A stretch of 56,145 nucleotides of DNA, filler included, from Jimgerdemannia flammicorona (taxonomy: Eukaryota), in assembly GCA_003990765.1 (NCBI GenBank). It is 2 parts of 2 records of this genome, joined end to end, with 100 filler letters (N's around TTAATTAATTAA, not from the genome) between each part and the next. Parts side by side here need not be neighbours in the genome. Positions count along the whole stretch, not along the records: positions 1 to 28,045 come from RBNJ01000586.1; 1 more part is not named here. One strand, written 5' to 3'. Below the pieces are notes generated by a model that was not told the DNA's origin, ran no database searches, and saw only the letters and a list, made by a program, of their open reading frames with translations. The translations under genes and the position numbers were made by a program. Positions 1 through 56,145 of this stretch are shown here, in pieces; position 1 is the first letter of the stretch; each line of letters opens with the position of its first letter.

Positions 1-1235
1 CCTTCTGAATCCTCCTCCCCTGCATCTTCTCCCAGGCCCCTTTCTCCATCCGAACCCTCTTCCCATCCACCTCTCCCACCACCGTCCTGGCCTCGAACTC
101 CTTCCAGGCTAATCTCCTCCTTGCAACCGCCCCTTCCAGGTCCTCCAGAGCTTCCAGCAAGTCCTCCTTCTCCTCTTGAGTCCCCTTCACCCTAGCGACC
201 TTACACTCCACTTGTCCCCACCTCAGCACTGCTGGCCAGTCCCTCGACTTCCCCGTATTCTCCTTTCCAGCCAGTCTCACCCTGACATCGACGTCTCCAG
301 TTCTAAGCTCCGTGCCCTCCCAGATCTTGAACCCCACGTCCACAATCTTGCCTTACTCCTTTATCGCCTCTACAACCAACTCCCTGGTCCTTTCCTTCGA
401 CACCGTAGGGAGGTCCAACACCATCAACTATACCACCTGGGGGTCCCAGCGCATACACTGAGCCATAGGGACCACAACCCCGCCAACCATCACCCCCTTT
501 TCCATGGCTGCCAACAAGGCATCTTCCTCCTCAAACCCCACCTCAACCCCTTCCTTCCCTCTCAAAAACTTCACTGACGCTGCTCCCCTAGCCTCCTGCG
601 CCACCAGCCCCAAAATCATCCTCGCCGTCACTGCCAAGCCCTGGAAGCACATTGTGACCGCAAATTCGGACCTCGACTTCGTGAGTAACGGGGCCGACAC
701 CATGCCTGTCACCCCATCCACCAGGTCCCCAGGCCTCGTGCCCAATCCACGTCCCGAATTGCCAACTGCCATCACATCTGGATTTTTTGCCAGATCCCCA
801 GTCACAGCCCCATCAACCGTCACATCTCCAGCCCATACTCCGGCCTCTTCCCTACCACCCGAAGCACCCTGGGGTGGACCTCCTTGACCCCCGGTAGTAG
901 CCATCGACGCCTTCCCCAGGCCCAGCCAACTATCCAGCCCAGAAGCCATCGCCCCCATCCTGACCTTGTCAGCAAAGGTCGTCCTCTCCCCTCCTCTCTG
1001 CCTCAGACCTCCCCTCCCTCCGCTGCTAGGGCCCCGGCTAGCCATCGAGGCCCCTGGCATCCCCAAACCATCTCCCCTCCTCCCCACCTGCTGCCAGCCA
1101 AAGGCGCCGCCACCCCCCTGGCCAGTACGCTCACCAGATCGATCGTTGCTGTCCATGTTGTTAGTCATTGGACACCAAAAACGTTGTAGAAAGTGTTGTC
1201 TGAGTCTTGTGTAACCTGAATGTTACCGGAGAAAG
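1..1235 (-). mobile_element. LINE (L1/Tx1-like) 5' part: 5' UTR and ORF1, running off the window start
   Basis: ORF 428..1168 is homologous to ORF 32952..33695 (RP.DL.DG..GMV.APLL.KSR.EFAVT.CF.GL), which precedes an APE-RT ORF2 in the copy at 28196-34156. The stop at 428-430 is CAG>TAG. The 5' end (CTTTC...) is shared with copies ending at 34156 and 35010. Confidence 0.85.
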
Positions 1236-1330
1236 ATCTATTTCTGAATATTCTATAACCTTCCAGCACTTTTCAAATGTTTAAAAATTCTCTCTTAGTA
1301 CTAATTTTTAGCTAGAACTTATTTAGCTAG

Positions 1331-1877
1331 TCATGGAACTTCATAGAAACTGATAGAACTTTATTTGTCATCATTAGTCATTTTTGCCAAGAACTTTCCT
1401 CTTAATATTTTCCTTTTATTTCTCAGATCCTTCTGGGTCCTTTTTTCAGATCTTATATAAATATCTCCTTTGTTCTTATGAATAAAGACTCAGAATATTT
1501 TCTTTCAGAACTCACAAGATCTTCCAGAACTCTGAGTATCTCTTTGAGCTACCTAAAATTACCAGAACTAGTTGCCTCTTTATTTAGAAACTAGAACCAT
1601 TACATTATAGAACTTTATGAAAACTTGTGGAACTTTATTTATCATTATTTGTCATCTTTGCTAAGAACTTTCCTCTTGATATTTCCTTTGATTTCTTAGA
1701 TTCTTCCAGATTCTTCTTTTAGATCTTATATAAATATCCTCTTTGTTCTCTTGAATAAAGACTCAGAATATTTTCTCTCAGAAACTATAAGATCTACCAG
1801 AACTCTAAGTAACTCTTCAAGCTACTTAGAACTTCCAGAAATAGTCACTTCCTTATATAGAAACTAGAACCATTACA
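1331..1877 (+). repeat. Two tandem ~274-bp units (1331-1604, 1605-1877), probably short LTRs of Gypsy relic E
   Basis: The units align along their length. Each has TATAAATA and AATAAA and ends in CCATTACA. The second is followed by a PBS-like sequence. Confidence 0.75.
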
Positions 1878-2380
1878 CTTAGTAGTAGTGATTAAGTTAT
1901 ACCTAGCCTTATCAAGAAACCTCTCAAGATATTAGTCAAAACATTATGGATGATAACAAGTAGAATTCTTTATATAATATCTATAGTCTAGATAATACTT
2001 TCTACAATTAGCAAGAAGAGAGGGAACAGCAAATCTCTGCTCAGTTATCTAGATCTATTAAAAGTCTTTTGTAAACCACATTAGCTCAGAGTACCCAACT
2101 TTAAGAATGTATAAAAAGAAAGAAAAGAAAGGTCCCTGCTTAGACCTTTGTACTCATACTAATCTCAATATATCTGACAATAGTTATCATTAAGTCTCAG
2201 AAGCCTGATACCTTTGATGGTTAAAGAGAAGGACTATCTACCAATACTTGGCTTTTCCAATTGGAGTAATATGGCAAACTGATTAATTTGGAAAAAGCAA
2301 TACTAGTCCAAATTGTCACTATACTCCTCTGAGATAATATTACAATCTGGTAGTCAGAGAGATAGTAGTCCCTATAGTGC
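1878..2380 (+). pseudogene. gag: Decayed PBS and truncated Ty3/Gypsy gag (relic E)
   Basis: CTTAGTAGTAGTG resembles the family A PBS CTTGGTAGCAGTG. The downstream translation KPDTFDG...NTWLFQLE is typical of the Gypsy Gag N-terminus. Multiple stops. Confidence 0.65.
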
Positions 2381-4279
2381 ATGGCCTGAGATAAGACCCC
2401 CAGGGTGGTGCAGCTGCAGGTGAAGAGAGTATCTATAGTAATGGTGGTTGAGACAAGGAGAAGGGTTGAGGAGGTGATGGCCGAGTATGGTAATGTAGTT
2501 AATATTGGTTTCTAGATTTGAGAGGAGACTACCATCAGGACTGGGAATATTGATATCAGGATTTGACTAGCAGAAAGAGGCCACTGGGAAGATGAGTGAC
2601 TGACCAGCAGTGATACTTTGGGAGGCTTTCAGCTATCAGGTCTTGAGGGTGAAAGGGAGTGAGGAGGAGGAGGAGGACCTACTGAAGGCTATGAGTGGGG
2701 CTGTTGAGCAGAGAACAAAGGTCTGGAAGGAATTTGTCAAGTCAACACACTTAGAAATTGTAGAGGGGAAGCATATTTACACTGACAAGAGGTAGTGGGA
2801 GCAGGCCCAGGAGTGCAGGAGGCAGAGGGAGCTTTTGGTAAGTATAAAAGGAGGGGTAGAGAAGAAGGTGGAGGGGACTGAGGAGGTGAGAGGCATCAAA
2901 GCCAGTATCTAGACCAGTAAGAAAGGAGAGGAGGTAGAAGTGAGCAAAGAAGGGGCTGAGAGGATACCAAACAAGGATCATAATACAGATAGTATATTCA
3001 AGGTCTGGGAGCAGGAGTTAGATAGCACTCCCCCCCCTCTCCTTATTAAGAGGGGTCCAGTTGAGAAGAGAGAGGTAGTGGAGAGACTTAGACTTAGTAC
3101 AGAAGGAGCTAAATGTGGATTTGTAGAGAATGGGATTGATATATAACATTATTTCTTATGAACAGTACAACCAATATTTTCTCTTTGAATATGAATGAGT
3201 TAAGGGGGTCTGGGTGATGTAAGAACATTTTTACTTAGCTCAAGAGATTGGAGGCTGATCTTTTTTTACTACAGGATGTATGGTGTGAGGATGAGGATAA
3301 TCAGGTAGAGTGGACTAGGGAATGGGATAGGGCTACTGCTTAGTATAGCAAGGTGGCAATTCTGGTGCAAAAGGGCAGAGGAGACCTGGGGGGAATCAGG
3401 AGCTGGGATGATAGATTGGTCTGAAGAGATTGGTATTGACCTGGGTAGGAGTCAGTAAGAGTTGGCTCCTGCTACTGCCCTGCAGTTAGGGGTGAGAGAA
3501 TTGCATAGATTAAGGAGCTGCTGGAGGGGAGAGTATTCTTGGAGGAAGGAGTTAATGTTCTGGGTGGTGACTTCAATATGGTTTGAAATATGTGCCTGGA
3601 TAGAACTGATGATAGAAGGAATACTGGTGGGAGAAGTGGTGGCCTGGATGCATGGGAGGAGGTAGAGCATCTCAGCTCCTTAGGAAATATGGACAGAATA
3701 TGGTGGAACAACACCAGGGTCTACATATATTGGGTGAATGGATTAGATATGAGGATTGACTAGATACTGACAGCTGAATGTTGGGGTGCTAATGTTTGGA
3801 AGACTTTGGAGGTGGAGTGGTGTCTATGGTTGGATCACTGGAGACTGTTGGAGCAGGAGCAGTTTGGGGGAGTGGAGATGGACCTGGATATTGGTGCCTT
3901 AACTCCTCTCTGCTGGCTGAGAAGGGGTTATAGGACTCATAGATGGAGGACATATAGGCAAAGGTTTATATCTGGAGGCATGAGGATTTATCTGTCAGTG
4001 TTAGGTAGATGAGATTGAAGGAGGCTACAAGGGTTTATTGGAGAGAAGCTGATAGGGAGGCTGGGCAACAGAGGAGGAGATATGTATGGTGTGCTTCAAA
4101 TAGGCTGATGAGACTGCAGATGGAATGAGCTGATCTGCTTTCTTCCATTGAGGTGGAAGATTGGAGGTTAGAGAGGGCAAAATTAGAGATAGTAGATCTA
4201 CAATAAGTGTTGAGAGAGGAGGAAGCAATTCATATATAAGGAATGACTGCCAGATTATAGTGGCAAGAGCTTGAGAAGA
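2381..4279 (+). mobile_element. LINE B, left part: ORF1 remnant and ORF2 start with AP endonuclease, interrupted by Gypsy A2
   Basis: ORF2 start at ~3158 reads MNSTTNIFSLNMNELRG, followed by GGDFN-like and RID motifs. The frame WQELEK resumes as REWPTRYLSRLL at 25554, matching WQGLEEGERPTRFLSQML in the other LINE copy. Confidence 0.85.
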
Positions 4280-4997
4280 TATAAGAGGGTTGCTTTTTAG
4301 AGTAACTATTACATAGTTCTGGAAGGGTTTTCTGGAAGTTCTGGATATTCTGGAAGACCGTTTTCTTAATATCAAGATCAATTTTGTATAGAGTACATCC
4401 TCTATGCTTATTGATTTCAAGATCAAGTTGACATCTCAACCAAAGTCCTTTTTCAGACTAGTTCTGGATGTTCAGAATTTTCTGTATTTCAGGAAGTTCA
4501 AGAAACTAAGACCAGCTTAGTTGAATTAGTGTATTACTATAGACAATACCCAATCAGGAAATTTTATGATAGGGTTAGGAGTGGGACCTAACAGAGAGCA
4601 GATTTACTTAAGAGTAGTTTGTGGGTTATTAAATAGATTTATTTGCTATTCATGATATTGCTATACTAGAAGTAGTGGTGTAAAGGGATATTGTGGGAAA
4701 GTATTCAGGAGTGTTCTTGGATGTCTGAATCTTTAAGTCTGAGATTCTGAGGTCTGATGGAGGGGGTATTTATACTAGTAAGGAGCTATCTAGACTATGC
4801 TAAATATGGGTATAGCACTTAGTGCCTTGTTGAGTCAGAATGCAGTCACATAGTACAAGGGTGATCTGATATATCAAGAGATTGTCTGACTGCTGAGTCA
4901 GTTTACAGTCACTTTATACAAGGCTAATCTAACTATACTATGACTGCTAAGTTATTTATAGATTTAGATGCTATCTGGGTAGTCTTCGATGACATTA

Positions 4998-7055
4998 TGT
5001 AAGAGGGTTGCTTTTTAGGGTAACCATTACGTAGTTCTGGAAGGTTTTCTGGAAGTTCTGGATATTCTGGAAGACTGTTTTCTTATGATCAAGATCAATT
5101 TCGTATGGAGTATATCCTCTACACTTATTGATTTCAAGATCGGGTTAATGTCTCAACCAAAGTCCCTTTTCAGACTAATTCTGGATATTCAGAATTTTCT
5201 GTATTTCAGGAAGTTCAAAAAACTAAGACCAGCTTAGTTGAATTGGCATATCGCTGCAGACAATACCCAATTAGGAAATTTCGTGATGGGGTTAGGAGTG
5301 GGATCTAACAGGGAGCAGATTTACTTAAGAGTGGTTTGTGGGTTATTAAATAGGTTTATTTGCTATTCATGATATTGCTATACTAGGAGTAGTTGTATAA
5401 AGGGATATTGTGGGGAAGTATTCAGGAATGTTCTTGTGTGTTTGAGTCTGAGATTCTGAGGTCTGGGGGAGGGGGTATTTATACTAGTGAGGGGCTATCT
5501 GGACTATACTGAATATGGATGTAGCACTAAGTACTTTGCTGAGTTGAAATGCAGTCATGTAGTACAAGTGTGATCTGATATGTCAAGAAATCGTCTGACT
5601 GCTGAGTTAGTTCAAAGTCACGTTGTACAAGGCTAATCTAACTATACTATGACTGCTAGGCTATTTATGGGTTTAGGCGCTGTCTGGGTAGTCCTCGATG
5701 ACATCACCATTGATTGTATCATCTCTGATGAAGTAGTTGTCTAGGAATAATGGTTCGCGGATTACTTCTCCTTGTTCGCTGAGGTAATAATACATTGGAA
5801 CTTCATCTCTGTCCCACAGGATAGCATCATCTGTCTTGTACACTGGATAAGATGTTGGTGGGTGGAGGAGGGGTACATCATTTTCACTTTCATCAGATTC
5901 ACTGTCTGTATACCTTCTGTAGGTTACAGCACTATGAGTTGCAGGGTTATAGTAAGCTGGTGGCTGTGGTTCATATTGCTCATACTCAGGTGGTGGAGTG
6001 GTTGGTTCGATCTCGAGGGTTGTCTGGAGGTATAGGTTATATTCTCCAGTCTCTTCATTGTAGTTAAAGTAATCGGGGGTGAATGCAGATTAGTATTCAT
6101 GCCAGTGGTCATTGTCCCAATAAGTCTCATATGTTGTTATGAACTATTGTAAGTTCATTGGCAAGGTTGGCGGAGTGATCAGGGTTGGCAGAGATTCTTG
6201 GCTAAAGGTTATGTTGGCATCAGAGGGATCATTGTCTTCTGCTTCATCTTCATCAAAGTGGATTATATCGTAGATGTCCTTCATGGCATATCCAACTTGG
6301 GGCATTTGTAGGATATGATCATTGGGGTGTGGGAAGGTTCTATCTGTGGTTTCGATGTACTTGAGGTACTTCTGGTTGAGTTCTTGTATCATATTGTCAA
6401 TTTGGCCATAGGACAGAGTAGCAACCATTTCGCTGATAGTAACTCGGAGGCGGGGAATAATGGTACTGTACTCATAGAAGATTTCTCGATGTTTGCGGGC
6501 AATGAGCTTCTGGTGTTGAGACATCTGGGTAATATCTGTATCGTAGTGGTGTTCAACCATGTCTTCCAGGAGGCAGCCAATCTGGTAGTAGCTTGAGATT
6601 TGTCTGATTCGGTGAGCCTCGCTAAGCATGTTCAGAGCATTCCATTGGGCTTCCACGAAGTAGAGGAGTGCCAGGCTATGGATATTCATGAGGGGCAGAG
6701 GGGGTGTGGCTTCGTTGACAATGGCATTCCAAATGTCAGTGCAGATATGGTTGTAGATCTCAGTGGTCATATTTGTGTGTTTGGGAGTTATGGTTGTTGT
6801 TTGTTTTGGTTCTGATTTGATGCGTCTCAGTACTTGGTATATATGCATTTGATCCTGATTGGTAAGATTCCATTTGTGTAATCTTGTGTTCTGTGACTTC
6901 ATATTGACTCAGCTTTGTATGCTGTGACTTTGGTTTGACTCAGCTTCATAATCAAGCAGGTGATTTCCAAATTTGTTTGAAGGTCATGTGTGATTTCAGT
7001 GGCTTATTCAGAGGGTGATATGTAATTTCGGTGGCTTAGAGGTTATGCACTTACA
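4998..7055 (-). repeat. A1 3' LTR (2058 bp)
   Basis: Direct repeat of 13576-15570 with TG...CA ends. Minus-strand TATAAATA at 5476-5483 and AATAAA near 5355-5360. Confidence 0.95.
5673..6770 (-). pseudogene. LTR(U3)-encoded ORF of family A, 365-aa consensus, unknown function
   Basis: ORF 6144..6902 continues in frame past a CAG>TAG stop to DYPDSA* at 5673. The sister LTR reads through that codon (ORF 14188..14820). The same 1098-nt length is seen in the solo LTR. Confidence 0.85.
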
Positions 7056-7068
7056 ACTCTCCCCTTCT
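7056..7068 (-). other. Polypurine tract of A1
   Basis: AGAAGGGGAGAGT immediately before the 3' LTR on the minus strand; identical in A2. Confidence 0.9.
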
Positions 7069-7481
7069 TAGCTTTTGACGTCCTCGTCGGGGCCTTCTAA
7101 TTTGTTCTAGTGTTGTTACATCATTTGGGAGGTCAAAAGTCTGGTAAGGTCCATTTTCTCAGAAAGTGGCATGCTTGTAGTATAGTTGCCTAATGCATTG
7201 GATTCACACGTTAAAGGGTCATATGTTCAATGCCATGCGCTGGAAGTGATTCTGATATCATTCACTGCTGGAGAATTTCCTCTAAGACATCTTCTTAAAT
7301 GTCTATGCCTTGTTTCCCACCAGTGGTATAGGGAGTATAGGCTTGCTTTCAGTTTTGCTATTTTTCTAGGGGTCCAGTATTCTTGTCTTGTTTTGCTGAA
7401 TTCTTAGTTTGGTTCACAATAATTATAATGTTTGGGAGGATAATATATAGTATGTGTCAGTAGGTGCAGAGTATTTTGGTT

Positions 7482-10400
7482 TTAGTTGTTCAAGGAATCA
7501 TATTCCTGAACTAGGTCAGTAGCATTCTGGAGATTGGTCTTGGGTTCCCAGGTTGCATCATGGATTGGGTAACCTTTCCATTTGACAAGGTACTCAGGGT
7601 GGTTCTTGTTGCCATGTTTGTTGAGGATCTGCTCAACTTCATACTCCTCTTGGTCATTAATAATGACAGGTGCAGGTGGTTTGGTGGTCCAGTTGGGGAA
7701 TAGTTTGTCATCATTGTCATTATATCACTTGAGACATTGAACATTAAAGACTGGGTGAATCTTAATAGTGTCTGGTAGTGCCAGTTTGTAGGAGGTTGGA
7801 GAGACTTGGGCAATGACTTCAAATGGTCCAATGAACTTGCTGTTCAGCTTTGTAGATGGTCTGTGCTTGAGGTTGTCAACTCGGTATCCTCTGATGTCTA
7901 GTAGGACTTTTTCTCCAATATCAAAAGTTTCTTCATGGCAGTGTTGGTTAACATACTGTGATTGTTGTTCTTGAGCTCGCGATAAATTCTCAATGGCAAT
8001 CTGGCTTAAATTGCACATTCAGAGTAAGAATTCTTCAACAGCTTCGACTGTGGAGGGTTCTTCAGTGGTTCGGATAAGTGTCAAAGGGGTGTTTGGATTT
8101 TGTCCAGTATTGGCAAAGAATGGGGTCATTCCAAGAGAGGCTTGTTTGCTATTGTTGTAGGCAAACTCAACTGCAGTGAGGTGTTCATGCCAGTCATCTT
8201 GTCTGTAGGAAACATAGTTCCTTAGTATTTGTTCCAGAGTTCAGTTCATTCTTTCAGTTTGGCCATCAGATTCTGGGTGAAAGACTGTGAATAGTGCAAG
8301 TTTTGTTCCAAGGTGTGCATGGGGGGCTTTTCAAAAGTGGCTGGTGAATTTCGGATCTCAGTCACTAACAATGATCTTAGGAAGACCATGATAGCAGAAG
8401 ATATTATCAAATAAGAGGGTGGCTATGTCTGGTACTGTTGCAGTAGTGGTAGTAGACACAAAGTGGGCTTGTTTGCTGAGATAGTCTACAAATATAACAA
8501 TTGCATCTTTCCCATTCTTGGTTTGGGGTAGTTGTACAATGAAGTCTATAGAGATTTGTTCCTAATTTGCAGATGGTACTGGGATAGGGTGGAGTAAGCC
8601 GGGTTTTGCTAGTGTTGAGAACTTGTTTCATTGGCAGGCATTACAGGAAGTGATGTAGGTTTTGAGCTGATCTGCCATACAGGGCCAATAGAAGTTTCGG
8701 GAGATAACTTCATAACATTTATCAAATCCTAAATGTCCAGCTGTAGGGGCATCATGACATTTGAATAGGATAGTCCTTCGGAGGTCTCGGTTGTTTGGAA
8801 CATATAGTCTGTCCTTGTAGTAGATAGCATTGTCCTTGAGTTGGTATTGGTTATACCAGATATGCTTGTCAGCATCATCACGTTCAGGATTTCTCGGAGT
8901 GCCTGAGCTTCTTTATCATCAACACATGCTGCAATGATTTGTTCCATGAAAGTGTTGGTAACCAAGGTCAGAGTTTGGATAACCTCTTTGATTGGTGGTC
9001 TGGAGATTGCATCGGCAACAATATTTTCCTTACCAGGGCGATACTGGATTTCATAGTCAAAGTTGGTGAGGACTTTCATCCATCTGGCTTGCTTTTGGGA
9101 AAGGGTAGCCTGTGTCTTGATGTTGACTAATGACTTGTGGTCAGTCAATACAGTGAAGTGTGCTCCTTCTAGATATGGTCACCATTTGATCAAAGTGTCT
9201 ATGATGGCTAGCATTTCCTTCTCGTGAGTTGCGTAGTTGATTTTGGCATCATTGAACTTGCAGGAGTGATAGGCCACAGGGTGTCCTTCTTGCATGAGCA
9301 CTGCTCCAAGAGCTAGGTCAGAGGCATTAGTAGTGACTTCATATGGTAGGGCAGGATTTGCTGCTTGAAGTACTGGAGTGGTTATCAAGGCATCCTTCAG
9401 TGCTTGAAAGGTGGTATCTTGCTTGTATCCCCAATTTACAAGATTGTTGAAGTCTTTCTCTTATTTCATAGTCCAGGATTGTTCTTGTTTCTTACTGTGT
9501 TTGGTCATTTGGGTGAGGGCAGTAGTGATATTAGCAAAGTTGGCAACAAATCGCCTGTAATAGTTTGCTAATCTCAGGAATGACTGGAGGTCTTTCAGCT
9601 TCTTAGGTCTGGGCCAATCCTTGATTGCAGAGGTTTTGCTGGGGTCCACTTTGATTCCATTTGGAGTGACAATGTGTCCAAGGAATTGAATTTCTTTCAA
9701 GAGAATTTTGCACTTGCTGAGTTTTGCAAAGAGTCGGTTTTCTCGGAGTTTCAGTAGTACTAGTTCAAGGTGTTCGAGATGTTCCTCCAGGGTTTTGCTG
9801 AAGACTAGGATGTCGTCAATATAGACAACAATGAATTTGTCTAGGTATGGATGCAGAATGGTATTCATCAGTATCTGGAAGGTTGCTGGAGTATTAGTTA
9901 AGCCAAAGGGCATAACCAGGAACTCGAAGTGTCCATAGCAAGTTCGGAAAGCTGTCTTGTAGATGTCTTCTTCTTTCATGGCAATTTGCCAGTAACCATT
10001 TCATAGGTCAAAAGAGCTCATGAATTGTGGGTTGGTGAGCCTATCGAATATTTCATCAATCCTCAGTAGTGGGCAACAGTTCTTGATGGTCTGTTCATTG
10101 AGATCGTAGTAGTCAATACACATTCATAGGTCTTCTCCTTTCTTAACAACGAAGAGGACTAGTGCACTATAGGGTGATATGCTGGGTCTGATGAATCCTT
10201 GTTCTAGGAGTTCATCAATTTCTTTCTTGAGTGCATCGATTTCTCTCAAAGACATGTGATAGATTGACTTGAAGGCTGGTTTGGCATCTGGGATAGTCTT
10301 GATTGCATGGTCTACTGCTCATTTGGGAGGTAGGCCTTTCGGGAGCTTCTTTGGGAATATGTCTCAGAATTTCTAGAGTAGTGGTCTGACATGGCTGTCA

Positions 10401-12613
10401 ACTTTGGAAAAATCTTCTTCAGAGTTCTTGGGTTCTCCTTTGGATGGTCGGATGGAGATGGTAAAGAGAGGGCATTTCTTGGCCAATTTCTTGAGTTGTA
10501 GTTTGTTGATGTGGGTGATCTTTGGTCCAGGGTCACTAGAGTTGAGTGAGTCCTTTTCGCCTTGTAGTTTGAAGTTGTGGCATCCTTTCTTGATGGTCAG
10601 AGAATAGTTTACCAAATCGATCATGGGGTTCTCTTGTTTCAACCATAGAGTTCCAAGGATGATTTCATTGTCAGGGAGTGGTATGATCTGGAGGGTAACA
10701 TATACTCGATAGTCACCAATTCGGAAGGGTAGGTTGCAGACAGCTTTGCTAATAATATGTGAGGTTCCATCAGCTATAGCAACTGCTTGAGTTTGCTGTA
10801 CTGGAGAGGTAAAGACCTTGAGTCTGTTGGCTGTCTCTTCATTGATGAAGTTGCCTGAGGCGCCACTGTCTATCATAATCTTGACAGGTGCTCTGTTGAC
10901 AAAAGCCTTAAGGGTGAGCAGTTTGTCTGATCCGATGGTGGTGATTTTAGTTGTAGGAGCCTTTCTTCTGTTGGTTCTTCTTTGAGCCAGTTCATTGACA
11001 CAAGAGAAGCAATCGTCAATCATTCGGGAAGAGTACATTCCAATACTATCAGGGCATCGGCCACTTGATACATATCCATCTTCGATCTTCTTGTAGAATT
11101 GTTCTTCTTTGCTCATGGTAGGTTGGGCTGGGGCTTTGTTTGATGAGCCAAATTCTTTGAATCCTCAGATGGTGGGCAGTAGTTCAGGGACTTCTTTGAC
11201 TGTCAGGGTTGACTCAATTTTTTCAAATAGGATCTGGGCAATGCAGAAACCAATAGAGATCTTGAAGGGTATCCAACTGTGGTTTCGGATGAGGACAATA
11301 ATTTCGCCTGTATAATCCTCGTCAATGACTCCTCCTTCTACTGAGAGTCCTTTCAATGCTAGGCTGCTGCGACAGCATATTCTTCCAACATGTCCTTCAG
11401 GGATTTGGAAACTGATTCCTGTGTAGACTTGTTTGACTTCTCGGTTAGAAACTGTAGCTTCTTCAGCTGCATACAGGTCATATCCAGCTGCTTTTTGACT
11501 TCCTTTGGTTGGGGCCTTAGCAGTTTGTCTTAACTTGACAAAGTCTAGTGTTCTGGTGGTCAGGTTGTTGAGGTGGTGAAGAGTGGTAACAGTTGCTCAT
11601 ATTGCTGTTCAGGGTTTTCGGTTGGGGCAGGTACTGGCCATGTATCCTGTCTTTCGGCAATAGAAGCATGCTCCACTTCTTCGAAGTTCATTCCTTTCGC
11701 CTTCAGTAAGTTTCTTGAAGGTACTTGGCTGGGTGGATTCATGATTTCTGGGTGTCCAAGAGGTGGATGTGGAGGGAGCTTGGGGTGCTACATGCCTAGG
11801 TTCTTCTTTCTTGGTCCAAGTCCTTTTCTTGTTGTTGAATTGTCTTCAAGGCAGAATTAGTCCAACTGTTAGGATTTGCTTGACCATAGTCTTGATTCTT
11901 GCCAGGCACCATTGTTGGTGATCACAACCAACTGGGCGGCCTTGTTCTTGGATTTTTCTAGTAAGCCATTCAGGCAGGGCATCGAATAAATGGTCTGCTC
12001 TTGTACCATTTCGTGCTTCATCATTGGCAATATATCCTAGGCCAACAGTGTTCAGGAGTGACTTGAGTTTTGTACAGAAGGTTTCGAATTCTTCTTTGCC
12101 ATATATGTCAAATTTGAGGTTGCGGAGTTTTACTTGAGATTCAGCAATCATGGTTTCACTGCAGTATTGAGCAATCATGAGTTGTTTGAGTCCAGGGGCT
12201 GCAGGATAGGCTCCATATCCTGGGGTATTGTTTGCTGCATTCTGGGCAACTAGTGCAGGTCGGGTATCCCATGTGAGGGGTTTTTCAGGAAGAGTTCACC
12301 ACCATTCTTCGGCAGGTCCTTGGAAGAATATAACAACTCAGTGGACATAGGCTGTAGTGGTAGCAAAGAGTTGTTCCAGAGTGTGCTCTTGATTGTTTGT
12401 CAGAATGCGGTCAGCAACTCGCTCATTAGTCCATTGATTGGCTTCGAAGTTGGTGTCAACTATACTAATGAAGCTTTGGACTTCTTGTACAGTACCAATA
12501 AAGGTAGGTAGGCTCAGATTTTTGGTAGGTCGGGTCTGTTCAGCTAGGGCAGTAATGGTTTCTGCCATTATAGCTACTTGGGCTGTGAGGTCTAGAATCT
12601 GTTGGTTCACTAT
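7482..12613 (-). pseudogene. gag-pol: A1 gag-pol: Gag, CCHC knuckle, dUTPase, Cys module, protease, RT, RNase H, integrase, chromodomain
   Basis: Motifs CFYCRKTG(Y/H)MASTC; GYDL, RSSLA, GGVIDEDYTGEI; MIDSGASGNF; KTAF, MPFGLTN, YIDDIL; TNASDLALGAVL, ADAISR; GPF(EV); EYEVEQIL...[17 protein letters not shown]. Many TGA/TAA/TAG stops from C>T changes. Confidence 0.95.
11145..11550 (-). pseudogene. dut: Trimeric dUTPase domain of A1, between nucleocapsid and protease
   Basis: AAGYDLYA, RSSLA, GGVIDEDYTGEI, IAQI and (R)GFKEFGSS correspond to the five dUTPase motifs; in frame with the zinc knuckle. Confidence 0.9.
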
Positions 12614-13557
12614 GTTGTTTACTGGAGGCAGTTGGACTGCTGATAGTGGTGTTACTGGTACTACTTGAGGTACTGGTGCTGAGTGTGATGGGGTTCTTTG
12701 GGTCTGTGTAAGTTGCTGGAGTAGTAGTTGTGGGTCTGGAGTGAGGGCTTGATAGATAGCTGTTTGTTGCTGTGTAGGTATATTCTGTCCTGATGGAAGT
12801 GCGTCTCCTTCAGTAGTGTATCTGGGATCAAATTTACTGAGATACTCCTCCTCTTCTTCGGTTTGGTCCCTGTATAATTGGGTTTGTTCAGCGTCAAAGT
12901 AGACAGAATCAGTTATATATTTGATTTCAGATGGACTTAATTCAAAGTCAAGTTCAGATTCAGTATTGGTTTCAGATTCAGGTAGGGCTGTAGCAGGGCC
13001 TGCTTCAGGTTCGGGGTCAGATAGTTGATGAAGAGTTTCTCTTGCTTCTTCTTTAAGGATATGGCGGGCCTTGCTGTTCTGGAATCGGTAGTATAAGGTG
13101 GTCTTGGTCCTGGTGCATTGAAAGTCAGTAGAGTTGAGCCACTTGGCTACAGAGGCTTGGGCTTCATGAGGAACTAAGGCTAGAAAGACTACTGCTGATT
13201 GTCCTAGGTCACTCAGATTTGTGGAGCTGACAAAACTCTTGTTGAGAAGAGTAAAGAAGGCTTCAATAAGACCTTCTTCATCTTGACTTGCTGGGTGTAG
13301 TGCAAGGAGTTCGATGAATAGAGTTTTGCCTATTTGTTGGTTTAACTGGAGTACTTCTTTCTTTGAATGAAGTTTGTCTCACTTGTTGTAGGTGTGGAGG
13401 TCAAATTGTCCTTGTACGTTAGGTTCAATTCTCTCCAGATTGTCAGATGGTTCAGGATAAATTCCAGTTCAGAGGTTGGGCTTTATACCAACTTGTAGGA
13501 ATTCTCAGAGTGGTTTGTAGTGGGGTGAGGAAGCATCTTGAAGTGGAATTGGATTGT

Positions 13558-13575
13558 AAACCACTGCTACTAAGT
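13558..13575 (-). other. Primer-binding site of A1 (probably initiator tRNA-Met)
   Basis: ACTT(A/G)GTAGCAGTGG follows the 5' LTR. TGGTAGC (intact in A2) is complementary to the GCUACCA end typical of eukaryotic tRNA-iMet. Confidence 0.75.
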
Positions 13576-15570
13576 TGTAAGAGGGTTGCTTTTTAGAGTA
13601 ACCATTACGTAGTTCTGGAAGGTTTTCTGGAAGTTCTGGATATTCTGGAAGACCATTTTCTTATGGTCAAGATCAATTTCGTATAGAGTATATCCTCTAC
13701 GCTTATTGATTTCAAGATCAGGTTGACGTCTCAACCAAAGTCCCTTTTCAGACTAATTCTGGATGTTCAGGATTTTCCATATTTCAGGAAGTTCAAGAAA
13801 CTAAGACCAGCTTAGTTGAATTGGCGTATCACTGCAGACAATACCCAATTAGGAAATTTCGTGATGGGGTTAGGAGTGGGACCTAACAGGGAGCAGATTT
13901 ACTTAAGAGTGATTTGTGGGTTATTAAATAGGTTTATTTGCTATTCATGATATTGCTATACTAGGAGTAGTTGTATGAAGGGATATTGTGGGGAAGTATT
14001 CAGGAATGTTCTTATGTATTTGAGTCTGAGATTCTGAGGTCTGGGGGAGGGGGTATTTATACTAGTGAGGGGCTATCTGGACTATGCTGAATATGGATGT
14101 AGTACTAAGTGCTTTGCTGAGTCAGAATACAGTCACATCATACAAGGCTAATCTAACTATACTATGACTGCTAAGCTATTTATGAGTTTAGGCGCTGTCT
14201 GGGTAGTCCTTGATGACATCACCATCAATTGCATCATTTCTGATAAAGTAGTTATCTAGAAATAATGGTTCGTGGATTACTTCTCCTTGTTTGCTGAGGT
14301 AATAATACATTGGAACTTCGTCTCCGTCCCACAGGATAGTATCGTCTGTCTCATACACTGGATAAGATATTGGTGGGTGGAGGAGGAGTGCATCATTTTC
14401 ACTTTTATCAGATTCACTGTCTGCATACCTTCTGTAGGTTACAGCACTACGAGTCACAGGGTTATAGTAAGCTGGTGGCTGTGGTTCATGTTGCTCGTAC
14501 TCAGGTGGTGGGGTGGTTGATTCGATCTCGAGGGTTGTCTGGAGGTATAGGTTGTGTTCTCCGGTCTCTTCATTGTAGTTGAAGTAATCGGGGGTGAATG
14601 CAGATTGGTATTCGTGCCAGTGGTCATTGTCCCAATAAGTCTCGTATGTTGTTATGAACTGTTGTAAGTTCATTGGCAAGGTTGGTGGAGTGATCAGAGT
14701 TGGCAGAGATCCTTGGCTAGAGGTTATGTCGGCATCAGAGGGATCATTGTCTTCTGCTTTGTCTTCATCGAAGTGGATTATATCGTAGATGTCCTTCATG
14801 GCGTATCCAACTTGGGGCATTTGTAGGATATGATCATTGGAGTGTGGGAAGGTTCTATCTGTGGTTTTGATGCACTCGAGGTACTTCTGGTTGAGTTCTT
14901 ATATCATATCGTCAATTTGGCTGTAGGACAGAGTAGCAACCATTTTGCTGGTAGTAACTTGGAGGTGGGGAATAATGGTACTGTACTCATAGAAGAGTTC
15001 TCGATGTTTGCGGGCGATGAGCTTCTGGTGTTGAGACATCTGGGTAATGTCTATATTGTGGTGGTGTTTGACCATGTCTTCCAGGAGGCAGCCGATCTGG
15101 TAGTAGCTTGAGATTTGTCCGATTTGGTGAGTCTCGCTAAGCATGTTCAGAGCATTCCATCGGGCTTCCATGAAGTAGAGGGGTGCCAGGCTATGGATAT
15201 TCATGAGGGGCAGAGGGGGTGTGGCTCGGTTGACAATAGCATTCCAAATGTCAGCACGGATACAGTTGTAGATCTCAGTGGTTATATTTGTGTATTTGGG
15301 AGTTGTGGTTATTGTTTGTTTTGGTTCTGATTTGACACATCTCGGTACTTGGTATATATGTATTTGATCCTGATTGGTAAGATTCCATTTGTGTAATCTT
15401 GTGTTCTGTGACTTCATATTGACTCAGCTTTGTATACTGTGACTTCAGTTTGACTCAGCTTCGTGATCAAGCAGGTGATTTCCAGATTTGTTCAGAGGTC
15501 GCGTGTGATTTCAGTGGCTTGTTCAGAGGGTGACATGTAATTTCAGTAGCTTGGAGGTTGTGCGCTTACA
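13576..15570 (-). repeat. A1 5' LTR (1995 bp; 63-bp deletion relative to the 3' LTR), with LTR-ORF copy at 14188-15285
   Basis: Aligns with 4998-7055. ORFs 14899..15417 and 14188..14820 are one frame broken by CAA>TAA. TATA box at 14054-14061 (minus). Confidence 0.95.
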
Positions 15571-17353
15571 CATCACCATCGATGACATCATCTCTGATAA
15601 AGTAGTTGTCTAGGAAGAGGGGTTCGTGGATTACTTCTCTTTATTTACTGAAGTAATAATATATTGGAACTTCATCACCATCCTACAGGATAGCATCATC
15701 TATCTCATATACTGGATAAGGTATTGGTAGGCAGAGGAGAGGTGTATCATCTTCACTTTCATCAGATTCACTGTCTGTATACCTTCTATAGATTATAGCC
15801 CTATGAGTCATAGGGTTGTAGTAAGCTAGCAGCTATGGTTTGTCTTACTCATACTCAGGTGGTGGAGTGGTTAATTTGATCTCAAGGGTTGTCTGGAGGT
15901 ACAGGTTGTGTTCTCCAGTCTCTTCATTATAGTTAAAGTAATTGGAGGTAAATGTAGGTTGGTATTCATACCAGTGGTCATTGTCTCAATAGATCTCATA
16001 GGTGGTTATAAACTGTTATAAGTTCATTAGCAATGTTGGCAGAGTGATCAGGGTTGGCAGAGATTCTTGGCTAGATGTCATGTTGGCATCAGTGAGATCA
16101 TTGTCTTCTGCTTCATCTTCATCAAACTGGATTATATTATAGATATTCTTCATAGCATATCCAACTTGAGGCATTTGCAAGATATAGTTGTCAGAGTGTG
16201 GGAAGGTTCTGTCTGTGATCTCAACATACTCGAGGTACTTGTGGTTGAGTTCTTATATCATGTCTTCGATTTGACCATAGGATAGGGTAGCAGCCATTTT
16301 GGCAGTAGTAACTTGGAGATGGGAAATAAAGGTGCTATACTTGTAGAAGAGTTCTCGGTGTTTGCAGGCAATGAGTTTCTGGTGTTGAGACATCTGGGTA
16401 ATGTCCATATCATGGTGATGTTCAACCATGTCTTCCAGGAGGTAGCTGATCTGGTAGTAGCTTGAGATTTGTCTGATTTGGTGGGTCTCGCTAAGTATAT
16501 TCAGGGCATTCCATTGGGCTTTCACAAAGTAGAGGGGTGCTAGACTATGGATATTCATGAGGGATAGAAGGGGTGTGGCTTGATTGACAATGGCATTTCA
16601 AATGTCAGCACAGATGTGGTTGTAGATCTCAGTGGTTATGGTTGTGTATGTTCAGAAGTTGTAGTTGTTGTTTGTTTTGGTTCTCTGTTCGATGTGTCTC
16701 GGTACTCAGTATATATACATTTGGTCCTGATTGATAAGATTCTGTTTATGTAATTCTTGTATTCCATGACTTCATATTGACTCAGCTTTGTGTACTATGA
16801 CTTCAGTTTAACTCAGCTTTGTGACTGAGCAGGTGATTTCCAGATTTGTTCAGAGGTTGCATATGATTTCGGTGGCTTGTTCAGAGAGTGATATGTAATT
16901 TCAGTGGCTTGGAGGTTGTGCGCTTACAACTCTCCCCTTCTTAGTTTTCAACATCCTCATTGGGACCTTCTAATTTATTCTAGCATTATTACACTATTTG
17001 GAAGGTCAAAAGTCCAGTGAAGTCCATTTTTCTCAGAAAGTGGTATGCTCATAGTACAGTTGCCTAACATATTAGATTCACATGTTAAAGGGTCATGTGT
17101 TTAATGCCATATACCAGAAGTGATTCTGATGTCATTTACTGCTGGAGAATTTCCTCTAAGGAATCTTCTTAAATGTCTATGCCTTATTTCCCACCAGTAG
17201 TATAGGGAGAATAGGCTTGCTTTCCATTTTGTTATTTTTCCAAAGGGTCAGTATTCTCTTAACTTACTGAGTTTTTGATTTTTTGCTCATGATAATTATA
17301 ATGTTCAGGAGGATAATATATAGTGTATACTGATAGGTGTTGGATATTTGGTT

Positions 17354-18487
17354 TTAGTTGTTCAAGGAATTATATTCCTGAACTAAGTAAGTAGCATTCT
17401 GGAGATTGGTCTTGGGTTTCTATGTTGCATTGTGGATTGGGTAACCTTTCCATTTAACAAGATACTCAGGGTGGTTCTTGTTGAGAATTTGTTCAACTTC
17501 ATATTCTTCTTGATCATTAATTATAACAGGTGCAGGTGGTTCAGTAGTTCAGTTCAGGAATAGCTCATCATTGTTTTCATTGTATCACTTGAGACATTGG
17601 ACATTAAAGACTGGGTGGACTCTAATAGTGTCTGGTAGCACCAATTTATAAGAAGTAGAAGAGACTTGTGCAATGACTTCAAATGATCCAATGAACTTAC
17701 TGTTTAGCTTTATAGATAGTCTGTGCTTGAGGTTGTCAACTCAGTATCCTCGGATGTCCAGTAGAACTTTTTCTCCAATATCAAAGGTTTCTTCTTGGCA
17801 GTATTGATTAATATACTGTAACTATTGTTCTTGAGCTCATGATAAATTCTCAATTGTAATCTGGTTTAGATTATGCATTCAGAGTAAGAATTCTTCAACA
17901 GCTTTGACTGTAGAGGGTTCTTCAGTAGTTCAGATAAGTGTTAAAGGGGTGTTTGGATTTTGTTCAGTGTTGGCAAAAAATGGGGTCATTCCAAGAGAGG
18001 CTTGCTTGCTGTTGTTATAGGCAAACTTGACTGCGGTGAGGTGTTCATGCCAATCAACTTGTCTGTAGGAAACATAGTTCCTTAGTATTTATTCTAGAGT
18101 TTGGTTCATTCTTTCAGTTTGGCCATCAGTTTTGAGGTGAAAGGCTGTGAATAGTGCAAGTTTTGTTCCAAGGTGTACATAGAGGGCTTTCCAAAAATGG
18201 CTGGTAAATTTCGGATCTCAGTCACTAACAATGATCTTAGGAAGACCATGATAGCAGAAGATGTTATTGAACAAGAGTATAGCTATGTCTGGAGCTATTG
18301 TAGTAGTAGTGATTGGTACAAAGTAGGCTTGTTTGCTGAGTTAGTCTATGAAGACAATAATTGCATCTTTTCCATTCTTAGTTCAGAGTAGTTGTACAAT
18401 GAAGTCTATAGGGATTTGTTCCCAATTTGCAGATGGTACTGGGATAGGGTGAAGTAGGCCAGGTTTTGCTAGAGTTGAGAACATGTT

Positions 18488-18525
<38 letters not shown>

Positions 18526-21500
18526 GTCACTTAGACTCCTTTATTATGAACTATCTAATACAATGAGAACTTGTTTCATTAGCAGGCATCACAAGAAGTG
18601 ATGTAGGTTTTGAGCTGTTCTGCCATATAGGGCAAATAGAAGTTTTAGGAGATAACTTCATAGCATTTGTCAAATCCTAAATGTCCAGCTGTAGGGGCAT
18701 CATGACATTCTAATAGGATAGTCCTTCGGAGGTCTCGGTTGTTTGGGACATACAGTCTGTCCTTGTAGTAGATGGCATTGTTCTTGAGTTAGTATTGATG
18801 GTACCAGGTATGCTTATCAGCATCATTACTATTCAGAATTTCTCAGAGTGCTTGAGCTTCCTTATCATCAGCACATTCTGTGATAATTTGTTCCATGATA
18901 GTGTTGGTAACTAAGGTGAGGGTTTGGATAACTTCTTCGATTGATGGTCTGGATATTGTATTGGTAACAATGTTTTCCTTGCCAGGGCAATACTAGATTT
19001 CATAGTCAAAGTTAGTGAGGACTGTCATCCATCTGGCTTGCTTCCGAGAAAGGGTAGTCTGTATCTTGATATTGACTAATGACTTGTGGTCAGTCAATAC
19101 AGTGAAGTGTGCTCCTTCTAGGTATGGTCGCCATTTGATCAGAGTATCTACAATAGTAAGCATTTCCTTCTTGTGGATTGCATAGTTGATTTCAGCATTA
19201 TTAAACTTGTGGGAATGATAGGCCACAGGGTGTCCTTCTTGTATGAGCATTGCTCCAAGAGCTAGATCAGAGGCATTGGTAGTAACTTCATATGGCAGGG
19301 CAGGATTTGCTGCTTGAAGCACTGGAGTGGTTATTAAGACATCTTTCAGTACTTGAAAGGCTGTATCTTGTTTGGGTCTTCAATTTGCAAGATTGTTGAA
19401 TTCTTTTTCTTGTTTCATAGTACAGGGCTGTTCTTCTTTCTTACTGTGCTTAGTCATTTGGATAAGGTGGTAGCAATTTTGGCAAAGTTGGCAACAAATC
19501 ATCTGTAATAATTTACTAATCCCAGGAATGACTGGAGGTCTTTCAGCTTCTTGGGTCTGGGCCAATCCTTGATTGTGGAGATTTTTCTGGGGTCCACTTT
19601 GATTCCATTGAGTGTGACAATGTGTTCAAGGAATTGGATTTCCTTTAGGAGAAATTCACACTTGTTGAGTTTCACAAAGAGTCAGTTTTCTCGGAGTTTC
19701 AATAGTATTAGCTTGAGGTGTTCAAGATGTTTCTCCAGGGTTTTGCTGAAGACTAGAATGTCATCAATGTAGATAACAACAAATTTGTCCAGGTATGGGT
19801 GCGGAATGGTGTTCATCAGTATTTGAAAAGTTGCAGGAGTATTGGTTAAGCCAAAAGGTATTACCAGAAACTCAAAGTGTCCATAGTGAGTTCAGAAGGC
19901 TGTCTTATAGATGTCTTCTTCTTTCATTGCAATTTGCCAATAGCTATTTCACAGATTGAAAGAGCTCATGAATTGCAGGTTGGTGAGTCTGTCGAATATC
20001 TCATCAATTCTGGGTAGTGGATAGCAGTTCTTGATGGTCTGTTCATTGAGGTCACAGTAATCAATACACATTCACAGGTCTCCTCCTTTCTTGACAACAA
20101 AGAGGACTGGTGTACCATAGGGTGATATACTGGGTCTGATGAATCCTTATTCTAGGAGCTCATCAATTTCTTTCTTGAGTGCATCTATTTCTCTTGTCGA
20201 CATATAGTAGATTGACTTGAAGGCTGGCTTGGTATCTGGAATGGTCTTGATGGCATGGTCTACTGCTCGTTTAGGAGGTAGGCCTTTCAGAAGCTTCTTT
20301 GGAAATATGTCATGGAATTTCTGGAGTAGTGGTCTGCCATGGCTGTCAACTTTGGAAAAGTCTTCTTCAGAGTTCTTGGGTTCTCCTTTGGTTGGGCAGA
20401 TGGAGATAGCAAAGAGAGGACATTTCTTAACCAATTTCTTGAGTTGTAACTTATTGATGTTAGTGATCTTTGGTCCAGGGTCACTAGGACTAAGTGGGTC
20501 TTTCTCACCTTGCAGTTTGAAGTTGTGGCATCCTTTCTTGATGGTCAGAGAATAGTTTACCCAATCGATCATGGGGTTCTCTTGTTTCAACCATAGAGTT
20601 CCAAGGATGATTTCATTGTCTGGGAGTGGTACAATCTGGAGAGTAACATGTACTTGATAGTCACCAATTCAGAAGGGTAGATTGCAGACTTCCTTGCTGA
20701 TAATATGTGAGGTTCCATCAGCTGTGGCAACTGCTTGGGTTTGTTGTACTGGAGAGGTGAAGACCTTGAGTCTGTTGGCTGTTTCTTTATTGTGAAGTTG
20801 CCTGAGACACTGCTGTCTATCATAATCTTGACAGGTGCTCAGTTGACAAAAGCTTAGAGTGTAAGCAGTTTGTCTAATCCAATAGTAGTGATTTCCATTG
20901 TAGGAGCTTTCCTTCTGTTGGTTCTTCTTTGAGCCAATTTGTTGATATAAGAGAAGCAATCATCAATCATTCGGGATGAGTACATTCCAATACCATGGGG
21001 GCATCAGCCACTTGGTATATATCCATCTTCAATTTTCTTGTAGAATTGTTCTTCTTTGTTCATGGTAGGTTGGGCTGGGGCCTTGTTTGATGAGCCAAAT
21101 CCTTTAGATCCTCAGATGGTGGGCAGTAGTTCAGGGACTTCTTTAACTATCAGAGTTGACTTGATTTTTTTGAATAGGATCTGGGCAATGCAGAAATCTA
21201 TGGAGATCTTGAAGGGTGTCTATCTATGGTTTTGGATGAGGACAATAATTTTGCCTGTGTAATCTTCGTCAATAACTCCTTCTTCTACTAAGAGTTCTTT
21301 TAATGCTAGGCTGCTGCGACAGTATATTCTTCCAACATATCCTTCAGGAATTTGGATACTGATTCCTGTGTAGACTTATTTGACTTCTTGGTTGGAAACT
21401 GTAGCTTCTTTGGCTGCATACAGGTCATATCCAGCTGCTTTTTGACTTTCTTTGATTGGGGCCTTGGCAGTTTGCCTTAACTTGATGAAGTCCAGTGTTC

Positions 21501-22560
21501 TAGTAGTCAGGTTATTGAGGTGGTGCAGAGTAGTAACAGTTGCTCATGTTGCTGTTCAGGGTTTTCAGTTGGGGCAGGCACTGGCCATATGTCCTGTTTT
21601 TCGGCAATAGAAGTATGCTCCACTTCTTCGAAGTTCATTTCTTTCACCTTTGGTGAATTTCTTGAAGGTACTTGGCTGGGTGGGTTCATGATTTCTGGGT
21701 GTCCATGAGGTGGATGTGGAGGGAGCTCAGGATGTCTCATGCTTGGACTCTTCTTTCTTAGTCCAAGTCTTTTCCTTATTGTTGAATTGTCTTCGAGGCA
21801 GAATTGGTCCAGCTGTTAGGATTTGCTTGACCATAGTCTTGATTCTTACTAGGCACCATTGTTGGTGATTACAACCAACTGGGCAGCCTTGTTCACAGAT
21901 TTTTCTAGTAAGCCATTTAGGCAGGGCATCAAATAAATAGTCTACTCTTGTATCATTTTGTGCTTCATCATTGGTGATATATCCTAGGCCAACAGTGTTC
22001 AGGAGTGACTCGAGTTTTGTACAGAAGGTTTCAAATTCTTCTTTGTCATATACATCAAATTTGAGGTTGTGGAGTTTTACTCAAGATTCAGCAATCATGG
22101 TTTTGCTACAGTATTGGGCAATCATGAGTTGTTTGAGTCCAGGGGCTGCAGGATGTGCTCCATATCCTGGAGTATTATTTACTGCATTCTGAGCAACTAC
22201 TATAGGTCAGGTGTCCCATGTGAGGGGCTTTTCAGGAAGGGTTCACCACCATTCTTCAGCAGGTCCTTGGAAGAATGTAACAACTCAGCGGACATAGGCT
22301 GTAGTGGTAGCAAAGAGTTGTTCCAGGGTATGGTCTTAGTTGTTTGTCAGAAGGTGGTCAGCAACTCACTCATTTGTCCATTGATTGGCTTCAAAGTTGG
22401 TGTCAACTACACTGATAAAGCTTTGGACTTCTTGTACAGTACCATTGAAGGTAGGTAGGCTCAGATTTTTGATAGATCAGATCTGTTCGGCTAAGGCAGT
22501 AATGGTTGCTGCCATTATGGCTATTTGGGCTATGAGGTCAAGAATCTGTTGGTTTGCCAT
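17354..22560 (-). pseudogene. gag-pol: A2 gag-pol, same domain order as A1, more decayed
   Basis: Colinear with 7482-12613. Gag ATG (MANQQILDL) at 22560. RNase H fragment ORF 18993..19322. CPHG module near 20950-21060. Confidence 0.93.
18490..18563 (-). mobile_element. 74-bp 5'-truncated LINE-type insertion in the A2 integrase
   Basis: 33-nt poly(A) on the minus strand preceded by AATAAA. 14-bp TSD TGAGAAC(A/T)TGTTTC at 18476-18489 and 18564-18577. Absent from A1. Confidence 0.9.
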
Positions 22561-23521
22561 ATTGTTTCCTGGAGACAGTTAGACTACTGGTAGTGGTGTT
22601 ACTGGTACTACTTGAGGTACTGGTGCAGAGTGTGATGGAGTTCTTCGAGTCTGTGTAAGTTGCTGGAGTAATAGTTGTGGGTCTGGAGTAAGGGCTTGAT
22701 AGATAGCTCTCTGTTGCTGTGTAGGTGTGTTCTGTCCTGATGGAGCAGCATCTCTTTTGGTGGTGTATCTGGGATTGAATTCACTGAGATATTCCTTCTT
22801 CTCTTCAGTTTGGTCCTCATGTAGTTGGGTTTGCTCAGTGTCAAAGTAGATAGAATCAGTTGTATATCTGATTTTGGATAGACTTAATTCAAAGTCAAGT
22901 TCTGGTTTGGTATTAGTTTCTGGATCAGATAGAGCTATAGCTGGGCCTGCTTTTGGTTCAGAGTCAGGTAGTTAATGAAGGGTTTCTCTTGCTTCTTTTT
23001 TAAGGATATGGCAGGCCTTACTGTTCTGGAATTGGTAGTATAATACAGTCTTTGTCCTGGTGCAATGAAAGTCAGTAGAGTTGAGTCACTTGGCTACAGA
23101 GGCTGGGCTTCATAAGAGACTAAGGCTAGAAAGACTGCTGCTGGTTATCCTAGGTTGCTTGGATTTGTGAAGCTGACAAAACTCTGGTTGAGAAGAGTAA
23201 AGAAGGCTTCTATAAGACCTTCTTCATTGTGACTTGCTGGGTGTAGAGCAAGGAGTTTGGTGAATAGAGTTTTGTCTATTTGTTGATTTAACTGGAGTAT
23301 TTCTTTCTTTGAATGAAGTTTGTCTCACTTGTTGCAAGTGTGGAGATCAAATTATCCTTGTACGTCAGATTCAATTCTCTCCAGATTGTCAGATGGTTCA
23401 GAATAAATTCCAGTTCAGAGATTGGGCTTTATACCAACTTATAGAAATTCACAGAGGGATTTGTAGCAGGGTGAGAAAGCATCTTGAAGCAGAATTAGAT
23501 TGTAAACCACTGCTACCAAGT

Positions 23522-25548
23522 TGTAAGAGGGTTGCTTTTTAGAGTAACCATTATGTAGTTCTGGAAGGGTTTTCTGGAAGTTCTGAATATTCTGAAAGAC
23601 TGTTTTCTTAAGGTTAAGATCAATTTTGTATGGAGTATGTCCTCTATGCTTATTGATTTCAAGATCGGGTTGACATCTCAACCAAAGTCCTTTTTCGGAC
23701 TAGTTCTGGATGTTCAGGATTTTCTGTATTTCAGGAAGTTCAAAAAACTAAGACCAGCTTAGTTAAATTGGCATATCACTGTACACAATACCCAATTAGG
23801 AAATTTCATAATGGGGTTAGGAGTGGGATCTAATGGGGAGCAGATTCACTTAAGAGTGGTTTGTATGTTATTAAATAGGTTTATTTGCTATTCATGATAT
23901 TACTATACTAGGAGTAGTGGTGTGAAGAGAGTCTGAGATTCTGAGGTCTGGGGGAGGGGGTATTTATACTAGTAAGGGGCTATCTAGACTATGCTAAATA
24001 TGGGTGTAGCACTTAGTGCCTTGCCGAGTCAGAATATAGTCATGTAGTATAAGGGTGATCTGATATATCAAGAGATCATCTGACTACTGAGTCAGTTCAC
24101 AGTCATATCGTACAAGGCTAATCTAACTATACTATGACTACTAAGTTATTTATAGGTTTAGATACTATCTGGGTAGTCTTCAATGATATCACTATCAATA
24201 ATATCATCTCTGATAAAGTAGTCATCTAGGAAGAGGGATTCATGGATTACTTCTCTTTGTTCACTGAAGTAATAATACATTGGAACTTCATCACCATCCC
24301 ACAGGATAGCATCATCTGTCTCATATTCTGGATAAGGTGTTGGTGGGTGGAGGAGAGGTGCATTGTCTTCGCTTTCATCAGATTCACTATCTGTATACCT
24401 TCTATAGGTTACAGCACTATGAGTCGCAGGGTTGTAGTAAGCTGGCAGCTGTAGTTCATCTTGCTCATACTCAGGTGGTGGAGTGGTTGATTCGATCTCA
24501 ATGGTTGTCTGGAGGTACAGGTTGTGTTCTCTGGTCTCTTCATTGTAGTTGAATTAATCGGAGATACATAAATGCAGATTGATATTCATGCCAGTGGTCA
24601 TTGTCCCAATAGGTCTCATAGGTGGTTATGAACTGTTGTAAGTTCATTGGCAATATTGATAGAGTGATCAGGGTTGACAGAGATTCTTGGCTAGATGTCA
24701 TGTCGGCATCAGAGGGATTATTGTCTTCTGCTTTGTCTTCATCAAATCAGATTATATCATAGACATCCTTCATAGCATATCTGACTTGAGGCATTTGTAA
24801 GATATAGTCATCAGGGTGTGTGAAGGTTCTGTCTGTGGTCTTGACATACTTGAGGTACTTGTGGTTGAATTCTTGTGTTATGTCTTCGATTTGACTATAA
24901 GATAGGGTAGCAACCATTTTGGCAGTAGTAACTCGGAGACAGAGAATAAAGGTGCTATACTTGTAGAAGAGTTCTCGGTATTTGTGGGCAATGAGTTGCT
25001 GGTGTTGAGACATCTGGGTAATGTCCATGTCATAGTGGTGTTTGACCATATCTTCCAGGAGGCAGCTGATCTAGTAGTAGCTTGAGATTTGTCCAATTCA
25101 GTGGGCCTCACTAAGTATGTTCAGGGCATTCCATCAGGCTTCCCCAAAGTAGAGGGGTGCTAGACTATGGATATTCATGAGGGGTAGAGGGGGTGTGGCT
25201 CGATTGACAATGGCATTCCAAATGTCAGCATAGATGCAGTTGTAGATCTCAGTGGTCATGGTTGTGTATGTTCAGAAGTTATAGTTATTGTTTGTTTTGG
25301 TTCTCTGTTTAATGTGTCTCAGTGCTCAGTATATATGTATTTGGTCCTGATTGGTAAGATTCCATTTGTATAATTCTTGTATTCTGTAACTTTGTATTGA
25401 CTCAGCTTTATGTACTGTGACTTCGGTTTGACTCAGCTTCATGACTGAGTAAGTGATTTCCAGATTTGTTCAGAGCTCATGTGTGATTTCAGTGGCTTGT
25501 TCAGAGGGTGACATATGATTTCAGTGGCTTGAAGATTGTGTGCTTACA
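23522..25548 (-). repeat. A2 5' LTR (2027 bp) with decayed LTR-ORF
   Basis: TGTAAG...CTTACA ends. ORF 24747..25049 matches the LTR-ORF core. Confidence 0.95.
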
Positions 25549-28045
25549 GGAGAGAGAGTGGCCTACTAGATACTTGTCTAGGCTACTTAAAGCTAGGAGG
25601 GTGCAATATTGGTAGAATGGGGTCTTTGATACCGAGGGGGATATAGTGCATGGCATACAACAGATCTTGGGGGTTTTGGAGGAGAGATGATGGAGTCTGT
25701 AGAGTGAGGAAGTGGAGGAAGAGGCAATTGAAGATGCACTGGAGGAGTGGGAGCCACTATAGGTAGAGGAACTAGGTGACTTGATCTTACTGGTCCAAGA
25801 GGAGGAGATCTGGAGAGTCCTTGTAGCAACTAAGCTTAGGACAGCACCAGGGGAGGATGAGCTACCTTGGGACTTCTGGAAGAAGATGGTGATGGTCCCA
25901 GAAATATTAGGAGTGATGGCTGCCTTCTGTGACCATGTTCTTCTAAATGGCAAGTGGGTTGGAGAGCAGGACTTGGGGCTGGTGGCCTTACTATATAAAG
26001 ACAAGGGCAGGTGAGAGGAATGGAAGAACTGGAGGCCCATAATGCTTCTGGATATAGACAGAAAGATAGTGACTAAGGTAATTGTTGTGAGACTATAGAA
26101 GGTTGCTCAACAGGTAATAGGGGAGGAGTAGTGGGGCTTTGTAGGAGGTAGACTTATCAGAGATGGGACTGCCTGGGTGCATGGCATCATAGAAGGGGCC
26201 TGGACTTGTGGAATTGATGGTAGACTGGTCTTTCTGAACCAGGAGAAGACCTATGACCATGTTCAGTGGGTATGGTTGGGCAAGGTTCTGGACAGAATTG
26301 GTGTTTCTTTGCAGTTTTAGGCTTCTATATTGAATTTGTTGGAGGGAAGTAGGGCAGCTCTGATGTGTAATAGCTACAGAGATTTGGTATTTCCCTTGGA
26401 GAGAGGAGTTTCTCAGGGAGACCCACTGTCTTCTGTCCTTTATGCTCTTTAACTGGAATCTTTGATGGATAGAATCCATCAGAAGGTGGCTGGGCTCTCT
26501 ATGTATGGTATGGTGTGGAAGGTTGGAGCATTTGCAGATGATATAGTAGTTGGACTTGAATCAGTTGTAGATGTTGAGACACTTAAGGAGACAGTGGAAT
26601 GGTATGAGGCACACTCTGGAGTGAAACTCAATTGTCATAAATGTGAGACAATGGTGTTGGGGAATGGGCTAGTGGGAGGGAACATCATTGGAACAATTGT
26701 CCCCACAGAAGAGGTGGTGCAGTATCTTGAGATCTTTCTTTTTGTATATAGATTGGTCCTTCCAAGAGTGTGGTGGGAGAGGAGGGTGGCTATTTGGTAG
26801 GAGGCTCTGAGAGGTTGGGGGGGTCATCATAGCTCTCTGGCAGGGTGGGTGTCAATCCTGAATATATACTGGTTCCTCAAGCTGTGGTATGTGGCATATT
26901 ACTTAGACTTTCTGGCCTGGGTGGTGAAAAGGCTGATGAAACTGGCTAGGGATTGGATTTGGGCAGGAAAATGATCCCAGATCAGTTGGGATACCCTTGT
27001 GGTGCCAGTGATTAGGAGAGGCCTAGGTCTTGTGGACTTTCCTAAGTACCTATACTGCTTGTGAGTATGGTGGTTGAAAAGGGCAGTTGAATTGCAGGGA
27101 GAGAGTTAGGTACTACTGATGCAGAAGGTATGAAAGATGAGATTCTCCCCTTGAGGTTCCTCAGGAGACTTGCTCTCTCTGGTGGGTCTGAATGGAAACC
27201 AGTAGATGTGATATAAGGACTTCTGGTGGGGAGTGGTGGATAGAGTGCACTGGATTGTCCTACACTGGTGTTGCAATGAGGGAGAGGTAGTGTGGGGTCC
27301 TGCTATGTGGCAGTGAGACTGACTGCTTTTAGGGAGGAGTCTGCTGGCAGAGTTTGATATTGGTGATGGAGTGAAGTGTCAGTAGAGTTTTGGCCAGGAT
27401 CTTTGGCCAAGTAGTTGGCAGACAGTGAGGATTGGTGAGGAGTAGAACTGGGCAGGAATCTGGTCCTGGAGTGCTGAGGTGTGGCAGTGGCTTCCTCTCA
27501 AGTTCTGGGTGGTTTGGTGGTGAATGCTGAGGAGGAATATTATGTTAAATTTTCATGCTGGGCATCTAGTGGAGGGGGGCCGACTGGATTGTGAGGAGTG
27601 TTATAATATTAAGCAAGCTGGGGGATTTGTGCAGATGCCAGAACATTGGTTGGAGGAGTGTGAGGTTTTGGGGGACTTTTGGATAGCTATAGGGGATTAG
27701 CTAGATATAGAAAGGAGGTCAGATAGAGAGAGAGGTCATTGGGAGGATTTAAGATCTCGACTAGTGAGAGGGGTTGGCAATGGGTGATTAACTGTAGGAT
27801 GGGTTGTAACAGTATGGGTAGGGCTGGCTGGTCATTGGTTTTTTTGTTTTCAAGAAAGGGCAACAGATAGAGATACAGGAGAAGCTGTTGAGGTAGGAGG
27901 AGTTATTAGCAGATCTACTGATGGGATGGTGGATTGGTTGGGGTCTCCAGAGTGGGTGACGTCACTGTCTGGTAGAGGATATTTATGGGTGGAGTGGTGG
28001 GCAGGTAGAGATGGTAATAAATAAAGTGGTCTTTTATTGAGAGGA
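25549..28045 (+). mobile_element. LINE B, right part: reverse transcriptase, C-terminal Cys/His motif and 3' UTR
   Basis: APGEDELPWDFWKK, WRPIMLLD.D.KI, GVSQGDPLS, FADDIVV, and CEEC...EHWLEEC near 27590-27660. AATAAA near 28016-28025. Confidence 0.9.
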
Positions 28046-28145
28046 NNNNNNNNNNNNNNNNNNNNNNNNNNNNNNNNNNNNNNNNNNNNTTAATTAATTA
28101 ANNNNNNNNNNNNNNNNNNNNNNNNNNNNNNNNNNNNNNNNNNNN
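28046..28145. other. Assembly gap with artificial all-frame stop linker
   Basis: 44 N + TTAATTAATTAA + 44 N = exactly 100 positions. Confidence 0.95.

Positions 28146-28195
<50 letters not shown>
28146..28195 (+). repeat. Poly(A) run, possibly the tail of LINE B across the gap
   Basis: About 50 A directly after the gap, on the same strand as LINE B. Confidence 0.5.
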
Positions 28196-28197
<2 letters not shown>

Positions 28198-31100
28198 AGA
28201 GCTCTAAGGAAAGGGTATACAGGATGGGTGATAAAGAATCTCTCTATAGTATCCCACAATCCAGAGGAAAGATTACACCTCTGTGACCATTGACTACCAA
28301 TGCTGCCTGACTGTCCTCCAGAAGACTTATAAGCAACCTCCTGAACTCTGGGGAAACACCCACCTGCTTCAGCACCCCCTCTAGCCAGACCCTCCTCACT
28401 CTGCCATATACCTTCTCCTAATCTAGAAACACCAATTGGCCATCAACCCTGGTAGCCCGAGCCCCTTCAATCACTCCATGGACCTAGGCCATCCCATCTC
28501 GAATCAACTGACTACTAACAAATCCTCTTTACTCGACTCCCAGTATCTGCTGAGTGATCCCCTATAGCCTAGTCACCAAGACCTTTATCACCAGCTTGCA
28601 GTCCATATCAAGGAGTATGATCAGATGCCAGTTCTTCCAATCTTCTCTTTTTCTCTTATCTTTATAGAGCAAGGAGACCAGCCCTAGATGCTGGCCCCCA
28701 ATCCAAGTTCCTGACTGAAGAACCTCATCACACATCCCCGTCAACTCCTCCAGTACTACCTCCACTCTGGCCATCTTCTTCCAAAAATCCCAGAGAAGCT
28801 GTAAGAGGGTTACTTTTTAGGGTAACTGTTACATAGTTCTAGAAGGGTTTTCTGGAAGTTCTGGATATTCTGGAAGACCATTTTCTTATGGTCAAGATCA
28901 ATTTCATATGGAGTATGTCCTCTATGCTTATTGATTTCAAGATTGGGTTGACATCTCTACCAAAGTCCTTTTTCGGACTAGTTCTGAATGTTCAGGATTT
29001 TCTGTATTTCAGGAAGTTCAAGAAACTAAGACCAGCTTAGTTGAATTGGCGTATTGCTGCAGACAATATCCAATTAGGAAATTTCGTGAGAGGGTTAGGA
29101 GTGGGACCTAACAGGGGGCGGATTTACTTAAGAGTGATTTGTGGGTTATGGAATAGGTTTATTTGCTATTCATAATATTGCTATATTAGGAGTGTTTGTA
29201 TAAAGGGGTATGAGGGGGAAGTATTTAGGAATGTTCTTGTGTGTTCGAGTCTAAGATTCTGAGGTCTGGGAAAGGGGGTATTTATACTAGTGAGGGGCTA
29301 TTTGGACTATGCTAGATATGGATATAGCACTAAGTGCTTTGCTGAGTCGGAATGCAGTCATATAGTACAAGTGTGATCTGACATGTCAAGAGATTGTCTG
29401 ACTGCTGAGTCAGTTCACAGTCATATTGTACAAGGCTAATCTAACTATACTATGACTGCTAGGCTATTTATGGGTTTAGGCACTGTCTGGGTAGTCCTCA
29501 ATGACATCACCATCGATTGCATCATCTCTGATGAAGTAGTCATCTATGAATAATGGTTCGCGGATTACTTCTCCTTGTTTGCTGAGGTAATAATACATTG
29601 GAACTTCGTCTCCATCCCCCAGGATAGCATCATCTATCTCGTAGGCTGGATAAGGTGTTGGTGGGTGAAGGATGGGTGTATTGTCTTCACTTTCGTCAGA
29701 TTCATTGTCTGTGTACCTTCTATAGGTTACAGCACTATGAGTTGCAGAATTGTAGTAAGCTGGTGGCTGTGGTTCATGTCGCTCGTACTCAGGTGGTGGA
29801 GTGGTTGGTTCAATCTCGAGGGTTGTCTGGAGGTACAGGTTGTGTTCTCCGGTCTCTTCATTATAGTTGAAGTAGTCAGGGGTGAATGTGGGTTGGTATT
29901 CATGCCAGTGGTCATTGTCCCAATAAGTCTTGTATGTAGTTATGAACTATTGTAAGTTTATTGGCAAGGTTGGCAGAGTGATCAGGATTGGCAGAGATCC
30001 TTGACTAGAGGTCATGTCGGCATCAGAGGGATCATTGTCTTCTACTTCATCTTCATCGAAGTGGATTATGTCATAGATGTCCTTCATGGTGTATCTAACT
30101 TGGGGCATTTGCAGGATGTGATCATTGGGGTGTGGAAAGGTTCTGTCTGTAGTTTCGACGTACTTGAGGTACTTGTGGTTGAGTTCTTGTATCATGTCAT
30201 CGATTTGACCATAGGACAGGGTAGCAACCATTTTGCTAGTAGTGACTTGGAGGTAGGGAATAAAGGTGCTGTACTCGTAGAAAAGTTCTCAATGTTTGCG
30301 GATAATTAGCTTCTGGTGTTGAGACATCTGGATAATGTCTGTATCATGGTAGTGTTTGGCCATATCTTCCAGGAGGCAGCCAATCTGGTAGTAGCTTGAG
30401 ATTTGTCCAATTCGGTGGGCCTTGCTAAGCATATTCAGAGCATTCCATCAGGCTTCCACAAAGTAGAGAGGTGCTAGGCTATGGATATTCATGAGGGGCA
30501 GAGGGGGTGTGGCTCGGTTGACAATAGTATTCCAAATGTCAGTATGGATATGGTTGTAGATCTCAATGGTCATATTTGTGTATTTGGAAGTTGTGGTTGT
30601 TGTTTGTTTTGGTTCTCTGATTCAACACATCTCGGTACTCGGTATATATGCATTTGGTCCTGATTGGTAAGATTCCGTTTGTGTAATTCTTGTGTTCTGT
30701 GACTTCGTATTGACTTAGCTTTGTATACTGTGACTTCTGTTTGACTCAGCTTTGTGATCAAGCAGGTGATTTCCTAGTTTGTTCAGAGGTCGCATGTGAT
30801 TTCAGTGGCTTGTTCAGAGGGTGACATGTAATTTCAGTGGCTTGGAGGTTGTGCACTTACAGAAGCCCATCTTCCCCTGGAGTTATCCCCTTGCTCATTA
30901 AAGCCAGGACCTTGCAGACTTCCTCCCCTCTCACTGAGTCCCCCAGAGCCCCTAGGCCCATTGCTGGGTTTGGATGCCAACCCTCCAACTGCCATTCAAT
31001 GTTCAAGACAACTTCACTCCCATCTTCCTCACTCCATAGGTCCTTACAGTGGGATCTTAGCAATTCCAGAATTACTGGAGTCCCCACCACCATCTCCCCC

Positions 31101-34100
31101 TCCTCATCCAAAAGATCATCCCACTACTGCTTAGTTCTCTGCACTTATAACATCTGTGATAAGAACCTAGTGGGTCTTTCTCCCTCCTCCAACCCTTGCC
31201 ACCTCAACCTTGCTATCATCCCCTTCAATTTAACCTCTTTCTCTAATCATATCACCTTCTTAAGCTCCTCAACTTCCTTTTGAATCCTCTCAATCTGCCA
31301 ATCTACTACCACTCTATCTTCTAGCATGCCTGCCCATCTCCCCAGGAGTGCCACCAGCACCAGCCACTGTGAGACCCAATGCACTCTCTGCTACTACTGA
31401 ATACTCCTCCCCTTCCCTGTCTCCCTCTAATATCTCTGAGCACTTGATTTCAGCCTCCTCCAACAATCTCCAATTACCAGTTCCTGCTCCTGCCACTGAC
31501 TGATTTTCCCAATGACCTCCAACTCCCAAGCAGCCTATAACTCACCATCCTCCAATAAAGAGGAATTCAGTCTCCAATGTCCAGGCCCATCCCCACTTCC
31601 CCCAAACCTCTCTCCCCCAAGCAGACCCTACCATCCAACCCACTACTTCAGCCCCTCATTCCTCTCTCACTATCGGTCCTGTCCACTACATTATCCCATA
31701 CTATATTGAAATCCCCCCCCAGGCAGTTGATCCCAGTCTCTCTCATAACACTAGCCTCTTACAAGTTCCTAATCTAGTCCACTCACTCCCCCCTCTCCAC
31801 TAGGTAATAGCATGACCCAACCATCAAAGGGCTCCATCCAGGCCTCTTCTATATTCCCTACACCAACCAACTCCCCTAATGTCCTATATCACCAATATGT
31901 ATCTCCCATCCCCTTTCAGACTAGGATACCCACCTGCCCAGACCACACTGCTGCTCCCCCCCACTCTCTAGTCCAATTCTGGAAATCCATATCTGCTTCG
32001 TAACATACATCCTGCAGTAAGAAAAGATCTGCATCCAGTCTCTTTAGCTATCCAAATAAGTACCTCCTCCTAGCTGCCCCCTGTAACTCATTTATATTCA
32101 AAGAGAATATTTTAGTTGTACTATTCATATTGAAGAATGTTTGAATTTAAGACCCCAGTCTAGTATTCCATGCTCATCTCATCCCCAGCCAGATCCAAGT
32201 ACTGCTCTGCTTCCAAGTCACCCTCTGCAACCATCTGAGCATCCAATGCCTCCAAGATTTCTTGACATTCCACCCCATTCACCACCTCTATCTCCGCCCA
32301 ATAGTCCATGCAGACCACTCTCCACTTCTTCAATCTCTTTCTCGAGCTCCACAAGTATGTTGCCTGGTTATTCGCAATCCCTCTAAGTTCCTCCTCTCTC
32401 TGATCATTGACTTGGTATTCAACTGATTCCAAGAGGACTGCCAGAATCTCATTCCGCACCTTTCTCAGTACCTCCTCACTATGAAGGATTTCCTCCCAAT
32501 GCCTCTCTTCCATAACCTGGAAGTCCTCTCCTCCCAGCTCCTCTGCTGCCACCCCTTCCAGAGTCTTTCACAGCCACTTCTCCTCATCTACCATCTCTGC
32601 CATACCCTGGGTGATCTGATCACCCCCCACCTCTAGGTCCACCAAAGCACTCCTCCTCACCAACTCATCCCACTCCTTATCCGGTACATCCAGTAACTCC
32701 TCCTCCCCCCCTGTCCCACCTGAGACACTATACTGACGGTGTACTCCTTTACTCATTTCTGCATCTACCTCCACACTGTCCTCTCTCTCCTCTCTTGGTC
32801 CATTCTGTGCCCCATCTTGGGCCATCCCACTTCCCCCCACCCATGCACTCTCACACAATCCTACTCTCTCATCCTCTGTGCTGCTGCCAGCTCCACTGCC
32901 ACCCAACTTCCCCAGCAGCTCCTTCTGGATCCTCCTCCCCTGCATCTTCTCTCAGGTCATCTGATCCATCCTGATCCTCTTCCTATTGACTACTTCCACC
33001 ACTATCTTAGCCTCATACTCCTTCCAAGCCAATCTCCTCCTCTCGACCACACCCACCAAATCCTCCAGAGCCTCAAGCAAATCTTTCTCCTCTTCCTGAG
33101 TCCTCTTCACCCATGTGACCTTGCACTCCACTGGTCTCCACTTTAGCATCACCAGCCAATCCCTTGTCTTCCCCATGTTTTCCTTTTCAGCCAGCCTCAC
33201 CCAGATGTTGATGTCACTAGTCCAGAGCTCTGTACCCTCCCAGACCTTGAACCCAATGTCCACAATCTCTCCATACTCCTTGACCACATCCACAATCAAC
33301 TCCCTGGCTCTCTCCCTTAATACCATAGGAAGATCCAATACCATCAACTGTACCACTCGGAGGTCCCAGTGCATGTACCTGGCCATAGAGACCACAACTC
33401 CACCCACCACCACCCCCTTCTCCATAGCAGCCAGCAATGCCTCCTCCTCCTCAAACCCCATCTCAACCCCTTCTTTCTCCTTCAAAAACTTCACTGATGC
33501 TGCCCCTTTTACCTCCTGCACCACCAGCCCTAAGATCATCCTTGCAGTCACCACTAAGCCCCTGAAACACAGTGTGACAGCAAATTCCAACCTTGATTTC
33601 TTGAGTAATGGTGCCAATACCATACCCATCATCCCATCTGCCAGGTCTCTGGGCCTCGTGCCCACCCCCTGTCCTGAACCATCAACTACCATCATATCTA
33701 AAATTTTTTTCCAAATCTCCAGTCACAGCTCCATCAACAGTCATATCTCCAGCCCCTACTTTCCCCCCTCTCCTACCACCAGACACTCCCCCAGGCACTC
33801 TTCCCTGTCCCCCAGCAGTAGCTGTTGATGCCTTCCCCAGGCCCAGTCAACCATCCAGACCAGAGGTCATTTTCTCCATCTTGACCTTGTTAGCAAAGGT
33901 CATCCTCTCCTCTCCTCATTATCTCAGGCTGCCCCTCTCTCCACCACCAGTACCTTGGCCAGCCATAGAGGCCCCTGACATCTCCAAACCATCTCCCCTT
34001 CTCCCCACTTGCTGTCAGTCAAAGACACCACTGCCCCCCTGGCCAGCCTGCTCACTAGTATGATCATTGCCATCTATGTCAATAGTCATCTATCACTAAA

Positions 34101-34156
34101 AACATTATAAAAAGTGTTGTTGAAGCCTTGTGCTACCTGAATTTTACTAGTGAAAG
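28196..34156 (-). mobile_element. LINE with intact 5' end (ORF1 ~34089-32150; ORF2 from 32128, truncated in RT), interrupted by a solo LTR
   Basis: ORF2 start MNSTTKIFSLNINEL. ORF 30857..31111 ends PGEDGL and resumes LWDFWKKMARVE after the LTR. WKNWHLIILLDMDCKL is an RT domain-1 motif. Confidence 0.9.
28800..30861 (-). mobile_element. Family A solo LTR (2062 bp) containing the LTR-ORF at 29476-30573
   Basis: Perfect 5-bp TSD GAAGC (28795-28799, 30862-30866), TG...CA ends, and no adjacent PBS or PPT. Confidence 0.97.
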
Positions 34157-35010
34157 GTGTGCTCCTTGATGGCCTCCATAATCAGCCTCCTTGCCATCTC
34201 TTTTGATACTATAGAGACATCTAGCACAGTCAACTATACCACTTGGGGATCTCAGTATAAATACTAGGCCATGGAGACTATCATCTCCCCCACTACCACT
34301 CTCTTCTCAATTACTTTCAGCAGTATCTCCTCTTTCTCAAAGCCTACCTCCACCCCTTCCTAACTCTTTAAAAACTTCACCAAGGCTGCTCTTTTTACCT
34401 CTTAAGCCAGTAGCCCCAGAGTCATCCTTATAATTACTACTAAGCTCTAGAAGTATAATGTAATAGTAAATTCTGATCTTAATTTCTTGAGTAACAGTGC
34501 CACCACCAGATCTATTATACCATCTGCTAGATCTCCAGGTCTTATATTCACCCTCTGTCCAGTTCTACTATCAGCTATCATATCTGGATTTTTTTCCAAA
34601 TTAGCAGTCTCCTTGCCATCAGCAGTCTCACTCTCTCTAGTCACTACTCTCCCAGCTCTACTGCCCTCACTACTATAGGCTGCTCCCCCATACCCTATAG
34701 CTCTTACCATCTCCTTGTCCTTCCTCAGCCAGCCCTTCAGTCCAGTCATCAGCTGACCCTCATTCTCCCTGGCTCTGATCATCCAGTGCTGCCTCCTCTC
34801 CTTTTATATCCTCTGGCCAGCAAGTCTCTTATACTTTCCCCCAAGCCATGACTCCTTCCCATATACTGTCAGTCAAAAGTACTAGGGCTACCCTGCTCAG
34901 TACACATCTCAGAATACTTAATAGTTGTCATATCACTAATATCTTTTTTTCAAAAATGATGTCTTGAATATTGCTAGAAGTTTGTATAATCCAAATATTA
35001 CTAGAGAAAG
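34157..35010 (-). mobile_element. Older LINE 5' fragment (5' UTR and ORF1 start)
   Basis: ORF 34447..34782 has NPDMIAD...RPGDLADG...LLKKLRSEF, homologous to ORF1. The 5' end CTTTCTCTAGTAA lies at 35010. Confidence 0.8.
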
Positions 35011-35179
35011 GTAGAATATAATAAGTCATACTTGGTGAAACTTGATAGAACATTATAGAGAGTCACTAATCATCAATTAGTAATTGATAGAATCTTGGTA
35101 GAACTATTTAGAAAACAGATTCTTAGTAAATGGCTAAGTAATTCTATACTATTCTAAGCTATTCTGAAATATTCTACTA

Positions 35180-38100
35180 AATAATATAATAAAAGAAAAA
35201 GATGATAATTTGGTAAAAAGAAAATAAAATATAGAGGATTATTACATTCTCCTCTACTTGAAAGAGAATATTACCTTCAATATTTATATTCATAGAGAGC
35301 TTATTGAGTATTCTTAAGATTTCCAACAGATTCTTAAGTACTATTATACTCCAGATGGCCTGTCCATTTGATAAAGTACTTAGTATAATTATAATATATA
35401 TATTTGTTAAAAATCTTCTCAACTTTATACTTAATATAACTATTAACCTAAAGAGATACTGATGATTGAGAAGTCTAGTTTAGATACTTGTATGAACTAT
35501 TATAATATAGCTTAAGCAGAGAGATATAAAAGACAGGATATATGCAGATAGTCTATAGTAGTATTAACTTATATACTATAAGAGATACTTGTTTAAGTAT
35601 CTCATAAAGACCAATATATCTTGCTTAGAGTTTCTTAGAAGAGCAGTTGACTTGAGATGCTAAATTAAGATTTATAGTAAATAAGAGTACTTAATTACCA
35701 ATTTTGAATTTGATCTTCTATCTCTTAGTATTAGTATATTTGGCTTATCATACATATCTGGATCTTGAGCAAGTTATCTTTAATAACTTGAATCATTGTA
35801 GCTATATTATAAATGAGATCTTAAGTGATAGAAACTTTAGAGAGTTCTTTTCTAACTTAAGCAAGTAGGTTGGATGGAGTATATACATATCTTAATTATA
35901 TAGTAACTTGAAAGATATAAAGTCTATTGAGACTTATACTGAGTTGTTATAGGTAAACTTAGCAAAGATAAGATATTATTCCTAATTATTTTATTTATAA
36001 GAAACATAGTTTCTTAGTATCTGCTCAAGGGTCTGGTTTGCTTGCTTAGTTTATCCATTAGTTTGTAAGTAGTATGCTATGCTTAGAGCTTATTGGGCTC
36101 CAAGTGTCTTGAATAATATCTGTCAGAAATAACTTGTGAATTTTAGATCTCAATTACTAATTGTGATCTTTAGAAGACTATAATTTCAAAAGATTGTCTT
36201 GAAGAATATTTGAATAGTCTCAGGGATAGTGACATTGGTCTTGATTAGTTCCATCTTAATAGTCTTAGTGAGGTGGTCAATAAAGATAATAATAGTATTA
36301 TTTTCTTGAGATATCTTAAGCAGTTGGATAATAAAGTCTATTATAACCTACTTTTATTTAGTAGCTAGAACTGAGAGAGGCTGGAGTAGACCATATGGCT
36401 GTGATTTTAATATCTTATTCTTTTGGTAGTAATTATATATAGATATATATTTTTTGATATCTTAGTTTATCATAGGTCAGAAGAAATAACAATAGATATT
36501 ATAGATGGTTTTCTGATATCTCATATAACTAGCAAGAAAAGAGTTATAGTTTTCTTTAAGAATCTTGAAGTAAAGATTGTTAGAGTTTGAAATGTATATT
36601 TTGTCATTCTTGTATATATGTAATTCTGTTAGTAATCTTATACTCTTTTGATAGGCTTGTAAGAATTTCTTTTATAATGAGATCCTGATAGTATCTTTTT
36701 TTTAATTTATCTAAAAGAGTCTTGTCTGGAGTCACTTTGATGATACTAAGATTAGACCTTCTTAATAAGGCATCAGTCACTATATTTATCTTACCTAGCT
36801 TGTAAATAATTTTGGTATTAAAGACTTGAATATACTCAATCCATTTTATTCAATTTGGAAATAGACAGAGACTTAAGTTGAGATATATAAGTAACTTATG
36901 ATCAGTGATGATATCAAAGTCTTGGCCTTTGAGATAGTATTGTCAATTTCATAGAGCCTTATAGATAGCCAGGAGTTTTTTTTTTATAGATGGTATATTT
37001 TTGTTCAATCTCATTTAGTTTTTATAAAGAATATATAACTGACTGAGATTCTTTGCTTGCATCTTAAGATAGTACTATACTGATTATATATTCAGATGTA
37101 TCTATAGTAACTGTGAACTATAGAGCTGAGTCTGAGTTATATAGAGTTGGTACAGTTATCAGTTTTATTTTCAGAGTTTAGAATATCTCTTGGCAGATAC
37201 ATAGAAGTCTATTAAAATGAGTTACTGATCTTCAACAATTTGGTCATGGGCTTAGAAATATCAGAGTAATTTTTAATAAATTGATGGTAATACCCAGATA
37301 GTCTTAGAAATATCTGATATTATAGATATTTATTAAAATAGACCAATCTGAGACTATTTAAACTTTCTTGAAATTGGGCTAAATACTATTGGCTGAGATA
37401 ATATGACCAAGATATTCTATTTTCTTTTTGAAGAATTTGTATTTGCTAAGCTTACAGTAAAACTTATTTTCTCACAACTTCTTAAATACTTATTAGAGGT
37501 GCTTGAAGTATTCTCTTTCTGATATACTGAATATCAGAATATTATCTAAGTAGATGATAACACAAATATTAAAGTATGGTTATAGAATGTCTTATATCAA
37601 TCTCTGAAAGATTGGTAGTATATTGGTAAGATTAAAGAGTATGATCAAAAATTCTATAGACTATAGAATATTTTGAAAACAGTCTTAAGAATATCTTCTT
37701 TCTTAATATAGACTTGATAATAATTAGCCTGAAGGTTTAATTTTGAAAAGATCTTAGCATATAGGAGTCTGTCTAATATTTCATCTCTTCTGGATAGTAG
37801 ATATCAGTTCTTAACTATGATCTTATTGAGAATATAGTAGTTAATATATATTTATATAGTATCATCCTTTTTCTTGATAAAAGAATAAGTATACTATAGG
37901 GTAATTTGCTTGGTTAAATATATCCTTTAGCAGATCTTTCAATTCTTTTTGAAGAGGTTCTAGTTCAGGCTATAATATAGAATATAGTAACTTATGTAGA
38001 TACATATTTAGAGCTTGGGAGAATTTTGATTTTATAATCTATACTTCTTTTAAGTAGCAGTCTTATAGGCAGATTATTTGGAAAAATATTCTTAAATTCT

Positions 38101-40376
38101 TGAATCAGAGATTAGACTGTCTTTGAGAAATCCTTTCTTATTTCTGATTTAAGAGTTATATAATTGCCAAGAATGTCTATTTGTACTTTTTAAAAAGCTT
38201 CTTGAATTAGATTACAGATATAATTTTCACTAATACCTTTGCAGACTTCTTTACTTTTAGTGTGACCTTCTTTTCTTTTTGATTTAGTATGAGTTTGGTT
38301 TTTATCTAATTAATATTAGAGTTGTATAGTACTAATCAGAATTTTCTCAAAATGATATAGTGTTCTTGTGGGGGTGCAACATAGAGATTCAATTTTTCAA
38401 AGTGCTCTTGTATTATATAGGGTAACTTGGCTACCATTCTGTTAATTTAATATTCTTTATAATCAGCTATAGAAATCTTAAACTCTACTTATCATAGTAG
38501 CTTAATAGTAATGATCTTCAGTTTCTTTACTATCTCTTCACTAATAAAGTTATTAGATATATTACTATTAATAAGGATATCTATTTCTTGTCCTTTGATT
38601 TTTCCTTTGAATGGTAGTAGATTGGTGTTAATGATACTAATATTCTCCTTATGGCTTATACTTTCAGTACTTCTAAATCCTTCAGTACTCTAAGCAGTTT
38701 CTTCTAGATTTATAACTTTCTTAATTATTAGTACTTTGACTTATTCTAAGATTAGTTGTACAATCTGGTCTTACTTCTTAATTTCAAAGAGTTATATATT
38801 ATTGTTGATCAGAAGTACTTTGATTTCTCTATAATAGTCTGGATCTATTATCTCTATACCTAGGTCAATATAATGTTTAGTATTAAGATCTAATTATGGT
38901 GAAATCTTTCTATAATATCCTTTAGATATCTGTATGACTAGTCCAATAGCTATAAGTTATCACTGTCCTGCAGAGATTATTATATCTTGAATAGCTACTA
39001 GGTTCAACCTAATTGCTTCTGAAGTTTTTACTTCTAGTATAATAGTATCCAAATATAGTTTCTGAACTATCAGATGTACTTCTTCAATTTGAGTAATGAG
39101 TATTACTATTTTCTTCTTAGTAATGGCTAGGGCCTTCTTTATTTCTATTTTGTCCTTAGTCTTTCTTGAGCATTTAGTAACAATATAACCTTCTTTTTAG
39201 TAGTTAAAGTAGACTTTACTTTTATTTAATTTTTTCTTTTTTTCAGATATAAGTCTTAATTTGATAACAGTATCTAGATCTATTAGAATAGAACCTATAA
39301 TCTTTTTGGGATATTCATATCCTTGTTAGAGTTTCTTGAATTGTTTAGAGAAATAATTTCTTCTAAAAGAGATTGTATCAAAGTAGTTAGTAATCAATAT
39401 TACTTCTTCAATAGTGTTTGGATCTCATAGTTTTACTTCTTGTCTAGTATAATTCTTGAGTTCTCATATATATCTATCAAGCTTTTCAGCTTTGCTAATA
39501 TTATTAATCTTCAAGGCTATACTTATGAAGATAGCAGTATAGACCTTGATTAATCCTATTTATCACAGAGATACCAACTTGTCTCTGATCATTTTTTTCA
39601 AGTTAATGGGCTTAAACTGCTATATAAGTTGATCTTGAAACTTATTCTAGTCTAAGAGGTCTTTTTCTTTATCTCTAGCTATTTGGACTTTTGTTTTCTA
39701 TCAAATAACTGTATTTTCTCATAGTAGTACTCCTATATAAGCAACTGACTTCTCATTTAATGTATCTATTATTACTAAGTATTAGTTCAAATTGAAGAGC
39801 CAGGTTTCAACATCACTACTTCTTCTATTATAGAGTTTTGGTTAGTAATGACTTAAAGTGAGTCTTTTTATTTTTGATAGAGAGGTCTGCTATTGGTCCT
39901 TTACCTTTAGAATCTAATGCTGTCTTTATTGCTTATATCTTTACTTATATTTCTTAATAGGTCTGCATTAGCTGTGCTATTTGTTCTTAGAGCTGTAGTA
40001 TATCCTCTATAGAGACCATAGTGTTAAAAAGGATTTATATTAGTAAGAAAGTGAGATTTAATCTTTTCACTACTATTAATTATAATAAACATATATATTG
40101 TAGAGAATAATTATACTTATTAAAGTACAAGAGTACTTCAATATAGTTAAGTTAGATGAGATCTAAGACTTAGACTATATATTAGTAAATATCCAAATAG
40201 AAATATATAACTAGATTTAAGAAATAGAACTTAAGAAGTTTGATTACTTTCAGGAGATTTAAGTGAATGTACAAATAACTAACTAGACTAAGCTTTATTG
40301 AAGTATTTTGATAGAATATTTATATAAAAGAAATAGAAAGAAGAAGAAACAGATAGAATATTACTAAGCTAGATAT
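35180..40376 (-). mobile_element. Highly decayed chromodomain Ty3/Gypsy relic D (no dUTPase seen)
   Basis: Recognisable remnants: chromodomain KYFIKWTGH (~35330-35400), integrase, RNase H, RT YLDNIL (~37540), gag ETWLFNL (~39790-39815), and PPT at 35247-35257. Very AT-rich; LTR limits uncertain. Confidence 0.75.
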
Positions 40377-41874
40377 TGTAACAGTGACCCCAGAATGATA
40401 ACATCAGCACAGGAGACAGTCTTTCTTTATAAGCCACCAGATCGGAGTACAAGAAGATCATATGGCATATAAGATGAGCAATGATGACCAACTGTGAGTC
40501 ATTGTGACCACAGCACAAGCATCCTGAAGAATATAAAAGAAGGATTAAGGAACCACAGTAGCAGCAACCAACAAGAACCACCAATCTCAAAAATAGCTCA
40601 AAGACTTACCACAAACAAAATGCCTGCTGCCCGCCAAACCTCAAGGTCAAGGAATCATCAAGGTATCTTGGTCGAGGAAAGAATGTTCCAAGACATCAGA
40701 AGAGCCATGAGGACCTACTCAAGAAGGACTCCTAGTGTTAACCTGGGTACTGCAGACCTCTATCACTTCATTCTCTACTGTCGTGAAATGGAAACAAGGA
40801 TCACCATTGCTACCAAATGCCTCCAAATGTGGCAGGAGTACGAAATAGGAAACCTCCTCTGCTGGGAGTTCCCACAGGTAAGCCCTCAAGAGCTACAAGA
40901 TGCCACTCCCATGGACCTATGTGAGGCAAGGACAGTAAAGAAGATCCATCAGATCTTCAGGCATGCACTATGGTCGATCCCCAACTTGGAGTATGTTAGA
41001 GTCTTAGACTTCAGAGATCTGTCATCCTACCATATCAATGTACTAGAAGCCAGGGTAGCTACAGAAGCCCAGTCTACCATCACCCTCAACAGCAAAGAAG
41101 TAGAAGACTTCTGGCACCCTATCTTTCAGGACAACCCAGACCAATTCCTGCAAGAATTGATCTCAGTATTCCAAGGCCCAAGCATCCAGGTTAGATCTCC
41201 CCAAGACCCCACATTTGTCCCCTATTTTGTGGAAGAGAACCTCATAGACTAGAGAGCTCCAGATCTTGTCCCCACCGAACGTGATAATGTCATTGGCGAT
41301 GATGTCATCCCGCACGACATATCTGAAGCATGCAAAGAACACGAAATGCATGACAATAAAGTACGTGAGACATGCAGCCTGCATGATGAATTCGTAGACC
41401 TCATCTTCTTCAGTGATGATGATGATGAAGCTCCTATGGTCCTGAACTTTCTGCTCTAAGTTCTTTGTTACACTGGATAATGCCAGCACCAGTATTCTGA
41501 GGTGATGCAAAATTATTCCAGCACTGACATTTTGATGTGATACTGGATAATACCAGCCCTGGAACTTAGTTGTTTTAGTTATTGGAATTTATATTTAGCT
41601 TTATATCTTAGCAACTATTGAATTATATTTTGTATAAATACCTCTCTTATTTCCTCTGAAATAAAGTCAGTCAAGTTCCGGTTTCACTTACACACACTTC
41701 CTTGCAAGCAATCTAAGAGATAACAAGACAGTTAAAGATAATAAGTTTGAGAACTATAAGACCTTGGGAAGGCACTCCAATAAGAACTTGCTTATAACAA
41801 CTTAAGTTAGTCTAAGAGATACACCTTGAAGAGAATCTGGCATATTTGAAGGACTCAGTGACCACTACATAATA
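40377..41874 (+). repeat. C 5' LTR (1498 bp)
   Basis: Direct repeat of 47576-49084. TATAAATA at 41633-41640 and AATAAA at 41660-41665. Confidence 0.93.
40620..41459 (+). pseudogene. LTR(U3)-encoded ORF of family C, ~279 aa, unknown function
   Basis: ATG at 40620. TAG at 41250 is TGG in the 3' LTR, and the frame continues to ...FSDDDDEAPMVLNFLL*. The second copy (47819-48640) has its stop at a different codon. Confidence 0.85.
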
Positions 41875-41992
41875 ACTTGGTGCCCATTGGCTGGTGATTT
41901 AAGACAAATCCCTCACTTTCAAGCTGAAAAACGAACAACCCCACAACAACTACCTTGACTACAAGAGTCACCCTGCAAGAATTAAAGACAAG

Positions 41993-44900
41993 ATGGAAAT
42001 GTGTCCCTCTACATTCTATAGATATACTACTGAAGAGTCAATCCTGACCTTCATTAAAGACTTTGAACAATTTGCTACTGTACGAGCCCTTGGTGTGGAT
42101 GCTCAATTGGCCCTTCTACTAGTCAGCCTCAGAGGACCTGCCAGAGACAAGTTCAATGCAGCCACTATTGCCGATGCTGGTACAGCCAAACTTGCCAACA
42201 TGAAGGCCTTCCTCAGAACAACATATTATACCGAAGAGATCAAACAAGCTCTCAAGGATCAACTCAATACTATCTGCCAGGGACTTAGTGAAGATCCCAA
42301 CTCATTCTATACCCGAATTTGCCACCAGATTGTCTTGGCTGGCTATGATGATTGCCTCAAGGAACAAATAGTAGATTCAACCTTCCTCAAAGGAGTTCAC
42401 TCTGAAATTGCCCTAGCAATCTGGTCTACTCCAGCTGCACTGACCCTTGATCAGAAAGTGGTCTTTGCACAGAGATATTGGACTGCCAGACACCCTGCCG
42501 AACACTCAATGGAGAAAATAACTGGTATCAAGATGGAGCCATCAAAGCTAACTAGTATCTTACCTACCACAGTTGTAAACAGACAACCAACCCCACCTAT
42601 CCCCAAGACAACCAAAGCTGACCCAGTGGAAGAACTTGCCAAGCAGTTCACCAAGATGACTGCACACCTTGGTAATGTTGTTAGAGAAGTCTGAAGCGCC
42701 AACAGGAGACCAGTGCAGAGATTTGCAGCTGCTACAGAAGAATACAATAACATCACATACTTCAGATGTAGAGAAGAAGGCCACTATGCAAAGAATTGCA
42801 TGACTGAAACAAGACGCAAAGCCCAACCAAGCAATGCTAGCAGAACCAGAGAACAAACCAACACAGTAGTCAATGAGGAGATTGGTGACACTAATGATGA
42901 AGAGTATTATAAGGAGCTCGAATTCTACCCTGCTACTGAAGGTACCAGAACCCGGTCCAAGCCCTATGACAAGAAAAGCAATAGCAAGCCAGTTGGAAGA
43001 CCAAAAAAGACTCCAGCTGTCACTATTCAAAGCAAGACCCAATATGAGAAGATTGATCAAGATATGGAGTTAGACGAGGCTGCCCGCCAAATTATCGAAG
43101 GTACTACTCCAGTCTCAGGAGAAAGCGAGAGCAAGAAGAAACAGAAGCTGTACAAGACCAAGATCTACCAGTATGATATCTATAAGAACCTCAAGGAACA
43201 GAAGGTCAATACCACTTTTGGGCAGCTAGCTGAGATCCCTGCCTTCAGACAGCAATTGAGAGTAGGACTTGCAACTACTATCAAGAATCAAGAGTACAAG
43301 ATTGTAGAAGCTCACAATGCACAAGAAGAATCTGAGAACTCAGGTGAAGAATCCAAAGACCAGTACAAGACATCAGCCTATACCCCCTGCCAGATCGAAG
43401 ACTGTATCTTTGATGCCATCATTGATACTGGTGCTGGAGGATGCCTTATGAGCAAGAAGGCAATTGACCACCTAGGTTGGGACATTGAAGAGTCCACCAA
43501 AATGGTCTATATCATAGCAGACAGTACACAAGCTACCCCCCTTGGCAAAATCCGAGAAGTTCCCATCAAGATAGGAGGAGCTACCATCCCAGTAGACGTA
43601 ATTGTTATAAGTGCCACCAACTATGACATCCTCATTGGCAATCAATGGCTTCACAAGACCAAGACCATCATTGACCTCAATACCCAGAAGATGCAGATCA
43701 ACTACAGAGGGAGAAAGGTACAAGTTTCTATCAATGTCCACAAAGGAGTCCTGCCAGACATGGAGGAAGAAGATGAAGAAGACACAGAGGTCTTCATGCA
43801 CTCGGTAAACAAGAACAAGAACAAGACACCCAAGCTCACAGATGAGCAGTGGTATAACAAGATCATCGATGGGTATGCCTCTCAAGGAAGATGCCCCCAT
43901 GGTACTAGAATGTACTGCTCCGAACACCTGAATGACTGCTGGTCCTGTATCAGTGAAGTCAGGAAAATCCGCCAGCAAAAATATGAGCAAGAAGCTGCTG
44001 AAGCAAAAAGGAAAGCTGAAGAAGATGACCAGCCCCCAGAGCTTCAAGCTGACAGTGATGATGAGGAGAAACAAGAATCAGACATCACTCTCAAGGTCAA
44101 GAAGTTTCACCCTGAAGTCAAGATCCCAGAATACAAGACTGAAGGAGCCATAGGAATGGATCTTGCCAGCATCTAAGATGCTACCCTCGAACCACAGACC
44201 ACCACCCTACTTGGCACTAGAATTGGAGTCAAGTTGCCAGAAAACCACACTGGAATTATCAAGACCAGGAGCAGTCTGGCCAAAAGCAAAATCTCAGTTG
44301 AAGGAGGAGTAATTGACCCTGATTACACTGGTGAGATTTTTCTCATAGTCAGAAATCACAACCACACCACCCCCTTCAAAGTCAAGAAGTATGACAGGAT
44401 TGGTCAGATGCTGATCCATGAAATCAAGAAGCCTAAGATCATAGAGGCCACTGAACTTATCAAGACCAAGAGAGGAGAACAAGGCTTTGGATCTACTGGA
44501 AGAGGAGCCTATGCCACCACCAAGATTACCGAACTTGAGCATAAGAAAGACAAGGACCAGAACAAGCACACATATACCATTGGAGAAAAATTTCCCCTAG
44601 AGGAACAACTTCTCAAGATCCTGCACCAGAATGAAGGAGTACTTGCTACAGACTTTAGGGATATCCACAATCAAGAACCCAAGTACCACCACAAAGTTGA
44701 CACTGATGATACCAAGCCTATCTACCAGAAAGCCAGACCCATACCACCTGCCTACAGAGAGTGGCTGCGAGCCAAACTCAAGGAAATGGAAGAAGCTGGA
44801 ATTATCAAGCAAGCTATCAGCCCCTGGGCCTCACTCATTGTCCTTGCCCCAAAGAAAGAAAGCAAGCCTGGAGAGTTTGCACCAAGACTCTGCATTGACT

Positions 44901-46021
44901 ACAGAAAACTCAATGCCATTACCAAGAAGGATAGGTAGCCCTTGCCAAATATTCAAGAAATCCTTACTACCCTTGGAAGCGAAGCCAAATACTACACCAC
45001 CTTGGATCTGTTCTCAGGCTTCCATCAGATCGGTCTTACTCAAGATGTCAGTGAGAAATCAGCCTTCATCACATCTGATGCCACCTACATCTATCTGCAA
45101 ATGCCATTTGGAATATACAATGCCCCAGCAAGTTTCCAGCAAATGATGAACAGAGTCTTCAGCAACGAGATTGGAAAATGGCTCTTTGTCTATGTTGATG
45201 ATGTAATCATCTTCAGCAATACTGTATGAGAACATGTCAATCATATACAGCTAGCTCTCAAGAGGCTCAAGGAGCATGGCCTCTACATCAAGCCCAAGAA
45301 ATGCAAGTTTGCAGCTTAAGAAATCACCTACCTAGGACACCTCATCAACCAGACCAGAATCCACACAGACTCCATGAAGATCAAGGCTGTTGCAGCCTAC
45401 CTGAGACCCAGAACAACCACAGAAGTCCACGCCTTCCTTGGACTGGCCAGCTACTATAGAAGATTTATCAAAGGATACTCCAACATTGCAGCACCTATCT
45501 ATGAGCTACTGAAGAAGGAGACCAAATTCGAATGGACCAAGGAGTGCCAAGAAACCTTCAATGAACTCAAGACCAGGTTGACCCAAGCACCCATCCTCAG
45601 AAGACCAGACTGGAATCTAGAATTCATCCTGCAGACAGACGCGAGTGCTATAGGACTTGGAGTGGTCCTAGCTCAGAAGAAAGATGGACATGAATATGTC
45701 ATCTCCTATACAAGCTGAGGTACCCGTGGAGCAGAACAGAACTATGAGTCATATAAGCTCGAATGCTTAGTGGTAGTTTGAGCAGTAGACAAGTTCCACT
45801 ACTACCTAGCTGGAAAACACTTCACTATTCAGACAGACCATTCCACTCTTACCTGGCTATTCCACACTCTGAACCCCAAAGGAATATATGCCAGATGGAT
45901 CTACAGACTGCAAGAATATGACTGTACTGTCAAGCACCGCCCAGAAAAGACCAATACCAATGCCGATGCACTCTCAAGGATATCCCAAAACATCCCCATC
46001 AAGACTATTCAACATGAATAA
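41993..46021 (+). pseudogene. gag-pol: C gag-pol: Gag, CCHC knuckle, protease, Cys module, dUTPase, RT, RNase H (single frame)
   Basis: In-frame ORFs 41993, 42713, 44234, 44942 and 45374. Motifs IIDTGAG; GMDL, RSSLA, GGVIDPDYTGEI, RGEQGFGSTG; LCIDYRKLN, MPFG, YVDD; TDAS, ADALSR. Confidence 0.95.
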
Positions 46022-47261
46022 GGAGCTATACTATGGATTAATCAGCTACCTTGGGCAGTGGAAGATGCCCAACCACCTCGAACCCTGGACAATCACCATT
46101 ATCAACCAGACTTGGAAACAGTTTAAATTAGACAACACTACACTCAGAAAAGGAGGAAAGCTAGTAATACCTGAACACAAGAAGTATCAAGTAATAAAGG
46201 AAGTATACGAGCAAGGACACTTAGGAGGAACCAACACATACGATAAGACAAGAAGAACTATGTGGTGGCCCAAGATGGAAGAAGACCTGCACCAATTTGT
46301 CAAAGGGTGTGACAAGTGCCAAAAACAGAAATAAGATCAGTAAGACCAGGCACCTGGATCATCAAGAATTGAGCCTATCCCCTTCCACCACATTGCAATG
46401 GATATCATTGGACCACTACCAGTAACACTATCAGGAAACTGCTATATTATAGTTATTGTAGACCTCTTCACCAAATGGATAGAGGCAGGAGCATTACAAG
46501 AAGCCAATGCCCTCTCTATAGCTGATTTCCTACATCGAGAAATCATCTGCTACTACAAGACACCAAAGAAAATCACAACAGACCACGGCACAGAATTTGT
46601 CAATGGATTCCATGAGATAATGTACCAGAAATACAAGATCCAGCACATCAAGACCACTGTATACCACCCTCAAGGAAATGGACAGACAGAGAGAACCAAC
46701 AAGACCCTCAAGAACATCCTAGCAAAGATCTCAGAGACATATGAGAATTGGGATAACTATCTCTCAACTGCCCTCTCTGTTCTACAAGACATATGATCAC
46801 AGAGCACACATTTTACCCCAAGAGAGCTGCTCTTCAGAGAAGAAGATTCTAATGGAACCTCAGCCACAAATCTAGACCTAACTTGGAGATGGGTTGATGC
46901 AGAAATCCGGAGACTACACCAAATCAGGAAGAAGGCTGAAGATTATATCACTAAGTTACAAGCACTGACAAGAAAGAATGTGGAAAAGAATCACAAGGCC
47001 CTAGAACCCATCCGAATTGGAGAAAAGGTTCTACTGTATCGAAATATGGTAGAAGCCTCATGGTCACAAAAACTGGAGCCCAAATGGGAAGGACCCTTCT
47101 ACATACAAGATATCAAGGGAACTACCTTCTGGCTTAGAAAAATCTCAGGGACCATACTGCCTACCATGGTACATAGGAACAGACTCAAGAAGTACCATGA
47201 ACCTATACAAGAGAAGCAAAACATGATGACTGCCTGCGAGGTTCTAGTCCGCGAATCATAA
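46014..47261 (+). pseudogene. int: C integrase (HHCC, DDE core, GPF), in the +1 frame relative to pol
   Basis: GHLG...CDKCQ; MDIIGPLP, VDLFTKW, TDHGTEF, YHPQGNGQTERTN; KWEGPF. Confidence 0.9.
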
Positions 47262-47575
47262 CAGCATGTCCCATGACCAGCAGGCTATCTGTCTGGACTA
47301 TTCTCTAAGGAATACAGCACTGGCAACTACTCATCCGTGAAGACTTTCACAGTCAGAGGAGTTTGAACCGTCAACTGATTGGTCAAGATCAGAATCAGAC
47401 CCTTGCTCTATATAAAGGGAGCGACCCTTCACCATCACACCAAAATACAAAGGGAAGATGCCAGCCTATAAACACCAGTTTTTGACCCCTTGCCAGAGGT
47501 TATGGGATCAGCAAATTTTTCAGGACTGGACCAATGAATAAGGATGCTCAGGAAGATCCTTATTCAGGAGGAAGA

Positions 47576-49084
47576 TGTAACGGTGACCCCAGAATGATGA
47601 CATCAGCACAGGAGACAGCCTTTCTTTACAAGCCACCAGATCAGAGTACAAGAAGATCATATAGCATATGAGATGAGCAATGATGACCAACTGTGAGTCA
47701 TTGTGACCACAGCACAAGCATCCTGAAGAATATAAAAGAAGGATCAAGGAATCACAGTAGCAGCAACCAACAAGAACCACCAATCCCAAAAATAGCTCAA
47801 AGACTTACCACAAACAAAATGCCTGCTGCCCACCAAATCTCAAGGTCAAGGAATCATCAAGGTATCTCGGTCGAGAAAAGGATGTTCCAAGACATCAGAA
47901 GAGCTATGAGGACCCACTCAAGAAGGACTCCTAGTGTTAACCTGGGTACTGCAGACCCCTATCACTTCATTCTCTACTGTCGCAAAATGGAAACAAGGAT
48001 CACCATTGCCACCAAATACCTCCAAATGTGGCAGAAATATGAAATAGGAAACCTCCTCTGCCAGGAGTTCCCACAGGCCAGTCCTCAAGAGCTACAAGAT
48101 GCCACTCCCATGGACCTATGTGAGGCAAGAACAGCAAAGAAGATCCATCAGATCTTCAGGCATGCACCATGGTCGATCCCCAACTTGGAGTATGTTAGAG
48201 TCTCAGACTTCAGAGACCTGTCATCCCGCCATATCAATGCACTAGAAGCCAGGGTAGCCACAGAAGCCCAGTCCACCATCACCCTCAACAGCAAAGAAGT
48301 AGAAGACTTCTGGCACCCTATCCTTCAGGACAACCCAGACCAATTTCTGCAAGGATTGATCTCAGTATTCCAAGGCCCAAGCATCTGGGTTTGATCTCCC
48401 CAAGACCTCACATTTGTTTCTTATTTTGTAGAAGAGAACCTCATAGATTGGAGAGCCCCAGACCTTGTTCCCAATTTCCCCACCACAGCCGAATGTGATG
48501 ACATCATCGATGACATCATCCCATGCGATATACCCAAAGTACATGAAATGTGTGACCTATATGATGAATTTGTGAATCTCATCTCCTTCAGTGATGATGA
48601 TGATGATGAAGCTCCCATGGTCCTGAACTTTCTGCTCTAAGTTCTTTATTACACTGGATAATGCCAGCACCAGTATTCTCATGTTACACTAGATAATGCC
48701 AGCACCAGTATTCTGAGGTAATGTGAAATTGTTCCAGTACTGGCATTTTGATGTGATACTAAATAATGCCAGCCCTGGAACTTAGTAGTTTTAGTTATTG
48801 AAATTTATATTTAGCTTTATATCTTAGTAACCATTGAATTATATTTTGTATAAATATCTCTCTTATTTCCTCTGGAATAAAGTCAGTCAATTTCAGTGCA
48901 ATATATAATCCCTTGCAAAGCAATCTAAGAGATAATAAGACAGTTAAAGATAAGAAGTTTGAGGACTATAAGACCTTGGGAAGGCACTCTAATAAGAACT
49001 TGCTTATAACAACTTGAGTTAGTCTAAGAGATATCTTGAAGAGAATCTGGCATATTTGAAGGACTCAGCAACCACTATATGACA
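47576..49084 (+). repeat. C 3' LTR (1509 bp)
   Basis: TGTAAC...TGACA ends; preceded by the PPT; contains ORF 47693..48394. Confidence 0.93.

Positions 49085-56145: not shown

Follow-up and report, generated by a model that had tools for sequence, protein, structure and literature searches.

The LTRs of retrotransposons count as promoter and terminator modules without coding capacity; annotation pipelines mask them and seek no genes in them. Because LTRs are normally non-coding, a coding LTR is unusual. The MMTV sag gene is a sense ORF of ~320-365 codons that lies wholly in U3 and occurs twice per provirus and once per solo LTR; its product in this vertebrate retrovirus, Sag, is a type II membrane glycoprotein. 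To our knowledge, a selected gene wholly in U3 is textbook material for this one retrovirus only. Foamy-virus Tas/Bel1 and lentiviral Nef are 3' accessory genes that overlap U3 and start in the internal region; Tas is expressed from an internal promoter of its own and carries an acidic activation domain at its C-terminus. The extra genes of LTR retrotransposons, or aORFs, include the env-like genes of Athila or Bagy2, gene23 of Grande, and those of RIRE2, Retand and Boty, as named in passages of PMC7264820; the same passages place them in the internal region, for the most part downstream of pol and ahead of the 3' LTR, in either orientation. For fungal chromoviruses, the legend of a figure in PMC2864245 mentions an 'add. 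ORF', which may overlap an LTR. In open-access text, phrase searches found no report of an LTR-retrotransposon gene lying wholly in the U3 of an LTR.

Here we describe such a candidate gene, ORF-A, from an assembly of Jimgerdemannia flammicorona. It is encoded entirely inside the LTR of a Ty3/Gypsy family, and a positional counterpart is present in a second, very different Gypsy family of the same genome.

Position of ORF-A within the LTR

The window, i.e., the whole stretch of DNA that was analysed (56,145 nucleotides, filler included), contains five copies of a 2058-bp LTR with TG..CA ends, here called family A, which belong to a chromodomain Ty3/Gypsy element. The original prediction of one and the same sense ORF in five LTR copies, between the start of U3 and the TATA box, was confirmed: ORF-A, with 365 codons followed by TAA, occupies the same place in sense orientation in 5/5 family A LTRs (Table 1). 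It starts 285-289 nt inside the LTR, and its stop codon lies 190 nt 5' of the TATAAATA box and 675 nt before the LTR end; since the polypurine tract (PPT) and the primer binding site (PBS) directly flank the LTR ends, ORF-A is situated wholly within the LTR. As in the MMTV sag type of arrangement, it is in sense orientation and wholly in U3 in every family A LTR, where U3 is assigned by the TATAAATA box and not by mapped RNA ends. The ORF is also found in the solo LTR A5, and its placement is not the internal-region placement typical of aORFs; its presence in all five family A LTRs and its lack of host homologues among 1.84 billion representatives are aORF-like.

The carrier element has direct LTRs with TG..CA ends, a PBS after the 5' LTR, a PPT before the 3' LTR and a short target duplication. 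Protease, RT, RNase H and integrase follow in this order and a chromodomain stands at the C-terminal end, as in Ty3/Gypsy chromoviruses; Pfam matches comprise RVP_2, RVT_1, RT_RNaseH, Integrase_H2C2, SH3_Tf2-1, Chromo (8.2e-18) and dUTPase (3.8e-31). Chromoviruses bearing a dUTPase are reported from fungi in parts of PMC2864245. In a search with its RT/RNase H region, the element was 50-54% identical to metagenome polyproteins, and 40-48% identical to plant and charophyte elements. Element 1 is nested in the A3 LTR of element 2, which it splits in two (target duplication TGATG/TAATG); the other 5-bp target duplications of family A are TCTCC/TCTTC and the perfect GCTTC/GCTTC of A5. RIP-like AT-rich stretches also occur in the window; together with the dUTPase-bearing type of chromovirus and the presence of the sequence in soil runs, they suggest that the host is a soil fungus.

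Table 1. Coordinates of family A and family B features, counted along the window.
Feature	Position	Strand	Remarks
LTR copy A1 (3' LTR of element 1)	4998..7055	-	2058 bp, TG..CA
ORF-A in A1	5673..6770	-	ATG at 6770, TAA 5675-5673, 365 codons; internal stops at codons 209 (TAG) and 227 (TAA)
TATATA box, candidate ORF-A promoter	6838..6843	-	73 nt 5' of ATG; in all five copies; putative promoter role
TATAAATA box, presumed genomic-RNA promoter (U3/R border)	5476..5483	-	190 nt 3' of ORF-A stop; putative function
AATAAA, presumed LTR poly(A) signal	5355..5360	-	putative function
LTR copy A2 (5' LTR of element 1)	13576..15570	-	ORF 15285..14188; start codon now ATA; 1 internal stop
LTR copy A3, first part (3' LTR of element 2)	15571..16928	-	cut by nested element 1; ORF from 16639; 8 internal stops
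LTR copy A3, remainder beyond element 1	4279..4997	-	last 29 nt of ORF, including TAA, at about 4992..4964
LTR copy A4 (5' LTR of element 2)	23522..25548	-	ORF 25259..24158; 4-nt insertion; 5 stops in corrected frame
LTR copy A5, solo LTR	28800..30861	-	ORF 30573..29476; 3 internal stops; target duplication GCTTC/GCTTC
Element 1 internal region	7056..13575	-	gag, CCHC, dUTPase, protease, RT, RNase H, integrase, chromodomain; with stops and frameshifts
Polypurine tract AAGAAGGGGAGAG	7057..7069	-	just 5' of 3' LTR of element 1
Degenerate AT-rich relative of ORF-A N-terminal half	54185..54693	-	tblastn 53% and 46% identity over residues 24-205
ORF-B, 279 codons	40620..41459	+	1 internal stop; in 5' LTR of family B (40377-41870); TATAAAAG 40532, TATAAATA 41633, AATAAA 41660
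ORF-B, 273 codons	47819..48640	+	1 internal stop; in 3' LTR of family B (47576-49080)

Decay of the reading frame after insertion

All five copies of ORF-A in the window are now broken (internal stops: two in A1, one in A2, eight in A3, five in A4 and three in A5). The stops were predicted to fall at CAG, CAA, CGA or TGG codons and to differ between sister LTRs, and this was borne out: 14 of the 16 stop-bearing codon positions show CAA, CAG, CGA or TGG in the other copies, and not one of the 16 is common to the sister LTRs of either element. At the two deviating positions, which belong to A4, the counterpart codons are CAC and TAC. The further claim that the frame was open at insertion holds as well; with no stop shared between sister LTRs, ORF-A was intact when both full elements inserted. 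Over the 1098 nt of the five copies the 4-nt insertion of A4 is the single indel. The ORF-A frame is interrupted by 1-3 stops, whereas the other sense frames contain 13-35; shuffled versions of A2 (n=2000) had 17 stops on average and never fewer than 5, with two or fewer stops in 0/2000 shuffles; the low number of stops compared with other frames and with shuffled sequence excludes chance.

The genome in which the copies lie is heavily decayed by C>T and G>A changes (ts:tv 417:44), and such changes make up 106/151 mismatches between A1 and the degenerate relative of ORF-A. Among sequencing runs, the sequence turned up in small shares in soil-metagenome DNA and in no RNA run. Most contigs from four of these soil runs carry CAA at codon 227, the position of a TAA in A1; none of the 12 indels listed for these runs falls within ORF-A, and two rare low-depth contigs have deletions inside it.

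Purifying selection on ORF-A

Between element 1 and element 2, the fixed pre-insertion differences in ORF-A amount to 24 non-synonymous and 51 synonymous changes, whereas the post-insertion differences between sister LTRs amount to 150 non-synonymous and 57 synonymous changes; for this comparison, which is based on two elements, the odds ratio is 0.18 (Fisher, p = 1.1e-9) and omega is about 0.18. At non-CpG sites alone the corresponding ratios are 15:35 before and 79:21 after insertion (p = 9e-9). Pre-insertion changes also depart from a transitions-only neutral expectation of 732:357 (p = 6e-10), and the signal is significant in both halves of the protein. The original prediction had named a dN/dS near 1 as evidence against a gene; omega is far from this value, also when CpG sites are left out. 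These substitution patterns demonstrate that the predicted product of ORF-A was under protein-level purifying selection while the element lineages diverged.

Relatives and properties of the predicted protein

A HMMER scan of 1.84 billion representatives returned two true matches to ORF-A. P0001, a partial homolog, is an uninterrupted frame of 247 aa on a metagenome contig of 998 nt, with 66% identity to ORF-A and the same C-terminal motif; P0002 spans ORF-A residues 1-128. Both look like copies of ORF-A's own element family. P0003 (E = 3.2e-4) was considered as a third relative and judged spurious, being a tandem-repeat protein matched over 37 residues. When metagenome contigs were searched with the ORF-A alignment, 0 of 585 pattern matches were confirmed; an exact 18-nt ORF-A motif was present at 12 metagenome loci, and tblastn and blastn found the ORF or the LTR at 0/12 of them.

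The ORF-A protein is very acidic (pI 4.3) and has no hydrophobic segment (maximum KD19 1.14). An acidic run and an aromatic-rich C-terminal half had been predicted, and the composition proved correct: the run reads FDEDEAEDND, and the C-terminal 218 aa contain 46 acidic, 7 basic and 33 aromatic residues. Far from being a loose tail, this half is conserved motif by motif in P0001 and is itself under selection. Two PPxY-like motifs in it (PPEY, PPAY) were considered as a lead and dropped, as they are absent from P0001. The helical N-terminal part is slightly acidic (pI 5.6-6.3, 11-12 K+R vs. 14-17 D+E); such a non-basic composition is atypical for a DNA-binding domain and speaks against direct DNA binding.

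A second family with an ORF in its LTR

The window also contains family B, a Gypsy family that differs strongly from family A and has a conserved LTR ORF (ORF-B) with six intact metagenome homologs. The original prediction had placed weight on conservation in other element families; what family B offers is a positional counterpart. In the family B LTR, TATAAAAG stands 88 nt 5' of the ATG and is followed by an ATG-free leader of ~90 nt, ORF-B, an interval of about 175-210 nt, TATAAATA and AATAAA. ORF-B resembles ORF-A in this order within the LTR, in its helical N-terminal part and acidic C-terminus, in its orphan status and in having intact homologs. The elements themselves are far apart, with an RT identity of about 36% and with dUTPase and protease in swapped order; the family B element showed no chromodomain ORF. 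The two proteins showed no significant similarity by hhalign (E = 0.19 and 0.048, probability <=1%) or in a Smith-Waterman shuffle test (z -0.9 to 0.2); since no homology between ORF-A and ORF-B was detected, their common layout may be convergence or coincidence.

No Pfam family was found for either protein, and a PDB sequence search with both profiles gave a best E of 0.31. In the ESM Atlas, ORF-A residues 1-207 had no usable match; the Atlas model of P0001 had a pLDDT of 0.39, and all its TM scores were <=0.30. AlphaFold2 models reached a mean pLDDT of 33.7 for ORF-A (6-row alignment) and 42.4 for ORF-B (8-row alignment), too poor for a fold search. As far as these searches reach, ORF-A and ORF-B are new orphan protein families, without detectable relatives of known function.

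Possible functions

With a helical N-terminal part and a conserved, acidic and aromatic C-terminal half, the ORF-A protein would be soluble; we tentatively suggest, at a likelihood that we rate as low, that it acts in trans in the nucleus on the expression or chromatin of the element, as an activator or anti-silencing factor. The original reading of ORF-A as a DNA-binding domain joined to an acidic activation tail found no support in the fold and family searches, and the proposal of a transactivator or anti-silencing factor is a reasonable guess for ORF-A, and not a result. It is also possible, at a likelihood well short of even, that ORF-A serves the element outside transcription, in particle assembly, as a nuclear-import cofactor, or as an antagonist of a host defence, for instance RNA silencing, cytosine methylation or repeat-induced mutation. 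The selection on ORF-A and its conservation are compatible with any role from which the element profits. The N-terminal domain lacks a basic character, and the strong C>T and G>A decay of the surrounding genome implies that there is a defence of this kind to counter; yet no motif or fold of ORF-A points to particle, import or counter-defence roles, and an env-like role is unfit for a protein without a membrane segment.

Candidate promoters and predicted transcripts

For the expression of ORF-A, whatever its function, the arrangement of signals suggests that each family A LTR could be a small transcription unit of its own, a proposal to which we give about an even chance. The TATATA box 73 nt 5' of the ATG would drive ORF-A, and the transcript would end at the LTR's own AATAAA; the resulting mRNA of ~1.5 kb could come from a 5' LTR, a 3' LTR or a solo LTR alike. 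The downstream TATAAATA would drive the genomic RNA, in which ORF-A would be present only in the 3' untranslated U3. The leader between TATATA and the start codon contains no ATG in A1, A3 and A4, and A2 and A5 have an ATG where A1 has ACG; in its undecayed state the leader is ATG-free. As a caveat, TATATA-like hexamers are common, so that finding one close to a start codon carries little weight.

Alternatively, the gene may be real and the upstream TATATA the promoter of the genomic RNA; ORF-A would then lie in a very long R, as the first cistron and at both RNA ends. This arrangement appears unlikely: it accords with an upstream TATA that all five copies keep at 73 nt from the start codon, ahead of a leader that is ATG-free in its undecayed state, yet it needs an R of about 1.5 kb, where the R of LTR elements is typically short, and translation of gag after a 365-codon ORF. 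Furthermore, a canonical TATAAATA followed by AATAAA lies 3' of the ORF in both families (~120 nt apart in A1), which is the usual U3/R/U5 arrangement.

Gene, passenger or non-coding constraint

Capture of genes by LTR retrotransposons is known, as treated in passages of PMC7264820, and ORF-A could in principle be a passenger, a host-gene fragment caught in the LTR that seems conserved only through the youth of its copies. This reading is largely refuted and very improbable. The substitutions that ORF-A acquired as part of the LTR show a strong bias towards synonymous sites; ORF-A is present in all five LTRs and in the 66%-identity relative, whereas captured genes occur as one or a few copies (same passages of PMC7264820). 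A match to an ordinary host gene, which the original prediction had singled out as damaging, did not appear: HMMER found no host-gene match to ORF-A and no homolog outside element-like copies among the 1.84 billion representatives.

That no protein is made, and that the frame is open and conserved through constraint on U3 regulatory DNA or RNA structure, has next to no probability and is refuted: enhancers do occur in U3 regions, and the fixed-difference rate in ORF-A (71/1070) is no lower than that in the 285 nt upstream (17/285), yet constraint on DNA or RNA can neither explain the avoidance of stops and indels nor yield a split of 14/4/55 over codon positions 1/2/3 before insertion (92/50/65 after insertion) in the ORF-A frame only, the other two frames showing the opposite skew. 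ORF-A is very probably a genuine element-borne gene that was maintained for the propagation of the element.

Comparison with known systems

Should ORF-A control how its own family is expressed or silenced, it would represent a new kind of transposon counter-defence; solo LTRs, still able to express the protein after loss of the element body, would not be inert, and the system would offer a handle on how giant repeat-rich genomes keep their elements active. More broadly, and as a doubtful proposition, some Gypsy elements of this probably fungal, soil-dwelling host may have made the LTR into a self-contained gene, with one promoter for an acidic trans-acting protein and a second for the genomic RNA; every LTR in the genome, including the many solo LTRs that remain once the element body is gone, could then supply a factor by which the family stays active or escapes silencing, and the same layout in two unrelated families would suggest a recurrent, undescribed strategy.

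Among described systems, the aORFs resemble ORF-A in being family-wide extra genes of Ty3/Gypsy elements, without relatives outside transposons; ORF-A differs in its location within the LTR itself. Tas and Nef share with ORF-A the status of an accessory gene 3' of pol in U3, and the layout of Tas is the one proposed here; unlike Tas and Nef, ORF-A begins and ends inside the LTR, showed no sequence or fold similarity to them in the Pfam, PDB and Atlas searches, and has an N-terminal part that is not basic. In contrast to Sag, the ORF-A protein has no hydrophobic segment and matches no family or PDB entry, and in contrast to MMTV, its carrier is a chromodomain Ty3/Gypsy retrotransposon without env. 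In its position, ORF-A is nevertheless like MMTV sag: it is a sense ORF of similar length that lies wholly in U3 and is present in a solo LTR, too.

Family A Elements and Their LTRs

The window is eukaryotic, repeat-rich DNA that holds two nested copies of family A, a chromodomain Ty3/Gypsy element, and a solo LTR of the same family. The internal region of element 1 encodes a dUTPase (Pfam 3.8e-31), an integrase with H2C2 and SH3_Tf2-1 domains, and a chromodomain (Pfam 8.2e-18); the family A LTRs, 2058 bp long and ending in TG..CA, are adjoined by a polypurine tract and a primer-binding-site-like sequence. Element 1 sits in LTR A3, the 3' LTR of element 2, within the last codons of the ORF of that LTR, and is flanked by a 5-bp target duplication (TGATG/TAATG); the duplication of element 2 is TCTCC/TCTTC. 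Identity between sister LTRs, the two LTRs of one element, is 93.0% for element 1 and 87.9% for element 2, which fits the nesting order, since the nested element 1 is expected to be the younger. Among the variable columns of the LTR alignment, transitions outnumber transversions (417 vs. 44).

Coordinates of features in the window
Feature	Position	Strand	Details
Nested family A copies	4279-25548	minus	Ty3/Gypsy, two copies
Element 1, internal region	7056-13575	minus	gag, CCHC knuckle, dUTPase, aspartic protease, RT, RNase H, integrase, chromodomain
Family A dUTPase	11168-11596	minus	before protease
Polypurine tract	7069-7057
LTR A1	4998-7055	minus	borders element 1
LTR A2	13576-15570	minus	borders element 1
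LTR A3, split	15571-16928; 4279-4997	minus	borders element 2; first part, and remainder beyond element 1
LTR A4	23522-25548	minus	borders element 2
Element 1 target duplication	4993-4997; 15571-15575
LTR A5, solo	28800-30861		perfect 5-bp target duplication GCTTC; ORF-A retained with 3 stops
Family B element	40377-49080	plus	LTRs 40377-41870 and 47576-49080
ORF-B, first LTR	40620-41459	plus	sense; 279 codons, one stop
ORF-B, second LTR	47819-48640	plus	sense; 273 codons, one stop
Family B dUTPase	44177-44935	plus	after protease
G+C-rich repeat	2-1222; 32160-34063	minus	long related ORFs
Short ORF	53524-53880	minus	G+C-normal
AT-rich relative of ORF-A	54185-54693
Two 44-N runs	28046-28089; 28102-28145		masked or unresolved; adjoin A5
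G+C 25-34%	35000-40000; 54000-56145

The two N runs fall within the filler that joins the records. The ORFs of the G+C-rich repeat (for example, ..VDVGFKIWEGTEL..) matched no Pfam family, and this is probably another unclassified repeat. The short ORF (M I S K E E I Q K E I G F E Y W ..) adjoins a degenerate LTR-like copy and could belong to a host gene.

An Open Reading Frame Within the LTR

ORF-A, a sense ORF with 365 codons followed by TAA, is found in all five family A LTRs, as originally predicted, and starts 285-289 nt from the LTR start; in copy A1 its end is followed after 190 nt by a TATAAATA box and after a further 123 nt by AATAAA. The three best copies contain one to three stops in the ORF-A frame vs. 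13-35 in the other sense frames; shuffled sequence had a mean of 17 stops, and two or fewer occurred in none of 2000 shuffles. The sole indel in ORF-A is a 4-nt insertion in copy A4; several indels occur in the LTR outside coding sequence. Stops occur in at least one copy at 16 codon positions, none of which is common to the sister LTRs of one element; all stops therefore post-date insertion, and the original prediction that the ORF was intact at insertion is borne out. It had also placed the stops at CAG, CAA, CGA and TGG codons, and one of these is present in the remaining copies at 14 of the 16 positions. At three positions the stop recurs in non-sister copies, as hypermutable sites would give.

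Family A is also high-copy in contigs from four soil-metagenome DNA runs. These contigs mostly have CAA at codon 227, where copy A1 has TAA; the depth with G at position 6092 was 195/208, 63/67, 68/86 and 37.5/37.5 in the four runs. Of the indels listed for these contigs (12 of 19), none falls within ORF-A; deletions inside it occur in two low-depth contigs.

Selection on ORF-A

Since sister LTRs are identical at insertion, differences between them (the after-insertion class) record neutral decay under the mutation spectrum of the locus. Sites at which sister LTRs agree within element 1 and within element 2, but the elements differ, form the before-insertion class and represent changes from the time when the lineages still replicated.

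Non-synonymous:synonymous changes (N:S) in ORF-A
Region	Before insertion	After insertion	Test
Whole ORF-A	24:51	150:57 (16 of the 150 are stops)	odds ratio 0.18, p = 1.1e-9
Non-CpG sites only	15:35	79:21	p = 9e-9
N-terminal 175 codons	11:32	76:24	significant
Remaining codons	13:19	74:33	p = 0.006

The contrast persists without CpG sites, part of the check originally proposed (CpG/CpA). Changes at codon positions 1/2/3 number 14/4/55 before and 92/50/65 after insertion, with the opposite skew in the other two frames, and the before-insertion changes depart from the 732:357 that neutrality with transitions only would give (p = 6e-10). If sister LTRs underwent parallel decay or gene conversion, the signal would only be weaker. 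By these comparisons omega, from two elements, is ~0.1-0.2 and therefore not near 1, the dN/dS value named beforehand as refuting the original prediction. ORF-A is an element-borne gene under selection, located wholly within an LTR.

The ORF-A Protein and Its Relatives

By codon position, the base composition of ORF-A resembles that of gag and RT. The protein (pI 4.27) has no membrane segment. Residues 1-145 (pI 5.6, not basic) are helical in a low-confidence model, and residues 146-363 include 46 acidic, 7 basic and 33 aromatic residues and 24 prolines. The acidic, aromatic-rich C-terminus originally noted is recovered; this half is, to judge from its sequence, a specific module and not a loose tail. 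Pfam and PDB gave no match for ORF-A or ORF-B, the ORF of family B, nor did Atlas for ORF-A. The AlphaFold check proposed for the protein used natural copies, in which X stood in place of each stop, and shallow alignments; the models for both were unusable.

Among 5.8 billion proteins a word-indexed search returned one match to ORF-A, and HMMER, run in full against 1.84 billion representatives, returned three. P0001 (247 aa, from a 998-nt contig) is 66% identical to residues 115-365, is open throughout, keeps the C-terminal half motif by motif and finishes with the ..YPDS motif of ORF-A; P0002 (128 aa) matches residues 1-128 and has Arg at the sites of decayed CGN codons in the window copies. 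Both are singletons; P0003 is a repeat protein and a spurious match. Neither search yielded a host gene, including the ordinary host gene that would have spoken against the original prediction, nor a fused form or named relative. In the window's AT-rich relative of ORF-A, 106 of 151 mismatches to A1 are C>T or G>A; by its substitutions, this is a RIP-like or heavy deamination pattern that exceeds the one seen in the main LTR copies.

A Second Family With an LTR-Encoded ORF

Family B, with an RT only ~36% identical to that of family A, has the same LTR layout: TATA box (TATAAAAG) 88 nt from the start codon, a leader with no ATG, the ORF, TATAAATA 174 nt past the stop, and AATAAA. The differing place of the dUTPase suggests independent acquisition or rearrangement. 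ORF-B has six intact metagenome homologues (58-85% identity) with a common C-terminal ..DEAPxxLNFLL; the two window copies differ by four indels (15, 3, 33 and 3 nt) and are both still in frame. Since the element's flanks form no target duplication, its LTRs may stem from different insertions, and recombination between two insertions may have produced the element. The N-terminal alignment of ORF-A and ORF-B is collinear and non-significant (hhalign E = 0.048, probability 1%; shuffle z < 0.3).

Expression, Function and Known Systems

By composition, the acidic, aromatic module of ORF-A would fit a role in activation or chromatin binding; a transcriptional or anti-silencing function of the protein is put forward tentatively, and it is possible, with similarly low confidence, that the protein gives other services to the element. 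An arrangement in which ORF-A lies within a long R region appears improbable. With its own TATA box and the LTR poly(A) signal, ORF-A would be expressed from an mRNA of ~1.5 kb, and every family A LTR, solo LTRs included, would form a transcription unit for it; the downstream TATAAATA would drive the genomic RNA, which would hold ORF-A in its 3' U3 only.

The sag gene of MMTV lies wholly in U3, as ORF-A lies wholly inside its LTR, and accessory genes of foamy viruses and lentiviruses overlap U3. Phrase matching in open-access text returned no report of a gene inside a retrotransposon LTR. A figure legend names an "add. ORF" in fungal chromoviruses (PMC2864245). The extra ORFs (aORFs) of LTR retrotransposons are placed in the internal region in passages of one review (PMC7264820), whereas ORF-A is inside the LTR.

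Follow-up and report, generated by a model that had tools for sequence, protein, structure and literature searches.

A three-block 31-bp motif at two putative promoters within the long terminal repeats of a chromodomain Ty3/gypsy retrotransposon

In this study, we describe a family of LTR retrotransposons, here called family A, whose long terminal repeats carry inverted pairs of a 31-bp unit made up of three conserved blocks, GCTGAGTCA-N6-AGTCAC-N4-TACAAG, on the two sides of an open reading frame that lies within the LTR itself. The family was found in a stretch of 56,145 nucleotides, filler included, from the genome of Jimgerdemannia flammicorona (GCA_003990765.1), and this whole stretch is referred to below as the window. 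On balance, we consider that the 31-bp unit probably works in cis as a regulatory module to which a host factor of the bZIP type binds. It seems, judging from the sequence, that two TATA promoters share this one module, one of them serving an orphan gene that is internal to the LTR.

Results

The family-A LTRs are about 2060 bp long and lie on the minus strand, starting with TGTAAG and ending with CTTACA. Their TG..CA ends, together with a polypurine tract that abuts the 3′ LTRs, a primer-binding site that follows the 5′ LTRs, and target duplications of 5 bp, mark them as true LTRs. The internal region contains a dUTPase, an aspartic protease, RT and RNase H, as recognized by Pfam, and also an integrase SH3 domain and a chromodomain (Chromo, E = 8e-18); because of these internal domains, family A is a chromodomain Ty3/gypsy LTR retrotransposon. 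The complete domain set (gag, dUTPase, PR, RT, RNase H, IN, chromodomain) is that of Ty3/gypsy with a chromodomain and not that of a retrovirus (Retroviridae), and no env-like ORF was seen in the element. In the portions of the literature available to us, chromodomain elements with a dUTPase are described from fungi, and the dUTPase-bearing elements of rotifers are without chromodomains. Rfam and tRNA scans of the window returned nothing.

Five family-A LTRs are present in the window, two for each of two full elements, which are nested, and one solo LTR. The outer element extends from 25530 down to 4279, and its 3′ LTR is interrupted by the insertion of the inner element, which extends from 15570 down to 4998. 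The interrupted LTR is broken at the identical LTR position on both sides of the inner element, the junctions show the 5-bp target duplication TGATG/TAATG, and both halves of the split LTR are closest to the other LTR of the outer element, whose own flanks read TCTCC/TCTTC (again a 5-bp target duplication). All LTRs being on the minus strand, the 3′ LTR of the inner element occupies 4998..7055 (TGTAAG...CTTACA, with the polypurine tract just upstream at about 7057-7069) and its 5′ LTR 13576..15570; the outer element has its 5′ LTR at 23522..25530 and its split 3′ LTR at 15571..16925 (5′ part) and 4279..4995 (3′ part). The solo LTR (28800..30861) is bordered by the 5-bp target duplication GCTTC. 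A 717-bp tandem duplication was considered for 4279-4995 and rejected, because this segment is half of the LTR that was split by the nested insertion; the motif copies at 4829 and 4892 likewise sit in this split 3′ LTR and do not represent an extra duplication. Also present is an older family-A fragment at 54195-54692, which includes ORF sequence only, the motif sites falling outside it.

When at most three mismatches are allowed, the motif has 18 matches in the window. In 100 dinucleotide-preserving shuffles of the window the mean was 0.01 matches and the maximum 1, so that 0/100 shuffles reached at least 18. A 19th copy, with four mismatches, lies at 16787-16817 (minus strand). All 19 copies are inside family-A LTRs, and they are not independent of one another, being four ancestral sites (A, B, C and D) sampled in five LTRs. 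The coordinates that a preliminary description of this DNA had given for the motif were all correct. Its statement that each LTR has four motifs is correct for all but one of the five; in the exception, the LTR at 13576-15570, a 63-bp deletion has merged A and B at 14116, which leaves three sites, D (15429-15459), C (15398-15428) and the fused A/B site (14116-14146). In the split LTR of the outer element, the four-mismatch copy is site D and adjoins C (16756-16786) in the 5′ part, and B (4892-4922, plus strand) and A (4829-4859, plus strand) are in the 3′ part; the 5′ LTR of the same element has D at 25407, C at 25376, B at 24086 and A at 24023. The solo LTR has the same layout as the LTR at 4998..7055, as had been described, with sites at 29341 (A), 29404 (B), 30689 (C) and 30720 (D). 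Wherever an LTR retains both sites of a pair, the spacings of 63 bp from A to B and of 31 bp from C to D are exact.

The anatomy of one LTR is best followed in the copy at 4998..7055, read in the orientation of the element. The first ~100 nt of the LTR contain three AAGCCAC-type repeats. Site D (6914..6944, minus strand), the more distal of the two tandem units, starts at 111 nt counted from the 5′ end of the LTR, and site C (6883..6913, minus strand; LTR position 142) abuts it with a 31-bp period and ends 38 nt before a TATATA at 6838-6844 (LTR position 213). Between site C and TATATA stands a CCAAT (6858-6862), and the two elements (6838..6862, minus strand) would form a putative core promoter of the LTR-embedded ORF. 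This ORF of 366 codons (5673..6770, minus strand; LTR positions 290 to 1389) begins with an ATG at 6770, 68 nt after TATATA, and ends with a stop codon at 5673-5675. Site B (5601..5631, plus strand; LTR position 1433) lies 41 nt beyond the stop and is inverted with respect to C and D, as is site A (5538..5568, plus strand; LTR position 1496), which starts 63 bp from the start of B. On the minus strand, the block-1 end of site A is 54 nt before TATAAATA (5476..5483, minus strand; LTR position 1581), and about 120 nt beyond TATAAATA follows AATAAA (5355..5360, minus strand; LTR position 1712), a putative poly(A) signal. TATAAATA, with AATAAA after it, is the likely promoter of the genomic RNA, and the LTR ends at about position 2058. 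TATATA, TATAAATA and AATAAA are kept in 5/5 of the LTR rows that cover them, and CCAAT in 4/5.

The preliminary description held that the three blocks are conserved and that the spacers vary, and this is borne out by the comparison of site types. In the majority strings of all four site types, 18/21 block positions are identical against 1/10 spacer positions (Fisher p = 9.6e-5, a generous value because the blocks were defined post hoc from the very data tested), and the invariant positions form three contiguous runs. Pairwise agreement between site types is 19-20/21 in the blocks and 2-6/10 in the spacers, and no similarity extends beyond the 31-bp units into the 25-nt flanks on either side. 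The support for block conservation comes from these four paralogous sites only; across them, blocks that are conserved and spacers that are free point to a pattern of protein recognition, not to a recent neutral duplication.

Within any one site, dead copies preserve their blocks no better than the LTR does on average: measured against their own majority, the blocks differ at 21/378 positions (5.6%) and the spacers at 20/180 (p = 0.024), and the LTR-wide background divergence from the majority is 5.7-8.1%. Copies decay approximately neutrally after insertion, as expected, and it is between paralogous sites and between element lineages that constraint shows. Between elements, sites D and C diverge by 0.05-0.13, the flanking U3 by 0.06-0.20 and the third codon positions of the ORF by 0.17-0.24.

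The first block had been said to contain the AP-1/Gcn4 core TGAGTCA. This palindromic heptamer is exact in 13/19 sites, and the remaining 6/19, among them 5538 and 5601, have short transition variants of it. Within the unit, AGTCA recurs at an offset of 11 nt and TACAAG follows another 10 nt on, so that the block starts through D and C fall at 0, 11, 21, 31, 42 and 52 nt. These offsets, the 31-nt period of D and C, and the 63-nt distance between A and B place all blocks on one face of the helix.

The LTR-embedded ORF is a real gene under purifying selection. Its dN/dS is 0.19-0.28 between elements, compared with 0.46 and 0.73 between the LTRs of one element. Between elements, third codon positions (0.17-0.24) diverge about twofold more than first and second positions (0.08-0.11), and within the inner element the two classes are equal (0.077 and 0.073, respectively). 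With this selected ORF, family A thus has an accessory protein besides gag-pol. The copy in the LTR at 4998..7055 has two in-frame stops. Word-index and full HMMER searches yielded only two relatives of the protein, P0003 and P0004, both fragmentary and metagenomic; one metagenome relative, with 65% identity, keeps the frame to the same C-terminus as the LTR-ORF, and a second starts at the same methionine. The ORF matched no Pfam family and no transposase or VANC family, and its Atlas scores were at most 0.85, with no sign of a DNA-binding domain. The C-terminal half of the predicted protein is acidic and proline-rich, a composition that would fit an activation-type tail. AlphaFold models of this ORF and of the LTR-ORF of the family described next were unusable, with pLDDT of 39.5 and 36.7, respectively.

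The window also contains a plus-strand element of another family, family B (40377-49077), with a dUTPase and a protease. Its LTRs are 1.5 kb long and have an LTR-ORF of their own, relatives of which were found only in metagenomes. A single, partly similar motif-like unit, TGAGTCA...CACAG...CACAAG (40493-40519, plus strand), lies 119 nt from the start of the family-B LTR; 12 nt after it comes TATAAAAG (40532-40539, plus strand), the TATA box of the family-B LTR-ORF, upstream of an ATG at 40620. The copy in the 3′ LTR (unit plus TATAAAAG, 47692-47738, plus strand) is identical to 40493..40539. Downstream of the family-B ORF there is no inverted heptamer. The ORF is followed there by different 35-bp repeats, in two copies in one LTR and three in the other, and after these come GTATAAATACC, an 11-mer common to the LTRs of families A and B, and then by AATAAA. 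The similarity between the ORFs of the two families is not significant (E = 0.33; hhalign probability 0.45%). The shared layout indicates that a two-promoter plan, with the heptamer at the ORF promoter, is common to both families. The second promoter of family B is preceded by different repeats and the motif is therefore not a universal feature of that promoter; of the two families, only A has its unit again at the second promoter.

Family A is abundant in contigs of soil metagenomes. In contigs of four public runs, among the 40 of 505 differences listed, the letters by which the window departs from the heptamer at 5545-5547 are in most contigs exchanged for those that complete it. The window was matched by 20 sequencing runs, every share being at most 0.23 and none of the runs being listed as RNA. 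For two runs that were guessed to be RNA and represented by contigs only (X7 and X8), depth is highest at 5136-5411, which in minus-strand direction lies just past TATAAATA, and drops 25- to 70-fold in the next bin; contigs show neither start nor strand, and the peak is at most a weak hint of transcription. A search of viral contigs with the degenerate motif gave 0 matches. We also used a 19-nt anchor beside the motif, chosen so that matches were not selected by the motif itself; its single match in metagenome contigs was rejected as an unrelated locus, where a TATA region precedes a gene that is unrelated too.

Discussion

Repeated factor-binding units in U3 are a textbook feature, and Tnt1 BII of tobacco has short tandem U3 units that are stress-responsive activator sites. 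We propose that the 31-bp unit of family A would serve the LTR as a composite enhancer or upstream activating sequence, recognized in double-stranded DNA by host factors with sequence specificity. The likeliest such factor would be a bZIP dimer of the AP-1/Gcn4 kind seated on the block-1 heptamer, and further contacts may be made along one face of the helix, at the AGTCA half-site 11 bp on and at TACAAG another 10 bp on. The D,C pair would drive the mRNA of the LTR-embedded ORF. The B,A pair is reversed, a change that enhancers tolerate, and would drive transcription of the genomic RNA, predicted to start after TATAAATA, with the AATAAA ~120 nt on as the terminal signal. The module would be used twice because the LTR also carries a small gene of its own. 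The bZIP assignment covers the block-1 heptamer, and blocks 2 and 3 are matched to no known factor; which bZIP applies depends on the host. The layout of the repeat, its identity as an LTR, the pattern of conservation and the selection on the ORF are seen in the sequence; promoter function, the points at which transcription starts and the nature of the factor are inferred.

It had been suggested beforehand that the units are binding sites, possibly for the product of the LTR-ORF. Binding sites are indeed the best-supported class, in view of blocks that are kept, that stand about one helical turn apart and that occur in pairs 38-54 nt before a TATA; the analysis gave no support for the LTR-ORF product as the partner in a VANC-like role. 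That the LTR-ORF protein itself recognizes the units, whether it binds directly or acts as a co-factor on a host bZIP, we regard as unlikely. Under such an arrangement the ORF would autoregulate its own and the genomic promoter, or shield both from silencing, and this would be compatible with a host factor. The motif pairs do flank the ORF, with one pair at the ORF promoter; the ORF is a selected gene by its dN/dS of 0.19-0.28 between elements; a metagenome relative, 65% identical, stays in frame up to the same C-terminal end; its acidic, proline-rich C-terminal half would suit an activator; and there are precedents in VANC, in HTLV Tax with CREB and in foamy-virus Tas, as far as the accessible parts of those accounts go. 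However, the protein gives no sign of a DNA-binding domain (no Pfam match; Atlas at most 0.85), and the genomic promoter of family B is without the motif. Moreover, the ORF of family B is not significantly similar, yet its promoter keeps the heptamer, which makes a conserved host site a simpler explanation than partners that co-evolve. In its fullest form the same idea would make family A a "complex" fungal retrotransposon, in which the LTR gene would code for a transactivator or an anti-silencing factor. By itself or seated on a host bZIP, this factor would use the three-block units to act on the ORF promoter and the genomic promoter alike. We hold this whole reading to be distinctly unlikely. 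If it were true, even solo LTRs would be self-contained genes, since each LTR has a promoter, an ORF and a poly(A) signal, and they would supply the ORF factor in trans to the whole family.

The inverted arrangement of the pairs invites three other explanations. One is convergent transcription, in which D and C would drive the sense mRNA of the ORF and A and B, acting on the plus strand, would drive an antisense RNA across it, the two forming a self-limiting pair. A TATTTAT at 5663-5669 (plus strand) stands ~30 nt after the end of B at 5631, mirroring the 38-nt distance from C to TATATA, and each pair would be oriented alike towards its own TATA. This plus-strand string, however, is the complement of (C/T)ATAAATA and is variable among copies, whereas the minus-strand TATAAATA is perfect, invariant and shared with family B, and we judge convergent transcription improbable. 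Another explanation is that the inverted pairs act in RNA or cDNA, D,C pairing with B,A in the U3 of the genomic RNA in a long-range stem that brackets the ORF. We think this highly improbable. The predicted duplex energies, which lie between -35 and -39 kcal/mol when shuffles give -17 to -19 (z from -4.5 to -5.1 in 3/3 LTRs tried of the five), would arise automatically from any inverted repeat; with the spacers unpaired the helices are just 9, 6 and 6 bp; the stem would be lopsided, as D and C abut and B and A are 32 nt apart; the blocks never vary, which leaves no covariation to count; and family B is without a downstream inverted copy. There is equally little likelihood in the proposal, put forward in the preliminary description as relic subterminal repeats of a captured cassette, that the ORF entered the LTR on a DNA-transposon-like cassette and that the pairs are what is left of its subterminal or terminal inverted repeats. 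The motifs are inverted on the two sides of the ORF, but the inverted similarity stops at the 31-bp units when 25-nt flanks are compared, the ORF belongs to no transposase family, and in family B an ORF at the same place has a motif-like site on one side only, upstream. Conserved blocks with free spacers speak of ongoing selection and not of a relic.

Several known systems share part of this layout with family A, to the extent that the available portions of their descriptions allow a comparison. As in the U3 enhancer or UAS repeats to which host factors bind (Gcn4 on yeast Ty1/Ty2, the AP-1 motif of the HERV-K LTR, the tandem enhancer repeats of murine retroviruses), the family-A motif lies inside a true LTR, in repeated copies with a conserved core and free spacers, and it likewise consists of short U3 units upstream of a TATA with a host bZIP core. 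According to the same partial sources, yeast Ty1 counts Gcn4 among its regulators, reference titles link Gcn4 with Ty1 and Ty2, and an AP-1 motif in the HERV-K LTR mediates activation. Family A differs from these repeats in having one unit, in opposite orientations, at two putative promoters per LTR, and one of these promoters would serve an LTR-internal gene. HTLV Tax is described, in the excerpts at hand, as acting via three imperfect 21-bp repeats together with CREB, so that in HTLV-1 an accessory protein encoded by the element works through a host bZIP; family A likewise has several imperfect multi-part copies in U3 with a bZIP-type core. In contrast to HTLV-1, family A is a chromodomain Ty3/gypsy element and not a deltaretrovirus, and its accessory ORF is inside the LTR. 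The foamy-virus Tas protein is, by the part of the account available, required at the LTR promoter as well as at the internal one, and foamy viruses resemble family A in that accessory gene(s) and genome have separate promoters, two in all, on which a single regulator could act; both putative promoters of family A, however, are within the LTR. VANC proteins are stated in the accessible text to bind noncoding regions of their own transposons, and the Arabidopsis VANDAL/VANC system is like family A in combining an element-encoded protein that is not a transposase with short motifs in noncoding parts. VANDALs are Mutator-type DNA transposons whereas family A is an LTR retrotransposon; in addition, the LTR-ORF is without VANC similarity (no Pfam match), and the core of the motif is a generic host bZIP site beside TATA boxes.

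The motif alone is an ordinary feature of a new element, and its setting is less ordinary. The gene that is embedded in the LTR and maintained by selection is more unusual than the motif that accompanies it. If the ORF product were the partner of the motif, an autoregulatory circuit of the kind found in complex retroviruses and VANDAL transposons would exist within an LTR retrotransposon. If, as we prefer, the unit is a host-factor module, and if that module answers a stress-type bZIP, the activity of an abundant retrotransposon family of soil organisms would be tied to a defined signal. Block 1 in its nine-base form appears, in the portions of the literature that we could consult, mostly in papers on ARE/Nrf2/BACH1 and AP-1, and these nine bases also read as an ARE/Maf-type element of animals.

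The LTR-ORF of family A and the nested elements that carry it

The open reading frame contained wholly within the approximately 2060-bp LTRs of family A, a chromodomain Ty3/gypsy retrotransposon on the minus strand, is an orphan gene of 366 codons (5673-6770, minus strand), and the same ORF is found in the other four LTRs. A CCAAT motif, a TATA motif and the ATG lie on its upstream side and AATAAA on its downstream side. Because the LTR holds all of these signals together with the ORF, even the solo family A LTR would constitute a complete predicted gene unit. In-frame stops are present in all five copies in the window (one to eight per copy), and comparison between elements gives a dN/dS of about 0.2. 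An older, separate copy survives as a fragment at 54195-54692 (66% identical).

The two complete family A elements form a nested pair (4279-25530), in which the inner element (4998-15570) lies in the 3' LTR of the outer one, having inserted into that LTR's ORF where the C-terminus is encoded. The target duplication at the inner element is TGATG/TAATG, and the outer element is flanked by TCTCC/TCTTC. One family A LTR has a 63-bp deletion (14116-14146) that extends precisely from site A as far as site B, the inverted pair of 31-bp three-block motifs that lies past the LTR-ORF stop, and it looks like the product of recombination or slippage between both motif copies. Within the first 100 nt of the LTR there are three copies of an AAGCCAC(C/T)GAAAT(C/T)ACA-like repeat (6961-7043, minus strand), and family B has a AAGCCACCAGATC string at a comparable place.

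When the LTR at 4998-7055 was compared with thousands of related contigs from public sequencing runs (X1, X3, X7 and X8), nearly all differences were transitions; the counts in X1 were A>G 87, G>A 95, C>T 43 and T>C 56, with every transversion type at 5 or fewer. This excess fits methylated-CpG decay in a very abundant family.

Family B and other repeats

Family B, the second LTR retrotransposon family (40377-49077, plus strand), carries its own LTR-ORF, which looks unrelated to that of family A; its ATG is at 40620, and beyond a stop at 41250 the frame runs on to about 41459. The domain orders are opposite, as the dUTPase (11165-11596) precedes the protease (10373-11164) on the minus strand in family A, whereas in family B the protease (within 42695-44176) precedes the dUTPase (from 44177). 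Family B LTRs also contain a 35-bp repeat with the core ACTGGATAATGCCAGC, located before TATAAATA (48649-48714 and 41466-41560), in three copies in the 3' LTR and two in the 5' LTR.

A further repeat occurs at 1-1226 and 32921-34147, the two copies being 77.6% identical to each other. The composition of its strands is extremely uneven (GC skew -0.40 and -0.53), and its proline-rich open frames have no Pfam family. The stretch at 35000-40300 is AT-rich (27-28% G+C) and far older than either family A or family B; the gypsy-like frames in it are decayed and include one for an RNase H/integrase-linker-like peptide (36604-36849, minus strand).

Follow-up and report, generated by a model that had tools for sequence, protein, structure and literature searches.

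A decayed protein-coding gene within the LTRs of a fungal Gypsy element and its distant homologue in a second Gypsy family

Introduction

Can an LTR of a fungal Gypsy element contain a protein-coding gene of its own, and do unrelated-looking element families share it? These questions are raised by an open reading frame (ORF) at positions 40620 to 41459 of a 56,145-nucleotide stretch of DNA from Jimgerdemannia flammicorona (the window). A sequence-only reading of the window had proposed that two different Gypsy families in it carry homologous LTR proteins. Retrotransposon LTRs are usually regarded as purely regulatory DNA, and to our knowledge the pipelines that find LTRs do not search them for genes. 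The sole textbook gene that we know to lie wholly in U3 is sag of MMTV, a vertebrate retrovirus. In a full-text literature search we found no fungal Gypsy element described as having a protein gene in its LTR, and on this basis we regard the LTR gene described here as a previously undescribed gene for an acidic protein.

A gene copy in the U3 region of a Gypsy element

The element that hosts the ORF (element C, plus strand) is a dUTPase-carrying Ty3/Gypsy element with paired LTRs around gag and pol. Self-BLAST paired its 5′ LTR (40377 to 41874), which has a TG...TA end after transitions, with positions 47576 to 49077 at 90 to 94% identity, the direct repeats being 93.8% identical between 40377 to 41274 and 47576 to 48473 and 90.3% identical between 41466 to 41867 and 48682 to 49077. 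The 3′ LTR spans 47576 to 49084 and is preceded by the PPT AGGAGGAAGA. Between the repeats lies an internal region (41993 to 47261) with many stops, which encodes gag followed by PR, dUTPase, RT, RNase H, and IN (Pfam order: PR, dUTPase, RVT_1, RT_RNaseH, Integrase_H2C2, rve); the repeats are therefore the LTRs of a Gypsy element. The PBS-like site TGGTGCCCATTGGCTGG occupies 41878 to 41894, 3 nt past the 5′ LTR, where TGGTGCCCATTGG begins at 41878, and a 4-bp target site duplication (TSD), ATAT, is present on both flanks (40373 to 40376 and 49085 to 49088). With its LTR pair, PR-RT-RNaseH-IN order, PPT, PBS-like site, and short TSD, element C has the features that define the Metaviridae. It is not assigned to the chromoviruses, which are defined by a chromodomain at the integrase C-terminus: Pfam searches in three frames returned no Chromo domain at an E value of ≤1e-4, a level at which decay could mask a weak domain.

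The ORF begins with an ATG at 40620, 243 nt into the 5′ LTR. Its ATG-to-stop part comprises 210 amino acids and ends at a premature TAG (41250 to 41252), past which the frame is open, with no other in-frame stop, as far as the natural TAA at 41457 to 41459, giving 279 codons in total. The main core promoter of the LTR, GTATAAATACC (41632 to 41642, plus strand), follows 173 nt after the end of the ORF and is itself followed by the poly(A) signal AATAAA (41660 to 41665). The ORF lies wholly upstream of both signals and is therefore in U3; the coordinates of the ATG, stop, LTR, and TATA bear out its earlier placement at this position in U3 ahead of the TATA. A second copy is present in the 3′ LTR (47819 to 48640, plus strand), where the single premature stop is a TGA (48392 to 48394) rather than a TAG. 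In decayed form, the interval from 40620 to 41459 represents a genuine protein-coding gene that lies whole within the U3 of the element C LTR. Every copy of the LTR gene in the window is dead, with 1 to 7 premature stops per copy.

A second family with an LTR gene

The second family (family A) is a chromodomain Gypsy family with 2-kb LTRs on the minus strand of the window. Its LTR ORF has 365 codons and starts 285 nt into the LTR. The copy at 5673 to 6770 (A1; all 365 codons, two premature stops) lies in the LTR at 4998 to 7055, and the 5′ LTR of the same element carries the copy at 14188 to 15285 (A2, also P0010), which has one premature stop. A third copy, with three premature stops, is found at 29476 to 30573 in the LTR at 28793 to 30861. 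The remaining two A-type copies are more damaged: that at 24164 to 25259 has four premature stops within its first 230 codons and a frameshift thereafter, and that at 15572 to 16639 has seven premature stops and a 3′ end cut by the nested insertion of another family A element. All five are on the minus strand.

The families had been described as differing in LTR DNA, PBS, TSD, domain order, and chromodomain status, and shuffles, flank sequences, and Pfam searches agreed on every count. Family A has the order gag-dUTPase-PR-RT-RH-IN-SH3-chromo (Chromo at 1e-15 and SH3_Tf2-1 at 1e-16), whereas element C has the order gag-PR-dUTPase-RT-RH-IN and no chromodomain by Pfam. The TSDs are TGATG/TAATG in family A versus ATAT in element C, and the sequence at the PBS position after the family A LTR differs from that of element C. 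The noncoding LTR DNA of the two families is not significantly similar, local alignment scores being equalled by 141, 11, and 189 of 500 shuffles in three comparisons. RT and dUTPase are 36% and 43% identical, respectively, and the N-terminal parts of gag have no detectable similarity (E = 5.1), a worse match than that of the LTR-protein pair.

Relatives and coding constraint

The C-type relatives are P0001 to P0007, P0011, and L001. Among 51 candidates, 7 proteins matched at an E value of ≤0.01 with 52 to 88% identity, and in these the reading frame continues past the stop of the window copy. A search with a C-family profile returned 8 proteins among 7,767 candidates, the sole new one being an 87-amino-acid fragment. 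The most informative relative, L001, is a 1,345-nt metagenome contig whose LTR status is taken from its colinearity with the element C LTR alone. It contains an intact 323-codon ORF that is 58 to 60% identical to the window C-type protein over residues 1 to 213. Compared with the two window C-type copies, its dN is 0.38 and 0.34, its dS 2.3 and 1.9, and its dN/dS 0.17 and 0.18, respectively; these are Nei-Gojobori estimates, distorted here by extreme transition bias. For family A, the open relatives are P0008 (87% identity) and P0009 (65%). In all five inter-element A pairs the true frame had the lowest dN/dS of the six frames (0.22 to 0.31 versus 0.38 to 1.53), and the two LTRs of one A element were near neutral (0.49 in the true frame versus 0.42 to 0.95 in the others).

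Based on the intact relatives at 52 to 88% identity and the low dN/dS of L001, the interpretation of the LTR ORF as a real gene under purifying selection holds at the level of sequence. The gene had been called both selected and old. The first description is supported by ORFs that stay intact across saturated dS (∼2) at a dN of 0.34 to 0.38, as well as by the frame comparison in family A, and the second by host elements only 36% identical in RT.

Homology between the A-type and C-type proteins

The window A-C pair alone does not establish a relationship: BLASTP gave a nonsignificant E value of 0.35, and hhalign gave P values of 0.06, 0.027, 0.048, and 0.0078, depending on the input. The profile-profile comparison that had been put forward as the check on homology was therefore decisive neither way, with a probability of ∼1 to 2% and never above ∼2%. 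The N-terminal domains by themselves reached an hhalign score of 21.3, which was equalled by 2 of 300 column shuffles.

L001 supplied the link. It matched P0008 at an E value of 1e-6 (24 of 104 positions identical and 51 of 104 positive) and window copy A2 at 6e-6 (28 of 121 identical). The Smith-Waterman score of L001 with P0008 was 84, a value reached by none of 3,000 shuffles (maximum, 63; Gumbel P = 9e-7), and the best scores among 59 unrelated window ORFs were 57 against L001 and 41 against P0008. Of the 20 cross-family pairs compared, this one scored best, and the 16 without L001 had E values of 0.008 to 27. The N-terminal domains (∼120 residues, 20 to 23% identity, predicted helical) are therefore homologous. 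A joint MAFFT alignment of ∼125 columns needed just one 1-residue and one 3-residue indel. Toward the C-terminus, both types have a short acidic motif of the type RDDxIxxDVI; a colinear 13-column match in the C-terminal part, separate from that of the N-terminal domain, was equalled by 1 of 150 shuffles. Judged by these sequence comparisons, the A-type ORF is a true, very distant homologue of the C-type ORF, as had been proposed, the decisive link depending on one contig, L001.

The peptide blocks on which that proposal was built fared less evenly. Their register was recovered by BLASTP, hhalign, and MAFFT, but the blocks themselves are consensus-like: RIRADIW has no match in the six frames of the window, whose copy reads CIRADIW, and the PSVNLGTADPYHFI and AKKIHQIF blocks come from the 3′ LTR copy.

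We consider it very improbable that the A-C likeness is chance and that the ORFs are perhaps open through constraint on LTR cis elements. The values for the window pair would fit such an explanation, as would the helical nature and similar composition of both sequences. L001 also matched an out-of-frame ORF inside pol (score 57; E = 3e-5; 3 of 3,000 shuffles; the same ORF against A, E = 2.6), which means that modest matches can be chance. The L001 matches to A-type proteins, in contrast, score well above the best unrelated match. They are accompanied by the second, colinear motif and by the same LTR position and layout in both families, and the dN/dS of ∼0.17 with an intact 323-codon ORF points to coding constraint. 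We also considered derivation of the LTR gene from gag or pol and rejected it; the sole match was the out-of-frame pol ORF just mentioned, found with L001 and not with A, and we judged it to be chance.

Given homology, we think it probable that the common ancestor of the dUTPase-bearing lineages already carried the gene in its LTR and that the gene co-diverged with these lineages rather than being swapped between them. The LTR protein, at 20 to 23% identity, is more diverged than RT or dUTPase, as expected under simple co-divergence. Exchange of the gene, as put forward in the earlier reading, is an unlikely alternative: the gene would have moved between Gypsy lineages within an LTR, by template switching or recombination of copackaged RNAs, or one host gene would have been captured more than once. 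This alternative draws on the contrast between the hosts, which are unlike in domain order, chromodomain, PBS, and TSD but have in common the gene and the identical 11-nt core promoter GTATAAATACC. Passages of a study of fungal Gypsy families note that the position of dUTPase varies and suggest independent acquisitions (PMC2864245), so modules do move in that group. The greater divergence of the LTR protein runs counter to exchange, as does the unlike noncoding LTR DNA of the two families; any exchange was therefore ancient and is indistinguishable here from vertical descent. Capture of a host gene is further disfavored by our searches, in which we found no host (non-LTR) homologue among 1.84 billion representatives or in word-indexed prokaryotic, viral, and metagenomic collections. 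An exhaustive phmmer search with the A protein returned two matches among the 1.84 billion representatives, neither of them C-type, and a profile search of viral contigs with both family profiles returned no match.

Properties of the predicted proteins

Both A- and C-type proteins are soluble and strongly acidic (pI 4.5; net charge, −21 to −36), with a maximum 19-residue Kyte-Doolittle hydropathy of 0.74 and no transmembrane segment. The acidic tails that had been noted in both carry net charges of −15 (residues 213 to 271 of the C-type protein P0002) and −20 (residues 201 to 330 of the A-type protein). The C-type proteins have an Arg-rich N-terminal arm (residues 1 to 45; pI 12; 7 to 10 K+R) that is absent from family A, and a hydrophobic, Leu-rich C-terminus (…LNFLL in five sequences), which in family A is different.

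Pfam searches matched no family for three of the proteins at an E value of ≤1 and, for 14 family members at ≤10, returned only two single-member noise matches. The best match of the joint profile in a PDB sequence search had an E value of 0.53; neither Pfam nor this search detected a DNA-binding fold or motif. In the ESM Atlas, the best feature score for P0002 was 0.83 (Atlas model pLDDT, 0.35). Residues 1 to 150 of L001 scored 0.90 to 0.93 against unnamed bacterial and viral clusters, which we dismissed as noise, the 135 to 148 shared features falling short of the 170 typical of true relatives. AlphaFold2 drew helices in both N-terminal domains, in models that are unusable (pLDDT, 38.4 for C-type and 29.9 for A-type).

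Promoter-like signals and arrays

The LTRs of the two families have a common layout: a TATA-like box, then the ORF, then the main GTATAAATACC. In element C, the TATA-like box GAATATAAAAG (40529 to 40539, plus strand), a candidate promoter of the LTR gene, lies 81 nt 5′ of the ATG. The same 11-mer is found at 47728 to 47738 in the 3′ LTR and at positions 1 to 11 of L001, despite the saturated synonymous sites of that contig. In family A, the TATA-like CATATATAC stands ∼60 nt 5′ of the ATG in A1 and is present in all five copies. The main promoter 11-mer GTATAAATACC has six matches versus 0.03 expected, occurs in five A-family LTR copies, and lies 3′ of the ORF in both families; L001 contains both it and AATAAA.

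In element C, the interval that separates the stop of the ORF from the main TATA contains a 35-nt tandem array of 2.6 copies (41472 to 41561, plus strand), which has one extra unit in the 3′ LTR and is absent from L001. The arrays, put forward earlier as part of a protein-plus-target-site system, differ between families A and C and, from their sequence, look like ordinary U3 enhancer repeats; as targets of the LTR protein they would be hypothetical. The heptamer TGAGTCA, a putative AP-1/Gcn4-type site, lies 5′ of the ORF at 40495 to 40501 (plus strand). It is not enriched window-wide (19 matches versus 14.1 expected); the 3′ LTR has a further match, at 47694, and every A-family LTR has two.

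Possible expression and function

As a whole, the observations are probably best explained by a homologous, co-diverged, LTR-autonomous gene for an acidic nuclear regulator. That each LTR would be a self-contained transcription unit is possible, if not quite probable, an idea based on the conserved GAATATAAAAG 11-mer and its position. Transcription would begin from the TATA-like box 60 to 80 nt 5′ of the ATG and proceed through a short CA-rich leader and the ORF to the poly(A) signal of the LTR. Either LTR, and even a solo one, could then give rise to the protein with no need for a spliced subgenomic RNA.

More tentatively, composition and analogy lead us to propose that the LTR protein may be a nuclear regulator that raises the expression of its own element. 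Its N-terminal domain would provide targeting, with activation or anti-silencing the task of the long acidic/hydrophobic tail, on the model of foamy-virus Tas or plant VANC. We doubt the more specific version of this proposal, in which each LTR, solo ones included, would be a full gene whose putative sequence-specific product recognizes the fast-evolving arrays of its own LTR in a self-activating or anti-silencing circuit. If it were true, protein and target would co-evolve in each lineage, with thousands of dispersed LTRs serving as sources and sinks.

It is similarly doubtful that the homologous gene has a nontranscriptional role, as an RNA or particle factor (Rev/Rem-like export or translation, or a Gag-associated chaperone) made from a spliced subgenomic RNA. 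The Arg-rich arm and the hydrophobic Leu-rich end of the C-type proteins would suit such a role, and an ORF in U3 is by construction at the 3′ end of all full-length element RNAs. Complex retroviruses, in passages of PMC3185757, express their 3′ accessory genes through spliced RNAs. The TATA-like box directly 5′ of the ATG, kept across saturated divergence, argues against this role. Family A, moreover, has no such arm and a different C-terminus, so that the features suggestive of RNA binding or export do not extend to the whole family.

Comparison with known systems

Sag is a type II transmembrane glycoprotein that acts on vertebrate T cells. The LTR proteins described here, in contrast, are acidic, have no hydrophobic segment (KD19 0.74), no Pfam match, and no sequence relationship to Sag, and their host is not a vertebrate. 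Passages of PMC11998498 present MMTV sag as a U3 ORF of an LTR retroelement under purifying selection. The C-type ORF likewise sits within U3, after the start of the LTR at 40377 and before the main TATA at 41632, and both families, like MMTV, bear dUTPase.

Tas (Bel1) of foamy viruses has an acidic C-terminal activation domain. The LTR proteins described here likewise have an acidic tail, and the conserved TATA-like box ahead of the ORF is a candidate promoter. Foamy viruses are described, in passages of PMC3185757, as having a 3′ accessory region with one ORF reaching into the 3′ LTR and a dedicated second promoter, and Tas as activating its own promoters. Here, in contrast to Tas, the complete ORF lies inside U3 together with its putative promoter, and both are therefore duplicated in the two LTRs; there is no sequence similarity, and DNA binding and trans-activation by the present protein would be hypothetical.

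VANC, the anti-silencing protein of Arabidopsis VANDAL elements, is, according to passages of PMC5735166, a nonenzymatic TE protein with diverged versions in related TEs and with variable tandem repeats as targets. Diverged protein versions and family-specific tandem arrays are likewise found together in the LTRs studied here. VANDALs, in contrast, are plant DNA transposons, the proteins share no sequence similarity, and the arrays here co-occur with the protein gene.

Extra ORFs with no assigned function are mentioned for other Gypsy elements in passages of two papers: the env-like ORF of Athila, the “add. ORF” of fungal chromoviruses (PMC2864245), and brtn of Botrytis BcGypsy1 (PMC8365987). 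Those passages place them 3′ of pol and ahead of the 3′ LTR or give no location, and none is described as wholly in an LTR.

The LTR gene explains the 1.5- to 2-kb length of these LTRs and implies that solo LTRs may remain protein coding. Its product is a concrete candidate for control by an element of its own expression or for escape from silencing. If it regulates in a sequence-specific manner, fungi would have their own counterpart of Tas or VANC, from which programmable regulators might be derived; otherwise, it would still be a new family of retroelement accessory proteins, currently overlooked by genome annotation. A conserved, selected gene with no known domain is present in the LTRs of at least three dUTPase-bearing Gypsy lineages, with RTs only 36% identical. 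The third lineage of the LTR-protein family is represented by a much decayed A-like copy at 54173 to 54693 (minus strand), which is 53% identical in one frame and 45% in another.

Two Gypsy families carry an ORF in their LTRs

The window contains two Gypsy families. Family A, on the minus strand, is represented by five LTR copies of ∼2 kb each and has the internal order gag-dUTPase-PR-RT-RNaseH-IN-SH3-chromodomain. Element C, on the plus strand, has LTRs at 40377-41874 (5') and 47576-49084 (3'), with ends read from the sequence. Its direct repeats are 93.8% identical between 40377-41274 and 47576-48473 and 90.3% identical between 41466-41867 and 48682-49077; ATAT occurs at both flanks, and a purine tract precedes the 3' LTR. 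Pfam identified PR, dUTPase, RT, RNase H, and integrase domains, in that order, and no chromodomain in element C. The families had been described from sequence alone as unlike in domain order, chromodomain status, PBS, TSD, and LTR DNA. Pfam bore out the first two and the sequence the next two, and noncoding LTR DNA showed no significant likeness between the families (local scores matched by 141/500, 11/500, and 189/500 shuffles). Both families carry dUTPase, on opposite sides of the protease (7056-13571, minus strand; 41872-47575, plus strand), and share a Cys/His-rich stretch of ∼60 residues between dUTPase and protease (tblastx, 42% identity).

The C-type ORF of the 5' LTR (40620-41459, plus strand) runs from an ATG at 40620 to a TAA at 41457-41459 and comprises 279 codons when the single TAG at 41250 is read through. 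As proposed, it lies in U3, preceding both the core-promoter 11-mer GTATAAATACC (41632) and AATAAA (41660). The 3' LTR copy (47819-48640, plus strand) is open at the position of that TAG and has a TGA at 48392. The A-type ORF has 365 codons, from MTTEIY to …DYPDSA, with 1, 2, 3, 4, and 7 premature stops in the individual copies. These stops are of the kind made by transition-biased decay: nearly all differences between copies are transitions (71:2 between the two C LTRs; 79:2 between A1 and A2), and singleton changes (n = 183) are chiefly C>T (87) and G>A (43). CpG observed/expected is 0.18 to 0.19 in the elements (repeats 2001-31000 and 40377-49077) and 0.00 in a 27%-GC block at 35001-40300. 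The transition bias and CpG depletion suggest deamination or RIP-like decay.

A complete A element (4998-15570, minus strand; LTRs 4998-7055 and 13572-15570) has inserted into a second A element, interrupting the protein ORF of its LTR, the halves of which lie at 15572-16928 and 4273-4995 (minus strand); the 5-bp duplication reads TGATG/TAATG. A third, heavily decayed A-like copy (54173-54693, minus strand) is without the Tyr/Pro-rich C-terminal half of family A.

Coding status and selection

On sequence grounds, the LTR ORF is a real protein gene. A word-indexed protein search returned 51 candidates, including seven C-type relatives at E ≤ 0.01 (52 to 88% identical), all open across the position of the window TAG to a conserved …DEAPxxLNFLL end. 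The metagenome contig L001 (1,345 nt) carries an intact 323-codon C-type ORF that is 58 to 60% identical to the window C-type; against the two window C copies, dN is 0.38/0.34 and dS is 2.3/1.9 (saturated), for a ratio of 0.17/0.18. Because of the transition bias, we compared dN/dS across all six frames. The true frame was lowest in 5/5 inter-element A pairs (0.22 to 0.31 versus 0.38 to 1.53), and this, together with the intact L001 ORF and its low ratio, upholds the earlier view that the gene is selected. Within one A element, the LTR pair gives a neutral-looking pattern (0.49 in the true frame versus 0.42 to 0.95 in the others); we place little weight on the C LTR pair (0.30 versus 0.42 to 1.03). 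The searched databases yielded only two outside A-type relatives, both open: P0008, spanning the N-terminal 128 aa (87%), and P0009, spanning the C-terminal 247 aa (65%).

Homology of the A-type and C-type proteins

The window A-C pair by itself does not establish homology (BLASTP E = 0.35; 20/86 identical). The colinear blocks noted by eye were recovered by profile-profile alignment of the families (hhalign P = 0.06, 0.027, and 0.048; probability, about 1 to 2%). The N-domains alone scored 21.3 (P = 0.0078), a score attained by 2/300 column shuffles, and a distinct 13-column motif near both C termini (…RDDxIxGDVI…) gave P = 0.022, attained by 1/150 shuffles. Together these colinear matches hint at homology, but weakly.

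Contig L001 served as a stepping stone and supplied the decisive evidence. We tested all 20 cross-family pairs, which are non-independent and among which the L001 link is the best: the four containing L001 gave E = 9e-7 to 5e-5, and the remaining 16 gave 0.008 to 27. L001 matched P0008 at E = 1e-6 (24/104 identical, 51/104 positive) and the window A2 copy at E = 6e-6 (28/121 identical). The L001-P0008 Smith-Waterman score of 84 was attained by 0/3000 shuffles (maximum, 63; Gumbel P = 9e-7), and the top scores among 59 unrelated window ORFs (≥100 aa) were 57 against L001 and 41 against P0008. Since L001 is unquestionably C-type across the same residues, the A and C N-terminal domains are homologous by transitivity, a link that depends on this one short contig and that supports the original proposal of a homologous LTR protein in a second, different Gypsy family. 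The joint alignment of ∼125 columns has only one 1-residue and one 3-residue indel, and N-domain identity to A2 is 28/120 for L001 and 24/120 for the C-type protein P0002.

The L001 link is tempered by the top scorer against L001 among the unrelated ORFs, a 181-codon stop-free ORF (44601-45146, plus strand) located between dUTPase and RT, out of frame with pol. It matched L001 by BLASTP (E = 3e-5; 29/100 identical, 29% gaps) and by Smith-Waterman (57; 3/3000 shuffles) and gave no match to the A-type protein (E = 2.6). We rejected it as a relative of the LTR protein; the L001 match is probably due to chance.

Between A and C, RT is just 36% and dUTPase 43% identical, in keeping with the "old" gene family that had been postulated. 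The gag N-terminal parts are homologous by position yet have no detectable similarity (E = 5.1). The 20 to 23% identity of a fast-evolving accessory protein is what vertical co-divergence would predict. We saw no sign of LTR-protein exchange between families A and C in the identity comparisons, and the suggested exchangeable gene module is speculation.

Candidate promoter boxes and tandem arrays

The ORF starts 243 to 285 nt into the LTR in both families, with a TATA-like box upstream. In C, the box GAATATAAAAG lies at 40529-40539, 81 nt 5' of the ATG; the 3' LTR and the first nucleotides of L001 carry it unchanged, despite the synonymous saturation of L001. In A, the box CATATATAC lies about 60 nt 5' of the ATG in 5/5 copies. 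Downstream of the ORF follow, in order, family-specific tandem arrays, GTATAAATACC, which is common to both families (6 matches versus 0.03 expected), and AATAAA. A transcript from the upstream box would meet the LTR poly(A) signal about 1.1 kb on, so each LTR could, judging from position and conservation, be a complete gene.

The family-specific arrays are present and differ between lineages, as first described, and vary even between both LTRs of one element. The C array (41472-41561, plus strand; 35-nt unit, 2.6 copies) gains one further unit in the 3' LTR; L001 lacks the array, with different short repeats in its place. In family A, doublets of 31 and 32 nt precede the ORF, and the third A-like copy is followed by a 19-nt unit in 3.8 copies (53991-54063, minus strand). 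U3 regions often contain tandem enhancer repeats. The window analysis found no link between the arrays and the LTR protein, and the envisaged protein-plus-target-site system is speculation. TGAGTCA, a candidate AP-1/Gcn4-type site, precedes the ORF in both families: there are two copies per LTR within the 31-nt repeats of A1, A2, and A4 (6905-6942, 15420-15457, and 25398-25435), a single copy in each of A3 and A5, and one per C LTR (40495-40501 and 47694-47700). Over the whole window it shows no enrichment (19 matches versus 14.1 expected).

Protein character and comparison with known systems

For the LTR proteins, we found no Pfam family, no PDB relative (best E = 0.53), and no credible ESM Atlas match. 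AlphaFold2 drew both N-domains as helices in models that are unusable (pLDDT, 38.4 and 29.9). Both types have a pI of 4.5 and a net charge of −21 to −36; an Arg-rich N-terminal arm (pI 12) is present in the C-type and missing from the A-type, and the A-type has an extra Tyr/Pro-rich stretch of ∼130 residues. Acidic runs and short hydrophobic clusters occur together in the tails, which may resemble acidic activation domains or SUMO-interaction motifs.

The nearest positional analogue is MMTV sag, whose LTR-encoded product is subject to purifying selection; the virus likewise carries a dUTPase (PMC11998498). Unlike Sag, a type II membrane protein, the A- and C-type proteins contain no hydrophobic stretch (maximum KD19, 0.74). 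The nearest functional models are plant VANC and foamy-virus Tas: Tas is served by an internal promoter of its own and foamy-virus accessory ORFs extend into the 3' LTR (PMC3185757), and VANC proteins target tandem repeats that differ between related TEs (PMC5735166). Among fungal Gypsy elements, a variable dUTPase position and an unlocated "add. ORF" have been reported (PMC2864245), as has an extra ORF, brtn, in Botrytis BcGypsy1 (PMC8365987). Full-text literature searches gave no description of a protein gene wholly within a fungal Gypsy LTR. We conclude that the LTR proteins constitute a novel accessory-gene family of LTR retrotransposons that is unannotated and unusually located.

Other features of the window

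Two GC-rich (0.5 to 0.59), strongly C-skewed segments (1-1226 and 32921-34147) are 77.6% identical across 1,235 nt, and their long ORFs have no Pfam matches. A 50-nt poly(A) tract (28146-28195) follows two 44-N runs (28046-28089 and 28102-28145).
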